A DNA stretch of 64,000 nt, from positions 77,068 to 141,067 of the forward strand of contig NIVC01000832.1 in the NCBI GenBank assembly GCA_002269645.1, read 5' to 3'. A program made the translations under genes and the position numbers. Below the pieces are notes generated by a model. The model saw only the letters and a list, made by a program, of their open reading frames with translations. It ran no database searches and was not told the origin of the DNA. Positions 1-64,000 of the stretch are shown here, piece after piece. Within the stretch, counting starts at the first letter, position 1. Each line of letters starts with the position of its first letter. This DNA comes from Macrostomum lignano. Taxonomy: Eukaryota.

Positions 1-1145
1 CTTAAGTAGCTAACAGGTAAAGTTAATTCCATTGACCTGTAAATGATGAAAATCCACCGTTCTCATAATCATAGCGGCCTAGGTCTTCTAAAATGTCTAA
101 AAGAAGCAGGGAACCGACTAAAAAGGCATTGGCAACAAAAAGAAAGTGCTTAGCAAAAGCAAGAGTTGAAGGAAAACAAATTGTGACAATGCTATAATTT
201 ATTTGCTACGGAAGCTAGGCCTTTTGACATTGATAGCTTCCACAAATATATTACTCAATTCCTTCTCGTCGTGACTCAGAAGCAGACAATCAGCTTGAGT
301 ATACTGCTGCTTTAGTTAAAGTAGTTAAGTCATACTTTACTCTACTTTAATTGAGGTTAACATCAACATGCTCCAAGTGTTTTATGTTATTTGCATAAAT
401 TGACTTCGTATACAAAACAACAATGTCTGCTTCTTGTTTGCCTTGACTACTGTTCTTCAGGGTTTTTTGTTTACCGAGAGGGAGGCCCTTCCCTGACGCA
501 GCAGTAAGCAATATCGTTGTCAGATGTCTAACATTCTAAAGTAGTAAAATTTAAGCATTCCGCTTATCAAGTCACTGCAAATTGATTCTGAAGTTTAAGT
601 AACCTTAATGCTTTCCGACATTAATTAGTTGTAGCAAACTACAATTTTTGTCTGTCCTCTATTATCTACTAACAGTTGTTACACTAATACTAAAACCAAC
701 CCTTCTTGTAAAGTTTTGCACTTTTATACAACTGTCATATGAAAAAAATTGGCAATAAGTGTACGTTTGCATCCTTTAATTAATGTTTAAAAAATTATTT
801 TAGTTATTGCTTACTGCATAGTTAACAAGGCAAAGTCACTAACAACGTTAATAAAGCTATTAAATGCCAGGTAAAGGTAGGCACAAAAAGTGGGCCATAA
901 ACAACCTGCATGGAAAATTTGTTCTTAAATACAGTGTTCAATACAAACAATGTCATTGGCTGAAAGGATTAGAAAAAAATTAAACACTGCACTACAACAG
1001 AATTGTGGAACTGGAAAGGAGAAGGAATCGACTATTAGAGTTAAATTATTGGTAAAAGTAATTAAAAATGCTAAACAGGCAAGACAAGAAAAATTTAGAC
1101 GTTTAAAGAAAGATAACAAACAAAAATCTCGTAGCAATAGTTTCA

Positions 1146-2138
1146 CAGCAGTTTTGCAGTAATCTCATAGCAATGATCTCATAGCGGCTCTTTGAAAATT
1201 TCATAGTAGCGATCAAATAATCTCAAAGTAGCTTCTCAATAATCTCATAGCAATAATCTTATAGCAGCTTTGCAATAATCTCAAAGCAATAATCTGATAG
1301 CAGCTTCGCAATAATCTCATAGCAATAATCTCGTAGCAGTTTTGCAATAATCTCATAGCAATGATATCATAGCGGCTCTTCGAAAATCTCATAATAGCGA
1401 TCAATAATCTCAGTAACTTCTTAATAATCTCATAGCAATAATCTCATAGCAGTTTTGCAGTAATCTCATAGCAATGATCTCATAGCAGCTCTTCGAAAAT
1501 CTCATAGTAGCTCTTAAATAATCTCATAGCAATAATCTCATAGAAGCTTTGCAATAATCTCAAAGCAATAATCTCATAACAGCTTTGTAATAATCTCGTA
1601 GCAGTTATCTCATAGCAGTTTTTCAATAATCTCAAAGCAATGTTCTCATAGCAGCTCTTCGAAAATCTCATAGTAGCTCTCAAATAATCTCATAGTAGCT
1701 CGCAAATAATTTCATAGTAGCTCCTCAATAATCACATAGCAATAATCTCATGGTAGCTTTACAATCATTGTCCTAGCAGTTTTACAATAATCTCATAGCA
1801 GTTTTACAATAATCTTATAGCAGTTGTACAATAATCTCAGCAGTTGTACAATAATCTCAGCAGTTTTGCAACAATTTCACAGCAGCTCTTCAATAATCTC
1901 ACAGCAGCTGTTTAATCATCTCATAGAAGTTTTACAATAATTTCATAGCAGTTTTACAATAATTTCATAGCAGTTTTACAATAATTTCATAGCAGTTTTA
2001 CAATAATTTCATAGCAGTTTTACAATAATTTCATAGCAGACTTACAATAATCTCATAGCAGTTTTACAATAATCTCATAGCAGTTTTACAATAATCTCAT
2101 AGCAGTTTTACAATAATCTCATAGCAGTTTTACAATAA
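1146..2138. repeat. Degenerate ~22-bp minisatellite array (CAATAATCTCATAGCAGTTTTA-like), with a short inverted copy at ~2442-2520
   Basis: Unit directly visible and most homogeneous at 1930-2138; reverse-complement units (GCTGCTATGAGATTATTG) at 2442-2520. Confidence 0.9.
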
Positions 2139-2864
2139 CCACCTAATCTAATAATCTAACCTAATCTAATCTAATCTAACCTAATAATCTTCATTAGGCA
2201 TTGACGGACACACGGATGTTAGTGATTAAGTGTAAGAAGAAAGAAAAACTGTAAGTTGAATTAGCAGTATAAGTCGTGGGAAAAGTGCGGCTAGAAAAAC
2301 AGGTAAGATTGCTGTGTCAATTCTAAAATGCTCCAACCTCAACATTTCGACTGTTTTGGACACGGGTTTCCAACAGCATTTAGAAACCTAATGAAAGACT
2401 GAAGTACAGGCAGGTCTCGCAAACAGTGTTGACTTTTTGTTATAAGATTATTGCACAGCTGCTATGAGATTATTGCAAAGCTTCTACGAGATTATTACAA
2501 AGCTGCTATGAGATTATTGCTCTGAGAGCTGGTAAAAGTCCACCATCTAGATCAAAATTGTCCGCCCTTTCCGAGCAACTAACTTTCAAAGTCATCCGAC
2601 GTCAGCATCGTCGAGATATTCAGCAATTCTTGTCGAAGACACTGGTGGCAAGGGCAACCAACACTACACTGTATAAACCTTGATGGTAAATCCATATTGG
2701 CTCATTAATCTGGTTCCATCTGTCGTAGAGGCCTTTGTTCTCAGCATCCAAGGCACCAGGGTCCCCTTCATCACCGTCTGGAGCATCAGCGGCGACCGTC
2801 GGGACCTTCAACAAAAGCACCCGATCGGCATATCAGAGACGGCTGCGTTCCCAAAACTGAAACG

Positions 2865-3256
2865 AAAGATTCCTCTTCTGCATGCAGCATTCATTCAGTA
2901 GAGATAATCGGTGAATGAAATGAACAATGGTGACCCTCTAGGCTGACCTATAGACATACAGGCGACCTTCGGGACCTTCAACGAAGTGCCACCACGCTGC
3001 CCCGATGAGCTGGCACCACCAACATCGTGATTTTTCTATCAAGGCACCAAACCAGGCATTTCTGCATATTATACGGTGCTTTTGCACCATGTTAAATTGG
3101 AAAACTACAGATTTAACTGACGTCGGGGCCGCGTGGTGGCACTTCGTTGAAGGTCCCGAAGGTCGCCTGGCCTGTATATCTACAGGGTCGCCATCGTCCA
3201 TTTCATTCACCGATAATCTCTACTGAATGAATGCTGCATGTAGAAAAGGAATCTTT
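2865..3256. repeat. Imperfect long inverted repeat (MITE/foldback-like), arms ~2865-3007 and ~3121-3256
   Basis: AAAGATTCC...GCAGCATTCATTCAGTAGAGAT...GGCGACCTTCGGGACCTTCAACGAAGTGCCACCACG is mirrored on the opposite strand across a ~110-bp spacer. Confidence 0.8.
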
Positions 3257-3263
3257 AGCTAAC

Positions 3264-4246
3264 TGTTCCCTACTGCACTGCTTCTTCTTTTTTTGGCTTG
3301 GCACTAACTTCTTCTTTCTGATATTCTGCTTGTGGTACTGAAGTACTTCTCCTTCTCGGGTTCTCGAAGATGTTCCTGAAAATAGAACCCGCTGCTCCTG
3401 AAGTAGCTAGATAGCACCGCAGTACTACCTATCGATTTGCCTGAAAATGAACCTAAAACGTTGCCGTTACTTGGTAGGGTTGCTGCCACCTTGGTGTGCG
3501 GACTCGACGCGTCGGCAGAGTTGTCTATCCGTCACCTGAAAGAAAATTAACAAAGTCGCTCGGAGCAAAGGCAAATCTGAAAATGTCTCGACAGTCGATC
3601 GTCTTAGTAAATGCTGCTCGAACCTGAAAACCTGTAAAACCTGAAATGAGAGAGGAGAGCTCGGAGGCAGTGGCAGCTCCTGTCTAGGAAGCTCCCGAAC
3701 GCGGCTCACGATCTGGAGAAAAACGGCTCTCAGATACTCCGTATTTATAGCCGAGCGGACCCCCAAAAGTCACGTGAGTTTCATGCGGTGAGCGCGTGAA
3801 ACTTCCTTATTTGGGCATTGGAATCATGCGGGCGACGCGTGATCCAAGGCCAACTTCCAAATAAGGCAACCCTGTCACGCAGCAGTGGCGTGACTCAAGG
3901 TCAGTGGCCACGCACAGAGTGCGTGCACAGTCACGTGCTTAGTCTGTGCTAAAAATAGAATCGTGGGCGGATGAGTCATCCTGTTTACTCCCTCTAGGCA
4001 GCCCTTACACTCCGCGCAGGTGATGAGTCATCCTGCTACGCCTCCTCAGCGCGAGTGGGAAGACATTGAGTGTGGCTGCCCGCGCCCGCTCAGGCGATGA
4101 GTCATTGGGCAGTAAACACATAGGCCCAGCACAGAGTATCTCTCTCACTAGCTCAGGTGGACTGAGATACTGTGCAGCGGATCACAGCACTCTTAAGGGA
4201 AGCTAGTGAATGCTGCTGAATAGCCAGTTAGCAGCCAGTCACTACA
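3264..4246 (-). promoter_or_regulatory. Putative 3' LTR / Pol II promoter-enhancer block next to the Gypsy pol remnant
   Basis: TG...CA candidate ends. Minus-strand TATAAATA at 3742-3749. CArG boxes at 3805-3814 and 3857-3866. TGA(G/C)TCA at 3891, 3972, 4024, 4098. CACGTG at 3771 and 3932. No second LTR or clear polypurine tract seen. Confidence 0.4.
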
Positions 4247-5465
4247 GTACCTTCATTAAATTTTCCCTATGCATAATAAATTCTTCCTTCCTAGCCTTCT
4301 TATTTTTGGTAACTGGTCTGATCTTAAAGCCTACTTCTGATAGTTGTTCTACAATTTCGTAAACTGCCCTTTGCTTTCTGTGAAATTTGTTAGCCTCTGT
4401 GTTAGCAATTAATGGATTATTAGTAAATACTAAGCTTCCTACATGCAATGTTTTCGGCTTAGGCTTGTTGGAGTACTCCTGCTCACGGTTTTGCTGCACT
4501 AACTTTAATCTCTTTCTCGTAGTTCATGGCCTTCCTGCAGATTCTGCTGATGTTCCTGGACATAAGATCGCAAATCCTGGAACTGTTTTCGCTCGTTCAG
4601 CTCATTGTCACAGGGCATTCTGGCCTCGTCCAAAGACTAAATAGTGCGGTCTAAATCCTGTGGCAGTGTGCGTGCTGATTCTCAGAGCTGTCATGCAACC
4701 TGCCAACAGAACGTCCCAGTCGGAATGCTCCTTCTCCAGTAAACAGGTGAGAGTTGATTTAATCTGCTTATTAAGGTTTTCTACTAAGCCATTGCTCTGC
4801 GGATGATAACCAGTTGTTCGAGTGTGTCTAATGCCATAAAGGTCTAAAAATTTCTTTAAGGCCCTACCAGTGAACTGTGTTCCCTGGTCTGTGTGAACCC
4901 ATTGTGGAATCCCAAAATCAGCGAAAACTCGTTCTTGTAGAATTTTGATAACTGTTTTAGCCTTCTGATTCCTAATTGCGAATGCAAATGGAAACTTGCT
5001 AGTGCTGTCTATGACTGAAAGTACATATTTGTTACCTGCTTTGCTAGTTTGGCCAATAGGTCCTATCAGATCTGTGTTATCTACGTTATCTACCAAACGG
5101 TTCGACTACAGGATAGATCTAAATTGGTGCCTTGATTCTTCGTCTAGTTTTGCTTTCTTAGCATGATTTACATTTGGCTAGATAGCGTTCAACTGCTATT
5201 GCTAATCCTGGCCTCCAAAATCGAGTCTTAATTCTCTGATAAGTTTTATCTAGACCTAGGTGTCCCGCTAACGGTGAATCATGGAATTGGTGAAAGACTT
5301 CACTATCCAGAGACTTGGGCAACACTACTTTTGGATCAGTCTGCCCCACAGATGTCTACCTTGGGTAAACCATCCTCAATTCTGAGCAACTCATAGTAAC
5401 CTAAAAGGTTCCTACAGTCGTGGGTTAACCCTAGTCATTCTTGTAATGTCGGTTTAGGCGAGTCT
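4242..5465 (-). mobile_element. Ty3/Gypsy LTR-retrotransposon pol remnant: integrase (H2C2 zinc finger, DDE core, C-terminal domain), frameshifted
   Basis: 5158-5349 HDSPLAGHLGLDKTYQRIKTRFWRPG...CKSC (HHCC). 4608-5096 LIGP...YVLSVIDSTSKF...HTDQGTQF...TTGYHPQSNGLVENLN (D,D35E). 4242-4499 C-terminal piece. Confidence 0.9.
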
Positions 5466-7159
5466 TCTCAATTACCCGCCTGGCTTTTTCATCCTGAAAT
5501 TGGTCGAAGAGAGTTCCGGAGTTTTGTCCGGTGCGTAGTGCATTTTTCCCAATAAAAAACCGGGAAAAAGCCGGACAAAAAGTTTATAAAACGGACCAAA
5601 GCATAAAAATCTGACCCATTCCATTCTTTCGGATGTGTGTCCGGGGTTGGTCTGAAATTTTATCCGGGTGTCAATCCGCATGGTACCGGACGAGCATGCA
5701 GAGCTTTTTCCGGACGAAAACCGGATTTCCACAACACACGGCCAAAGCGGAAAAGAAACCGGGAGCAGTTTCCAGAAAGAAATCGGATGTTCGCAGAGTT
5801 GGCCCGTTTTTGGAAGCCTGTTGCTCGGCACTAGTCGGTGAAGGATGGTTAACATGCGCGTCACACCTTCACGCGACAGCCTTAATTCTTGGCAGCACGA
5901 GTTAATCTCACACATTGCTTCGCCTAGTGTCCCGGGCAACGCGAGATGCCATTCGTACATCAGTTTGGCTGCAAAAGGCTGTTCTTCAGCTTCCCGGTCA
6001 GAGCCGCTGCCACCTAGGAAGGAAAGTAGGATGGGTACTTGCAGCCTGGCAGTGTTCGGTTCGGCAGAGGGGTAATGTATGCAAGACACACGGCTGGCCG
6101 TCTGATCATAGAAATGGATAAGCAATGAATGCGCCTGTTTTACCTAAGGATTCCGATTGTTCGTCGTCGCCTGCGTCACTTCTCCGAGCTGTCACTGTGA
6201 CTGCTCTAATCTGAGCCGCACTGCCGTCCTTCGTATTCGTCCGCATCGCTCTCCTCTGAGCTGTCGCTCTGACGGCTCCGGGCAGCGTTGCTCTCATTCA
6301 CAGTAGGACGTGGGTAATCCTCGGAGTTTGTTACCTGTACTACAGGTGACCGAGAGCGCTCTCGTGGCGTTTGCCTGCGACGCTGTTGCATATACCGCCG
6401 CATATACAAGCGTCGCCGAAGCTCTGGATTAATTTTTACGCCATCCATTAGTTAGGATTTTATGCACTGTGACTCTGCGCCTGCTGGAAATCAAATACAG
6501 GTTGTGTATGACTGTAAACTGGTATTGTGCAAATGTGCAAAATGTGCAAACTGGTATTTAACCAGAGATAAATGTGCTAACAATGTTCGACCACTACGAC
6601 ATTTACTAGAAGGGTAAATCTAAACGTATGGGGTATTACACTATGTTTTTCAACGACTAGCGATCTATACATGTATGGGTCGGGTCCATTTATAAAAGCA
6701 AATATAGTACAGCTGAAAGACGTCTTCGAAATATGGCTTTGGGGGCTTCAGTTTATTTTATCCTGATGGGAAATCTGAAGGGGTGTTGGAGGCTCACTTT
6801 TTGGCGCTAGCCAGTAATCATAAACTACAAGTACAAATCAAAATTAATGTTCCCATCCCCTGCGTCACTTTCCGCGACATTACGAAGAGGAGCACCAAAT
6901 AGGTACTCGTCGTGGTTTCAAATGTTAATGGATCTCGGAAACACCGGCGAATCCGGCTCAGCCGACTCTACTCCCCGATGGAAAATCTGGAGGGGTTGGA
7001 AACTCACTTTATTGGCCCCGGCCAAAATAAATTTCTTTCGCATCAAATTAATTCTTTTCTTAGTCTATATTACCGGGCCTAACTGGGTAATAAACGAATA
7101 AGTGGGAACGAAGTTATCGTCTTCAAGGTCAAGTTCAGTAATCATCCTTGGGCATGTAA

Positions 7160-8225
7160 CTACAACAACAACAACAACAAGGTACTGCTCCCGCCGGCCA
7201 CGCAGTAGCCAGAAAGGGGGGAGCAGACAGAAAGCGCGTCTCTGGGCCATTGCCCTCAGGAAGTCGCATCCCCCTGCTTGGTCCGGGGCGCCAGCGTCAG
7301 TCAGAAGTCGGTCAGGGTATCGCACCTTCGCCCTTGGCCTCGCCTCCGCGGTCTTTGCAGCTTGAGCAGCAGCACGTCGTGTAGCGGCTCAGGACAACGG
7401 GCCTCCAGTGGCCAGCCAGTCGAAGTCGCCGCCCGCGCAGCAGGTCAGAAGGCTGCGTCAGGCGCGCCCTAGTGTAGAGCGCGGCGCTGGTCTCGCTGCC
7501 TGGGCCGCTGCGCACTCCGAAGGTCACACGCAGCATTGCCGCATGCGCAGCGTCCAGCTGCCTCTAAGGCGCCCGTTAGGGTCCAAGTCTCGGCGTTGTA
7601 CAACAGGACAGTCTCGACTACTGCCTGAAACAGCCGAGCCTTGAGCCCCTCGTCCAGGGCCTCAGATTGGAGCACGGAGCGCACAGATCGAAATGCGGCT
7701 TAGGCCAGTCCTCGTCGTCTCACCAGGTCGTCGGCAACGTACGGCACGGAGCCGCCGAGGTACACAAAGCGCTCGCAGCGGGTAAGCATAAACGCATTCC
7801 CGGCAGCGTCTCGGTAATTGATCTCGACCGGCAGGTCGGAGGGCACCGTGAACACTACCGTCTTCCGCGCGTTCAGCTTGAGGCCGACCCGCGACACTGC
7901 CGCCGTCAGGCCATCAAGCAGCCGCTGGGCACCTTCAGCCGTCGATGAAAGTAGCGCGAGGTCGTCCGCGTAGCCGAGAACGGAGAGCCGCTTTTCCGGG
8001 TGCCGCCGACTCGTGCGTCTTCTCAAAAGGAAGCCGTCATCCAGGTTAGGCAGGCCGGTACTCAGCACCCAGTCCAGTGCCAGCACAAACAGAAAAGGCG
8101 CCAAAGTATCACCCTGCAGCACGCCTGACGACGTGCTGAATTGGTCTGACAGTCCATCTGGCGTCATCACCGAAGCGGTCGTGTCCTGGTACATCGCCAT
8201 GATGGCGGAAATCAGTTGCTCCAGC
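7160..8225 (-). mobile_element. 5'-truncated RTE-clade non-LTR retrotransposon (RT C-terminal half)
   Basis: GVLQGDTLAPFLFVLALD...LGYADDLALLS...GLKLNARKT...FVYLG; KARLFQAVVETVLLYNAETWTLT; (GTT)n 3' tail at ~7163-7180. Confidence 0.9.
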
Positions 8226-8566
8226 AGTTCTAATGCCCGTAGCACCCGTCTTAGCGGCCGGATGGGCATACCGCTACGGGTGGCCGCGAGTAGGTGTCGC
8301 CTTGCTCGTCATTGGTGGGCTTGCAGGCTGGCCTCCAGCGACGCAATAGTGTGCTGCGCGGCTAGCAATTCCTGCTGCTGGTCCGCTGCCATATTTAATT
8401 CCTACATCGGCATGAAAGGGTTGAGAGAAGCACTAATTACACATCAGATGTACATGTAATCTATTATAAGAATAATTAATTACAAAACTGCACCTGAATA
8501 GCCAATTCAGCTTGCGCCACTGCGGCGTGGCATCTGGCTTCTAATATAGCTTCTTGGTCAGCACCG

Positions 8567-8655
8567 GCAGCGCCGGCCTTGGAGCAATCTGCAGCGCCGG
8601 TCTTGGAGCAATCTGCAGCGCCGGCCTTGGAGCAATCTGCAGCGCCGGCCTTGGA
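8567..8655. repeat. 24-bp tandem repeat, ~3.7 copies
   Basis: GCAGCGCCGGCCTTGGAGCAATCT repeated. Confidence 0.9.
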
Positions 8656-9204
8656 TGTGTCTATTTTATCGTAATACTCGTAATTATGTCATCAACAATA
8701 CGGGGTTATATATTGAATCAGAATTCAAATAAAAGTCGAAGACGAGTTACTGGAATAACGAAGTATATTTAATTTACATTAGAAACAATATGCACACTGG
8801 TAAAGCTATGATAAATGTTAGTGTAACACGAAACACAGTTTACACTTTAGAGAAATATTAGGAAACAGAATAAAAAAGAATATTATTATGTCCATGACAT
8901 CAGTATGAAGCACTCATATGCTGTATATATCATACTTTCGTCCAGAATACATGCCCGTCGTTTACCCCGCTTCTAGGCGGCTGCGACACCGGGCGTAGTA
9001 TCGGATGAATTTCCGGATGCTAATTTGCAGACATCCAGAAGTCATCCGGAATTTAGTTCTGTTCTAAGGGGGCCCGGTTTCTCATGCACAGAGCAACCGG
9101 ATTGATCCGGACATATGGCGGACCAAAAGTCCGAAAAACAACTTTCGTCCGGATTTCACCCGGAATTCACTCCTGACTTTTAAGAATAATTGGGAAGAAT
9201 AATT

Positions 9205-10362
9205 GGAAAGTGATCACTATTCAGGTCGTCGCCCACTTTGAAGTCCTGGATGAACGGGACAAGGTCGCTGGAGGCCAGACCCAGGTCCAGCACATTCCGA
9301 GAGACCGTACCTTGCCGGTGGGCTATTCTGGTAAATTGACCTGGTTGATTTAGGACAGTGGGACGATTTACAGGGTCGCTACAGAGCCAATCATGAAGCT
9401 GCTGACCAGCCCTGTTGTTGCGACTTTCGCCCCCCCCCCAAAAAAAAAGGTGTGTCTGGCGTTGAGGTCACCCATAATAAGAGAATACTTGGCCGAGGAC
9501 AGCCGAGTCTAAAGACCGACATCAAGGTTGTCAGGCGATGGAGACCGATAGATCAGGGCCAGTTTGAATGCAGGGCAAGGGCCGTCAAGAGGGGTGACTG
9601 TGCAGGTAAGAACCTCGTGGTTGATGTTGTCGTACGAAAGCTGGACATCCGCTACATTCACATGAGGGGTGTGTACGAGGAGGAGTCCGCGCTTCGTATT
9701 TGGAAGGTCGAACCGCACTGCAGCGTAGCCCAGGAATGTGCATATTTAGGTATTTTTCAGGATGGTCTCAGAAAACAAGGCAATATCCAACTTTTGGTCT
9801 GAGATCCAGAGCCCGAGTTCTTTTAGTTTTGGTATTATCCCCCTGCAATTTAGGTGGGCGATCTTAAGCCCTGAGGCAGTGGGGTTCGAGCTATCGTGCC
9901 CGTTATTACCGAACGTATTTAAACATTTACATTCTAGGTCTGGCCATCTACCTGTCGCCGGGGAGCGCCAAGCAGCTGACCAAGACCTTGGTGACTTTCT
10001 AACCCGCCTACGAGGACACGGGACAGAACCCTACTCACTATGTCGTGCACTGTTTGACCAGAGCCTTCAGTAGTAAGCGGCCCTTCGGCTATGCTCGGCC
10101 AGAGGGTTGTAAGCACCTCAGCGAGTGCTTGAACCAGGAGAGGAAGTAGCCCACTCACCATTCCTAGATATTCAGAATTTACGCTAGCAATCGGTGGCGT
10201 ACTGTTGTTTGGTGGCATACTCGGCACAGTCGTCTGGGTCATGGAGTCGGTCAATTCGCGCACGGGGCGCTTTCGGCTATGGAGGCTAGGGCCAGTCAGC
10301 CATGGCAAATCGCCTCCTGTCGCCATTGACGCCCGTGCCGCGGCGTCGGCTGACCTAGACAT
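9205..10362 (-). mobile_element. Fragment of a family-A-related LINE (ORF1 C-terminus plus APE endonuclease N-terminal part); called A'
   Basis: Colinear with 17555-18700: RFDLPNTKRGLLLVHTP, LKIAHLNCRG...FSETILKN, GDLNARH, and VSGLLPLLVQALAEVL...HQGLGQLLGAPRRQVDGQT. Confidence 0.9.
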
Positions 10363-10740
10363 TTTTTCTTTCTTCTTCAGCGCTCGTCTATGCTCCGAAG
10401 AATGTGCTCGAAGAATGCTCCGGAGAAGCGAGAGGGCCAAGCCCGGGTCGGTGAGGAGGCGCTCCACTTCAGTGCCGACCAGGCGAATGCGGTGCGCGTC
10501 CCCCCTCGGGCAGTTGTAGATCGCGTGCAGGCTCGAGTCCGGTGCCCCGCAGTCCTGACAGAGCGGGGAGTCCGTCAGGCCGAAACAATGTCGGACCTCG
10601 GTGGCGAGCATTGAGGCACCGGTTCAGAGTTGGCAGACCCCCGTGTGCTCGGTCCGGCTTCTAGCGTGGAAGGTCGGCCAGGTCGGGGGCATAACGCTGT
10701 CGACAAGCGCACGGCGGTCTCGGCGAATGGCAGCCTTGGC

Positions 10741-12337
10741 TGTAGAAAAAATACTAAACTAAACTAAAGACTATTTAATTGGAGTTAAATTGTAGGATCA
10801 GATAAGCCAGTAAGTGGGCGCAGGGCCCAAACCGATATATTTATAGAACATTTAACTTTGGGGGGTTGAGCCCAGAAAAATAAAGAGAGGGGGTGGAGTG
10901 CGCGACTGAGGAAAGAGGCGAGAACGGAGAGCCAATCAGAACGCAGCAAGGGAGAGAGAGATAAGAGTAACAAGATTGAGCTAGACAGAGAGAGAGAAAA
11001 CAGAGTAAACAGAGACAAGTGAAGGTGAACTAAAGAAATGACTAGGAAAGTCGCGACATGACTAGACAGAGAGATGTAGATGTAGTCTTTTCAGTCTTCT
11101 CATTGGTTCAAAAACTACTCAATAAAAGTCTAAGTTTAAAATTCGGTCTTAATATTTTGCATTCACTCTAATGTTTTAGTATTCAAATTCTTACTCATTA
11201 TGTGTTTTTCAAATCGTTCTGTACACCATTTATTGTGAATGTGTTCTCCAATTTAATTCGACCTAATTCTAACTCATTAATTTCAATTGGTAATGGTACT
11301 CGAATATTAAAAAAAATGTTCCATTTTTTGGGGGGAGTGTCGCGACTTTCCTAGTCATTTCTTTAGTTCACCTTCACTTGTCTCTGTTTACTCTGTTTTC
11401 TCTCTCTGTCTAGCTCAATCTTGTTATTCTTATCTCTCTCTCCCCTGCTGCGTTCTGATTGGCTCTCCGTTCTCGCCTCTTTCCTCAGTCGCGCACTCCA
11501 CCCCCTCTCTTTATTATTCTGGGCTCAACCCCCCAAAGTTAAATGTTCCATAAATATATCGGTTTTCGTCTCTGGTTGCCGGCCTCTCAATCGTCTCGTC
11601 TCTGGTTGCCGGCCTCTCAATCGTCTCGTCTTTGGTTGCCGGCCTCTCAATCGTCTCGTCTCTGGTTGCCGGCCTCTCAATCGTCTCGTCTCTGGTTGCC
11701 GGCCTCTCAATCGTCTCGTCTTTGGTTGCCGGCCTCTCAATCGTCTCGTCTCTGGTTGCCGGCCTCTCAATCGTCTCGTCTCTGGTTGCCGGCCTCTCAA
11801 TCGTCTCGTCTGCCGGCCTCTTCATCGTCTCATCTCTTATTGCCGGTCTCGTCTTCGGAGTCTGTGCCGGCAGCATATTCACATTTCAACTCGGGCTGTC
11901 GGTCTCGTCTTCGGAGTCGGTGCCGGCGGCATTTCTCTCTTCTCGACTGTCGTTCTCGTCTTCGGAGTTGGGCCGGCGGCATATTCGCAGCTCTACTTGG
12001 GCTGTCGGTCTCTGCTTCGGAGTTGGGCCGGCGGCATATTCTCTCACTCGGTTGTCGGTCGCTGCTTCGGAGTCTGTGTCGGCAGTCAATCTCACCGGCC
12101 TCTTGTCAAATTTTCTTCACTCAGTTCCACTCCTCTCTTGTCAATGTATTCAGTCGTCTCCAGTCGTTCTTTTCATCAACCTGATTCTCATCTCATCTCA
12201 TCTCTCGTACTCAACTGACGATATTTTTAATATTTTTTCTGTACTGTACATGTACCAGTTGTCATTAGTTAAAAATTGCACATTTTTAAGGGGGAGGGCT
12301 GGTCTATCCAGTCTCATCTATATGTCGATGGATAGAC
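10741..12337. mobile_element. Unclassified 1.6-kb insert flanked by GGC direct repeats, with an internal long inverted repeat and a terminal hairpin
   Basis: GGC at 10738-10740 and 12338-12340. Inverted arms 10829-11058 / 11338-11565. GTCTATCCA...TGGATAGAC stem at 12302-12337. Confidence 0.65.
11566..11820. repeat. 30-bp tandem repeat (~8 copies), with degenerate continuation to ~12100
   Basis: CGTCTCTGGTTGCCGGCCTCTCAATCGTCT repeated. Confidence 0.95.
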
Positions 12338-12674
12338 GGCAGCGCCCAGCGAAATGGCAGCCGTGGTTTGCGGTAAGCGGGCTGCGGCGTCCGCGGCTCT
12401 GTCCGCGGCTTCGTTAGCGGGTATGCCACAGTGGGCAGGGACCCAGGCGAGGTCTATGTCATTGAGATCGCAGGTGCCCAGGCTGATGAGGAACCACCAG
12501 CAGGAGAGGCCGCTCTCGGTGCGCTGTTTAAGGGGGCCCTCTTGCAGGGCCGTGAGCGACGATAGCGAGTCGCTACACAGCCGGATGCGGGCTGTGCGAG
12601 GGGCGATCTTCTCCGCGACAAAGGTGAGGGCGTCCTTGATAGCGCGCATCTCGGCGTCGAAGGAGCTGCATCTT

Positions 12675-13500
12675 GATATTTTTATGACTTATCTAAATAT
12701 GTACAGTGCAAAAGTGTTCTGAATTGGTGAGCCAACAAACAAACTTAAGGCATTAGAAAGAATAGAGAGTCATGCAGGCAGGAGGCCCCCTCCCGGCAAG
12801 GTCATGGATTTGAGATTTTTCAATCTGCGATGGCATTCCTAAGTTTGGTGGTCACAGGAACTTTGTGACCTGGTCTAAGCCAGTCTTTTATGTCCAAGTC
12901 AAAGCCGTGGACCCCCGTAAGCACGGCTTTTTTGTACCATTTCTTGCCCAGGTTCCAGATTCTCTCCTTGAACCTGGGAATTTTGGAGATGTCATGTAAG
13001 TAGCTAATTTTAGTATAAACAGGCGCATCTAGAGAAATTCTGAGTGCCTGGTTTTGGAGAACCTGAAGTTTTTGCAGGAGTGTGTCCGAAGCATTTACTA
13101 GAACTGGAGCTCTATACGTCATATCACTTTCTATGTAAGACCTGTAGATAAGTCTTAGCGCAAGCTGAAAGATTCTGGTATTGCGAGCAATTCTTCTTAA
13201 GGACCCAAGTTTGGAGAACGTTCTGCCAGCAACCTTGGAGATGTGCAGATCATATTTAAGTTATTTGTCAAGAGTAACACCTAGAAAAGTAACGGAGTTG
13301 AAATACTTGATCTCTTCATTGCCAAGCTTAAGCAGAGGTTTATCCGGACCTGAGATTCGTTCGTTTTGATACTTGAAGAATGAAATAACCTTACTTTTGG
13401 AAGGATTAATACTAATTCCAACATTATCAAGCCATTTTTCCAGGGTGACCAAGTAACCATTAAGACGCTTGGCGGCCATGCCCGTTTTCCTAAAAGATAA
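12675..13500 (-). mobile_element. 5'-truncated LINE related to family B (RT thumb and ORF2 C-terminus); called C
   Basis: GISINPSKSKVI...VTFLGVTLDK; APVLVNASDTLLQKLQVLQNQALRISLDAPVYTKISYLH closely parallels 22829-23200. Confidence 0.85.
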
Positions 13501-15405
13501 TAATTCCAAAATTTTAGAAAACTGAAATAAAATTAATTAATTAATTTTAGAAGAGATTCTCAAAAAATAGATAAATACCTAATTTTTACGACTTCAAAAC
13601 ATAGTTTTGAAAATTTTCAAAAAAATTTGCAAATACGCTTAAAAATTATTTAATTAAGAAAAAATTTGGGCAGGGGTTTCCCCAGGCCGAAGCCAAAAAA
13701 ACAGCGAAGAAATCAAATAAATAAATAATAGCCTAGCTAACTAACAGGACAGTGCGTCCTAGACCCGACCCTGAAGAAGGAAGCCCTAAAAGCTTAAGAC
13801 CCGAAAGTAAATAAAATTGAGAGCAAAAAGAAAGGGAGGGGGAGTCTCAGGGCAGATGAGACAAGGACAGCGAACTAACTAAAGATAATAGTCCCCAAGA
13901 CATTCTAAAGGCCGAGAAAAAGAGGAAGAAAAAAAGTTAATTGAAATAGAAAATGAAGATAGAATTCACAATTGACTTACTGGCAGTAGTTTTGAAGAGT
14001 TTTCGAGCAGATGTCAGACCGGCCGGGACGATGGCAGTGCGCGCAAGGCTTAGGGGGAGGGACGGAAAACGGATGCTTTTCATTTTCATTTTATATTTTC
14101 CGAGCGCCTCAGCCCTATTCCAGGGCTCTTACGCTAATGGTGTATTTGTATGATTCTCGATTAGCATGATACCTGAGTATGAAGTTCCGATTGTGAAATA
14201 AAACAAATTAATACAAATTTTCAGTATAAAATAATGACAAATATTCAATAAACAAATTAAAACTACGTCAAACAATTTTTTGTATAATAAATACTAGATA
14301 GGGAGTAAAGAGGTCAGTTAGAAAATGGGTAAAACAGGTGGGTATATGGAAAGTAAAAAATTATATACATATTTAATCACAAAGTAAATCTAAAAAAATC
14401 TAAATCTAAATCAAATCTAAAAAAATTCAGCAATATAGTGATATTGCAGGTGCAAATCTGTTTAGACAGAGTCAATTAGTTGATTAGAATAGCTATATCC
14501 AATTCTTACTACTATTAGTAACTTTACGAAAACAAAGGTTACTGAGTGGTCGTAGCCAAATTTTGTCAATATAAATACCGATCCAATCCCTACAGGAGTG
14601 CTAACTGGCAGTTGTTTTTGTTAAACGATTGGTGCTGAAGGCACCTCGGTCAGCCTGGGTAGGGCTCTGTCGATATATTTAAATTAAAAATATAAAGAAA
14701 AAAATTTTTTTTGCTCAGAATTGGTTATTCGAGAATTAAAAGACACGATTTAAATTAAATATTTACATTTAGGAATAAAATAAATAAGTGTTCGCAACTG
14801 ATAAAAAAGGGGGGAGCTCTGCGGAAAATGGGTCCTCACAAAGATATTTTGGACCGAAGAGGGGATCAGCGCGAAGTTTTTAGAGTCAGTATTTAAATAT
14901 TTATATTTGGTTTGAGTATAAAATAATAGCTGAGCAGCAGGAACTACTACTAGTAGCAGGCAGCAGCCCCTACGCAAAGTATATTGGTTTGGCCTGGTTG
15001 GCACTTGTGACTTAAAGTTTATGTATAAAAGCAATATTGATATTTGGGTTTGGATAAAAATAAGAGTAAAATATAAAACAAGGCAAAAGCCAGATGTAAA
15101 AGGAGCATTTGCAGTTTAAAATAATTGGATTGTAAAAAGGTAAAGAGAGGCGGAATCAGGAAGAGGTCTACAGCGGATCACAGAGTTTCCGGCAGTACTA
15201 ACGGGTAAGCACAGCTATTTATACTGTATAGTTACTGGGTCATAGGCCCACCCGCCTGATCCAGCACTCTCCGCTACCATCAACGCCTATTTTTATATTA
15301 GTCCTTTTATTTGTGCACTGACAGACGGCTAGGTCCAGAGTAATAGAGAGGGAAGCCACTGTCTTGGGGGCACTCTAAGCTTTTGGGGCAGCTAACCTAG
15401 TAGAC

Positions 15406-18260
15406 CTAGGGCGGGTTTTGGGCCGCCGCATTTGTAGCTGCTTGTCTATTAGCTTGCCTCCTCTTCAGGCTGTCCCATAGCAGGTTCAGCACTGGGGGGC
15501 GGTTGCGGGCAGCTCTAGAGAGTTCCGGCTCAATGTGGAAATCGTGGTGCCCAGCAGCCTTCACCTTGGAGAGCCAGCCTACGCCCAGGGCACGAATCCT
15601 GTCTGCCATCATAGGCATGGCTGCCAGCTCATGCAGGTAGGCTACCTGGGTGTAACTAGGGGCACCATAGCAGATCCTAAGAGCTAAGTTTTGGATTTTC
15701 TGGAGCTTATTGAGATTGCTGGGTGCAATGATGTTCAGCACCGGGGCACCGTAAGTCAGCGCACTCTCAACATATGCCCTATATAGCATTTTAAGGGTAT
15801 TACTACTTAGCCGGGTCAGCTTGGCAATGCGGTTAATGGACAGGGCAAGCGCCCGGCCGTGGCTGACTACTCTTTCAACATGCGAGTTAAGGGTCAGCCG
15901 GTAGTCCAGGTTCATGCCAAGGAACCGGACCTCTTCTTGGTATTCAAGACTCGTGCCTCCAAGTTTCAGCTTAGGGCGAAGGTCGAGCCGCTAAGTTGGC
16001 TTATAATTGAATGCAATAACCTGACTCTTGCTGGCGTTGATCTTAATCCCCTGCCCCCCACACCACTTCCACACGCGGTCAAGGTAGAGTTGCAGGAGTG
16101 TCTTGAGGCCAGCAAAGGAGTCCGCCGAGGCCCAAATGGCCATGTCATCGGCAAATTGGCTTCGCTTGAGGTTTGGTTGTCTTGGCCGAGGCAGGGTGCT
16201 GATAAAGAGCAGGTACAGGAAGGGGCTCAGAATACCACCTTGGGGGACGCCTGCCTGTAGCTCGTACGGCTGGCTGAGCTCCCCATTTACCTTCACCTGC
16301 ATTAGCCTGTCTGCTAGGTAGTCAGAGCAGATCCTGACGAGGGCGTCCGGCGTGTTGACTTCGTACATTCTGAACCTCAGGTAGTCATACCACACCGAAT
16401 CGAACGCCGCTTGTACGTCAAGGAGGATGGGCAGAATCATTTTTAGTTTAGCTTTGCCCACCTGGACGTCTTGGACGAGGCGGACAAGATTATCATAAGT
16501 TGAGTGGACCTTCCGGTACGCACATTGATCCGCGCCGAGGATACCCTGGCCCTCAAGATGCTTCATCAGCCTCCTCACCAATAACTTCTCGAACACCTTG
16601 CCGAGACAGGAGGTCAGGCTAATGGGCCGATAGGATCCCGGGGATTCAGGAGGTTTGTCAGGTTTAGGAATCATCGTCATCACCGCTTTTTTTCCACTGC
16701 GATGGGAAGATGCCCGTACGATAGCAATCATTGAAGAGTTTAGTGATGCGGGTGACTGCTATAGGCTCTAGGCCATATTTAAGGACGCAGATCGGAACTT
16801 TGTCTAGGCCCGGAGCACTGTCAACTTTTAGGTGGTCCAGCTCCCAGAGGGTGTCTGTAACAGAAAACGGAGCCTCCAGGGGGTGGCCCATGTATGGATC
16901 TGCGCCCGAGGGGACTGGTCTAAAGATGGGGAGCTTCATAGCCTGCTCAACCCTCTTCTTCAGATCCTCGTCAGTCGATGGAATCGGGCGCATTTTGACA
17001 TCTAGTGCTCTCGCTAGCATATCAGCTTTGTCTGAGTCAGTATGTGCGAGGGTGGCGCCATCGTTTAAGGACGGAATAGTGGTGCCCTTTTTGCGCCCCA
17101 TCAATTTTTTTGTGTCCTGCCAGAAGTCCTTGACATTCTGGCATTGACTTTTTTCAACTATTTTCTTGCACATTTGGGTAAACTGGCCTTGCTCAAACGA
17201 ATGAATAGCGCTTTTTATTTCTTTCGCCTTTCTATTCGCGAGCAGGCTAAAATTGTCATCCCTGGTACTGTGGTACTGACGCCGGAGCTTCCTCCTCTCC
17301 TTGATCATGGCAATGATCCTCTGGGGGAGGGCTCTACGGCCGTTTCTGACCGGGACATTGTCCTCGATGGTTTTCTGGATCGCGTTCGTGATGACGTCGA
17401 CCTCCGCATCAATTTGCTGGTCTGGAGGCCACGCATGTACCAGTTTTTCCATCAAGGAGTTTTGGAACTCTTCCCAGTTTGCTTTGGCAAAGTTCCTAGC
17501 CTTCTCCGGCCCTTGCCAATCTGGGGAGTTACTCGCCAGGGTGAGTATGATTGGGAGATGGTCACTGTCCAGGTCAGAGCCCACTTTAAAGTCTTGAACA
17601 AATGGGACGAGGTCACCGGAGGCTAACCCAAGGTCGAGCACATTCCGGGACACAACGCCTTGCCGGTGGGCTATTCTTGTGAACTGGCCTGGTTGGTTGA
17701 GAACGGTGGGGCAGTGGGACGGATCGCCGCAGAGTAAATCATGGAGCTGCTGCCCTGCTCTGTTGTTGCGACTTTCAGCACCCAAGAAGCTGTGTCTAGC
17801 ATTGAGGTCTCCCATGATGAGCGAGTATTTTGCCGAGGACAGCCTCGTCAAAAGTCCGGTGTCGAGGTTGTCCGGCGACGGGACCGGTAAACCAGGGATA
17901 GTTGGAAAGGTGGACATGCGCCGTCAACAGGAGTGACCGTGCAGGTAAGGACCTCATGGTTGACGTTGTCGTACGAGAGCTGGACGTCTGCTACCTTAAC
18001 CCGTGGGGTGTGAACAAGGAGGAGTCCGCGCTTCGTATTCGGAAGGTCAAACCGCACTGCAGCATAGCCCGGGAAAGTGCATACTTAAGTATTTTTCAGG
18101 ATGGTCTCAGAAAAACAGCGCAACATCCAATTTCTGGTCTGAGACCCAGAGCCTTAGTTCTTTTAGTTTCGGTATTACCCCCCTGCAGTTTAGGTGGCCG
18201 ATCTTAAGCCCTGAGGCAGTGGGGTTCGAGCTATCGTGCCCGTTATTACCGAACATATTT
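15406..18260 (-). pseudogene. LINE-A ORF2: AP-endonuclease plus reverse transcriptase, broken by frameshifts and an in-frame TAA
   Basis: LKIGHLNCRG, SET, GDLNARH, VLDLGL, SDHLP (APE). PGLDKVP, YRPISLTSCLGKVFEKL, LDVQAAFDSVW, GVPQGGILSPFLYLLF, QFADD (RT). LYRAYVESALTYGAPV. Confidence 0.92.
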
Positions 18261-18273
18261 ATCCTATATTATT

Positions 18274-21204
18274 CTAGGTCTGGCCACCCACCTGTCGCCG
18301 GGAGGCGCCAAGCAGCTGACCAAGGCCTTGGTGACTGTTCGATTCGCCTTCGAGGACCCGGGCCAGAACCCTGCCTACTACGTCTTGCACCGTTTGACGG
18401 GAGCTTTCGGTAGTAGGCGGCCGTTCAGCCGGGCTCTGCCAGAGAGTCGACAGCACCTCAACAAGTGCCTGGACCAGGAGGGGAAGGAACCCACTCACTA
18501 GTCCCTGAAGCTGGGAGACTTCTCTGGCAATTGGCGGCGTGTCATTGTTAGTAGATTCATCCGGCACAGTTGTCTGCGTCTCCGAGTCGGTCGATTCGCG
18601 CACAGGGCGCTTCCGGCTTGGGAGGCCAGGGCCTGTAAGCCAAAACGAGTCGTTGCCCCCTGTCGCCGTTGTCGCCCGTGCTGCGGCGTCGACCTAACTC
18701 GGTGCTGCTGCCGGTGCTGGTGCCGGTGCGGAGGCGGGGGCAAGTAGCGCCGCTGCTGCCGCTTCCGCTGCTGATTCTGCTACTGCCGCTGCTGCCGCAA
18801 TAGGTGATGGAGCGGCCAACCTGTCTGTTGCTGCCGCGGCTTCTTGGGCGCCCGCTGCGTAGGCAGCCGCACGCCTTTGGGCCGCGTTGTGGCAATCGAC
18901 CGCCACCTGGCAGTGGCGGTAGTTAGCTCTGTGCTGCTCGTTGCAGTTAGCACATTTCACCGCATTCTGGTTATCGCAGTCTCGCCAGTGGTGCTCGGCC
19001 GCGCAGATCCGACAACGCTTGGCCGCCTTGCACCTCTGGGCGTGGTGACCGAAGCGCTGGCAGTTTTGGCACTGCGGTGCTCGTGCCGGAGCTGCGGTCT
19101 TGTTTGGCTCGCACTGGTAGGTTGTGAAATCCGTAACGATTCCTGTGGCTAGACAGGCATCTACGGTCTGCTTATTTCGGACAAAGACCCTGATTAGGTT
19201 AGTAGGCTTGTTGTCTCGCCTAGCAGTGATGCGGCTAGCTGATATAATATTAAGACCCGCGCTCTCTTGCAGGTGCCGCTTGAAGTCGCTGGCCTCGACC
19301 TCCTGAGGCACGCCGCGCACCACGAACGAGTAGACCGCTCGGGTCATCGGTCGCTGTGGCGCAGCAGGCCTAGCTCTTGGGTCCGGTCGAGCCTTTGGTA
19401 GACGCCTCGTTACCGGCCCTCCAGCAAACTGGGTCTCGCGCTGAGGCCCACGCAGGAACAACTGGTGGTCTCGCGGAGTAGCCGGAAACACGAGGAAGCC
19501 GACTTCATGGGTCAACTTCTTGGTGAGTGTAGCCCGGGCCGACCCTTGGAAGTTGGCCGCGAGCCACTTTAGAAACTCTATTTGACTAGCTTCTGCCGCA
19601 GTGTTAAACACTACTGGTACCACATTACTTCCCCGGTTATTGTTCGAGGGCCGTGATACATCCTGGTTGTTATTCGCCGCCATTTCAGCGTAGGAACGGC
19701 GATAGCCGCCCCGCCCCGCACCGCCGACGTTGCCGCCGCCGTTGCCCTGGGCTCGTGGGCCGCCAGGGACTGCAGAGCCGGGCGCGCCGGCCGCTCCGCG
19801 GTCTCCTGGCTGCCCGCTGGTCATAGCTGTCCGGGAGCCCGGCGCGGCCAGGCTGGCGCCCGCCCGGCCACTGCCAGGCCCTTGCACGATAGGTGCTGCT
19901 GCCGCGGTCGAGCCTCCGTGTCCCAGTGTGCCGACGCCAGGTGGATATGTCACCCTAAAGGTGAGAGAAATGCGTACACCCTCCTGGACGCCGACTCCTG
20001 GGACACTGTGCTTACATGCGCCGGACATTACTATCACTGAGCCGGGCTTTGTCTCGAATTGCGCTACTATTCGCTGGTCCTCATTGTTCTTAATTAGGAA
20101 TTGGCGTACTGCACCAAAGGAGACCGTAGCGATGAAAGGGTCCCTGCCGAGTTCGGATTCGTTATCGGCGTGGAAAGGTATGCAGTCATCAGCCGTTTCG
20201 TAAAAGTTTATGAGGCAGCTGTTAAATTTTGGTGCACCAATATCCGCGTTGAGCTCGAGGTAGTCTCTCATGTCTTCAACTAGCGGGTGCCATTTTTGGT
20301 TAGCGCCGAGCGGAACTCCAGAGTAAGAGTACTCCGGCCCGAACCAAACCACTCGCCGCTGTTCCTGAGGCCGGTGACGTATAGCGATAGGCAGGAGGTC
20401 TTGGATCAGCCGGTCATAGACATCGGCGGCTACGCTACGGAGCATATTCGGGTAATACTCCAGTCATACGTCTTGGCTAGGCAGCTTGACTTGAAGTGCC
20501 GATTTGTCCGCGCCTCTTGGAAAGCTAATTGGATTTTCATACGGTATGCTTGTATCCTCAGCGTCAAGATCAACACAGCCGGCATTCGCGGAGTCTGCCT
20601 CAGACGCAGAATCAGATGCTGCTGCGGCTGCGTTGGGGTCCTCGGAGCCGGTTTGGCCAGCACCTTCCAACACAGTCGCAGAGCCGCTGTCCGACGAAAT
20701 TGAAACGACACTGCCCGGTGACTTGTGCTGCTGTTTTGCCGTGATAGCAAGTACTGGCGACTTCGGAATGGTAGACACATTGTCACCCGTACAATTTGGT
20801 TTCGCTTTAGGTTTTTCGGCATTGTTTGGCAAGGTCTCAGGCGTTGCCTTAATTGCCTGTTCTCTGGGCGTCGGTGGCGTATCCGATGGCGGAGCGATGG
20901 TACAATCCATTTCAGCTGGGCAGCCAAGGGCTGCGAGGCTATAAGGGGCATCCGGCGGGATGCAATCAGCACTCGTCTTGGAGGCCCTATTACTTTTGGG
21001 CTCCTTGAAAGCTGCACCAGCTGCGCCTGAGATCGTAGCTGCGCTAGTAGGACCGGCAGGTGGCCGTTCGGATTTTCTGCCTAGACCAAGCAGGCTACGG
21101 CCGTACAACTCCATTTTGTCTATGGAGGATCTATTGTCGGCACGCTTCGCCGCAGGTAGGCCAGATGGTTTAGCAATCTTTGAGGGTGATACCTGCTTGC
21201 TCAT
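18274..21204 (-). CDS. LINE-A ORF1 in a single frame with two in-frame stops: low-complexity N-terminus, AlkB 2OG-Fe(II) dioxygenase (~19951-20463), RRM-like region, three CCHC knuckles (18910-19071), helical C-terminus
   Basis: ORFs 20464-21204, 18694-20445 and 18274-18603 share one frame. NSCLINFY...FHADNESELG...VSFGAVRQF...KHSVP...RISLTFR. CQNCQRFGHHAQRC, CRICAAEHHWRDC, CANCNEQHRANYRHC. Confidence 0.9.
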
Positions 21205-22828
21205 TGCTGCTATTATTATAATTGCTAGCTATAAAATAAATTCTATAAGTTCTTTGCACAAAGATTCGAACTAGGATGCAGAATCGTGAGCAAGCAGGGT
21301 CCTGTAACCTTATCACAATTGGATATTCTTTGCTTTGTAGATATTTTGCGCGCGCGCAGACGGTCTCCAAGAAGAAAGAAGAGGATTGCCTGATATCTAG
21401 TTTAGCAAATTTAATAGTATGTAGATTAATTACTGTATGTAGTATTTTATTGTATTAGCGGCAGTACCGCTCAATGGCAAAGATAAAGGCTTCGGCCTAT
21501 CTGGTTAGGGCTTTCGAGTTCGCTCCGAACTGCAGTGGAGACGAAATAAATCTGGTGCGGAAAATTAGCAGCTTAGTTCTCAAGGAAGGCTGAGAATAAG
21601 GGAGGTGGGGGTGGAGAAAATTTAAAATCTTTTTGAAATCGGCGGTTTGAATTGTTGGTCGACACCAGTGAGGTGGGGCGGATTCTACGTTTGAATTGAA
21701 TTGTTGTTGTCTCGGCACTCGCAAAGCCGGAAAATTTCACGAATGATGCGCGGATTCTTCTCCTTGGATACTCCGTCTTCCGGGGTCCTCAATTCCCGGG
21801 GGAGGGTATTCGTAATCGTAGTCAAGCGGTCTTGTAGCGGCCCGGTCGTTCCGAATGGGTCCTCAGAAACCGTAAAATTCGTAAACTGTCGAAATGCTCG
21901 TTTTGTTACTGTCAGTAGTAAAGTATCGCTCCCACCACCGTGATTTCGTATTACGGAACGATGAGGGTCTCAAAGCTTTCTTTGAGTTGAGACTGATTGG
22001 TTATTTTACGCCCCGCGGGCAAATGACTCAATAGAGACTGAGGCTTCGATTAAAAACAACTGAATAAGCAATTATTATTATTGGAAACTTATTATTATTG
22101 TTATTATTAAAGTAATAGATAAATTGTTATTACTACTGTCGTTAAATATTAAAAGAAAAACCTCGAGAGATGGATTTGGCCGTGCCGAGGGCGAGCTAAT
22201 AAATTACTAGCGTTTAGTCGAAAAGGCTGTTCTAGTTAAACGCAAATTAAATATTAACAGCAGACTCGTCAAGTCACAAGAGAGAACAAAAGTAAAGTAA
22301 AAAGCAAAGCGAGCAAAGCGCATGAGCAAAAGATTCCAACAACAACGTTATAAATATTAACTTGGCATGGATAACCCAGGGGGTGGGACAAAGGATGGGA
22401 CAAGGGAAGGGACAACGAAGGAAAAGGGAAAAACCCGGCCACTGGAAGCACTAAAACAACAGAGGCCACGGGAGGGAACAGACGAAGGAGCAGACGAAGG
22501 AGCAAGGGCGGGGACAATCGGGGAAACAAACATGCGAACAAACATTGAAAGCATGACGTCAACCGTCATCCGATTGAGTCTAGCTGGTCGTCCCGCCGTT
22601 GTCCGTGCTGGAGGCCTGCCGTCGTTCACCCCAGTGGTAGACCGGCCTACCACATAAGCTCGGGCAGCCGTTCCGTCATACGGCAAGATTTTTTGTAAAA
22701 GGTTCGAAACTTTTTGAAACTGTACAAACACACACAGCAGTTTTGGTATAAAAATACTTCGGCATCATTTTTTAGAACCGTGAGAGGATCTTACCCAGGG
22801 ACGGCTCGAGGTGAGTTATTCGTTTCAA

Positions 22829-25560
22829 TTATAATATGGCTTTCCTGAATTTAGTCGTAACGGGTTCTCTGAACCCTGGTCTGCTCCATTCTTTAAGATC
22901 TAAATGAAAATTATGTACCCCTGTGAGCAGAGCCTTTTTGTACCACCTAAGGCCTAGGTTCCAAATCCTCTCCCTAAGCCTAGGCATCTTGGTGATTTCG
23001 TGTAGGTAGCTGATTTTAGTGTATATGGAGGCACTTAGCACAAATCTCAGTGCCTGATTTTGAAGCCGCTGAAGTCTCTGGATGATGTTATCAGAGGCGT
23101 TGACGAGGATTGGTGCTCCGTAGGTCATGCTGCTTTCTATGTAGAACCTATAAAGAAGTCGTAGCGCAAGCTGGGATATTCTTGTGTTGCGAGCGACCAA
23201 CAGTTTTTGAGACGTGTTGCCTATAATTTAGATCCTTTTCGAGCGTGACGCCAAGGAACGTGACAGAGTCGTGGTATGGAATTGAGTCCTGTCAAAGTTT
23301 GAGCGGAGGTTTGGCAGGGCCGGTGGACCAGGGACTCTTGTACCTAAAGAAAGCCACCGCCTTGCTTTTGGTGGGATTAATGGATATGCCAATATCATCT
23401 AGCCATTTTTAGGACAACAAGGTAGCTGTTCAACCTCTTGGCCGCCATTGTAGAGGTTCTGGCGCTCGCCCAGACGGCCAGGTCGTCCGCAAACTGACTC
23501 TTCTTGACTTTAGTGTCACGCGAGATGGGGATCGAGCTGACATAGATAATGAATAGCAGTGGAGAAAGTACCCCTCCTCGAGGAACTCCAGCAGCGGGCC
23601 TAAAGCCCTTGCTAATTGCCCCCCCCCAGCCTGGATGATCTCCCTATCCTCAAGGTAGCTGGAGATGGTCCGAGTCATGTTGTGCGGCAGGTCGCTCTCC
23701 AGGAGACGATACCGGAGATAGCTGTGCTAGACTCCGCCAAAGGCACCCTTGACGTCGAAGAAGACACCGAGCGACACATGTCTCCATAAATTCATTTTTA
23801 GTATATCGTCTGTGAGTCGCACAATGTTGTCAAACGTACAATGATCTTGTCTGTACGCACATTGGTCTTCATTAATAATGCCCTTGTTTTCTAAGATTTC
23901 TGGCAATTATTTTTTCGTAAAGTTTTCCCAGGCAGGAGGTTAGGCTGATAGGCCAGTAATTGTTTATTTCATGCCTAAACTTCTTTGGTTTTGGTATCAT
24001 TTTGATAGTCGCCCGCTTCCAGGCCTTGGGAAAATAGCCCAGAAAAAAGCTTGTGTTGAAAATTTTTGCAATAGTTCTAACAGAGTCCGGACTAAGCCCT
24101 CGTTTGAGGACAATGTTTGGGATCTGATCAGGGCCAGGGGCTCCCCCAGATCTAAGATTTTTTGTTTCCATGAGGACGTCTATATCCAGAATGTTAAGGA
24201 TGTCAGATTCCATGGCTTCCCTACCAGGGTCATCAGGGTCAGTTCTGTCCCGGTGATAGGTCAGGGCTCTGGCCATGCAGTCGTAGGGCCGGAAGATCTC
24301 ATGATTTTCCTTAGAAATAACCTCCTTTTAGATAAGGGACTTGGTGTCGGGATGAGGCTGCATTTGGTCCTTGAGGAAATCTTGAAATAAGTTTGCAGTT
24401 TCTTGCTCAGTTTCGGCAGTCACCCCTTTGTAGCTAAGGGCGGGAAATGAGACTGGTTTAATATATTGTCCGGTCATTTTCTTTATGTCGATCCAGAATT
24501 GACAGGGTTCTTTTCTGTAGCTAGTTTTAGCAATTTTCTGGCATACATTCTCAAATTTTCTGTACCTATGCATTCTTATAGCAATTCTTATTTCTTTAGC
24601 GGCTTGGTTTGCCTGTACTCTAAAAGCGTCAATTCTGGTTTTTTGAAAAGTTTTTGAAGCTTTCTTCTGTTCCTAATCTTTTCTACAATGTCTGGAGGAA
24701 GCTGTTCTCTCGGATCCCTATCTGGGACCACCTACTCTATTGTTTCATGGATTTTTTCCGTGAGCTTATCAACCACGTTGTCAAGATCATCGGGAGTGAA
24801 GATTCGGGAACGAATCATGCTGCAGTTTTCTAAATTATCTTGGAGTGCATACTTAAAAGCTTCCCAGTCAGTGTGCCAAAAACTCTTGGATGGCTTTGGT
24901 TTAACCTTGGAGCAGGGGTCGAGGAAGACTTTAATCATAATGGGTAGGTGATCACTATCAAGGTCATCGCCCACTAAAACATCACTAACAGAGTTGACTA
25001 GATCAGGGGAACAAATACCTAGATCAAGAACATTCCCGATAATGTTGCCCCCTCTATTATAAATCCTGGTGCAGTCACCAAAGGAGTTGAGGATAGAGGG
25101 GGGATCAGGGTGATTATCGAGCCAATCGAATAGCTGTTTGCCTGGGAAGTTTTCTACACTGTCCCCACCTAGCATAGAGTGACAGTTGAGATCCCCTAAT
25201 AGTAAGGATCTGGGTTGGGAGAGCAGCTGCTCAAGCAGTGCAGTGCTGATATGGTCAGGATTGGGAGCTCTGTAGATAACAGAAATCCTAAGAGTACTAC
25301 AGGGATTGTTGTTGGGAGTGACATCAAGGCTGATAAGCTCATAATTGGAATTGTCATAATATTTATTGACATTTCAAATTTTAAAGTTATTCTTGTAGGC
25401 AATTGCCAGTCCCCTTCTGCAGTCAGGAGTGTCATACCTGATGATGGCATAACCTTGTACATAAAAAGTATCAATATTTTTAAGATCGGTTTCAGAGAAA
25501 ATACTGTTACAAGTCTGTCTTTTGTATTGCGTTATATTTACGCAAGTTGTGTGCCGTGCA
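22829..25560 (-). pseudogene. LINE-B ORF2 (APE plus RT), multiple frameshifts
   Basis: FSETDLKN, GDLNCHS, VLDLGI, DSDHLP; PGPDQIPN, WKRATIKMIPKP, WPISLTSCLGKLYEKII, SQFADDLAVW (~23480-23500), FYIESSMTYGAPIL. Confidence 0.9.
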
Positions 25561-25878
25561 CTCTCGGCTCTTGCAGCCGTTGCTCTTATCAGTCTTCTTG
25601 AATACTTATGTATTTCTATTTTTTGTCACGAAGGCTCTTTGACACTTGCGCCAACTAATCGCAGTACAGGCAAATAAACTTGTCTATGGCAATTACAAAT
25701 TAAAGCTCAATCTGCTCGGGCAGAAGCCAGCCCGCAGCAAAGACCAATGTCAATATCGTCATTGTGCAACCACATAATAATTTCGTGCATTTTGTTGCTT
25801 AATTTGTTGCAGTTAAGGTGTCCTATGTTTAGTGCACTTTTGGAAGATTTATTATAGAAAGCCATAGTAAGTCAGTGA

Positions 25879-28145
25879 TTATTCAGGGCTGGATCCGCCT
25901 CCGCTCACCGAAGTGGCTTTGGTTTCCCCTGCCCTGACAGCGGGCACTCTTCCGTGATTCAGGAAAGTCGCCAGGACTTCCGTCACTACCCGAATAGCAA
26001 GCTGGCTTGCTTCCCAGGCAGTGAGCAGACGCCCCGGTTCGATCTCTATGATCCGGTTGAGTGCCCCGAGAACCACCTCGAGCACGTCACCCTGAGTAAA
26101 GCCCTCTCACCGTTTCCAGCAGAAGAAGTGGCGGCATTGTCAGTGTTATTTGGATCGGCATTGATTGGTGTCATTGCAGGCTTCTTGGTCACAGGAGCTT
26201 TAGTCTCAGACGGCACTGCTGAATGGGCGGCAGCGGCGGCAGCAGCAGCAGCAGACGACATTGCTGGTTGGGCGGCAGCAGCAGCAGCAGTAGACGGCGC
26301 TGCTGGCTGGGCGGCAGCAGCGGCAGCAGCAGCAGCCTTGAACGCTTTGGAAGCTCTGTTCTCGAACGCGATTGGTCCTAGTACTGGCACCTGATTGACA
26401 GCCTCCGCGTACGAGACAGGGCCAGGTACGCCAAATGTCTCAGCTAGATTTTGAGTAGGTTCTAATTTTCTAGTCTGTTTGAATTTAAGTCTTAAAGTTT
26501 GAACTCTATGATGCTCTCTTTCAGTCGCCCTCTCATTTGCATGCTGAACCTTTGGGCATTTGAAGGAGAACGCCGGGTGTTCACCCCCACAATTAGCGCA
26601 CTTAAAGCCCGTATCTTTTGGGCAGTCGCCGGAATAGTGCGCCCCGGCACACTTGTTGCAAACAAAACCGGCGTTGCACCTGCTTTCGGTGCGTCCAAGG
26701 CCTTGACACCTGTGGCACTGAACTTCCTTGACCGGTGGAAGATTGTGCGATTCTTCGCACCCGAGTTTCAATGCCCCAAGCTTAATGCCGTTCTCCAGGC
26801 AGGTGTCGTAAGTTGCCCTTGACTTTGTAAACATCCTGATGAGAGGTGTCGGTTGGCCTGAGGCCTTCGAGACAATGCGTACCGCACTGTCGAATTAAAA
26901 ATGTGCCTGATTTTCATCTAAATATTGCAGCAGTTCCTCGGCTTCCACGGCTAGAGGAACACCTTTGACGATGAAGGAGCGGACCTGCGGCGATTTAAGG
27001 GGCTTACGCAGCCGATCATCGCCTTGGTGCAGTGGCCTATTTGACGGCAGGCGCCTAGTGACAGTGTGCCCATTAATTTCGTTAACTTTTAGTGTTGTTG
27101 TCAATAAGTTGTTCATATCGTGTGGAGAATTAGTAAATTACGTAGTGTCCTGAGCTATGACACGATGATGACACGATGCGAGTGTTAGGAAAGTTTGTTT
27201 TTAAGAAATATTCGAATTTAATAGGATTCTTAGCCTCAACGGGCATCTCAAATACAACTGGCGTAATTTTAGTTAATTTAGAATTATTAGATTGTTGTGA
27301 GCTTGGCTGCTGAGTGCGTGCTTGTGGCTGCTGAGTGTGTGTGCTTGGCTGCTGAGTGCGATTGGTTGATTGCTGAGTTGCTAGCCCCACTCATTATCGT
27401 GATGCTACCACTGGCAAGCCTCTGCGAGTAGACTATATTCTAAATCTGGCCCTTTAGTTCGAAGCTGGAAGTCTCTCTGGGCTCCCAGCGACACCGACAC
27501 AATGGTCGGGTCGTGGCCTAACTCTGGTTCGTTGTCAGAGTGCCATGGGATGGCTACCGATCCATCTTTATAAAATTTGATCAGGCACGAATTAGCTAGT
27601 GGCACTCTAAGCTCGACGTGAAGCCAAGTGGCTAAGTGAGTGACGACTGGGTGCCAAGCGTCGTTGCACTCAATCTTAGTACCCCCATAGGTGTACTCAG
27701 GCCCATACCAGACTATTCTCCTGGCCTCAGGCTTGCCCTTGGTTAGATGGTGGTATGAGTTTGGATAAATGTCTTCCATTATAATTTTAATTAGCTTGGC
27801 TTCAGAAGATTTGAGCTGCTGATTTTGCAGTTAGTTAAAGGCTGGCTAGTTTTGTCATCTGTGAGGTCAGGTTCTGGTAGACTGAGTGTCAATATGTTAG
27901 TTGCTTTTCCTAAGTCTGCTAGTTTACTACTCTTGACAGGCTGACTCTCACCATCGCTGACCGCATGAGGGAGGTTCTTCAGTCACTGTCTGCTGTTGCA
28001 CACAAGACGGCTCATTGCTGGAGGACGCAGAACAGGACCTTTGGTCTCGACCGGAAGAGGACCGGTTGTTGCGCTTCTTGGTGCTGACTGGCGGCGAGTC
28101 AGTGTCTCTAGAACCACATCTTTTGCTATTGACTTCTACTTCCAT
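25879..28145 (-). pseudogene. LINE-B ORF1: partial AlkB domain (27405-27830), Gln-rich linker, RRM-like region, zinc knuckles, Ala-rich tail
   Basis: RRIVWYGPEYTYGG...NSCLIKFY...WHSDNEPELGHDPTIVSVSLGAQRDF; SFIVKGVP; CHRCQGLGRTESRC, CNKCAGAHYSGDC, CANCGGEHPAFSFKC. Confidence 0.87.
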
Positions 28146-29288
28146 TGCAGATTGTGCTAGTACTAAGTGTTTACAAAATAAAGCCTTAAAACAGTAGGCT
28201 AATTTATAAAACTTTAAAACTTATAAATAATAAAACTATGTTAAAACACTAATAATCCTACTGATAGTAGTAGATTGTCTACAAAATACAAGAGAAGGTC
28301 CTAAATCAAAACTAAGCTCTAATATCTATAAGCCGGGCTGGTCTGGCGCCGTGCTGCAGATGCCGCGCGAGGTGCCTGTCACCGCCGCTTCCGACGAGCC
28401 GCGCTGCTGTCGCCGCCGTGACGCGCCGCTGCCGCCGCCGCCCAGCCGGGTCGCACCGCCGAGCCGCCGGACCAAGCCGTCGAAGCCGCCGAAGCTGCAG
28501 GCGCCGAGATGTCGCTGACGAAGCCGGAGCCGCTGCAGTCACCGCTGAAAAAGCCGAAGCCGCCGACAATGCCGCTGAAGTCGCCGCCGAAGGCCGATGC
28601 AGACGCCAGGTGAGTAGCTACCTCAGATGCTAATTCACAGAATAGCAAGACACATCCGAAGGCCCACACTGTGGATACCTGTGATGTATTAAAACTATAG
28701 TGCTTATTAGTTACCAAGGCAACTATTGCCTTTTCTTTAAGGACGGAAAACGAATGCTTTTTCCGAGTTGTTTAGTTATTAAGTATGCCGAGGGAGTGCC
28801 AAGCCGACAACTCCCTGGCCGCGCGTCAGCCGTTTTTAAAAAATTGGCTCTTGCGCCTGTGTATATTTTAAAAATAGTTGGTTTGTAAAGTGTACAAAAA
28901 CTTAATTCCTAGGTTAGACTGTATTAGTACTTCAGGGTAAGAGTAAAACAGATGCAAGAGAACACAATAGGAGAAAGAAAGAAATTAAAGGTGCTGTAAA
29001 ATTTAAAACCGGTAGCAATAGTGTTAAACAGTAAGGATAAACAATAGAGATTAAGTAGATAAACTATAAAGATTAGAGTAAGCAGTACAAGTTAAAAATA
29101 AATTAAATTAAATAAGTGAATAAAATTAGTGCATAAAACTAAAAAATGGTGCAGAGATACAGTACGGGAGGGAGGCTCACAAAGTGGGACATCACAAAGA
29201 AAAGGTGGGCATCTGCGGGGACGGGTGATTCGCAATACGAGGGCCCGCGAATCCTGTTAGACTGGAGAAGGGACATTCCTCTGCCGTG

Positions 29289-29391
29289 ATTGGCCAGCCC
29301 AAAACCCCTAGGCGGGGGGGAGCAGCCAATTAGCGGCGGCCAGGACGCGTCGCGGGGAGGCTAGGGGTTATAGTTTGGAAGGCTATATAAG
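29289..29391 (+). promoter_or_regulatory. Candidate Pol II core promoter (ATTGG, GC box, CCAAT, TATA)
   Basis: ATTGG 29289, GGCGGGG 29311, CCAAT 29326, TATATAAG 29384 in canonical spacing; no transcript evidence. Confidence 0.4.
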
Positions 29392-29899
29392 CGGGTGACC
29401 AGTCGTATTGTGGGCTCCCCTTCCTTACAGGAGAGGTCGCGCATATGTAGTAAATAGAGTATAAAAAATTGTCGCATTTAGAAAAGGATTTAACAGTTGA
29501 GCAATAGTTGTAAAAGGAAAGGCACTATAAAAAAGCAGCATGGACTAGATAATAATTTGGCTTAATTTTGACAGGCGAGATCTACTATCCCGCAGCCTTC
29601 TCCATCAGCTCGGTTAGTTTTACTAATCGGTCTAATGGTGGTTCTGGGATCTTATGGTTTCTCCAAGCTTGCTTGGGAGGGGGGACTTCGAATCCATGGA
29701 TGGCATTAGCTATAGCTTTTTGGTGGCTACCATTTGGTGGCTACCTTCTCTACCCTGGGCTTTACCATGGGTATGTTTGCTATTTTGTGCAGGTAGTTAA
29801 TTTTGGTGAATTTAGGAGCGTTATAGCACAGTCTGAGGTTGGTGTTTTGGATATGCTGCAGTTTGGTGAAATTAGATTAGAGGAGCTAATGGAGTTGTC

Positions 29900-30560
29900 A
29901 CTGAGCGCAGAGACTGGTGTGCATCCAGAAAACTTTGTCCTGTCTACGGAATTCTCAGATGTAATTGAAAGCATCAACCAGCGCATTGTCTCAAGTGGAG
30001 ACCAGCTCTACCCCTACCATGCCTACCTAAAAGCTCTGATGAGCTTTTCTGATGATGATTCCTGGAACCCGACTCTGCTGCTGAAGGGCACACCGAGACA
30101 CAGGGAGTCCAGCTGTGTGGAGTATGCAGGACCTCTGCTCGGCGACATCTTCCAGTGTCATGTTCTGCTGCTGAACACTTTATACCTGCACATCAAGCTG
30201 ATATCCAGCGATTCTGCATTTGCTATACGAACCCCAGATGAGAACAACACAGCCTACTGAATGAAAATCTCCCACTACATTCTGAACCTTCGAAGAGTCA
30301 AACTGGCGCCTCACATAAGCCTGGCGCATGTACAGGGACTGACTAATCAGAACGCACTTTACCCCATCAAGTGCACCGAAATGCAAAACTTTATTCTATC
30401 CTAGGGAATTCAGTCAAAAAACATAGAAGAATTCACCCATGACAAACTGTTGAAGTTCATTATGATGGTCTTCGTGAACCACCGAGCCTTCAATGGACAT
30501 CACCATTCCAGCCCCTTCGAGTTCCAGAGCTTCAACCTCAATCAGCTAGGACTAGGGAAA
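29900..30560 (+). pseudogene. Decayed Polinton/Maverick (adintovirus-type) major capsid protein fragment
   Basis: One frame with stops at 30258 and ~30402: HPENFVLSTEFSDV..SINQRIVSSGDQLYPYHAYLKAL...GPLLGDIFQ..LLLN...KI...LNLRRVKLAPHISLAH...YPIKCTE...GIQSKNI...FVNHRAFNG...SPFEFQSF. Recognised from memory as the F54H12.2-like capsid family. Confidence 0.7.
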
Positions 30561-33539
30561 TGTGGTTTACCACGTGCCACGTGCCACGATACATGTATGC
30601 TTGAGAATACTTGCACTGCCTGAAAAGTGTTGTTTTCAGGTTACTTAAAGTCTTCAATATTAACTTAAGGCATTAGTTATTAGTGCTGATATCCTAGCAG
30701 ACGTTTCCGCGGCTCCAAGGTTCTTAGCCTTGCTCTTATTTCTCTTTATTTCACATTCTCACAGCGGGCTTTTAACCCAAGGCTGTTTTGCAGCTTCATT
30801 TAGTCCATAGATAAAACAAAACGCGTCAAACCGCATATGCAATTAAAATAATATCAATATTATAGTCACGTCATATCAAAAAGCTGTCAGTCTGCCAGCT
30901 GCAAGGAAAATAAAATTGTCAGTCAGTGGGAGGCCGCGCCTACAACTGACCCGGTGAGCCATGACAACATATTTCAGCGGGGCTCCGCCGATGACCGGCC
31001 CGGCGTCTACGCTTGGCCGAGAGCTGCGCCGGGTCGTTGTCTATAGTCTCAGCCGGTCGGCGGGCTGGACGTCCTGAGCCCAACCGGCAGGCCTGCAGGT
31101 CCGTGCGCAGCTGGGGCGGCGGCGGGCCGTCCTGCGCCAGTCAAGTCCTGGCGTGCCAGAAGAGGGCGTTTGCGGGAGCCCATTCGGTAGCCGGAGTCCG
31201 GCTGGCGCGGATGAATACGACGGCTGACAATTTCGATTGCCAGCCGGCGGACTGCCAGCGTGGCCCGGGAGAACCCGGCCTCCTGTCTAGGCCGGGTTCT
31301 CGCGGAGCTCACCGTTGCCGACTTCTGCTTCGAGCACGTCGAGCAGCCCGGTGGCGAGGCGCTGCGCCTCAGCCATATCGGCCTCGTCGAGAGTCGGCGT
31401 GCGCGGGGGAGGGGCTGGCCGCAAACACGCTACAACCGGTCGGTGCCTCGGTACTCCAGCCGCCAATCACGGGGTTTCCCAGTGGACGCGGCATGTCTGT
31501 TGGGGTGACGGTTTCTGTGTCCTGGTCGAGGGACGGGGCCTCGTCGGCGGTCCTCGCTGACACAGCGGCCATTCGTCTGATGGCAATGGGGCTATTAGGC
31601 GGCGTCGGAGCAGCTCGCATTCGATCCAGCAGACGCTCTAGCTCCAATTTAAAAGACTCCAGTTTGGCTTGCTGGTTTCGTGAAATCAAATTGATGCAAA
31701 CTCTCGGCGCAGCGGCCCAAAGAGAGGGAGACGACTCGGATTCCATCCCAGATGGTGGGGCTGGCCTTTTATACTTAGCCGGATTTCACTCGGTGGAAAA
31801 CAGTTTCCCACCAAGTGTAAAGAATATTACACCGAGTGGAAAGGAATAGATTGGGGGGCTCGTGATAAAAGTGCCCGAGACAATAAACAGACGCAAACTG
31901 TGGCCGTTTAATAAACGATAACATTATTTAAAATCAAAGCGGGCGGAGCTCAATGCCCTTAAAGTAAAAGGGCGTTAACTGAGAGAGCTGGCCACTGAAG
32001 GTCATAAAACTGATAATCATCCCCGCGAGAAATAGCTGGAGATGTTAACATGACAAAGCACTGACCAGGAGTAAGATACTTGGGCTAGGGGAGAAACTTA
32101 AAGACATTAGATTGTGAAAAATTGGGGAGGGCCTCCCTAGCGCTTAAGTGGCCTCCTTACAACCGCATGGGCTCAAAAGGAGGCCGGCCTCGCACAGGCT
32201 AATGCAGAGGCCTTAAGGCTTACAGAGAGCAGGGACGAAAAGGGGGGCGCAGCTTGTGATTCGGGACCAAGCGGAATCAGTTACAGTACAAATTGGAGAG
32301 AGAGAAATTTCTTGTACTTGCACCAAGAGGAACGCGAACGGCGCCAGCCTCGCACAAGTGAAGTGCTGGGAGGCCTTACGGCGTAAGTTGGTTAGGACAG
32401 CAAAATTGAGAAAATGAAGATAAATCGCTGTGACGAAACATGTCTAAAAATTTCTACCTGTACCTCGAAGAAAGAATCCTGTCAAGCAGTGCTTTCTGGG
32501 CCTCCTGGCCCAGATTTCCTGGCATCTACCACTTCTAAGATGCAAAATGAGCTCTGAAGTCTTCTGTGACTGAAGAGTAATCACGAAGATGAAAAACAAT
32601 TGCCATAAAAGTATGGTTGACTGAGCAAATCCCGTTCAGATAGACGTCTACTGGTTCGTAGCGTCCTGGCCATCTCGTGTAACTGCTTACCACATTGGTG
32701 TTTGCCAGCAGAATACCTTCGGCAAATCTTCCGAGTCCGCTGCTCGCTGCGTTTGCCTGAAATAGTTGCCGAATGGAAAACACTTTGCAGTGGAACCCTT
32801 CGAGCGCTGCTTATTTTCGATTGAAGATCTGGTGACTCGAACAAAATCATCTGGGAAGGCGTTACGTACTGTTGTCAACACTGATTGCCTTTCTTGGCCG
32901 TACGTTGGAAGCAGTAGATTTTGCTTTGTCACTGTTTTCTTTTCCATGGGTAACAGACGCTACAGTGACTTCATCAGCAAAGGCACGGCTGCTTGCAGGA
33001 GTGTTACGAGTAGCAGCGTTCGTAGATGTACTGCTGGTTCCCCGTTGACACGCCACACTACCGTCTCTGAAATACTTTTTAACTGGAAAATGCATCGAAT
33101 CACACGGATGACTAGTTCTTTTGTTTGTAACAGAGCATTGTAAGGCTTGCGAAAACGCTATCCTGGAAGGAGTTCTGAATCGGGGTGAGTATGGAACGTG
33201 CGCGCCCATCGAATCGGCAGAGCCTGACGCTCGCGAGACGTGATGTGGCGCAGCAGGCTCCTGCGCGCCCATCGAATCGCTAGAGGCTGTCGCTCGAGAA
33301 GACGCGTGAAGTAGCACTAAAGGATAGTCGGCTGAAGCAGCGGCAAGCATGCAGCGTTGAGCACAGAGACGTTTCTTCCGACCTATTTGCTGGTCTGGCT
33401 AGCCTATACTTAAGACAGCCCCTTTCTTACAATTTTAAATGTAAGAAAAATTATGCTATTAAACGGTATTTGAGGGAGGCAATGCCCCCCAACTCAATGT
33501 CAGGGGGGCAGCTGCCCCCCCCTGTTCCGCAGCGCTTGT

Positions 33540-33815
33540 TAGTTAGTGAAATGCTGTATCTAGTAGTCTAATGAATAGATAAAGATTCCAAAAAACAAGA
33601 AACAGAGTTTTTTCTAGTTGTTGCTAAACAATTAAGTAAGTACTAGCTAGTGAAATGCTGTAGCTTGTAGTCTAATGAAGATAGAGATTCCAAAAGCAAC
33701 AGGAAAAACGATCTTTTCTGGTTTTTGCTGTTGTTAAATAATTAAGTACTAGTTAGTCAAATGCTGTAGCTAGTAGTCTAATGAAGATACAGATTTCAAA
33801 ATAAACAAGAAACAC
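33540..33815. repeat. ~105-bp degenerate tandem repeat, ~2.6 copies
   Basis: TAGTGAAATGCTGTA...TAGTCTAATGAA recurs three times. Confidence 0.7.
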
Positions 33816-33870
33816 TTTTTCATCACAGGATAAATCTTTACTCAGAAATTCATTGACAAATGATGGCGGT

Positions 33871-34464
33871 TTATTGATAGAGATAGCAACTCTCGGGTAG
33901 TAGAACACTGCATGCGAGAAGGGCAGTTCGCATTACTACGGGTGATTTCCTCAACTGCCCAGCAACATGCACCTCAGAAGCACACGAGCAAATAATAACA
34001 GTACCATTAGGACGCTGCACAACCAAACCGTTATCCTGCAGCTCAGAGCACTGAAGAAAGTAGCTGGCTCGAGCCCGGGCAACATCTACGTTGGACTTGG
34101 CATCAGACGCTCGTTTGAGAGAATCAAGTAACGCACAGCTACTAGCAGAGCAAATTTCCAATGACGATTTAAACGCCCCAGACTCTCGATAAGCGAACAT
34201 TAAAGCAGTCAGAAGGTTATCAGCAGAACATACTTGAAACACACCGACGCGAGTCACATCTGCATTTAGTGGAAAATCAGAAACCCATCCAGAGTTCTTT
34301 AACAACACTAAGCCATTCGCTTTTGAAAAGCGAACGTCGCTTAAACTAGCATTGTTGCCTGGGCTTGTCTCTGTGTATCGCGCAAAACGATTGGAACGTC
34401 TCTTTTTGTGAAGAACTGGCTCTACAGGTGCTTGCACTTCTGAGACTTCTTCGACGTTGCTCAT
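33871..34464 (-). CDS. Unassigned 197-aa ORF (possible exon or transposon accessory gene)
   Basis: Non-repetitive open frame starting at ATG; no family confidently recognised. Confidence 0.3.
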   Translation of the reverse strand: MSNVEEVSEVQAPVEPVLHKKRRSNRFARYTETSPGNNASLSDVRFSKANGLVLLKNSGWVSDFPLNADVTRVGVFQVCSADNLLTALMFAYRESGAFKSSLEICSASSCALLDSLKRASDAKSNVDVARARASYFLQCSELQDNGLVVQRPNGTVIICSCASEVHVAGQLRKSPVVMRTALLACSVLLPESCYLYQ

Positions 34465-34523
34465 GCTGCAGAAAACGCATCGCTTCTGTCTTCGGTTAGC
34501 TATCGAATTTTATTCTAATACTC

Positions 34524-34777
34524 GTCATTGAATTAGATGCTGCAGCTGATCCGATTGCTGTCGTAGATTCGGTGGCAGTCGCTGGTCCGGTTGTCATTGA
34601 ATTAGATGCTGCAGCTGATCCGATTGCTGTCGTAGATTCGGTGGCAGTCGCTGGTCCGGTTGTCATTGAATTAGATGCTGCAGCTGATCCGATTGCTGTC
34701 GTAGATTCGGTGGCAGTCGCTGGTCCGGTTGTCATTGAATTAGATGCTGCAGCTGATCCGACTGCTGTCGTAGATTC
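34524..34777. repeat. 69-bp tandem repeat, ~3.7 copies (Thr/Ser/Ala-rich if read on the minus strand)
   Basis: GTCATTGAATTAGATGCTGCAGCTGATCCGATTGCTGTCGTAGATTCGGTGGCAGTCGCTGGTCCGGTT repeated. Confidence 0.95.
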
Positions 34778-34863
34778 CATCCATTACAGGTCTTTTCTCT
34801 GTAGTACAAGTATGCATGGGCAGCATCACCTTTTTTACTGCTCCTCTTACTCAGACAGCAAGG

Positions 34864-35229
34864 GGGGCCGTAGCCCAGCGGTAGCGCAGCTGCTCTGGTA
34901 TGCCAGCGACCCTGGCTCGATTCCAAGTGCAGTCACATTAATTTGGGGCTGAATTGGAATCTCGGCTTGGCTCTGCTCGTGCAATTAACGGCCTTGAGAG
35001 CCAACCCCCCAAGGCGCAGTGAAGTGTACATGCCTAACGATAATATAAAGTTAGGGCCGCTGTACACTCCTGTGTGAGTGTGTGCCTGCGTACGTATCCG
35101 CGCGCTTGTATGCCTGCTCAGGGGAGTCGGCGGAATGGGCAGTAATGCCTCTCGCCGGTTGTGTGCCTATGTCGCTTAAAGTGCTCCAGGGTGCACACAA
35201 CCCCCCTGCCTCTAATAAAAAAATAATAA
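34864..35229 (+). mobile_element. tRNA-derived SINE with 16-bp target-site duplication
   Basis: A-box TAGCCCAGCGG, B-box GGCTCGATTCC, A/TAA-rich tail; TACTCAGACAGCAAGG at 34848-34863 and 35230-35245. Confidence 0.82.
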
Positions 35230-35529
35230 TACTCAGACAGCAAGGCTCAACTAACGATCTGAAGAAGGAACAACAAGCTGATGCCAGTCTGGTCTCAATC
35301 CTCCATCTGGTAAGCGTAAAGCTAAAGTACGAGTAATTGATTCTGGAAGTTTTACCTTGAATGATGGCACTTCTGAAGGTTCAAAAACCGAAGTCGAAGT
35401 GGCGTCTAAATTTTGCATTCTATAGTGTTATCCTAGAAAGTTTTGTATTTTTTAATTGGCATAAATAATCGATTTTCTGAAGATATTCCAGGTGTTGCCA
35501 TGCCAACACAAAGCTAGCTCTCTTGGACG

Positions 35530-35904
35530 CAGTGGCGTAGCTAGGATTTTGAAAAGGGGGGATAACTTTAGGGACGAAATTGTGGACTAAGAAAAAGTTT
35601 ATTGCAATATTTTACTTACAATATGCCTTTAAAAATACCAAAACCATGTTTTAGGCTAAAGACTTTACTTTGTTAAAATCAGAATAAAGCCGGCAGACGT
35701 CTGTCTTGATTACGGCATTTTAGGAATTAGGGATTCGCGGAAATATCGTTTAAAACATTTGAATAGTAGTTTACGAGTAAAATACACCAATTTTAGGCAA
35801 TTTTGCTAAATCTAAGCCACTTTATTTTGCATTTTTTCATAAAACCTCATTTTCGTTTCCTAAAATGGGGGATATATCCCGTATCCCCCCTACCTACGCT
35901 ACTG
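35530..35904. mobile_element. MITE with CAGTGGCGTAG-type TIRs and an 8-bp TSD (hAT-like)
   Basis: CAGTGGCGTAG ... CTACGCTACTG; flanks CTTGGACG (35522-35529) and CTTGGGCG (35905-35912). Confidence 0.8.
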
Positions 35905-36819
35905 CTTGGGCGTATAAAATACGTAGTTTTTTAGTATTTTAAATACGTATCTACAGCGTCACGAATTTTCGTAATTGAATAATTGGCTGTATAAATTTTT
36001 CGCTCCTAAACTAAATTTGTGCTACTTTTTGTAGCACTGAAGGTGATTTTGAATGTTTGGGTCATAAACGATGTTGACAATATTGGAGCAAAAATGGGTT
36101 AATTTTGTGACGTCCTAGCAACCTTACAGATGCGTTCAAAGTTTATGCGGGATCAGTACTTAGTGGGACTCATGCATCTCCATGAAAACTAATAGAGCTA
36201 AACCATTTTTTTCAAATATTCAGGGCTGAAGCGCTGAGCTGAGCCCTGGTGTCCTGCGCTCTCAAGAAGTACATAATTCAACTTTGCATAATAATACCTT
36301 CTAACAATACTGTTCGCTCGCACAAATCTAATTTTTTTTCAATACACTTGTGAAACACTTTGTTTAAAATTATTGGAGTAGAATGCAACTGGCTATTGAA
36401 ACGCTGTTAAGTACAAGAGAGAATACTCAAATAATGCTTTTTACTACATTCGTTTACTGTATTTGTAAGCTCAGGCAAAATGAATATAATAGTTTCCACT
36501 GACAAAATCTGTCAATATACTTCTATTCAAATAAGGCAGCCGGATTAGCACTGCTGGGCAATAAATTCCTGCATTAAGCTCTGCCAGCCCCAAGCACGTC
36601 AGGAAGAGCTCCGCTCTCAACCTCTGCCCACGCAAGCGGCAATAATACGTTGAATAGTGTTTTGGGGGGACAAGAATCCCCACGTAGATTAGAGGGGGGA
36701 TTGTCGAGAAGACAATCGCGTGTGTATAAAGGGAAATTCAGCACAGCAGTTGATTTCATTTGCCTTTCTCGTAGCCTAGCTGAGGGAGACACGATCGATC
36801 GTGGAGCGAGGAGCAGAGA

Positions 36820-37038
36820 ATGTACCTCGTTCTGTACAATGTGGCCTGTTTTGCCATCGGCTTTTTGCTGGTCATTTGCGGCTTCTTCTTAACGGGACAG
36901 AAGGACCAGCTGTATGACATATATGGCTGCACCTTCCCTATGTCGCTTTTGATTGTCATAACGGCTGCCATTGCCATCACTGCGGTGGCATCCGACAGCG
37001 CCTACCATCAGAGCGGAGTTCGAATTGGAGGCTTTCAG
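36820..37038 (+). CDS. Tetraspanin exon 1 (TM1-TM2)
   Basis: Hydrophobic MYLVLYNVACFAIGFLLVICG...; donor CAG|GTGAGG at 37039, phase 0, matching exon 2. Confidence 0.75.
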
Positions 37039-37169
37039 GTGAGGCATTTGCTCATGTTCGACCCCCACAAGCATTGGCAGCGATGTTTATAAAGTGACTT
37101 GACAGGATTTAAATAAATTGCACAGCTATAATCTAACATGAAATTGAGGCTACAACAGGCTACAACATG

Positions 37170-37458
37170 AGGTTGTAGCCTTGTGGTTAAAGCGTCGACT
37201 CACGACTTAAAGGTCGGATGTTCGATTCCCTATCCCACTGAAACAATTTGTGTCTTTGAGCAAGACACTTAACTCTGCATTGCTTCAGCTCAACCAGCTG
37301 TAAAATGGGTGCCAGCATTAGCTGCGGTAATTAAGGGTCCTTGGACTGAACAGCGGTACGCAGCTTCAGATGAGCCGCGCAAATAGCTGCGCCTGAGTTG
37401 TCGGTTGCACATCTGGCCCAATTGGAGCAGGTGCAATCAGTTGTTATTAATATTATTA
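37170..37458 (+). mobile_element. tRNA(Met-like)-derived SINE with a conserved central domain (Meta-SINE-like), in the tetraspanin intron
   Basis: A/B boxes, GTGTCTTTGAGCAAGACACTTAAC...CCAGCTGTAAAATGGGT core, TTA-rich tail; second copy at 49602-49882. Confidence 0.8.
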
Positions 37459-37760
37459 TGGTCACAATAGTTCAACTCATTGGGACTAAGACTCTAATAA
37501 TATAATAAGACCGCCGTATCTTGCAGTCAATTATGAGGGTCTTCAACTTACTATGGGTACGCAAAGATATTTGTTTCATAGTTTTATAGCAACAACGCAT
37601 AACGCCTAGCTCATGAAAGCTACGCGTTATGCGAGTAAACTCTGCAAATTTTTTCTTGCATATTGAATATGTGGATTTTGTTATTGCACAAAAGTATGCT
37701 ATTTGAATCTCGATCGCTACATGTAGACAACGCGCTCCTCACCCCAACTGGCCTTCCCAG

Positions 37761-38279
37761 ACTCTCATTCTCGTCTTGGCTATCCTGCTGCTACTCAGCA
37801 TGGAGATCTCCGGCTTTCTAGCCGGCTTCGTCATGCAGGCCCAGGTGGAGAAGGAGGCGAGGCAGAAGTTTCTGGCCGAGATGCGAGCCTACTCCACTTC
37901 TAACGGGACCGGTGATGCCAAACAGTGGATCGATCTCACCCAGCAGGCCCTCGGCTGCTGCGGAATCGACTCGCCTAAAGACTGGCTGGCCTTTGAAGCT
38001 CAGCCGCCTGCCAGTTGCTGCGCAGGCAAAGTTGCCGATTGTGCCAGCCCGTTTCCTGTCGGTTGCGCTGCCCAGATTCACGCCTGGCTGTCCACCGAAC
38101 TGCGCGCCTACTCCCTATGCTGCTTGGGCGCCGCCGCGCTGCAGATCTGCGGTCTTGGCGCCATTTTTGCTAGACGAAACCGACAAAGAATCGCCGCGGC
38201 GACGGCGGCTGTTGCGGCGGCGTCAGCGTCTGCTTATGGAAGATTTGGAGAGGCCGCGAGTAGCGTGGTGGTGCGGTAG
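37761..38279 (+). CDS. Tetraspanin exon 2 (TM3, EC2, TM4); joined CDS ~245 aa
   Basis: Acceptor CCTTCCCAG|; LLLLSMEISG, QQALGCCG, PPASCC, DC, GC (6-Cys EC2), LQICG; stop TAG. Confidence 0.9.
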   Translation, partial: TLILVLAILLLLSMEISGFLAGFVMQAQVEKEARQKFLAEMRAYSTSNGTGDAKQWIDLTQQALGCCGIDSPKDWLAFEAQPPASCCAGKVADCASPFPVGCAAQIHAWLSTELRAYSLCCLGAAALQICGLGAIFARRNRQRIAAATAAVAAASASAYGRFGEAASSVVVR

Positions 38280-39598
38280 GGCTCTTACTGACGAGACAAG
38301 GTTACATACTCGATCAATTGAATCACGCATAGATGCATACTCAACCAAGCTGACTTAGTTATAGTGTTACCTCCTGTTGTTATCAGAGCCTAATCATCAT
38401 ACTCACAGCTGCATGTATCTGCTTAAGTGGCCCCGTACGATAATATTGTTTTTTTTTCAGTCTAAGTAGAACTCGAAGTGCAAATCGTGGATCATTTTTA
38501 TCTGTTTGAGGCAGCAGGCCAGAGGCAAACAAGTTGTCATCTAAAATCGAAAGAAAGTAATTACGCGTTTGAGTTTTTAACTGAGACAACAGTACGCAAA
38601 AAATCAGATAAATGGTAGTATAGATTTCTTCAACTGATCACCAGCAAATCGTTGCAGCCCTAGAAAAGATTTATCAGACTGTTTCAAAATTTCGTAGTTG
38701 GTGCAATGAAGTAAATAGCGAGACCCCTCTCTAGAAAAATACCCAGAAGGTTGTTTCCTTCTTTGGATTGTGTTTAAAACTCAATCTTTCCTACTATTCT
38801 TAAGTTTAGTTCCATTTAGGCTGACAACTTTTTCTGTCCATGACCTGCTCTCTCGAACTAATTCCAGCTCTTGGCCACACAATCGAACGGTCCGTTGTAT
38901 TTCCACACGCATAGCTGGACCAAAGCAGTAGTTTTTTATTTAGTTGTTGCTCGAACTTTCTTTTGCGCCGATTCGCCATGATTGTTTACTGGGTGACTTT
39001 GTACACAACACAATATTGAATACCTTCGAAACCATGTCATGTCTTCCATTTTAAAACAGTATCTTCGCTTGCACCCCAGTCAGGTCTCCAATCAGATGCA
39101 CACACCTATTTGATAATTTGTACCCTAGTTACATGTACGACATGCGCATCACATTGTTTTCATTTGCAGTTGATTTCGGATTACTTGCTTACTACTCGTA
39201 CAACATGGGACAAGAGAAGTCTGCCAAACTTATAATAGACGTTTTAATACAGCGTTTTTATTATTATATTCACTTGTTTAATCACGTCTGGAATAAAACT
39301 GCGCAAGCATCCCAGAGTTTTCGGTTGCTTTTTCAGCATTTTTCATCATTATTATATATTTAAACTTGAGAAAATATTATCTAAAATTTGCATTTTTGCG
39401 CACACAGTTTAGTAGCAACCTGCGTCGAGTCACGGGACCTCGTCTGTAATTCAACAAGCGAATTCGAATTATTTGCAATCAGCTCTGTACAGGATGCCCT
39501 TCATGCGTTCTGTTTTTTGGCTACTAAAAGTAGAAATATGACGATGCAAACGTCTGAATCATAATTAAGGTCAAGAAATAAATGGTTTGGACAGAATT

Positions 39599-39990
39599 TC
39601 AGTCTCTGTGCGGCAGCAGCGGCTGGGTTCCTCGGTCGTCGACTTCCTCGTCGGAGTCCTGGCGCAAAATCGATGAGTCTTGAGGCCGCACCAGCTGAGG
39701 CGATCGGGCTGCTGGCGATGCCCGAGGCGGGGGACTTTGGGACCCACTGGCGGGCGTTGATCTGGGATTCTGTGGTGCCAGCCGGTCCCTGAATAGGCTG
39801 GTGAGCAGGTCTAGTCTGTCGTGAAGCTTTGCTAGGCTGTCCTTGAGCTCGGAGACTTCGGAGCGCAGATGTCGGAGCTCGCCTTGGTGATAAGGCAACG
39901 GCACCGAGGGCTCGCTAGATTTCAGTGACAGTCCAGACGTTGAGTGGTGCAGCGATTGGCTTCCAGAGGCGCTGAGCTGCGATAGGTCGC
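39599..39990 (-). CDS. elk: ELK-type KCNH channel, terminal exon (C-terminal coiled coil)
   Basis: LRHLRSEVSELKDSLAKLHDRLDLLTSLF; acceptor phase 1 matches the upstream donor at 40601. Confidence 0.75.
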
Positions 39991-40600
39991 CTGGTAAGTG
40001 TTTTTTATAAAAGCATTTAGCTGTAGAACCACTGCGAATTCGGGGACACCTTCTTTTCAACCATAAGTCTTCCAAAAAAATTAATAGTGCTGCATTTTTT
40101 GAAAGCCTCTCGAATGCTTTGACTTATTAGTTTTACCGCACGTATGCGTCAGCTGCGCCACGGAACAGAGGAGGCAGTGCCTCAGCTACCCATGACATTG
40201 AGATAAGGGCATTTCAGATGACTGAGAGGAAGGAGATTAGGGTGTGTTAGCTGCTACCCTATCAAATGCACTGCAAAGATAAAAACAAAGTGACTTAAAA
40301 TGTCTTGCAAAACAAGCTTTAGCAAATAGATTTAGTCTGTACAGTCTGTAGTAGTTAGACAGAAGTAGTAGACGCGTGTAATAAGCTGAGTTTAGTTAAA
40401 GAAGGAACCAAATGAAATAATGCTTCGTCATTTTTATGTTTCTCCTATGATTTTCTAAATAAAAGAGCTTTGTAAAAGCTTATGAAGTGATGAAACAGGC
40501 ATGTCGTGCGAAATTGTCGGCACTTGATTTTTAGTCCTGCCTATTTTTACAGGCCAGCCCCTAAAAAACCATTTTCAAAGAAACGAAGTTTGGCGCTCAC

Positions 40601-41031
40601 TGGCTGAGCCGCTCGGCTTTTTTAGAATGCTGGCCAGCGGGTAACTAGCGGGCCCGCTCGGGTTGATGGGTGCCGGGGCGCCCTCCAAGGGCGGCAGCTC
40701 AACGCCGGAGGTTTGCAGTCGCACCCTCATCGAGCTGCTCCTGGGCTGCTGGCGGACGAATCTTGGATAGTTTTGCTGGCCCGCTGCGGCATCCTCCATG
40801 TCCGACACTGAGGATACGGACGGCGTGGGTGTTGCCAGGCCGCCGCCAAAGCTGGTCTCTGACGGTGCGGTCAGACTCCCCGAAGTCGCCGCGGCCGCCG
40901 CCGCCGCAGCGGCAGCCGCTGTAATTCGCTTTCTTCTCATGTTGACCAACTCAGTTGCTGACGGGGCGCTTGGCAGACTGACGGGGCCGCCCGGTTCGTG
41001 CGGCGAAAAATATCTGAAGGGCGGTTGAGCA
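40601..41031 (-). CDS. elk: ELK-type KCNH channel exon (low-complexity C-terminus)
   Basis: Open frame, TTTTCCAG acceptor, A|GTGAGC donor, phases consistent with both neighbours. Confidence 0.65.
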
Positions 41032-42952
41032 CTGGAAAATTGATTGATTATTGTCGTTTATTACCGTGATCTTGGGGACATCCTACGGTACTTCTTAGAC
41101 ATCAGAATGATTCTGCTTGGACACACGTACCGGCCTGTTAGATAGCCGCACGACTTTCTCTGGCTCACCAATCGACCTATGGCCATAAGATGCCATACTA
41201 AAACAGTTAGTAACAATTAGTTGACATGTAAAACACCAGAGCTAGCCTGTATTTCAAACTCGCATTCATCAATGGAAAAACAAAGGACACAAATTGTTAT
41301 TTAAAGAAGGAAGCACACACGAGCTACGGCTAGAGAGCGAACCAAAGTTTGGTAAATATTAATTTAATATCGCTGCGCTTATGATAGCCAACAGACTGAC
41401 TTAATTGACACCTGTAATCGGTTAGTAGAAAATCAGTTCAAACTGGTCAGTCCATTTTGCTCATCATCTTGTAACGATCATTAAAATAGCTCGATTAATC
41501 GAATTAAACGACTCTCGGTTACTTTTATTAACTATTAGTCCACCCGGCTACGTTGTGTCTAGAAAATAAAGGACGTTGCTGCCGTATAACAAAATAAACT
41601 GGCCGCTTCCCAATCGGGTTAACTGGATCGAACAAAAGTAACTAAATGCTATATTGCGGCTTATAAGTCAACTACAGGAGGGCGAACGCAGTCGCAACAC
41701 TCTGCTCTGTGCGCGCAATCGGTACCTGAATCCCACAGCGGGTGAGTTCGGTGACAGGTATCTCAGCTTGAGGTGGCTCTCGGCCAGCCTCTTCCACAAA
41801 GACCGACCTGTGCGTCTTTGTAAATTGGCGGCAGTTTGAGGGGGCGAGATTAGGAGACAACATCGGTGCGAAGCTTCAGGTATCTCTAAACGGTAATAAA
41901 AAATCTCATTTCACTTCAACAGTAGCGCTCACAGATCGTGTGCGAATTTCGCCGGAGGCAGACAGGAAGATTAACTCAAGTTTAATGGAAAAATATATAA
42001 AGTTAGAAATTGCAGCGAAAAAACCCGGCCTCCAGCAAAGTTTGCTCGATTTTGGAGCGTGGTGTGGAAAAATATTTCAATTTATTCATTACACTAAAAG
42101 TTAATTGGCTGTTCTGTCCCAACACACCACCTCTCGATCAAGTACGCCTCACCCTGACACTGAAATTCGTACCTTCGAGCAAATTTATTTTTCAAAAATT
42201 AATGCGAATGGAACATAACTATTTATGTTGCAAGCCGAAGCGTATTAACATAGCAAGCTGAACATAAATGTTTTTGTTACAATTTATGTAACAGACGTGA
42301 GAATGCTTGCGTGAATAAATAAAATAAAATAAAATCATCCTGGAAAAGCACTGGCTTAATTAAGATTTGCGGCACGTAGGCTAGCAGAAGTAGCATATTA
42401 GGAGAAGTTAGGCTGTAAATTTGTTTTTTTCAGAACAAAACGAAAGCCTAACAAAATGACAGAAGCGCGGAATTCGTATCGAGAACTTCTAGTGCGCCTC
42501 GTGATCTCAAAAAGGGCAATAAAGTAATAAAACTGTGCTGTAGAAATCAAAGAGTCGTTAAGGTGAATTAAGCCTCTATTTTGAGAGCCCCTCTTGTCCT
42601 TAACGAAGACTACACGAGGTTGTCCACTTCCGCAATAAAGCCGCTATGCTTCAAAGCAATCTCTGGGGGCCTGACTTTGACATATTTCGAGCAGAGTGTC
42701 TCGCAGACCGATCAGGTGAAGTGAGTAGTAAAATTGTTAATTTTTAGTTTTCGTTTTGCTTAAAGTTTAATATGCTGAAAAAAGTGAGTTATAGAGTACC
42801 TGCTGAGTGTTATAAGCACACTCTGGCTCCAACTGAAACAGAGTATCATTGCGATTTTTCAATATTTTTAGCAAATTCGACGTGTTAACTGATAAGAATT
42901 TTCACAGCTTTAAAATTACTTTTTTCGACAGCAATTGCATCAAAGCTCTCAC

Positions 42953-43254
42953 CTTGGCGCTTCTGAGTTATTGCTACTCGATGACTCAGTTAATTGCTGC
43001 GACAAGACCTGCTGCGGTGGTGGCGGAGGCGGCGGGCTCCGTCTTTTATCCACAGCATTGTCTTGACAACCAATAGACGGGTCACTATCGAATTTCTTTC
43101 GCCCAGAGGATCCGCCCTGATTCTCGCCTTCATCGTCGGTGCTCCGCTCGCTGTCCTCATCGTCATCGTCTTCATCGCCCTCTTTCTCCTCGCCGATGGA
43201 GGGGAGAGTGATGGCTGGCATGATGGTCGAGTGCTCGTTCAGGTACTCTTCCTC
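42953..43254 (-). CDS. elk: ELK-type KCNH channel exon (acidic region after the CNBHD)
   Basis: EEEYLNEHS...ITLPSIGEEKE; CTGCAG acceptor, AG|GTGAGA donor. Confidence 0.75.
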
Positions 43255-43317
43255 CTGCAGTTGATTGGGTGTGCAACGCTTCTGGCAATCCAGTGTCTGC
43301 ATCTGCTGCTTCTCTCT

Positions 43318-43541
43318 GTCATCCCCTCTCCCTCCGCCATCCCCTCTCCCTGTAATCCCCTCTCCCTCCGCCATCCCCTCTCCCTCTGCCATCCCCTCTC
43401 CCTGTAATCCCCTCTCCCTCTGCCATCCCCTCTTCATCTGCCATCCCCTCTCCCTCTGCCATCCAGGCCTCTGTTATCTCCTCTCCCTCTGCCATCCAGG
43501 CCTCTGTTATCCCCTCTCCTTCTGCCATCCCCTCTCCCCTG
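43318..43541. repeat. Pyrimidine-rich ~18-bp minisatellite filling most of a KCNH intron
   Basis: CCATCCCCTCTCCCTCTG variants. Confidence 0.85.
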
Positions 43542-43547
43542 TCGAAC

Positions 43548-43762
43548 CTCAAGGTCGCTGCCCTCGCGCATATTGTAAGTCAAATCGTGCAGCAAATCCT
43601 CTTTAAACTTCTCGTGATACTCCGGGTACTGCAGCAGCAGTTCGATTAGGCCTTTCAGCTCTATGCACTGCACGTCGCAGTAGGTCAGGGAGCGAACGTC
43701 GCACATCGATCGCATGAGGCCATCCGGGTTCTTTATGTCCGTGCCGAATAAATCACCTTTGC
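43548..43762 (-). CDS. elk: ELK-type KCNH channel exon (CNBHD C-terminal half)
   Basis: GKGDLFG...DVRSLTYCDVQCI...YPEYHEKF..DL.HDLTYNMREG. Confidence 0.9.
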
Positions 43763-43932
43763 CTTGAAGGTTTGAGCAGTGTTGAAGCAGTTGAATTCAT
43801 ACTTAATTTTATTATACTTAGTAGTTTATGAACCCATGATAATCCAAAAGCAAATGCTCTCATCAAACGAACCCATATTCAACTCCCCAAACCTATCATC
43901 TCCATATTCACATCCCAAGCCAGAACACTCAC

Positions 43933-44182
43933 CCAGAATCGCCACAACCATATTCTCTTTGAGAATCTCCATGGACCCGTTCACGACAAAGTAGATGTAT
44001 TTGAGCACATCGCCGGAGTGGACAAGATACTCTTCTGGGCGGCAGAATACTGTCTGGATTTGTTGAGCAATCGCTTTCAGACAGCCCTGACTTGCGGTCT
44101 CAAAGATTGGCAGAGACAAAATCTCTCGGTTGAGGTGTAGGGCGATGTCGCCTCTGAGCTCCTCCGGGAAATCTTTCATTAT
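43933..44182 (-). CDS. elk: ELK-type KCNH channel exon (C-linker / CNBHD)
   Basis: DFPEELRGDIALHLNREILSLPIF...GSMEILKENMVVAILG. Confidence 0.92.
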
Positions 44183-44279
44183 CTGGAATGAGGTGTGCGT
44201 TATGGAGCAGGTGGGGATATGTGTGTTTATGGGACAGGTGAGAGAGTCGGGAAGTGTGTTTATGGGACAGATGAGAGAG

Positions 44280-44968
44280 TCAGGCAGTGTGTTTATGCAA
44301 AAGGTGAGAGAATGTGTTTATGGGACAGGTGAGAGAGTCGGGCAGTGTATTTATGCTACAGGTGAGAGAATCGGGCAGTGTGTTTATGCTACAGGTGAGA
44401 GAATCGGGCAGTGTGTTTATGCTACAGGTGAGATAATCGGGCAGTGTGTTTATGCTACAGGTGAGAGAATCGGGCAGTGTGTTTATGCTACAGGTGAGAG
44501 AATCGGGCAGTGTGTTTATGCTACAGGTGAGAGAATCGGGCAGTGTGTTTATGCTACAGGTGAGATAATCGGGCAGTGTGTTTATGCTACAGGTGAGAGA
44601 ATCGGGCAGTGTGTTTATGCTACAGGTGAGAGAATCGGGCAGTGTGTTTATGCTACAGGTGAGATAATCGGGCAGTGTGTTTATGCTACAGGTGAGAGAA
44701 TCGGGCAGTGTGTTTATGCTACAGGTGAGAGAATCGGGCAGTGTGTTTATGCTACAGGTGAGAGAATCGGGCAGTGTGTTTATGCTACAGGTGAGAGAAT
44801 CGGGCAGTGTGTTTATGCTACAGGTGAGATAATCGGGCAGTGTGTTTATGCTACAGGTGAGAGAATCGGGCAGTGTGTTTATGCTACAGGTGAGAGAATC
44901 GGGCAGTGTGTTTATGCTACAGGTGAGAGAATCGGGCAGTGTGTTTATGCTACAGGTGAGATAATCGG
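44280..44968. repeat. 33-bp minisatellite, ~21 copies
   Basis: GTGTGTTTATGCTACAGGTGAGAGAATCGGGCA. Confidence 0.97.
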
Positions 44969-44974
44969 ACACAC

Positions 44975-45174
44975 CTCGCTAGGGTTGATGCCCCTGTTGA
45001 TTGACCACATGGCCTGGAAGAACTCCTGCATCCTCCGCTTCAAGTGTTTCGGTATGTGATGAGTTCTCGTGAAGTCTTTCAGCTCCTGAGTCTTGGCAGT
45101 GTAGGCCGCCCTCTTGGCGTACATTTTCTGGATGAGGGCGGTCACGTTTCCAAAAACGGCCGCGTGCATCAGGG
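44975..45174 (-). CDS. elk: ELK-type KCNH channel exon (S6 and C-linker)
   Basis: ALMHAAVFGNVTALIQKMY is the ELK-type S6 (EAG and ERG have ALMYA/SLMYA). Confidence 0.92.
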
Positions 45175-45296
45175 CTGCGAAGTTAGGGATTAGGGAAGTT
45201 TAGGGATAAATCCTTGATGACGGGCAGTTCAGGATCTCTCATAAGTGTAGAATCCATAAATTTATTTACAGACGAGTGAAACTCCTCCGCCAGCTT

Positions 45297-45622
45297 TCCG
45301 GACCGTCGAGATATTCGACGATTCTGCCAGAAGGTCGGATTTTTTCCATAAGTGCTACTGTATTCAGTACACCCCTGTGCGCCTCTGTCCATAGTCACCT
45401 GGTGCAACCTGTTGAAGGTCCAGAAGCTCCGCCCAGGTGAAGGCCAGCGATCAAAAAAGTCAGAGCTGATGCAGACACATGTGGCTAACGTGCTGATGAA
45501 ATTTAGAGGCTTGGCAAGGCTGCAGTGAGGCGCAGTGCTGATCGGCGCACATGGGTGTACTGAATACATTAGCGCTTTTGGAAAAAATTCGACCTTCTGG
45601 TAGAATATCTCGACAGTCCGGA
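45297..45622. mobile_element. MITE-like element with ~80-bp imperfect terminal inverted repeats
   Basis: TCCGGACCGTCGAGATATTC...TGTATTCAGTACACCCCTGTGCGCC mirrored at 45544-45622; TSD not resolved. Confidence 0.65.
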
Positions 45623-46103
45623 GGGCTCGCGACTTGATTCTTGTTTGAGACGTTGCGCAACAAAAAGCTACCCCGCGTTCTTGAATTTGGCGTGCTTGCG
45701 TTGCTCAGTTCCGGCGCAGCAAAAAAATTGTCGGTTGGGGGGAGTCCCCCATTGATATATTAGTTCTACTGAGAAAAGTCGAGCATCTGAATAGTTCCGA
45801 TACCTAATGGACTGGCGATTAAATCCCAGGATTAGACCTTAGATCAAGGAGGTCGGATTGCATAATTTTTATTTACATCCTGCAAATGAAATGAAATTCA
45901 ATAGTTTAATTGAACAGTGAGTTCCGATTTCTTATTTAGCATTTCAGGGAACCGTTTGAATGAAGCCAACTTTACCTGTTTTTATCTGTATCTATCAATT
46001 GCAACCCCACCCTTATTAGGGGATGTTTGCACACAAACCCAAACTAAACTTGATCAGGTAATTTGGGGTTGCTTGTTTCAAAACTACCCTATATTTAATT
46101 TCT

Positions 46104-47123
46104 CAGGTAATTAGGGTTTTCAGCACCCAACCATCTTTAATTACTCAGGTAATTAGGGTTTTCAGCACCCAACCATCTTTAATTACTCAGGTAATTAGGG
46201 TTTTCAGCACCCAACCATCTTTAATGCTCAGGTAATTAGGGTTTTCAGCACCCAACCATCTTTAATGCTCAGGTAATTAGGGTTTTCAGCCCCCAACCAT
46301 CTTTAATTTCTCAGGTAATTGGGGTTTTCAGCCCCCAACCATCATTAAATTCTAAGGTAATTAGGGTTTTCAACCCCCAACCATCTTTAATTTCTCAGGT
46401 AATTAGGGTTTTCAGCACCCAACCATCTTTAATGCTCAGGTAATTAGGGTTTTCAGCCCCCAACCATCTTTAATTTCTCAGGTAATTAGGGTTTTCAGCA
46501 CCCAACCATCTTTAATTACTCAGGTAATTAGGAGTTTTCAACGCCCAACCCATATTTAAATACTCAGGTAATTAGGGTTTTCAGCACCCAACCATCTTTA
46601 ATTTCTCAGGTAATTAGGGTTTTCAGCCCCCCAACCGTCTTTAATTTCTCAGGTAATTAGGGTTTTCAGCCCCCAACCATCTTTAATTTCTTAGGTAATT
46701 AGGGTTTTAAGCCCCCAACCATCTTTAATTTCTCAGGTAATTAGGGTTTTCAGCACCCAACCATCTTTAATTTCTCAGGTAATTGGGGTTTTCAGCCCCC
46801 AACCATCTTTAATTTCTCAGGTAATTAGGATTTTCAGCCCCCAACCATCTTTAATTACTCAGGTAATTAGGGTTTTCAGCCCCCAACCATCTTTAATTTC
46901 TCAGGTAATTAGGATTTTCAGCCCCCAACCATCTTTAATTACTCAGGTAATTAGGAGTTTCAGCACCCAACCATCTTTAATTACTCAGGTAATTAGGGTT
47001 TTCAGCACCCAACCATCTTTAATTACTCAGGTAATTAGGGTTTTCAGCACCAAACCATCTTTAATTTCTCAGGTAATTAGGGTTTTCAGCACCCAACCAT
47101 CTTTAATTACTCAGGTAATTAGG
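46104..47123. repeat. 42-bp minisatellite, ~24 copies, most units containing TTAGGG
   Basis: AGGTAATTAGGGTTTTCAGCACCCAACCATCTTTAATTTCTC. Confidence 0.97.
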
Positions 47124-47338
47124 TGTACTCAAAATCCACCTATCTTAAAGTACTCAATATCAAAACTCGTAAATGTTTTTCAGCTCTCACTCCATAATTT
47201 TAGCCCAGGTAATTATGATTTGTTCAAACAGCCGCACTATCTTTAACTACCCAAGAGGCAATTATGAGTTATTTTATTAGCACCCACCCCATTTTAATTG
47301 CCGAGGTAATTAGGATTATTAACACCTATTCATCTTAC

Positions 47339-47610
47339 CTCCAATCAGCATCACGCAGATGCTGAAAATCTTTTCGTGATCCGTGTTGGCAGACACGTTG
47401 CCGAACCCGATGCTCGTCAGGCTGCTGCAGGTGTAGTACAGTGCCGTGATGTAGCGCGAGGCCTTGGCGGGCCCACCCACGCTGCAGCTCCCGTTGCCGC
47501 TGGAGGCGTCCTCGTCCGGGGCGCCGGACGAGCAGGAGAAGTCGAACGGAGCGTTGATGTCGGAGCTGAGCTTGCTGATCCAGCCTGCGGGGTTCAGCGA
47601 GGCGGTGATG
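47339..47610 (-). CDS. elk: ELK-type KCNH channel exon (turret, pore helix, selectivity filter); acceptor uncertain
   Basis: [38 protein letters not shown] (GFG filter). Confidence 0.9.
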
Positions 47611-48324
47611 CTAAGGGGGGGGGGGGGCTGCTGATACCCCAGTGTGAATATCATAGCTCTCAAATAATAGACTTATCCCACTGAGCAATGCCCCCAGTCT
47701 ATAAGCGCGATAAACGGCCTCGCAGTTCCTCTGAGATTGCGGGGACACACCCAAGCCATCCTCTGCTCACACAAGACAGCCGAGCAACCCGGATATAAAA
47801 GTACTTTCCAGTCTAATTCGAGGCAGCAAAGAGTTGCAGTGAGTCGATAACACATTTTCAGCTGATAATTTACGATGCCAGCTGTGTCCGCTGCTGCCAC
47901 TGGGTGGCTCGGCACAGGGCAGCGAAGATAAGTTATGCCAAACGGTTGTAAAAGTACATTTGCATTTTGTTTTTAATCGATCGACAATATGGTATCCCTT
48001 GACGTTTTGGGATCACTGCGGGAAAATTCTCAATGAAAAAATTCTTGGCGAACTCATTGGGTGAATCCCAGCGGCCCAGAAAAAAATGCGCAGGAAATCC
48101 CACGAAAGCCGATGGGGAATTCAAGGACGCCTGCAAGGAAATCTGAGAGCCACCGCAAAAAAAACGTTGAATTTCACTTGGGAATTCCAGAAAAGCAAAT
48201 AGGGAAAGCCTGGGAAGCCCCACAAAGGAATTCCAGGAAAGTCAAACAGGGAATCCGAGGTAGGCTAGCGGGGGAATCCCTTTAAATCTCGCAGGGAAAT
48301 CTTATCAATATTACAGGGAAATCC

Positions 48325-48560
48325 CTTTGAATCTCGCAGGGGAATCCCTCCCAAGTTCACGGGGGAAATCCCTTTGAATCTCGCAGGGAAATCCCTCCCA
48401 AGTTCACGGGGGGGATGCGTTTGAATCTCGCAGGGGAATCCCTCCCAAGTTCACGGGGGGAATGCCTTTGAATCTCGCAGGGGAATCCCTCCCAAGTTCA
48501 CGGGGGGAATGCCTTTGAATCTCGCAGGGGAATCCCTCCCAAGTTCACGGGGGAAATCCC
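48325..48560. repeat. 47-bp minisatellite, ~5 copies
   Basis: TTGAATCTCGCAGGGGAATCCCTCCCAAGTTCACGGGGGGAATGCCT. Confidence 0.9.
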
Positions 48561-48594
48561 AAATAAATTTCGGTAAGATTATTCAACTGCTCAC

Positions 48595-48793
48595 TGATCT
48601 CCCTGGTCTGGTTGACCTCCAGCTGTTTCCGGCCGATCACCAGCCAGATGCAGGCAAACCAGTGGGCGCTCAGGGCGAACATGGAGATGAGCAGCAGCAG
48701 CACCAGACTTGAGTACTGGGCGTAGCGATCGATTTTCTGATACAGCTTGAGCAGTCTCAGCATCCTGGCCAGCTTCATCAGGTTGAAAGTTTC
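48595..48793 (-). CDS. elk: ELK-type KCNH channel exon (S4-S5); donor uncertain
   Basis: [24 protein letters not shown]...[12 protein letters not shown]. Confidence 0.9.
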
Positions 48794-49601
48794 CTGTTCA
48801 AATGGATTTAGTGAAAAAAAACTGTTTTGTAATACCTTGCAATTCCTTATGAAATTTTCGGGAATTCTCTAAGGCATTTTTTAGAATCCCATTCCTTTTT
48901 ACTAAACTTCCATTAGGTATTTTTTAGCATTCCGTTAGGTATTTTCTAGAACTCCATCAGGTATTTCCTAGAATTCACTTAGTTATTTCCTAGAATCCTC
49001 TTAGGTATTTCCTAGAATTCCTTTCAGGTATTTTTTAGATTTTCCTTAGGTATTTCCTATAATTCCTTTAGGTATTTCTTAGAATGTCCTTAGGTATTTT
49101 CTCGAAACTCCTCTTTGGAAATAAAATATACTGAAAATTGAAAGGTAGAAAATTCACCCTGTCTATCAAAAACCTGAACAAGAAATCAAGTTTAGAATGT
49201 AGTGCAGTGCGTTGCGGTGATTAAGTAAAAAGCTTTTCATAATAAAAAGTGACTGTTAAATACTTGATGAGTAGTCTCTAGTGTCACTCAGTCGGAAATA
49301 AATCTATCAAAAAATTTATAAAATATACGAGTATATTGACATGAAAAATATGAATCTCTCTCTAGGTACCGAGAAAGCGCCCCTGGACTCCAGCTGGTTG
49401 ATGAAGCACGATGGCCAGCTGGTGAAGCCGCGGCGCTGAGAACTGCCCTGTTCGTCTTGGCAGAACTTCACGGTGCGGAGTGTCAGTGAAGATGGATTTT
49501 TCCTGATATCTAGTTATTACAAATATTCTAATACATAAATACTGCTAAACCCCAGCGACCAAAGTGACTATTCGATAATTTATTTCGATAAAAGATACAA
49601 G

Positions 49602-49882
49602 AGGTTTGTATCCTAGTGGTTGGAGCGTCGAGACTCACGACTGGAAGGTCGGGGGTTCGATTCTTGATCACACTCGGAACAATTTTGTGTCCTTGAGCAA
49701 GACAATTAACTCCTCATTGCTTCAATTCACCCAGCTGTAAAATCGGTGCCAGCATTAGCTGGGGGTAATTGAGGGCGACACCCCCCTTGGACTGAACAGC
49801 CGTACGCAGCCTTCAGATGCGCCGCGCAACGGCTGCGGCTGAGCTGTCAGTTTCAGGTGTAATCAATTATTAGTATATTATT
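49602..49882 (+). mobile_element. Second copy of the tRNA(Met-like)-derived SINE
   Basis: Colinear with 37170-37458; GCGTCGAGACTCACGACTGGAAGGTCGGGGGTTCGATTC resembles the tRNA-Met anticodon and T arms. Confidence 0.82.
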
Positions 49883-49992
49883 TGAAACTGTCAATCATAC
49901 TTCTGACACTGGAGCCACCAGTTCTAAACAAATAGCAACCCACAAACCAAACTGAAAATGTGAATCTCAATCAACGCAGTCTTAAAACTGAC

Positions 49993-50174
49993 CATTTTAG
50001 AAGCCAAGTCGGAGCTGACAGCGTTGCTGATCAAAATGATGATGTCAAACGGTACAGCGGCCAGCAGGTCGAGAAAGAACCAAGTCTTAATGTAATTGAT
50101 CGCGATCATTCTCTGGCAATAGACCACCTGGCCGCTTTTGCTGACAAATGTTGTGCGAAAATTGATGCAGATAT
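49993..50174 (-). CDS. elk: ELK-type KCNH channel exon (S2-S3)
   Basis: [18 protein letters not shown]...[21 protein letters not shown]. Confidence 0.92.
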
Positions 50175-50204
50175 CTGGAAAAGAATACGTGGATAGGATC
50201 CATC

Positions 50205-50565
50205 CTGATTTTGCTTCTGCTTCTAAAAATAGATTTCTTAGCGTGTACATTTTTGCTGATTCTAAAAATAGATTTCCCGACGTGTACATTGCTGCTGATT
50301 CTAAAAATAGATTTCCCGGCGTGTACATTGCCGCTGATTCTAAAAATAGATTTCTCGGCATGTACATTGCTGCTGATTCCAAAAATAGATTTCCCGACTG
50401 TACATTGCTGCTGCTTCTAAAAATAGATTTCCCGGCGTGTACATTGCCACTGATTCTAAAAATAGATTTCTCGGCATGTACATTGCTGCTGATTCCAAAA
50501 ATAGATTTCTCGGCGTATACATTGTTGCTGATTCTAAAAATAAATTTCCCGCCTCGTACATTGCC
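50205..50565. repeat. 39-bp minisatellite, ~9 copies
   Basis: CTGATTCTAAAAATAGATTTCCCGGCGTGTACATTGCTG. Confidence 0.92.
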
Positions 50566-51399
50566 GATCCTAAAACTTAGACAAAAATTGCTAGAATTTC
50601 AAGACTGTACATTAAAATATTCCTTTTTACAACCTTTATTTGATAAAGTACTACATAACGCTAGTACATTGATTGAGAATATAGATTGTCTCACTAAAGC
50701 TTTTACAACCATGCTTTTACAACCCTGAAAATATTTCTCTTTATTTCATTATTAATCTTCATCAATCAACTGCCAAATGCAATTGTAGCTCTTTAACCCT
50801 AACACTCGACCTTATATGAACCCTCGTTATCGCGAGGTCAGATAAAAGAAGAAACTTGATTGCATTAAGCGATCAGTTTTGGGCAAATCCGAGGCAATTA
50901 TGAAAAACTCCAGATGGAGGGACTGCCAGGTTACCCAGCCAGGTCGCTTCCTGTGCCCAATTCTGACCACCAGGCGTTCACGCGGCATTGGCAGAAGAAT
51001 CAAAAAAGTATTAAAACGGGGACTATGATTATGGTTATTAAATTTGCCTGCACGGTCTGACCCGCAGATGTGGCGCAGGTGTGGCCGGGCATGCAGGTTT
51101 ATAAGCCAACACAATCGATTGATCGCAATCGTTAAAATCCCCCCAGGAGACCCCTTTCTCCCAGCATGTCCTCCCCAAGACAGGAAATTGCAGTCAGCTA
51201 TGAGTTTCTCACCTATGGGCCGGTCTGGGATGAAGCCAGCGACTCACAGCAGGGAGCGCGCGTGCTTCTACACTGTTAAAAGGCAAAGACTCAAGAGAAC
51301 TTTCTGGCGCGGCCAGAGCCCAGCTTTTGCCAGATGGAGAATCAGAAAAAGGTAAGCAGTTTATAGACTGACAAAACTTTAAAGACCGAACCCAGGACC

Positions 51400-51820
51400 A
51401 CATCTAAGAACTCGAATTCAGGTCTAAATCTGAGAAATCGAACTCAAGACCAAATTTGAGAGATCGAACTCAGGACTAAATCTGAGAAATCGAACTCAAG
51501 ACCACATCTGAAAACTCGAACTCAGGACCACATCTGAGAACTCGAACTCACGACCACATCTGAGAACACGAACTCAGGACCACATCTGAGAACTCGAACT
51601 CAGGACCACATCTGAGAACTCGAACTCAGGACCACATCTGAGAACTCGAACTCAGGACCACATCTGAGAACTCGAACTCAGGACTAAATCTGAAAAATCG
51701 AACTCAGGACCACGTCTGAGAAATCGAACTCACAGGACCACATCTTAAGAAATTGAACTCAGGACCATATTTGAGAAATCGAACTCAGGACCACAGCTGA
51801 GAAATCGAAATCAGGACCAC
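51400..51820. repeat. 26-bp minisatellite, ~15 copies
   Basis: GAACTCAGGACCACATCTGAGAACTC. Confidence 0.92.
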
Positions 51821-51937
51821 ACAGAGTCAAACTCAGAGTCACAAAGGATACAAAATAATAATTTTAGCCATCGAACTCAGGACCCCCCCTTGAAGATCAG
51901 ATTCCCATTCAGGCCAATCAAGACCTCAGCTTCTCAC

Positions 51938-52190
51938 CAGCGATGAAGACCACTTCTACCAGCAGATCCACGGCGATGCCCGCATCGTCTGCCCCGTTGG
52001 CCTTCCTCAGCTTGCCCGAGCTGTTCGCCGCGTTGTAAGGCACCATGATGGCGATGTAGAAGGTGCACAGCAGGATTAGCCAGTCCCAGGTGATCTTCAG
52101 CAAGCCGTAGTGCAGCAGGATGCCCTTGGATCGTTTGACTTCTTGAACCTTGTACTCCGGCAGGGTGCTCTTGCCGCTCAGGTTCTGAAT
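51938..52190 (-). CDS. elk: ELK-type KCNH channel exon (S1-S2)
   Basis: LPEYKVQEVKRSKGILLHYGLLKITWDWLILLCTFYIAIMVPYNAA. Confidence 0.92.
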
Positions 52191-52289
52191 CTGCGCGGTT
52201 GAGGTTAAAAAAATTGATAGTGATATTTTTTTGTATTGAAGTAGTCATACAGAGGCCATTCCTGCCTTGAAGTGGACTGTATCGCGTTT

Positions 52290-53305
52290 AGGTGGACACC
52301 CTGTCCTCAAGTGGACACACTGTCCTTAAGTGAACACCCCTGTCTTGAAGTGGACACCCTGTCCTCAAGTGGACACCCCTGTCTTGAAGTGGACACCCCT
52401 GTCCTTAAGTGGACACCCCTGTCCTTAAGTGGACACCCTGTCCTCAAGTGGACACCCTGTTCTGAAGTGGACACCCCTGTCCTTAAGTGGACACCCCTGT
52501 CCTTAAGTGGACACCCCTGTCCTTAAGTGGACACCCTGTCCTCAAGTGGACACCCTGTTCTGAAGTGGACACCCCTGTCCTCAAGTGGACACCCTGTCCT
52601 CAAGTGGACACCCTGTCCTCAAGTGGACACCCTGTTCTGAAGTGGACACCCCTGTCCTCAAGTGGACACCCTGTCCTCAAGTGGACACCCTGTCCTCAAG
52701 TGGACACCCTGTCCTCAAGTGGACACCCTGTTCTGAAGTGGACACCCCTGTTCTTAAGTCGACACTCCTGTCCTTAAGTGGACACCCCTGTCTTGAAGTG
52801 GACACCCCTGTCCTTAAATTGACACCCCTGTCCTTAAGTCGACACTCCTGTCTTGAAGTGGACACCCCTGTCCTTAAATTGACACCCCTGTCCTTAAGTC
52901 GACACTCCTGTCTTGAAGTGGACACCCCTGTCCTTAAGTCGACACTCCTGTCCTTAAGTGGACACCCCTGTCCTTAAGTGGACACCCCTGTCTTGAAGTG
53001 GACACCCCTGTCCTTAAATTGACACCCCTGTCCTTAAGTTGACAGCCCTGTCTTGACGTGGACACCCCTGTCCTTAAATTGACACCCCTGTCCTTAAGTG
53101 GACACCCCTGTCTTGAAGTGGACACCCCTGTCCTTAAATTGACACCCCTGTCCTTAAGTTGACACCCCTGTCCTCAAGTGGACACCCTGTCCTCAAGTGG
53201 ACACCCTGTCCTTAAGTGGACACTCCTGTCCTTTAATGGACACCCCTGTCCTTAGGTGGACACCCAGTCCTCAAGTGGACACCCTGTCCTTAAGTAGACA
53301 CCCCT
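52290..53305. repeat. 18-20-bp minisatellite, ~50 copies
   Basis: GTGGACACCC(C)TGTCCT(T/C)AA. Confidence 0.95.
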
Positions 53306-53652
53306 GTTTTTTCAATTCACTACGTTCGACAGGTTGGTCAAAATATTTTTTTTTCAAAATGCAGCAACGATAGACTCAGCTCTCATTTCAGCGTCTGGGA
53401 GTTGAAACCAACGATATTGAAAGAGACGTGCAAGCCAGTAAGAAATGAAAAAATGTTTAGCAAGATCAACAGCATACAAAAAAGAAACTTGAAATTGCCA
53501 TTTCCCACAGTAGCCCCAGATCCGAGACACTTTGACGCCGTTAAGAAATTCGTCAAGGCAAAATTGAGCAAAAATTTGCTTGGCTCATAATTCTCCGTTC
53601 CCTCCTAGGAAAAAATGCAAATTACTGCTAATAAACTGAAACTGCATCAAAC

Positions 53653-53945
53653 CTTGTTTAATTGGCTGAATGTTTTATTTTTGCTCTTCGATTCGAACTG
53701 GCCGCTGAGGTGGTACAGAACCGCCCGGGACCTGCGGCGCTGGTACTTGTAGGCTGTGCTGCACTCCTCGGCGTCCTCGTCGTTCGCCTCCTCCTCGTCG
53801 GGACTCGAACCACTGCCCACACTGCCTGAAGATGCCGACTCATTGTCGGCGGTGTCTGCTGGACCCGACGCTTCAGAAATGCGAGATCTTGGCCTGCCCG
53901 CAGATGGTGACACGTTGTTGGCTAAGTCTGATGGGTCTGCTTGAC
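53653..53945 (-). CDS. elk: ELK-type KCNH channel exon (proximal N-terminal linker)
   Basis: YQRRRSRAVLYHLSGQF is a recognisable KCNH pre-S1 motif; phases match both neighbours. Confidence 0.82.
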
Positions 53946-53984
53946 CTGCTTGGGGTGGGGATCGGGCGTTTAATGCAGTAGGTT

Positions 53985-54378
53985 GCAGATTGAACTTGAG
54001 CAGGTTGAAGATTGAATTTGAGCAGACTGTTTTGAATTCGAGCAGACTGTAGATTGAAGTTGAGCAGACTGTAGATTGAGTTTGAGCAGACTTTAGATTG
54101 AACTTGAGCAGACTGTAGATTGAGTTTTAGCAGACTGTAGATTGAAGTTGTGCAGACTGTAGATTGAGTTTGAGCAGACTGTAGATTGAAGTTGTGCAGA
54201 CTGTAGATTGAAGTTGTGCAGACTGTAGATTGAGTTTGAGCAAACTGTAGGTTGAGTTTGAGCAGACTGTAGATTGAGTTTGAGCAGACTGTAGATTGAA
54301 GTTGAGCAGACTGTAGATTGAACTTGAGCAGACTGTAGATTGATTTTGAGCAGACTGTAGATTGAGTTTGAGCAGGCT
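53985..54378. repeat. 22-bp minisatellite, ~17 copies
   Basis: GAGCAGACTGTAGATTGAGTTT. Confidence 0.92.
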
Positions 54379-54994
54379 GTAGCCTAGATATCAGCAAACA
54401 TCAGCAAGAGGACATGCAAAAGTTCGCGGGTAGATGCATCATAATTCAGTGTGCAGAAAAAGATTTTGCGAGGTTGCCTGCCACACAAAAAAGCTTTGAG
54501 CTTCATCGAGTTCATTCTACTCTCGATTCGAATTTTTTCTCGCGACAACGTGAGCAGCCGAAGAGAGCTGGCAGAGCCGGGTGAGCACAAGCTTGCCCGC
54601 ATCAAGAACCAGCAGGAAAAGCCCCGGAGGCTACTGCCGAGAGAATGCGCTTGAAAGAGACAGCGGAAGGCAGAGATGAGAGCTCGAACTCTGCCTGATT
54701 GGATTAATCCGGATTTAGACAGCTGAGCGTTTGGAACAGAAAATCTGGGCGGGAAGTGGGAAATGAGCTTGATAATAAGGTGAGAGATGGGGCTCAGCAC
54801 GGACGTCTGGATGTCACCTGGACTGGAAAAGGATTTTCAACCGTCTAAGGTTAGTGATAGTTTCAGTCACTGAAGCGCCCCATTTTGCCTAAACTTTCAA
54901 GCGTCTAAAACAATTTTTAAATCGTCTAGATTTCAGTTTTAACTTTAATATTGATATTCCTAAACTCTAAACTTTAAAGGTCCCGGCGCTGATA

Positions 54995-55320
54995 GCATGC
55001 TTCCATCCAGTCTAGAGGTTTCTAGACGTCCCTGAGCTTTTGGTATGCTTACATCCAGTCTAGAGGTTTCTAGGGGTCCCTGAGCTTTTGGTATGCTCAC
55101 ATCCAGTCTAGAGGTTTCTAGACGTCCCTGAGCTTTTGGTATGCTTACATCCAGTCTAGAGGTTTCTAGACGTCCCTGAGCTTTTGGTATGCTCACATCC
55201 AGTCTAGAGGTTTCTAGAGGTCCCTGAGCCGATGGTATGCTTACATCCAGTCCAGGTTTCTAGAGGTCCCTGAGCTTTTGGTTTGCTTACATCCAGTCTA
55301 GAGGTTTCTAGAGGTCCCTG
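54995..55320. repeat. 48-bp minisatellite, ~7 copies
   Basis: ATGCTTACATCCAGTCTAGAGGTTTCTAGACGTCCCTGAGCTTTTGGT. Confidence 0.93.
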
Positions 55321-56079
55321 ATCTAAACCATATCAGAATCATTTTTGAGAAGATTTCTTCGCAGAATCCTCCTGCATCGCCAAATCCGGAAGTAGGCTAA
55401 TAGGCCGTCAATTATCGTCACAAAAAATTGAGAAAATGCTACATACTGTGATTTTGCTCCAAAATCCTTTACAATTTGAGGCTTGAATGCTTCGTGTTTG
55501 GCTCTCCTGATCGGGACAATTGACGCACACCTAGCAGCATTAGCTGATGTTTGCTTTGAGGGGGAGGGGGCGGCAGTGGACAGCAACCTGCAAATTTAGC
55601 TAATTACTTTTCTAACCTCTTACCTGTCTCTGTCTTTGCTGCAGTGTAGGGCCTAAATAAGAGCACAGGAAAGCGTGTTTCTGCTGACATTTGGCGAGGA
55701 GCTCGTCCCCGCATACACAGCGGACAGTGTGGATGCAAGTCAAGCCCGATCAGAGACAAAGGAAGCAGACAAGCGTGTCTAACCAAATGTTAGATAGAGG
55801 CAGTTCTGCTCTGCAGCGAGGCTGATTCTGTAGGTTCTGACAAAACTATCAATACGGAGGTCTGCATTCTGGCTGGCACTTCTAACAGCTATTCAACTTC
55901 AGACTTTGGAATTCAGCAACTTTTCCATGCTTAGTCCGTAGCATTGTAATTTTTTTTCCATCAAATACAGAGAATCACATCTAATTAAATTTAAAAACTT
56001 TTTTGTTCAAACTTCTCGCTCTAACAGTACATCCTTGATGTTCTGCTTTCATTTAAGTCTAACATCCCTGATACTCTGC

Positions 56080-56750
56080 ATTCACCGGGTCTAACATCCT
56101 TGATGTTCTGCATTCATCGTGTCTAACATCCTTGAGGTTCTGCATTAATTGGGTCTAACATCCTTGATGTTCTGCATTCATCGTGTCTAACATCCTTGAG
56201 GTTCTGCATTAATTGGGTCTAACATCCTTGACGTTCTGCATTCATCGTGTCTAACATCCTTGAGGTTCTGCATTAATTGGGTCTAACATCCTTGAGGTTC
56301 TGCATTCATCAGGTCTAACATCCTTGAGGTTCTGCATTAATTGGGTCTAACATCCTTGAGGTTCTGCATTCATCAGGTCTAACATCCTTGAGGTTCTGCA
56401 TTAATTGGGTCTAACATCCTTGACGTTCTGCATTCATCGTGTCTAACATCCTTGAGGTTCTGCATTAATTGGGTCTAACATCCTTGAGGTTCTGCATTCA
56501 TCAGGTCTAACATCCTTGAGGTTCTGCATTAATTGGGTCTAACATCCTTGAGGTTCTGCATTCATCAGGTCTAACATCCTTGAGGTTCTGCATTAATTGG
56601 GTCTAACATCCTTGATGTTCTGCATTCATCGTGTCTAACATCCTTGAGGTTCTGCATTAATTGGGTCTAACATCCTTGAAGCTCTGCATTCATCGGGTCT
56701 AACATCCTTGATGCTCTGCATTCATCGGGTCTAACATCCTTGATGCTCTG
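56080..56750. repeat. 32-bp minisatellite with alternating variants (64-bp higher-order unit)
   Basis: GTCTAACATCCTTGA(G/T/C)GTTCTGCATT followed alternately by AATTGG and CATCGT/CATCAG. Confidence 0.93.
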
Positions 56751-56949
56751 CATCCGTCGTGTTTAAAATCCTTGCTGTTCTTATGTCTGGCATATTCTAT
56801 ATTTTACTGATACCACGTTTTATATATCCTTGAGTTACAAATATAAATCAGGCTGCATGCATGCAAATCTCGTGATATACAAACACAACTGTTGCATCCT
56901 TGATCTTTCTCAAAGTTAGCGTAACCAAACAATTCAAAATCGAACTTAC

Positions 56950-57096
56950 TATTCGACGAATCCCCACTAGGACTGGACACGCCGCAGCGAGACCTCTTCT
57001 CCTTGGTGATGTCCTTGTGCGAGGCCAGGAACAGGACCACTTCGCCTTTCTCATTTTTAATTGGCACAATGTCCAAGAGGCAGAGAAATGGTGAGC
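56950..57096 (-). CDS. elk: ELK-type KCNH channel exon (PAC)
   Basis: [30 protein letters not shown]. Confidence 0.92.
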
Positions 57097-57179
57097 CTGC
57101 GAGTTTCGAGGGGAAAAGGTAAGGATTTTTTTGTTTTAATTAAAGTCGTCCAGCTGAATTCAGAATCCAAGACTGACTT

Positions 57180-57615
57180 GAAAAGTGACGGATTGTGCTT
57201 GAAATGTGACATATTGTGCTTTAAAAGTGACAGATTGTCCTGGAAGAGTGACAGATTGCGCTAGAAGAGTGACAGATTGTGCTGGAAGAGTGACAGATTG
57301 CGCTAGAAGAGTGACAGATTGCGCTGGAAGAGTGACAGATTGTGCTGGTAGAGTGACATATTGTGCTGGAAGAGTGACATATTGTGCTTTAAAAGTGACA
57401 GATTGTCCTGGAAGAGTGACAGATTGCGCTAGAAGAGTGACAGATTGTGCTGGAAGAGTGACAGATTGCGCTAGAAGAGTGACAGATTGTGCTTGAAGAG
57501 TGACAGATTGTGCTTGAAAGATGACGGATTGTGCTTGAAAGATGACGGATTGTGCTTGAAAGATGACGGATTGTGCTTGAAAGATGACGGATTGTGCTTG
57601 AAGAGTGACAGATTG
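57180..57615. repeat. 21-bp minisatellite, ~20 copies
   Basis: GAAGAGTGACAGATTG(C/T)GCT(A/G). Confidence 0.92.
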
Positions 57616-58121
57616 AGCTTGGTTTAAGAGAAGTCCCCAGCAGCGGAAGCCAGCAAAAGTTATACGGCACAGAAATGTAAAAATCCCCCCTCGAAGAAGA
57701 AGCGGTGACTACACAGGGAGCCCCCCGAGGGCTGGTTAAGCTGGCGTCCATCTGACAGCTGAGGGAGTCCCGGCAGACGACAAAGAGAAACCGCGGTGCG
57801 CTGCCGCCTGCCTGTACTTTTCAGCCACACCGCTGGGAGAAGATCCCCCCTTCAAGCCAGGCGGCGACTCGGCCTCGTCACCCACCGCGAGCGCGGAAGA
57901 AAATAAAATTTGAATAATTTGATGCAGGCCGCATCAGAACAGAAAGCTGGGGGGGAGGAGGCTGGTTTGGCGAAGAAGACTGCATGCTGGCTAGAGCAGA
58001 GATCCCAGCTGAGGAAACTTTTTCTTAGTGTGAAATCTGTTGCACTCTGAGTTACAGTGGCATGTAAACAGCATATCAAACCATGCCTTAATATCCTTTG
58101 ACCTAAGTCAAGTCAGCTTAC

Positions 58122-58352
58122 GCGTCTTCGTGTAAAAGATGACCTCAGTCTTGAGCTCTTTCTGCTCCTCCAGGCTGTCCTCGATCTTGGCTTTCTCTTC
58201 GTCGGCGGTCCGCTCGCCCCAGAGGAATCGACAAGCGCAGCCGCGGGACATCACCTGAGCCCTGGCGAACCCAGTCAGCTCGCAGAATCCGTCTGAACAG
58301 TACACGATGGGTCGCTCCTTGGCCTGGGCGTTGCCCAGTACAAAGTTGCTGT
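58122..58352 (-). CDS. elk: ELK-type KCNH channel exon (PAS domain); the first coding exon lies upstream and was not found in the window
   Basis: SNFVLGNAQ...[29 protein letters not shown]. Confidence 0.92.
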
Positions 58353-58439
58353 CTGGGGAGAGATTATGTGGTTTGAGAAATATTAGAGACGATTGCGTCA
58401 TCTAAAACTGCGATGAAGAATGAAATGAAAAGTGGGGTG

Positions 58440-59075
58440 AGGAGTCAGGTGGAGAGTGAGGGGGAGAGTGAGATGGAGAGTGGCTCGAAGATTGAGATGG
58501 AGAGTGAGATGGAGAGTGAGGTGGAGAGTAAGGTGGAGAGTGAGATGGAGAGTGAGATGAAGAATAAGATGGAGAATGAGACGGAGATTGAGATGGAGAG
58601 TGAGATGGAGAGTGAGATGGAGAATGAGATGGAGAGTGAGATGGAGGAGAGTGAGATGGAGAGTGAGATGGAGGAGAGTGAGATGGAGAGTGAGATGGAG
58701 AGAAATATGGAGAGTGCGATGGAGAGTGCGATGGAGAGTGAGATGGAGAGTGAGATGGAGGAGAGTGAGATGGAGAGTGCGATGGAGAGTGAGATGGAGA
58801 GTGAGATGGAGGAGAGTGAGATAGAGAGTGAGATGGAGATTGAGAGTGAGGTGGAGAGTGAGGTGGAGAGTAAGGTGGAGAGTGTGATGGAGAGTGAGAT
58901 AGAGAGTGAGATGGAGATTGAGATGGAGAGTGCGATGGAGAGTGAGGTGGAGAGTGAGATGGAGAGTGAGATGGAGAGTGAGATGGAGAGTGAGATGGAG
59001 AGTGAGATGGAGAGTGAGATGGAGAGTGAGATAGAGAGTGCGATGGAGAGTGAGTTGGAGAGTAAAATGCAGAGT
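58440..59075. repeat. 12-bp minisatellite (GAGAGTGAGATG)n
   Basis: Directly visible; explains the long low-complexity ORFs on both strands. Confidence 0.95.
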
Positions 59076-59749
59076 GAGGTGACTACTACAGAAATGCGAG
59101 CCGCCACTTTTCACAAGACCCTGAACGCAGCGGGAGCCAACTTTCTCTTCAAAGTTGCCAATCAACGGGGGGCGGACAAAGAAGGTGCATACGAATTTGG
59201 TTGAAAATGGGAGGAGCCAAACAAGAAGGACAGATCAGGGGGGGGGGGGCTGAGTCAGGCCAGACCAGCGCGCCAATGCAAGTGATTGATTTACAATGCA
59301 GAGCTGGCCGCCATGTCGCCTTCGACCCCATTCTCCTTCCTCTGTCCCTCCCTGTTCCCTCCAGACTGCCAAGCCTCACTATCTGGGCAATGCGATTTTC
59401 AAAATCTATCCTGCAGGTCACGACGTATGCCAGTCTGAGTCTGAGCAGTGGCTGGCCTATAAATTATTTATAATCCAACAAGAATGCAAGATTTGATCAG
59501 AGGGCAGAGTTCCCGGGTTTTATTCTTACTCCAGTTGAGATCCGATCTGGGCTCAATTGAATATTTAAGTACCAGTCGAACTACGAGTATTAAACTGCAG
59601 CATGGCCGGTCTGAGAGAGTCTGATGATAAAGAACGAATTTAAGTCATGTGGTATCAATATTTTATATGAATATGGGAACAATGGCTAATTATGACCGAT
59701 TTTGAAGCGGCTCTGATCCGTCACCCTCACCCGCCTCTCCGCTCTCTCA

Positions 59750-60630
59750 TCCTGACACCATCAGCCTCTCCACTCTCTCATCCTGACCCCATCAGCCTCC
59801 CACTCTCTCATCCCGACCCATCAGCCTCCCCACTCTCTCATCCTGACCCCATCAGCCTCCCCACTCTCTCATGCCCGACCCCATCAGCCTCCCCACTCTC
59901 TCATCCTGACCCCATCAGCCTCTCCACTCTCTCATCCTGACCTTATCAGCCTCCCCACTCTCTCATCCTGACCCATCAGCCTCCCCACTCTCTCATCCTG
60001 ACCCCATCAGCCTCCCCACTCTCTCATCATGACCCATCAGCCTCTCCACTCTCTCATCCTGACCCCATCAGCCTCCCCACTCTCTCATCATGACCCCATC
60101 AGCCTCCCGACTCTCTCATCCCGACCCCATTAGCCTCCCCACTCTCTCATCCTGACCCCATCAGCCTCCCCACTCTTCATCCTGACCCCATCAGCCTCTC
60201 CACTCTCTCATCCTGACCCCATCAGCCTCTCCACTCTCTCATCCTGACCCCATCAGCCTCCCCACTCTCTCATCCCGACCCCATCAGCCTCCCCACTCTC
60301 TCATCCCGACCCCATCAGCCTCCCCACTCTCTCATCCCGACCCCATCAGCCTCTCCACTCTCTCATCCCGACCCCATCAGCCTCCCCACTCTCTCATCCC
60401 GACCCATCAGCCTCCCCACTCTCTCATCCCGACCCCATCAGCCTCCCCACTCTCTCATCCCGACCCATCAGCCTCCCCACTCTCTCATCCCGACCCCATC
60501 AGCCTCCCCACTCTCTCATCATGACCCCATCAGCCTCCCCACTCTCTCATCCTGACCCATCAGCCTCTCCACTCTCTCATCCTGACCCCATCAGCCTCTC
60601 CACTCTCTCATCCTGACCCCATCAGCCTCT
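59750..60630. repeat. 30-31-bp minisatellite, ~29 copies
   Basis: CATCAGCCTCCCCACTCTCTCATCCTGACCC. Confidence 0.95.
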
Positions 60631-61189
60631 TCACCCTTCTCCTCGCTCCCTCGCTTATTCAATTGCATCTGTACCATCAATATACAGTGGCAGTCACTGT
60701 TCCTAAAACAAAAGGAAAATGCTTGAAAAAGTCACGTCTCATTAGAAGAAAGATGGTGGGGAACCGGTCTACACTGGCATACATGTACACCCAATCCTGT
60801 GTTATAAAGCGCTGTAGCTGTACTCTTCACATCTCTCTTCCTTCTTTCTAACCTTCCACGCCTTAAATCCTTCATCCGGGATCCTCCTCTCGAGACAAAA
60901 GGCTGCTGGTTGAAAGCATTTTTTCCTCCACAAAAGGCTCCAACTACTGTGGCTCTCAGTCTGCCAATTTAAACAAACGCAGTTTAGGCGGGAGAAACAA
61001 ATCAGCCTCGCCTCTTTCAGCCCTTCACACTCATCAGTCCTTCTCTCCAGCCTTATTGAGTAGTCTCAACCATTGCTAAATTAAAAAGCCAAGTGCTCCA
61101 GTTTCTTCTCTGTTCTGTTTCTCAGTGACTGCAGACTGACTGAGCAGCGTTTAATGAGGGCCCAGCTGCCTGCAGAGCTGTCTCAGTCG

Positions 61190-61359
<170 letters not shown>

Positions 61360-61871
61360 TTTAGTCGGTTTTTGTCTTAGTCTTTGTATGCCTGTCTATC
61401 CCATGTATTTTCTCATAGAAGTCACACGGTGCGACGTCTCTTAGATAAAATCAATCGCAATCCCACTCAAGCCGCTCCCCTTGGTGACCGCTCGTAGTTA
61501 AGAGCCTAAAAGGCACAACACGAGCAGGAAGTACCAGCTTGATTCGAATTTTTTCGAACATTTTGTCACGCAAGATTTTACATTGATGGAATGAATTCTT
61601 CTGATTTTCCATTTGGCACTCTGCGCTCTTAAATTTATGTCCAAGGACGGTAGTTCAAGAAGGCTGCCTTCAATATGAGTTGCATGGCAACTGAAATTAA
61701 ATTTAAAACGGGTTTTTTTAATTGAAGGTCACTGAGTTCGGACATTCTTTTTTAGAAAGGGTCCATAAATTTGGGACGGTCGTTTTCACTGGTAGGTCGG
61801 AGATTTTTTCGTCCCGAAAGGTTCACTCATGATAAAAATAGGCTAATAATATAGATAATAATTTTCCCGCA

Positions 61872-62486
61872 TAGATAAGAAGTTTCCGTCCTTTAATGTA
61901 CACTCATAGATAAGAAATTTCCGTCCCTTAATGTACACTTATAGATAAGAAATTTCCGTCCCTTAATGTACACTCATAGATAGAAAATTCCGTCCCTTAA
62001 TGTACACTTATAGATAAGAAGTTTCCGTCCCTAAATGTACACTCATAGATAGAAGATTCCGTCCCTAAATGTACACTTATAGATAAGAAGTTTCCGTCCT
62101 TTAATGTACACTCATAGATAGAAGAGTCCGTCCCTAAATGTACACTTATAGATAAGAAGTTTCCGTCCTTTAATGTACACTCATAGATAAGAAGTTTCCG
62201 TCTGTTAATGTACACTCATAGATAGAAGTTTCCGTCCCTAAATGTACACTCATAGATAGAAGAGTCCGTCCCTAAATGTACACTCATAGATAAGAAATTT
62301 CCGTCCGTTAATGTACGCTCATAGATATAAGTTTCCGTCCGTTAATGTACACTTATAGATAAGAAGTTTCCATCCTTTAATGTACACTCAGATAAGAAGT
62401 TTCCGTCCGTTAGTGTACACTTATAGATAGAAGTTTCCGTCCCTAAATGTACACTCATAGATAGAAGTTTCCATCCGTTAATGTAC
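61872..62486. repeat. 34-35-bp minisatellite, ~17 copies
   Basis: ATAGATAAGAAGTTTCCGTCCCTTAATGTACACTC; contiguous units with no spacers. Confidence 0.95.
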
Positions 62487-63149
62487 TAGAATTTAAGCGA
62501 ATCTGAATGCTCTTCTAGATTGGCAAACTCAAAGCATGGTTATTGCTTATGCCCCAGACTGCAGTTACAAAGGATGAATGAATTTCACGGGCTAGTAGCT
62601 CTGAAACTCAGCTCTGTCCTTGCTGCGAAAAGAGATTGAGCTTTTCCGAGTGGGATTATTGTAGATTCGTAATGAAGAATCGGAATTTACAAACGTGCAT
62701 AATCCCTTTATTAAATCGTCAATGCGCTTATAAGTCCAACCTGCAGAGTCTGAGCAAGTAGAAGAGCTCGATTTAGATTATTTCAGCCTCGGTTTTCTCC
62801 TTCCGTGCTATTGATGTCCTTCATCTCTTTATTGCTCCAGTCTATCTCTCTGTCTATCTCACTTTTATCTCACTGTCTACGAGTGTTTCGTGTCTGTCTT
62901 TATACACTAGCTATGGCGTTGTCAACTATTTGCAGTGCTCACTGCTACAGTTCAATGCAGGAAAAAGCTCTTGCTCATTTATGCTCCAAACAGAAATTCA
63001 CTTCTCTCCCCCAAAACTGGAACGCATAACTCGTAAATGTGAACAAAGGAAAGAAAATTATGGTCAGGACTGAGAATGGCTTCTAGTGCCTTCGCTTCTG
63101 CGCGCTGGGAGACGCCTGAGTAACTGGGACGCGCGGAGGCGAGAAGACG

Positions 63150-63800
63150 GGGGAGAGATGGGTTGGAGTCGCGTGGAGAGGAAACTGGGATGTGGAGAGG
63201 AAACTGTAGGATGCGGAGAGGAGAGGAGGGAGAAGAAAACTGAAGTGTAGGTATTGCGAAGGAGAGAGGGAAGGGGAGAGAGGTAAAGATAGGATAGGAG
63301 GGAGAGGGTAGGAGAGAGGAGAGGGGTAGAGAGAGGAGAGGGAGAGAGGGGAGAGGGAGATAAAGGAGAGGGATATAGGGGAAAGGGAGACAGGGAAGGG
63401 AGAGAGGGGAAAGGGAGACAGGGGAGAGGGAGAGGGGAGAATGAGAGAGGGGAGAATGAAGAGGGGAGAATGAGAGAGGGGAGAAGAATGAGAGAGGGGA
63501 GAATGAGAGGGGAGAAGAGAGAGGGGAGAATGAGAGAGGGAGAATGAGAAGAGGGGAGAAGAAGAGAGGGGAGAAGGAGAGAGGGGAGGAAGGGAGGAGA
63601 GAGGCGAGAAGGAGAGAGGGGAGAAGGAGAGAGGGAGAATGAGAGAGGGGAGAATGAGAGAGGGGAGAATGAGAGAGGGGGAGAGATGATGAGAGGGGAG
63701 AAGAAGAGAGGGGAGAAGGAGAGAGGGGAGGAGAGAAGGGATGAAGGAGAGAGGGGGAATGAGAGAGGGGAGAAGGAGAGGGGAGAAGGAGACAGGAGCA
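63150..63800. repeat. GA-rich polypurine low-complexity tract
   Basis: GAGAGGGGAGAA-like units. Confidence 0.9.
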
Positions 63801-64000
63801 GTGACGGGGCAGGGAGATGTGTGTGAGTCCCAGCATGCAATGTCAGGGCGGGTGAGCTGCCCCCGCTCCTATCAGGCGGAGGAAGCATCCATATCAGATC
63901 CCCAGATTAAACGGATTAATCCGAGAAGACTGGGGCTGTATATGAAAATACAATCTGTTGCGAGCTAAAGCTGATATTGTGGCAGTAGATTAGTTGCAGA

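What the first reader, a model, noticed from the sequence alone, without database searches (positions are those of the whole stretch)
18274..21204. LINE ORF1 carrying an in-frame AlkB-family (ALKBH2/3-like) dioxygenase domain
Seen: in the 583-aa ORF (18694-20445), residues ~1-165 read RRVVWFGPEYSYSG...NSCLINFY...FHADNESELG..PFIATVSFGAVRQF...GSVIVMSGACKHSVP...RISLTFR. This supplies the full Fe(II) triad (H92, D94, H146), the N-x-Y motif and the RxxxxxR 2-oxoglutarate-binding pair (R158, R164). In the same frame it runs into a gag-like RRM region and three CCHC knuckles, and an APE-RT ORF2 follows. Established: these motifs define AlkB oxidative demethylases; ALKBH2/3-type enzymes remove m1A/m3C from DNA and RNA; some plant RNA viruses carry AlkB domains that repair RNA; ORF1p coats LINE RNA in the RNP. 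The ORF1 accessory domains I know of are RRM, PHD, esterase and CCHC; I do not recall AlkB, but I cannot check the literature. Inference: the retrotransposon may carry its own methyl-eraser on the RNP, to clear RT-blocking lesions or host-applied methyl marks from its RNA or single-stranded cDNA. Caveat: the segment between MSG and the distal His is ~4-5 residues shorter than in ALKBH2/3.
Basis: partly seen in the sequence, partly recalled or inferred. Interest (0 to 1): 0.93.

Follow-up and report, generated by a model that had tools for sequence, protein, structure and literature searches.

The report
LINE retrotransposon with built-in AlkB demethylase
This is a decayed copy of a flatworm LINE retrotransposon whose RNA-coating protein (ORF1p) carries an ALKBH3-like demethylase domain; intact, selectively conserved relatives exist elsewhere, so a jumping gene appears to carry its own nucleic-acid methyl-eraser.

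Summary
The minus-strand ORF 18694-20445 has an AlkB domain (Pfam PF13532, E=6e-20). Human ALKBH3 is the best match by sequence and by fold. All Fe(II) and 2-oxoglutarate ligands are present. The domain runs in frame into two RRM folds and three CCHC knuckles, and an APE-RT ORF2 follows.

This copy is dead. ORF1 really spans 21204-18274 and has two in-frame stops, one of them inside the AlkB domain. A 4-residue deletion before the distal His is specific to this copy. ORF2 has a lost start, several stops and a frameshift.

The fusion is not a local accident:
- A second, more decayed AlkB-LINE lies at 22859-27815.
- Macrostomum lignano has the same architecture, including an intact ORF2.
- Public read assemblies hold intact AlkB-RRM-CCHC ORF1s followed by APE-RT ORF2s.

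The AlkB domain is among the most constrained parts of ORF1 (dN 0.23-0.32 against 0.69-0.72 for the linker).

Most likely function (inferred): an ALKBH3-type eraser of m1A/m3C, held on the element's own RNA or single-stranded cDNA.

The ten literature searches found no description of an AlkB-bearing LINE. The precedents are plant-virus AlkB domains and an orchid Gypsy element. I also found an AlkB-bearing Penelope-like element.

The parts
18274..21204 (-). Full ORF1 of AlkB-LINE copy 1: 977 codons including two internal stops and the terminal TAG
   Evidence: A single reading frame runs from the ATG at 21204. Stops are at codons 247 (TGA), 837 (TAG) and 977. The N-terminus and C-terminus are homologous to M. 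lignano ORF1 pieces.
19894..20550 (-). AlkB (2OG/Fe(II) dioxygenase, ALKBH3-like) domain
   Evidence: Pfam PF13532 E=6e-20. The HMM envelope covers residues 219-437 of the joined ORF1. PDB ALKBH3 E=7e-20. AF2 plus Foldseek match ALKBH3.
20464..20466 (-). In-frame TGA nonsense codon inside the N-terminal part of the AlkB domain
   Evidence: Relatives read through at this position.
19954..20208 (-). Catalytic core, numbered on the 583-aa ORF: N80-x-Y82, H92-x-D94-x-E96, H146, R158-x5-R164. A copy-specific 4-codon deletion lies between codons 144 and 145 (about 20013/20014).
   Evidence: These columns are invariant in the 66-sequence alignment. The deletion is seen against the other retroelement-borne copies.
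19615..19920 (-). Gly/Ala/Pro-rich low-complexity linker between the AlkB domain and the RRMs
   Evidence: Translation. The equivalent linker is the fastest-evolving part of ORF1 in relatives (dN 0.69-0.72).
19402..19614 (-). RRM-like domain 1 of ORF1p
   Evidence: AF2 model pLDDT 89.9, strand-helix-strand-strand-helix-strand order of elements. Foldseek hits tandem-RRM proteins.
19105..19332 (-). RRM-like domain 2 of ORF1p
18910..19071 (-). Three CCHC zinc knuckles (CX2CX4HX4C, CX2CX3HX4C, CX2CX3HX6C)
   Evidence: The Cys and His columns are nearly invariant in the 55-sequence gag alignment. Sequence read.
18694..18696 (-). Second in-frame stop (TAG), which truncates ORF1 before its conserved C-terminal segment
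   Evidence: The M. lignano ORF1 and P0131 continue through this point.
18274..18693 (-). Conserved C-terminal segment of ORF1p, now cut off by the TAG
   Evidence: Homologous to the C-termini of the M. lignano gag ORF and of P0131.
15406..18199 (-). ORF2 (APE endonuclease plus reverse transcriptase), degraded. The start codon is lost. There are five stops at 17926-18109, a frameshift near 16690 and a stop at 15993.
   Evidence: tblastn against the intact M. lignano ORF2 gives 49% identity (N-terminal two thirds: APE and the region before the RT core) and 64% (RT half). Pfam PF14529 and PF00078. Lesions listed.
27405..27815 (-). AlkB remnant of a second, older AlkB-LINE (copy 2). It keeps N-x-Y and H-x-D-x-E; the C-terminal half is frameshifted or lost.
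   Evidence: tblastn gives 40% identity to copy 1. ORF and frames. In the alignments it sits closest to M. lignano P0132-P0134.
26046..27321 (-). RRM/CCHC gag part of copy 2 (fragmented)
22859..25505 (-). APE-RT ORF2 of copy 2 (fragmented)
   Evidence: tblastn against M. lignano ORF2 gives 30-42% identity in four pieces.

Best explanation
The locus is a dead copy of an APE-type LINE from a flatworm lineage (Macrostomum or a close relative). ORF1p in this lineage has the order: disordered N-terminus, ALKBH3-like AlkB dioxygenase, low-complexity linker, two RRMs, three CCHC knuckles, C-terminal helix.

Shown: the architecture, its recurrence in several diverged families with intact copies, retention of every Fe(II)/2OG ligand, and strong amino-acid constraint on the domain.

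Inferred: in intact copies the domain is an active oxidative demethylase. Because it is fused to the protein that coats the element's own RNA, it would work in cis on the LINE RNP. There it would remove N1-methyladenine and N3-methylcytosine type lesions or marks from the RNA template, and possibly from single-stranded cDNA or target DNA during target-primed reverse transcription. Such bases stall reverse transcriptases, so their removal would raise the yield of full-length cDNA. The same logic was shown for the AlkB domains of plant flexiviruses.
For: AlkB identity:
- Pfam E=6e-20.
- ALKBH3 is the best PDB match by sequence and by fold (TM up to 0.82).
- N80, Y82, H92, D94, E96, H146, R158 and R164 lie in invariant columns.

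The fusion is a family trait:
- A second AlkB-LINE lies in the window.
- M. lignano locus L001 has AlkB, then RRM/CCHC, then an intact 926-aa APE-RT ORF2. Its tandem second copy has AlkB in frame with gag.
- An exhaustive search of 1.84 billion representative proteins found ORF1s of 757-962 aa whose match to the query spans both AlkB and gag.
- L004 has an intact 843-aa AlkB-ORF1 plus an intact 948-aa ORF2.
- L016 adds another member.
- Identical ORF1s occur in 3-4 sequencing runs.

Constraint:
- P0122 vs P0123: AlkB dN 0.233 (dN/dS about 0.11, dS saturated), CCHC 0.207, RRM 0.30, linker 0.72.
- P0124 vs P0125: AlkB 0.32, CCHC 0.20, RRM 0.37, linker 0.69.
- All full-length retroelement-borne copies keep NxY, HxDxE, the distal His and RxxxxxR.
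- Window vs M. lignano identity: AlkB 50-54%, gag 41%, N-terminal two thirds of ORF2 (APE and the region before the RT core) 49%, RT half 64%.

Mechanistic plausibility:
- m1A impedes a non-LTR (R2) reverse transcriptase, and AlkB treatment relieves it (PMC12140624).
- Viral AlkB domains repair m1A/m3C in RNA (PMC2553587).
- A retrotransposon-encoded AlkB has been shown to be an active demethylase (orchid Gypsy, PMC9289625).
Against: - No biochemical or expression data exist for any member.
- The window copy itself cannot make the protein: it has two nonsense codons, a 4-residue deletion that removes a nearly invariant Gln next to the distal His, and a broken ORF2.
- dS is saturated (1.2-2.2, or not computable), so dN/dS values are rough.
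- Substrate (m1A/m3C vs m6A; RNA vs DNA) is inferred only from the ALKBH3-like fold and the conserved HxDxE.
- Whether the Logan contigs are transcripts or genomic DNA is unknown.
- In human cells m6A promotes L1 and ALKBH5 suppresses it (PMC7873242 abstract). An eraser is therefore not automatically beneficial to a LINE.
Confidence: 0.6

Rival explanations
1. The domain is an m6A eraser. It would strip host-installed N6-methyladenosine from the LINE transcript to escape m6A-dependent decay, sequestration or chromatin silencing, as proposed for the orchid Gypsy AlkB.
For: A retrotransposon-encoded AlkB with m6A demethylase activity exists (PMC9289625). Host m6A pathways act on retrotransposon RNAs (titles and abstracts listed). 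From my own knowledge, ALKBH3 has reported activity on m6A in tRNA.
Against: The domain is closest to ALKBH3 and ALKBH2 (E=5e-14 to 1e-10). ALKBH5 sits far lower (about 2e-7, TM 0.6-0.68). ALKBH5 and FTO do not appear in the sequence search at all. The HxDxE motif typical of AlkB/ALKBH2/3 is invariant. In human cells m6A promotes L1 and ALKBH5 suppresses it (PMC7873242 abstract).
Confidence: 0.15
2. The domain acts in trans on host molecules rather than on the element's own RNA. Examples are tRNA demethylation to boost translation, or repair of host single-stranded DNA. Alternatively it serves mainly as an extra nucleic-acid-binding module with catalysis being dispensable.
For: From my own knowledge, ALKBH3 acts on tRNA and ssDNA. 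The domain is joined by a long flexible linker, so it could reach other substrates.
Against: All Fe(II) and 2OG ligands are invariant across families that are only 30-45% identical. This argues against a purely structural role. Fusion to the cis-acting RNA-coating protein, rather than a separate ORF, favours action on the RNP.
Confidence: 0.12
3. Chance juxtaposition, a gene-prediction artefact, or a one-off capture of a host ALKBH3 exon with no role for the element.
For: The window copy is a pseudogene. M. lignano has a cellular, intron-containing ALKBH3-like gene, P0140 (39% identical to the window's domain by BLASTP; 47% over the phmmer-matched stretch; gene structure). That gene could be a donor.
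Against: At least four diverged LINE families carry the same AlkB-RRM-CCHC order in single intact ORFs followed by APE-RT. The domain is among the slowest-evolving parts of ORF1. A more distant LINE relative (L017, ORF2 about 31% identical) lacks the domain, which fits one old acquisition that was then retained.
Confidence: 0.03

Closest known systems
AlkB domains in the replicase polyproteins of plant Flexiviridae (van den Born et al. 2008, PMC2553587)
   Same: An AlkB dioxygenase is embedded in the replication protein of a selfish element that copies through RNA. It has been shown to remove m1A and m3C from RNA. The rationale is the same: keep the template copyable.
   Different: Those are plus-strand RNA viruses of plants with an RNA-dependent RNA polymerase. 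Here the carrier is an animal non-LTR retrotransposon, the domain sits on the RNA-coating ORF1p rather than the polymerase, and the acquisition was independent.
Orchid (Phalaenopsis) Ty3/Gypsy elements encoding an AlkB protein (PMC9289625)
   Same: A retrotransposon carries an AlkB-family demethylase, and activity and RNA binding were shown in vitro.
   Different: That is an LTR element, with the domain at the C-terminus of a separate extra ORF. It is ALKBH5-like and acts as an m6A eraser. It is a recent acquisition in one plant genus. Here the domain is ALKBH3-like, fused N-terminally to a LINE ORF1p, and old enough to span families only 30-45% identical.
Human ALKBH3 (PDB 2iuw, 8jnk, 8jnr)
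   Same: Best sequence and fold match. Same NxY, HxDxE, distal His and RxxxxxR motifs.
   Different: ALKBH3 is a free-standing cellular enzyme. The retroelement-borne versions lack a loop of about 9 residues in the jelly-roll and are fused to RRM and CCHC modules. Identity is only about 34-40%.
Type I LINE ORF1 proteins (RRM plus CCHC knuckles, as in Jockey/I-type elements; Khazina and Weichenrieder classification, from my own knowledge)
   Same: Two RRM folds followed by three knuckles with the CX2CX4HX4C, CX2CX3HX4C, CX2CX3HX6C spacing. ORF2 has APE plus RT and no Pfam RNase H match (PF00075) was found.
   Different: An N-terminal AlkB enzyme domain, which I could not find described for any LINE ORF1.
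Other accessory ORF1 domains in LINEs (SGNH esterase in CR1/L2-type elements, PHD fingers; from my own knowledge)
   Same: A precedent that LINE ORF1s are modular and can carry an enzyme.
   Different: Different enzyme class and a different presumed target (lipids or chromatin rather than methylated bases).

Membership tests
AlkB family of Fe(II)/2-oxoglutarate dioxygenases (Pfam PF13532) | Profile match above the curated threshold | tested here: met
   72.6 bits against a cut-off of 31.2, E=6.3e-20. Intact relatives score 98-108 bits.
AlkB family of Fe(II)/2-oxoglutarate dioxygenases (Pfam PF13532) | HxD...H iron triad, plus the NxY and RxxxxxR 2-oxoglutarate ligands | tested here: met
   H92, D94, H146, N80, Y82, R158 and R164 lie in invariant columns. 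They are kept in all full-length retroelement-borne copies.
AlkB family of Fe(II)/2-oxoglutarate dioxygenases (Pfam PF13532) | Double-stranded beta-helix fold with the AlkB-type N-terminal extension | tested here: met
   AF2 pLDDT 89.5. Foldseek ranks ALKBH3, then ALKBH2, then ALKBH6, E. coli AlkB and ALKBH5. In this copy the N-terminal strands lie upstream of a stop codon.
AlkB family of Fe(II)/2-oxoglutarate dioxygenases (Pfam PF13532) | 2OG-dependent oxidative demethylation of nucleic-acid bases | not testable with these tools
   Needs an enzyme assay on an intact family member.
ALKBH3 orthologue group | Groups with animal ALKBH3 in a phylogeny | tested here: inconclusive
   The retroelement-borne AlkBs form their own clade in a 211-sequence NJ tree (built, clade read), but bootstrap support is only 32%. 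The sister group is unresolved among host ALKBH3-like sequences, bacterial AlkBs and AlkBs on phage-like contigs. Pairwise scores are similar: host P0140 103-124 bits, phage-like P0003 96-125 bits.
APE-type non-LTR (LINE) retrotransposon | ORF2 with an apurinic-like endonuclease followed by a reverse transcriptase | tested here: met
   PF14529 and PF00078. 49-64% identity to the intact 926-aa M. lignano ORF2.
APE-type non-LTR (LINE) retrotransposon | Multiple dispersed copies and diverged families | tested here: met
   Two copies in the window, tandem copies in M. lignano, and several Logan contigs.
APE-type non-LTR (LINE) retrotransposon | Defined termini: a 3' tail or repeat and target-site duplications | tested here: inconclusive
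   No poly(A) or obvious tail downstream of ORF2, and no homology-defined ends.
Type I ORF1p (RRM plus CCHC) | RRM fold(s) followed by CCHC knuckles | tested here: met
   Two RRM folds and three knuckles.
Jockey clade (or any named LINE clade) | RT phylogeny with reference elements | not tested
   No reference RT set was available. The only hints are no Pfam RNase H match (PF00075), the PF14529 match, and one distant hit that its source names 'X-element'.
ALKBH5/ALKBH9B-type m6A erasers (as in the orchid Gypsy AlkB) | Closest similarity to ALKBH5-type enzymes | tested here: not met
   ALKBH5 ranks far below ALKBH3 and ALKBH2 by fold and is absent from the sequence hits.

The most novel reading that the evidence does not exclude
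A mobile AlkB module has spread among unrelated retroelement classes: at least four LINE families and a Penelope-like element. It spread because base methylation of the m1A/m3C kind on retroelement RNA or cDNA is a real barrier to reverse transcription in these animals. That barrier could be endogenous damage or a host-applied mark. If so, the elements carry a counter-measure against an unrecognised layer of retroelement control.
Probability: 0.3. Interest if true: 0.9.

Novelty: new variant of a known kind. Interest (0 to 1): 0.78.

Why it matters
LINE ORF1 proteins are thought of as RNA chaperones or coats with a short list of accessory domains. A nucleic-acid demethylase fused to one would be the first case of a non-LTR retrotransposon carrying its own base-repair or epitranscriptome-erasing enzyme.

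It would be a third independent case, after plant RNA viruses and an orchid LTR element. That points to methylated bases as a general obstacle for RNA-templated replicators.

It also makes the question testable. Macrostomum lignano is a laboratory flatworm with transgenesis (PMC5730564, listed), and intact copies exist. The domain could also become a natural tool: an RRM-tethered ALKBH3-like enzyme.

Tried and rejected
- The first homologue search with the whole 583-aa ORF returned only one hit, because Ala/Gly-rich words swamped the candidate list. I repeated it with an AlkB-only alignment and with an exhaustive HMMER search.
- An exact look-up of the window's ORF found no record.
- blastn of the window against the M. 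lignano locus gave only 66-69% matches inside ORF2. The window's species is therefore not settled.
- A search for the sequencing-run accessions to identify the Logan organisms hit only an unrelated chicken paper.
- One cluster look-up timed out.
It cannot resolve whether the domain came from a host ALKBH3-like gene or from bacteria or phage.
- The YN00 estimator failed on most regions, and NG86 dS was saturated or not computable. I therefore rely on dN contrasts between domains rather than on absolute dN/dS.
- The element's ends could not be defined.
- Rejected: an ALKBH5-type identity.
- Rejected: a host-gene exon or chance adjacency.
- Rejected: the short loop before the distal His as a family trait.
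Full report
**1. What is in the sequence**

On the minus strand there is a 583-aa ORF at 18694-20445. Residues 27-164 match Pfam 2OG-FeII_Oxy_2 (PF13532) at E=6.3e-20, 72.6 bits against a curated cut-off of 31.2. Against all PDB sequences the best matches are human ALKBH3 (E=7e-20, aligned to the end of the domain) and then ALKBH2 (about 1e-10).

I aligned the domain with 65 AlkB proteins. The invariant columns were N75, N80, Y82, H92, D94, E96, G111, R114, H146, R158, L161, T162 and R164, numbered on the window's ORF. An AlphaFold2 model built on that alignment has mean pLDDT 89.5. Foldseek against the PDB ranks ALKBH3 first (E=5e-14, TM 0.77-0.82), then ALKBH2, then ALKBH6, E. coli AlkB and ALKBH5.

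Downstream in the same frame lies a Gly/Ala-rich linker. After it comes a region that models at pLDDT 89.9 as two strand-helix-strand-strand-helix-strand domains. Its best structural matches are tandem-RRM proteins such as NONO, Pub1, HuR and PABP. Three knuckles follow, and their Cys and His columns are nearly invariant in 55 gag-like sequences. Further downstream are an APE domain (PF14529) and an RT (PF00078).

**2. This copy is a pseudogene**

- The ORF 20464-21204 just upstream is in the same frame, separated only by a TGA at 20464-20466. It is homologous to the N-terminus of the Macrostomum lignano relative.
- The AlkB HMM envelope starts about 28 codons upstream of that TGA. The stop therefore lies inside the domain.
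- A second in-frame stop (TAG, 18694-18696) removes a conserved C-terminal segment that relatives keep within ORF1. The true ORF1 is 21204-18274.
It is a 4-residue deletion found only here: MSGAC----KHSVP. The corresponding stretches are MAGACQRKCEHSVP (P0002), MAGNCQKRLQHQVP (P0001), MAGACQRRLQHAVP (L016) and IMEGATQADWQHRVP (ALKBH3). The deletion removes a nearly invariant Gln.
- ORF2 (18199-15406) has lost its start codon. It has five stops between 17926 and 18109, a frameshift near 16690 and a stop at 15993.

**3. The fusion is a family trait**

(a) tblastn shows a second AlkB-LINE in the same window. The order on the minus strand is an AlkB remnant (27815-27405), gag/CCHC (27321-26046) and APE-RT (25505-22859). 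It is much more decayed and only about 40% identical to copy 1.

(b) The one hit of the first database search is M. lignano BOX15_Mlig027759g7. Its locus L001 has an AlkB ORF, an RRM/CCHC ORF and an intact 926-aa APE-RT ORF2. A tandem second copy follows, in which AlkB runs in frame into gag.

(c) An exhaustive HMMER search of 1.84 billion representative proteins found ORF1s of 757, 962 and 843 aa (P0122, P0123, P0124) that match the query in a single stretch spanning AlkB and gag, and one of 892 aa (P0125) that matches it in two stretches. It also found M. lignano UniProt entries (A0A1I8JCX4, A0A1I8GKP7, A0A1I8HIG4, A0A1I8JRS9), which are named only 'Fe2OG dioxygenase domain-containing protein'.

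(d) Contig L004 carries an intact 843-aa AlkB-ORF1 followed by an intact 948-aa APE-RT ORF2. L016 adds a further member with an intact 946-aa ORF2. Identical ORF1s recur in three or four sequencing runs.

(e) A more distant LINE (L017, ORF2 about 31% identical) has an ORF1 without AlkB. Arthropod-type gag proteins that match the RRM/CCHC part also lack it. The domain thus marks one clade of LINEs.

**4. Selection**

Synonymous sites are saturated between the available intact pairs, so I compared dN among regions of the same ORF.

| Region | P0122 vs P0123 | P0124 vs P0125 |
|---|---|---|
| AlkB | 0.233 (NG86 dN/dS about 0.11) | 0.32 |
| CCHC | 0.207 | 0.20 |
| RRM | 0.30 | 0.37 |
| Linker | 0.72 | 0.69 |
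| C-terminal | 0.48 | 0.87 (low-complexity tail) |

Between the window copy and M. lignano, identity is 50-54% for AlkB, 41% for gag, 49% for the N-terminal two thirds of ORF2 (APE and the region before the RT core) and 64% for the RT half. All full-length retroelement-borne domains keep NxY, HxDxE, the distal His and RxxxxxR, although the families are only 30-45% identical. The domain has been maintained like the element's essential parts.

**5. Origin**

Retroelement-borne AlkBs score higher with each other (112-196 bits between families) than with any cellular, bacterial or phage-like AlkB (86-125 bits). They form one clade in a 211-sequence NJ tree (built, clade read). Bootstrap support in a 58-sequence subset is only 32%, and the sister group is unresolved.

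Candidate donors:
- A cellular, intron-containing ALKBH3-like gene of M. lignano, P0140. It is 39% identical to the window's domain by BLASTP and 47% over the phmmer-matched stretch.
- AlkBs of about 200 aa from bacteria and phage-like contigs, at 36-43% identity by BLASTP over the domain.

All retroelement-borne copies share a loop about 9 residues shorter than in animal ALKBH3.

**6. Mechanism**

Shown: the architecture, the conservation and the ALKBH3-like fold.

Established elsewhere:
- AlkB, ALKBH2 and ALKBH3 remove m1A and m3C by oxidative demethylation.
- Plant-virus AlkB domains do this on RNA (PMC2553587).
- m1A impedes a non-LTR (R2) reverse transcriptase, and AlkB treatment relieves this (PMC12140624).
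- A retrotransposon AlkB can be an active demethylase (PMC9289625).

Inferred: ORF1p coats the RNA that encoded it. The fused enzyme would therefore be concentrated on the element's own template, and on single-stranded intermediates of target-primed reverse transcription, where it clears RT-blocking methyl bases. I put this at about 0.6.

Rivals: an m6A eraser (0.15), action in trans or a mainly binding role (0.12), and accident or artefact (0.03).

**7. Comparison with what is known, and novelty**

The closest systems are the flexivirus AlkB domains and the orchid Gypsy AlkB. The differences are the carrier (an animal non-LTR element), the position (N-terminal fusion to a type I RRM-CCHC ORF1p) and the subtype (ALKBH3-like, not ALKBH5-like).

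Ten full-text searches found no paper describing an AlkB-bearing LINE or Penelope-like element. One search also checked the text of one M. lignano transposon paper and found no mention. Repbase, Dfam and subscription journals could not be searched, so priority is not proven. I rate it a new variant of a known kind. It should be surprising to transposon specialists, and it is directly testable in a laboratory flatworm.

**8. Host**

The relatives that carry an organism name are all from M. lignano. The window shares no near-identical DNA with the M. lignano locus. Like that locus, it is full of 20-60 bp minisatellite arrays. The window is probably from Macrostomum or a close relative, but this is not settled.

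Noticed in passing
L007:2120-7398 (Logan SRR19430222): A Penelope-like retroelement also carries AlkB. ORF1 (P0271, 1012 aa) has a complete AlkB domain. The next ORF (618 aa) has Penelope-type RT motifs (RPIVSG, YIDD) and a GIY-YIG nuclease. Its AlkB scores higher with the LINE-borne AlkBs (122-151 bits) than with cellular ones.
   Followed up: partly
window 22859-27815 (-): A second, older AlkB-LINE lies next to the first, in the same orientation. It is about 40% identical in AlkB and aligns closest to M. lignano proteins A0A1I8JCX4 and A0A1I8HIG4.
   Followed up: yes
window 9195-9856 (-), 12829-13464 (-), 29730-29876 (-): Further LINE fragments: an APE piece 52-64% identical to the M. lignano AlkB-LINE ORF2, and RT C-terminal pieces at 36-47%. 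I did not check whether they belonged to AlkB-bearing copies.
   Followed up: no
L001:10001-21146 (M. lignano NIVC01002892.1): Two copies of the AlkB-LINE lie head to tail, 6453 bp apart. Each has a different frameshift. Only the second keeps AlkB in frame with gag, and only the first has an intact ORF2.
   Followed up: partly
L002:5328-6567 and L003:1956-3195 (Logan SRR20819504 and SRR20819493): Among the nearest non-retroelement relatives is a 188-aa AlkB on a phage-like contig (T4_Y16D and many small genes). It sits directly after a gene with a faint Dam-type methyltransferase (MethyltransfD12) hit, so a methylase and a demethylase appear side by side.
   Followed up: no
L004:4346-4717; L013:3269-3643; L014:3177-3551: A conserved small ORF of 123-124 aa with no Pfam match sits between ORF1 and ORF2 in the P0124/P0125 LINE families. 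In L004 it overlaps the ORF2 start by 8 bases.
   Followed up: no
window 43300-63800 and 1100-2140, 11560-12090: There are more than 20 dense arrays of minisatellites with 12-69 bp units, some over 1 kb (for example 46094-47123, 52288-53307, 59733-60629). They create long spurious ORFs on both strands and strong GC-skew swings at 58-64 kb. The flank of the M. lignano locus looks similar.
   Followed up: partly
L015:7001-10180 (M. lignano NIVC01000858.1): The cellular ALKBH3-like gene of M. lignano (P0140, 263 aa) spans 3.2 kb, so it has introns, unlike the retroelement-borne copies. It is a candidate donor of the domain.
   Followed up: partly

Follow-up and report, generated by a model that had tools for sequence, protein, structure and literature searches.

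AlkB domains are found in the replicases of plant plus-strand RNA viruses (Flexiviridae and others), which are selfish elements with an RNA template, as are the elements described here; the viral domain removes m1A and m3C from RNA, and its presence has been attributed to a single capture followed by inheritance (PMC2553587). Ty3/Gypsy retrotransposons of the orchid Phalaenopsis also encode an AlkB, whose suggested target is the RNA of the element itself; it is of the ALKBH5/m6A-eraser type, occupies a separate extra ORF of a plant LTR element and is recent in one genus (PMC9289625). The AlkB domain studied here belongs instead to animal non-LTR elements, whose template needs reverse transcriptase; it is ALKBH3-like, is fused in ORF1, an RNA-chaperone protein, and is old enough to occur in lineages whose ORF2s are less than 40% identical.

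The ORF1 proteins of LINEs are seen as chaperones that bind RNA, and to our knowledge few enzymatic additions to them are known. Accessory domains such as an esterase or a PHD are said to occur in ORF1s of the RRM+CCHC type, reportedly described by Khazina & Weichenrieder in 2009 and by Metcalfe & Casane in 2014. These ORF1s are modular, with an RRM followed by three knuckles, and lie upstream of an ORF2 with APE and RT; the same arrangement is seen in the AlkB-bearing LINEs. Our literature search found no report of AlkB among LINE ORF1 modules and, as far as it shows, an ALKBH3-like ORF1 demethylase would be the first nucleic-acid repair/demethylation enzyme reported in a non-LTR retrotransposon. 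On balance we favour the reading that an ALKBH3-like AlkB is a regular ORF1 module in a clade of animal LINEs, that it was captured once, and that it may demethylate the element's own template.

Two AlkB-bearing LINEs in the window

The window, by which we mean the whole 64,000-nucleotide stretch of Macrostomum lignano DNA analysed, contains two LINEs, A and B, and a third, truncated copy (Table 1). By their predicted coding content A and B are LINEs, with an ORF2 for an AP-type endonuclease and a reverse transcriptase and an ORF1 chaperone upstream. Pfam identified RVT_1 (E=1.7e-32) and Exo_endo_phos_2 (E=1.9e-8) in A ORF2 and Exo_endo_phos_2 at 25175-24732 (E=5e-4) in B ORF2, and tblastn matched the latter to an intact ORF2 across residues 7-910. 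RNase H is absent from the ORF2 of the AlkB-bearing elements, and their ORF1 is of the RRM+CCHC type. Pfam made no call for the RRM or the CCHC knuckles in the window ORF1s; an RRM-like block and three CCHC knuckles align across 8-10 ORF1s.

Table 1. Features of the LINE copies in the window. Positions are those of the window.
Feature	Position	Strand	Evidence or remark
LINE B, decayed copy	22859..28145	minus	tblastn with M. lignano and L002 ORF1/ORF2, three-frame translations, Pfam; outer ends approximate
LINE B ORF1	28145-25882	minus	
LINE B ORF2	about 25860-22859	minus	
B ORF1 N-terminus, MEVEVNSKRCGSRDTDSPPVSTKKR...	27951..28145	minus	aligns with the N-terminus of B-like P0005, KWCSRDTDSPPSVSTKIR
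B AlkB, N-terminal two-thirds: pre-AlkB helix, RRIVWYGPEYTYGG, NSCLIKFY, HSD	27444..27830	minus	Pfam, ALKBH3 match, residue table
B AlkB, continuation in shifted frame	27383..27439	minus	aligns with P0002; ends at deletion junction ~27385
B ORF1 Q-rich linker GLATQQSTNRTQQPSTHTQQPQARTQQPSSQQ, third frame, including 21-nt tandem repeat	27292..27387	minus	Tandem Repeats Finder, P0003/P0002 linker alignment
B ORF1 'PVVF' domain, RRM and three CCHC knuckles	26553..27267	minus	translation, ORF1 alignment
B ORF1 C-terminal helical block, VLEVVLGALNRII...	25882..26091	minus	entered via frameshift at about 26092
LINE A	15406..21204	minus	tblastn, Pfam, translations
LINE A ORF1	21204-18274	minus	two premature in-frame stops: TGA 20466-20464, TAG 18696-18694
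A AlkB core, EQRRVVW...RISLTFRV	19951..20364	minus	Pfam, ALKBH3 match, AlphaFold2 model, alignment
LINE A ORF2	about 18250-15406	minus	several frameshifts
Third, 5'-truncated A-like copy: ORF1 C-terminal helix region and ORF2 N-terminus, without AlkB part	9195..10300	minus	tblastn

The first-pass annotation had described A and B as divergent families with AlkB at the same position of ORF1, and our analysis agrees: their ORF2s share 36-37% identity, and the order of domains is common to both, namely a variable N-terminus, AlkB, a low-complexity linker, the 'PVVF' domain, the RRM, three CCHC knuckles and a C-terminal helix. In tblastn, the 'PVVF'/RRM/CCHC region of B shows 35.7% identity to that of A over 199 aa, and the C-terminal helical block of B is 60.5% identical to that of the M. 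lignano protein P0002.

The AlkB domain of A matched Pfam PF13532 with E=6.3e-20 (72.6 bits) and has HxD, the distal His, NxY (as NFY) and RxxxxxR (as RISLTFR); four residues immediately ahead of the distal His are deleted (SGAC----KH). To judge from its interrupted frames, the A copy is dead, as is the B copy described below, so no function is demonstrated by either window copy. The tail of A ORF1 is alanine-rich and of low complexity, and the translation of the ORF at 9934-10611 resembles it; the third, A-like copy has 52-64% identity to M. lignano ORF2 in tblastn. A poly(A) tail or target-site duplication was sought at the ends of A and B, and none was clear.

Remains of the AlkB domain in LINE B

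An AlkB/2OG-Fe(II) dioxygenase domain lies within B ORF1 at window positions 27830-27383 of the minus strand, upstream of the RRM and the three CCHC knuckles (the latter at 26720-26553). The peptides quoted in the first-pass annotation are encoded on the minus strand, in ORF 27779-27405 and in the stretch upstream of it as far as 27830. Against the Pfam profile 2OG-FeII_Oxy_2 (PF13532, curated cut-off 31.2 bits) the domain scored 60.7 bits (E=2.8e-16), covering profile positions 46-141 of 194. The sequence matches of this domain to PF13532 and to ALKBH3 are far past chance.

The iron ligands HSD are retained at 27542-27534. The earlier remark that the NxY motif had changed from N to K was confirmed: the substitution is at 27578-27576, within NSCLIKFY at 27593-27570, so that the motif reads KFY, in a column that is otherwise almost invariably Asn (135/137 non-LINE AlkBs and the 8 LINE AlkBs other than B). 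A frameshift placed near 27400 is real and lies at about 27444-27439. It had also been correctly noted that neither a distal His nor RxxxxxR follows SGSITIMSG, in the peptide at 27412-27383; a tblastn query made from the C-terminal portion of AlkB in a B-like protein gave no match to B in any frame. An internal deletion joins '...IMSGA' directly to the Q-rich linker, and the ~130 aa that separate MSGA from this linker in B-like proteins, including the distal His (the third iron ligand) and RxxxxxR, are missing. Of HxD...H the B copy has therefore lost the distal His and, of the NxY/RxxxxxR pair, it has KFY and a deleted RxxxxxR.

The TQQP repeats reported after SGSITIMSG exist, as a 21-nt unit present 3-3.7 times at 27297-27378, but they are simply the family's normal Q-rich linker, since the third-frame 'GLATQQS...' aligns with the linker that B-like proteins have in ORF1. 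An expansion of CACTCAGCAGCC repeats replacing the AlkB C-terminus was considered and ruled out; in the correct frame this is ordinary Q-rich linker.

Decay is not confined to the AlkB part. Stops and frameshifts break B ORF1 at 27950-27831, between the N-terminus and the AlkB part, as seen by three-frame translation, and the 'PVVF'/RRM/knuckle region shifts frame once, at about 27135, and is interrupted by a single in-frame stop at 26897-26895. The frame of ORF1 is disrupted at least six times, and further frameshifts and stops occur in ORF2. Because the N to K change, the frameshifts and the stops extend throughout ORF1 and ORF2, the B copy is, by its reading frames, a dead pseudogene.

Two possibilities had been left for B, a decayed copy or a lineage retaining half of the domain, and the first was borne out. 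The C-terminal third of AlkB is absent from B, the window's only B copy, as it would be if the whole B lineage retained only the N-terminal, substrate-binding half as a non-catalytic module; we find this hardly credible, given that the B-like M. lignano proteins P0002, P0004 and P0005, with 65-71% identity to B in AlkB, have a complete domain with all catalytic residues, including ...LRVNLTFR, and that the window copy is a pseudogene with its N to K change, frameshifts and stops. Because these three proteins retain the complete domain, the loss of the distal His and RxxxxxR is, as judged from them, private to the window B copy. H...RxxxxxR, for which the first-pass annotation proposed looking in other B copies, is contained in the complete domain of the same proteins. 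A further protein, P0003, begins with 'RINLTFR', after which come the linker, RRM and knuckles found in the B-like proteins.

Relatives with an intact domain

A profile search of 1.84 billion proteins yielded four more ORF1s of the same architecture, 757-962 aa long, placed in the ranking immediately below the relatives of the query itself. None of the intact lineages shows any change in HxD, the distal His, NxY or RxxxxxR, and NxY and RxxxxxR are present in P0001, P0002, P0005, P0007, P0008, P0010 and P0012. An uninterrupted element, L002, was found in a public read-run assembly; its ORF1 of 843 aa carries AlkB, and its ORF2 of 948 aa carries EN (E=2e-11) and RT (RVT_1, E=3e-39). The earlier claim that the domain was kept in active lineages is in line with these data, namely intact ORF1s of 757-962 aa with all motifs, one of them with an intact ORF2. 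We considered whether the AlkB ORFs could be host genes adjoining LINEs; this was ruled out, as P0007, P0008, P0010 and P0012 are single frames from AlkB to the knuckles.

Because relatives elsewhere keep the domain intact, AlkB appears to be an inherited, probably useful part of the LINE lineage, and the conservation of its catalytic residues argues, with good support, that these are kept under purifying selection.

At the DNA level, different read runs give identical copies of any one family, and divergence between families has reached saturation; in blastn the window shows only about 66-69% identity to the fetched loci, in ORF2. Two A-like copies lie in locus L001 of M. lignano, and exact look-ups of A ORF1, P0002 and P0003 returned no matching contigs. 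A profile of the non-AlkB ORF1 block, used in the search for AlkB-less relatives, gave two weak CCHC matches only and missed the known relatives too. A metagenome scan with a 3-sequence alignment found 19 distant RRM-CCHC loci, 0 with AlkB upstream; with 25-46% identity, mostly in the knuckles only, these loci are too distant to serve as a sister group. Neither search thus yielded an AlkB-less relative of the clade on which the gain could be rooted.

Evidence for a probable single capture

Our data suggest, with good support, that a single capture of AlkB preceded the separation of the lineages to which A and B belong, and that the domain has since been passed down vertically along with the rest of the element. 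The point of insertion in ORF1 is identical across four deep lineages. Among 147 AlkBs, all 9 LINE AlkBs form an exclusive clade in the neighbour-joining (NJ) point tree, with 18% bootstrap, in an alignment anchored on a profile made from LINE sequences; the smallest clade with A and B is free of outsiders in 40% of bootstrap replicates. The nearest outsiders in this tree are proteins of about 200 aa. Distances between LINE lineages in AlkB (about 0.9-1.0) are not below those to the nearest free-standing AlkBs (about 1.0), and because LINE-LINE distances are not smaller than LINE-outsider distances, the tree alone is compatible with two captures from one donor.

Derived residue states shared by the LINE AlkBs also support a single capture. 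The residue before the distal His is Leu instead of Trp/Tyr/Phe in 7/7 LINE AlkBs and in 0/137 others; a residue other than Arg follows NxY in 9/9 (22/137 others), Pro follows W[FY]G in 9/9 (22/137 others), and the Cys of NSCL occurs in 8/9 (19/137 others). Only one non-LINE AlkB, that of a Penelope-like element, reaches 4/5 signature states. The quartet that joins the A-lineage with P0007/8 and the B-lineage with P0010/12 was recovered with 85% bootstrap from the AlkB block and 72% from the non-AlkB ORF1 block, and the N-terminal half of ORF2 favours the same quartet (49-54%).

These results bear on the alternative that the A and B lineages each captured AlkB for themselves, the donor being in both cases one ALKBH3-like gene of a host or microbe, or that one lineage acquired it and later handed the ORF1 module to the other by recombination between co-resident LINEs. 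The bootstrap of 18% for LINE AlkB monophyly would fit such a history, as would the A-B identity in AlkB (about 44%), which is no higher than that of either domain to some free-standing AlkBs, at distances of about 1.0; moreover, a related AlkB adjoins a Penelope-like element, so the domain has moved between retroelement types or was captured more than once. Independent capture is nevertheless at odds with the same ORF1 insertion point in four deep lineages, with four derived residue states in common, one of them absent from 137/137 outsiders, and with the exclusive LINE clade in the point tree, and module swapping would tend to break the observed match between AlkB and non-AlkB ORF1 topologies. 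We therefore consider either version unlikely. The earlier proposal that the capture predates the A/B split is thus supported, not proven, by the NJ clade, the derived residues and the congruent AlkB and non-AlkB topologies.

Divergence between A and B is compatible with descent together. The AlkB identity of 43.8% (53/121) compares with 38.3% (80/209) for the folded RRM/CCHC blocks (Fisher p=0.35), 36% for ORF2 (p=0.11) and 23.5% for the helical end blocks (p=0.007); the ORF1 linkers are not alignable. Divergence of AlkB (44%) is in step with that of RRM/CCHC (38%) and ORF2 (36%). The AlkB core had been described as more similar than the flanking ORF1 sequence, which holds against the helical ends and the linkers, while against RRM/CCHC the difference has the expected direction only. 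The statistics do not support a stronger constraint on AlkB than on the remaining folded domains of ORF1.

Resemblance to ALKBH3 and proposed role

Among solved structures the best sequence match of both domains is human ALKBH3 (E=1e-19 for A, E=1.2e-15 for B), followed by ALKBH2 (E=1e-10 and 3e-7); neither domain matched ALKBH5 or FTO. The AlphaFold2 model of A AlkB (pLDDT 88.8, pTM 0.86) has a double-stranded beta-helix fold, and Foldseek placed ALKBH3 first (TM 0.84), ahead of ALKBH2, E. coli AlkB and ALKBH5 (TM about 0.62), the top structures being ALKBH3 with ssDNA. By best match, rather than by an orthology test, the LINE AlkB is closest to the ALKBH3 type. Human ALKBH3 (PDB 2IUW, 8JNK, 8JNR) is 29-31% identical to the A domain, with HxD...H, NxY and RxNLTFR in common, and has the same beta-helix core and N-terminal helix. 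It is, however, a free-standing protein of 286 aa, whereas the LINE domain is embedded in an ORF1 of about 750-980 aa and has LINE-specific substitutions: the Trp before the distal His is replaced by Leu, the Arg after NxY is absent, and NSCL has Cys.

ALKBH3 strips m1A and m3C from single strands, and acts on single-stranded DNA too. m1A and m3C stall reverse transcriptases, and in tRNA sequencing practice AlkB treatment relieves the stall. We propose that ORF1p, in coating its own encoding RNA, would bring an Fe(II)/2-oxoglutarate demethylase to the template of the element, where it could oxidatively remove 1-methyladenine and 3-methylcytosine. Since these bases disrupt Watson-Crick pairing and stall reverse transcriptases, their removal might allow full-length target-primed reverse transcription.

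A different activity would be that of an m6A 'eraser' of the ALKBH5/FTO kind, tuning transcript stability, translation or host recognition rather than repairing lesions. An LTR retrotransposon-encoded AlkB has been shown experimentally to demethylate m6A (PMC9289625), and m6A affects L1 activity in mammals (PMC7873242). The LINE domain, however, ranks ALKBH3 and ALKBH2 far above ALKBH5 in both the sequence and the structure comparison given above, and its catalytic core has ALKBH2/3-type motifs, which makes an eraser improbable.

The target could also be DNA, because ALKBH3 also acts on single-stranded DNA, and the domain might then repair alkylated ssDNA at the nicked target site or in nascent cDNA. 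The closest structures are of ALKBH3 with ssDNA bound, and repair of ssDNA by ALKBH3 besides RNA is in line with what is described for the AlkB family in general (PMC2553587). To this option we give little weight, since the domain sits in the RNA-coating ORF1p, with its RRM and CCHC knuckles, and not in the DNA-acting ORF2p.

Returning to demethylation of the RNA template, we suggest more tentatively, and with some doubt, that animal LINEs of one clade and, as a separate case, one or more Penelope-like elements encode an ALKBH3-like demethylase that would erase m1A/m3C from their own RNA template. Such a view would link three independent AlkB acquisitions by RNA-templated parasites: those of plant viruses, of orchid Gypsy elements, and of LINEs together with a Penelope-like element. 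If it is true, methylation of bases in the RNA of retroelements, arising from chemical damage or from host defence, would be a real barrier to target-primed reverse transcription, and two retroelement classes would have evolved the counter-measure of plant RNA viruses. That target-primed reverse transcription is limited by methyl lesions or marks on the RNA template is a testable idea, and L002 offers an intact element for a direct test.

It is also worth pointing out, as a warning for annotation, that the M. lignano 'Fe2OG dioxygenase domain-containing proteins' found here are retrotransposon ORF1 fragments and not host repair genes.

Results

The sequence of the window is eukaryotic and repeat-rich, and contains two non-LTR retrotransposons, A and B, arranged head to tail (see table). 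The AlkB domain that the first-pass annotation had read in ORF1 of B was confirmed by matches to the Pfam profile 2OG-FeII_Oxy_2 (PF13532; E=2.8e-16, 60.7 bits, cut-off 31.2) and to ALKBH3. It lies in an ORF at 27779-27405, extended upstream to 27830, which reads ...EARRIVWYGPEYTYGGTKIECNDAWHPVV...NSCLIKFYKDGSVAIPWHSDNEPELGHDPTIVSVSLGAQRDFQLRTKGP and covers only profile positions 46-141 of 194, while the domain of A matched positions 45-194 (E=6.3e-20). Among all solved structures, the top sequence match for both domains was human ALKBH3 (1e-19 for A, 1.2e-15 for B), with ALKBH2 next. The A domain, modelled with AlphaFold2 (pLDDT 88.8, pTM 0.86), was closest in fold to ALKBH3 (TM 0.84), and then to ALKBH2, E. 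coli AlkB and ALKBH5 (TM ~0.62). The window domain is thus a genuine AlkB of the ALKBH3/2 type, not of the m6A-eraser type.

ORF1 of B was pieced together from three frames using its relatives as a guide. The previously noted change of Asn to Lys in the NxY motif was found at 27578-27576; that column is Asn in the eight remaining LINE AlkBs and in 135 of 137 non-LINE ones. The frameshift placed near 27400 exists, although at ~27440, and in no frame of B is ...IMSGA followed by anything like the distal His or RxxxxxR, both described as missing. The 'TQQP repeats' beyond this point consist of 3-3.7 copies of a 21-nt unit, whose proper-frame reading, GLATQQSTNRTQQPSTHTQQPQARTQQPSSQQ, aligns to the Q-rich linker that B-like proteins carry (e.g. 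'NLATQQSSIQ...' in the database protein P0003). This match to an ordinary linker implies that the B copy lost ~130 aa by an internal deletion fusing mid-AlkB to the linker, and rules out the repeats as a replacement for the C-terminal part of AlkB. As B-like M. lignano proteins have a complete domain, the loss is private to the window copy; of the two options initially offered for B, a decayed copy stands, but a lineage retaining half of the domain does not. ORF2 of B carries an insertion in the endonuclease region and several stops and frameshifts.

A, taken as the reference element in the first-pass annotation, is likewise a dead copy. Its ORF1 is a single frame with two premature in-frame stops (TGA 20466-20464 and TAG 18696-18694), its AlkB has lost four residues (12 nt, ~20019) just before the distal His (SGAC----KH vs SGNCQKRLQH in a M. 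lignano relative), and its ORF2 is frameshifted.

Features of the window, in window coordinates; the three pieces marked as debris are matched to their positions in order of listing
Feature	Position	Strand	Remark
Element A	~21204-15400	minus	LINE
A ORF1	21204-18274	minus	single frame
Element B	~28145-22860	minus	LINE
B ORF1 N-terminus	28145-27951	minus	then stop-broken stretch
B AlkB, first part	27830-27444	minus	
B AlkB, second part	27439-27383	minus	19 residues, past frameshift
B Q-rich linker and 'PVVF' domain	27387-27133	minus	third frame
B RRM, first part	27137-26898	minus	
B RRM, second part, and three CCHC knuckles	26894-26094	minus	past in-frame stop
B C-terminal helix	26091-25882	minus	past further frameshift
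B ORF2	~25860-22859	minus	
Third A-like LINE copy	9195-10611	minus	5'-truncated
Debris: LTR-element integrase core	4608-5096	minus	rve, E=5e-16
Debris: reverse transcriptase fragment, other family	7700-8269	minus	RVT_1, E=1.5e-12
Debris: LINE 3' fragment	12829-13464	minus	36% identity to M. lignano ORF2 C-terminus
Tetraspanin-family exon	37776-38279	plus	Pfam E=1e-18
Long tandem arrays	11421-12417, 34496-34780, 44130-45059, 58398-59204, 62979-63888		repetitive ORFs in several frames

Protein searches recovered both A-like and B-like proteins from M. lignano. P0001 shares 53% identity with A; for P0002, P0004 and P0005, identity to B is 56-63% overall and 65-71% within AlkB. Two A-like LINEs lie in tandem at the P0001 locus (L001, GenBank contig NIVC01002892), with an AlkB-containing ORF1 each, the first having an ORF2 of 926 aa. 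These four proteins are LINE ORF1 fragments, not host repair genes. Their UniProt/NCBI entries are annotated as 'Fe2OG dioxygenase domain-containing' or hypothetical, and such Fe2OG annotation could mislead gene-family counts.

A search of 1.84 billion representative proteins with the LINE AlkB profile ranked four long proteins (P0007, P0008, P0010 and P0012; 757-962 aa) directly behind the input's own relatives. All four come from public read-run assemblies (SRR31628392, -394, -403 and -434), and their full sequences share the architecture of A and B ORF1 from AlkB to the C-terminal helix. Contig L002 carries a fully open element, with an ORF1 of 843 aa containing AlkB and an ORF2 of 948 aa containing Exo_endo_phos_2 and RVT_1; in L005 an endonuclease ORF immediately follows ORF1. 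Between ORF1 and ORF2 of intact elements there is a conserved ORF of 123-124 aa that overlaps the ORF2 start (L002:4346-4717, also L003, L007 and L008) and has no Pfam match on record; it may be spurious or a genuine small ORF.

Discussion

The first-pass annotation had proposed that AlkB is a lineage trait captured before A and B split. The 150 best AlkB matches, the window domains and human ALKBH3 were aligned to the profile, giving 147 non-redundant sequences, and in the neighbour-joining point estimate the nine LINE AlkBs formed an exclusive clade. Its strict bootstrap was only 18%, the smallest clade uniting the A and B lineages was free of outsiders in 40% of replicates, and distances among LINE lineages were not smaller than those to the nearest outsiders, so that the tree alone is weak and the derived states and matching topologies weigh more. 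Leu replaces Trp/Tyr/Phe two residues before the distal His in 7/7 LINE AlkBs and 0/137 others; a non-Arg residue after NxY and Pro after W[FY]G each occur in 9/9 against 22/137, and Cys in NSCL in 8/9 against 19/137. Only one of 138 outsiders, P0011, which also belongs to a retroelement, reached four of the five scored states. Furthermore, the AlkB block and the non-AlkB ORF1 block gave one common unrooted quartet, (A-lineage, P0007/8) versus (B-lineage, P0010/12), with bootstraps of 85% and 72%, and the N-terminal half of ORF2 favoured the identical quartet (49-54%); the split separates A from B. Two captures from one donor, or a later exchange of ORF1 modules between lineages, would accord with the low bootstrap and the distances, but are improbable given the derived states, the agreement of the two ORF1 quartets and the identical ORF1 insertion point. 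Together, these three lines support the original proposal and make one capture preceding the A/B split the best reading, and a likely one.

The AlkB core was nominally the most conserved block between A and B (43.8% identity, 121 sites), compared with the RRM (40.0%, 75 sites), knuckles (38.6%, 57 sites), 'PVVF' domain (36.4%, 77 sites), C-terminal helix (23%, 43 sites) and ORF2 overall (36-37%, ~820 aligned sites); N-termini and linkers of ORF1 were unalignable. The excess was significant only relative to the helical end blocks (Fisher p=0.007), and not to ORF2 (p=0.11) or the other folded ORF1 blocks (p=0.35), so the extra conservation earlier attributed to AlkB was not upheld relative to the other folded ORF1 blocks. 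Divergence of AlkB at the same pace as the other parts of the element fits vertical co-inheritance rather than exceptional constraint. Copies within a family are identical and families are saturated relative to each other, so neither informs dN/dS. HxD, the distal His, NxY and RxNLTFR are kept in every uninterrupted lineage despite between-lineage AlkB identities of only 33-47%, which argues that live elements encode a predicted catalytically active AlkB and not a mere binding module.

LINE ORF1 proteins bind their own encoding RNA, as established for L1. 1-methyladenine and 3-methylcytosine prevent Watson-Crick pairing and cause reverse transcriptases to stall, and AlkB treatment is routine in tRNA sequencing for read-through of both lesions. 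AlkB-family enzymes remove both lesions, on DNA as well as RNA, and the AlkB domains encoded by plant RNA viruses act in this way on RNA (PMC2553587). On this basis we propose template cleaning: an ALKBH3-type enzyme fused to an RRM-CCHC chaperone would be positioned on the template RNA and remove lesions, allowing target-primed reverse transcription to reach the 5' end. An m6A eraser, like the AlkB of orchid Gypsy elements (PMC9289625), is unlikely, since sequence and fold rankings place ALKBH3/2 above ALKBH5; single-stranded DNA repair where the element integrates is a less probable alternative to template cleaning.

Accessory domains of LINE ORF1 are already known. In plant RNA viruses AlkB resides in the replicase (PMC2553587), and orchid Ty3/Gypsy elements carry an ALKBH5-like ORF (PMC9289625), whereas here an ALKBH3/2-type domain resides in LINE ORF1. 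The full-text literature searched yielded no description of an AlkB domain in either a LINE or a Penelope-like element, Repbase and subscription journals being outside this scope. As far as this literature goes, the enzyme family and its mobile-element habit are known, and the host element, the position and the AlkB subtype are new.

P0011 is a 569-aa ORF (L004:3134-4843; contig from read run SRR19193851) whose AlkB forms the sister group of the LINE AlkBs. A second ORF, of 710 aa (L004:4951-7083), follows on the same strand after 108 bp and has a DKG motif, an RT 'YIDD' and a GIY-YIG-like motif, a combination that marks a Penelope-like element; a related AlkB thus appears to have entered a second retroelement class.

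In the window, the third A-like copy retains the ORF1 tail and the ORF2 N-terminus (52-64% identity to M. lignano ORF2). Within one 225-aa ORF it meets a different ORF2-like sequence, at the C-terminal, zinc-knuckle end of the latter, probably a nested insertion. The tetraspanin-family exon is the sole clear host-gene piece seen near the elements, and the tandem arrays resemble in style those flanking the LINEs of L001.
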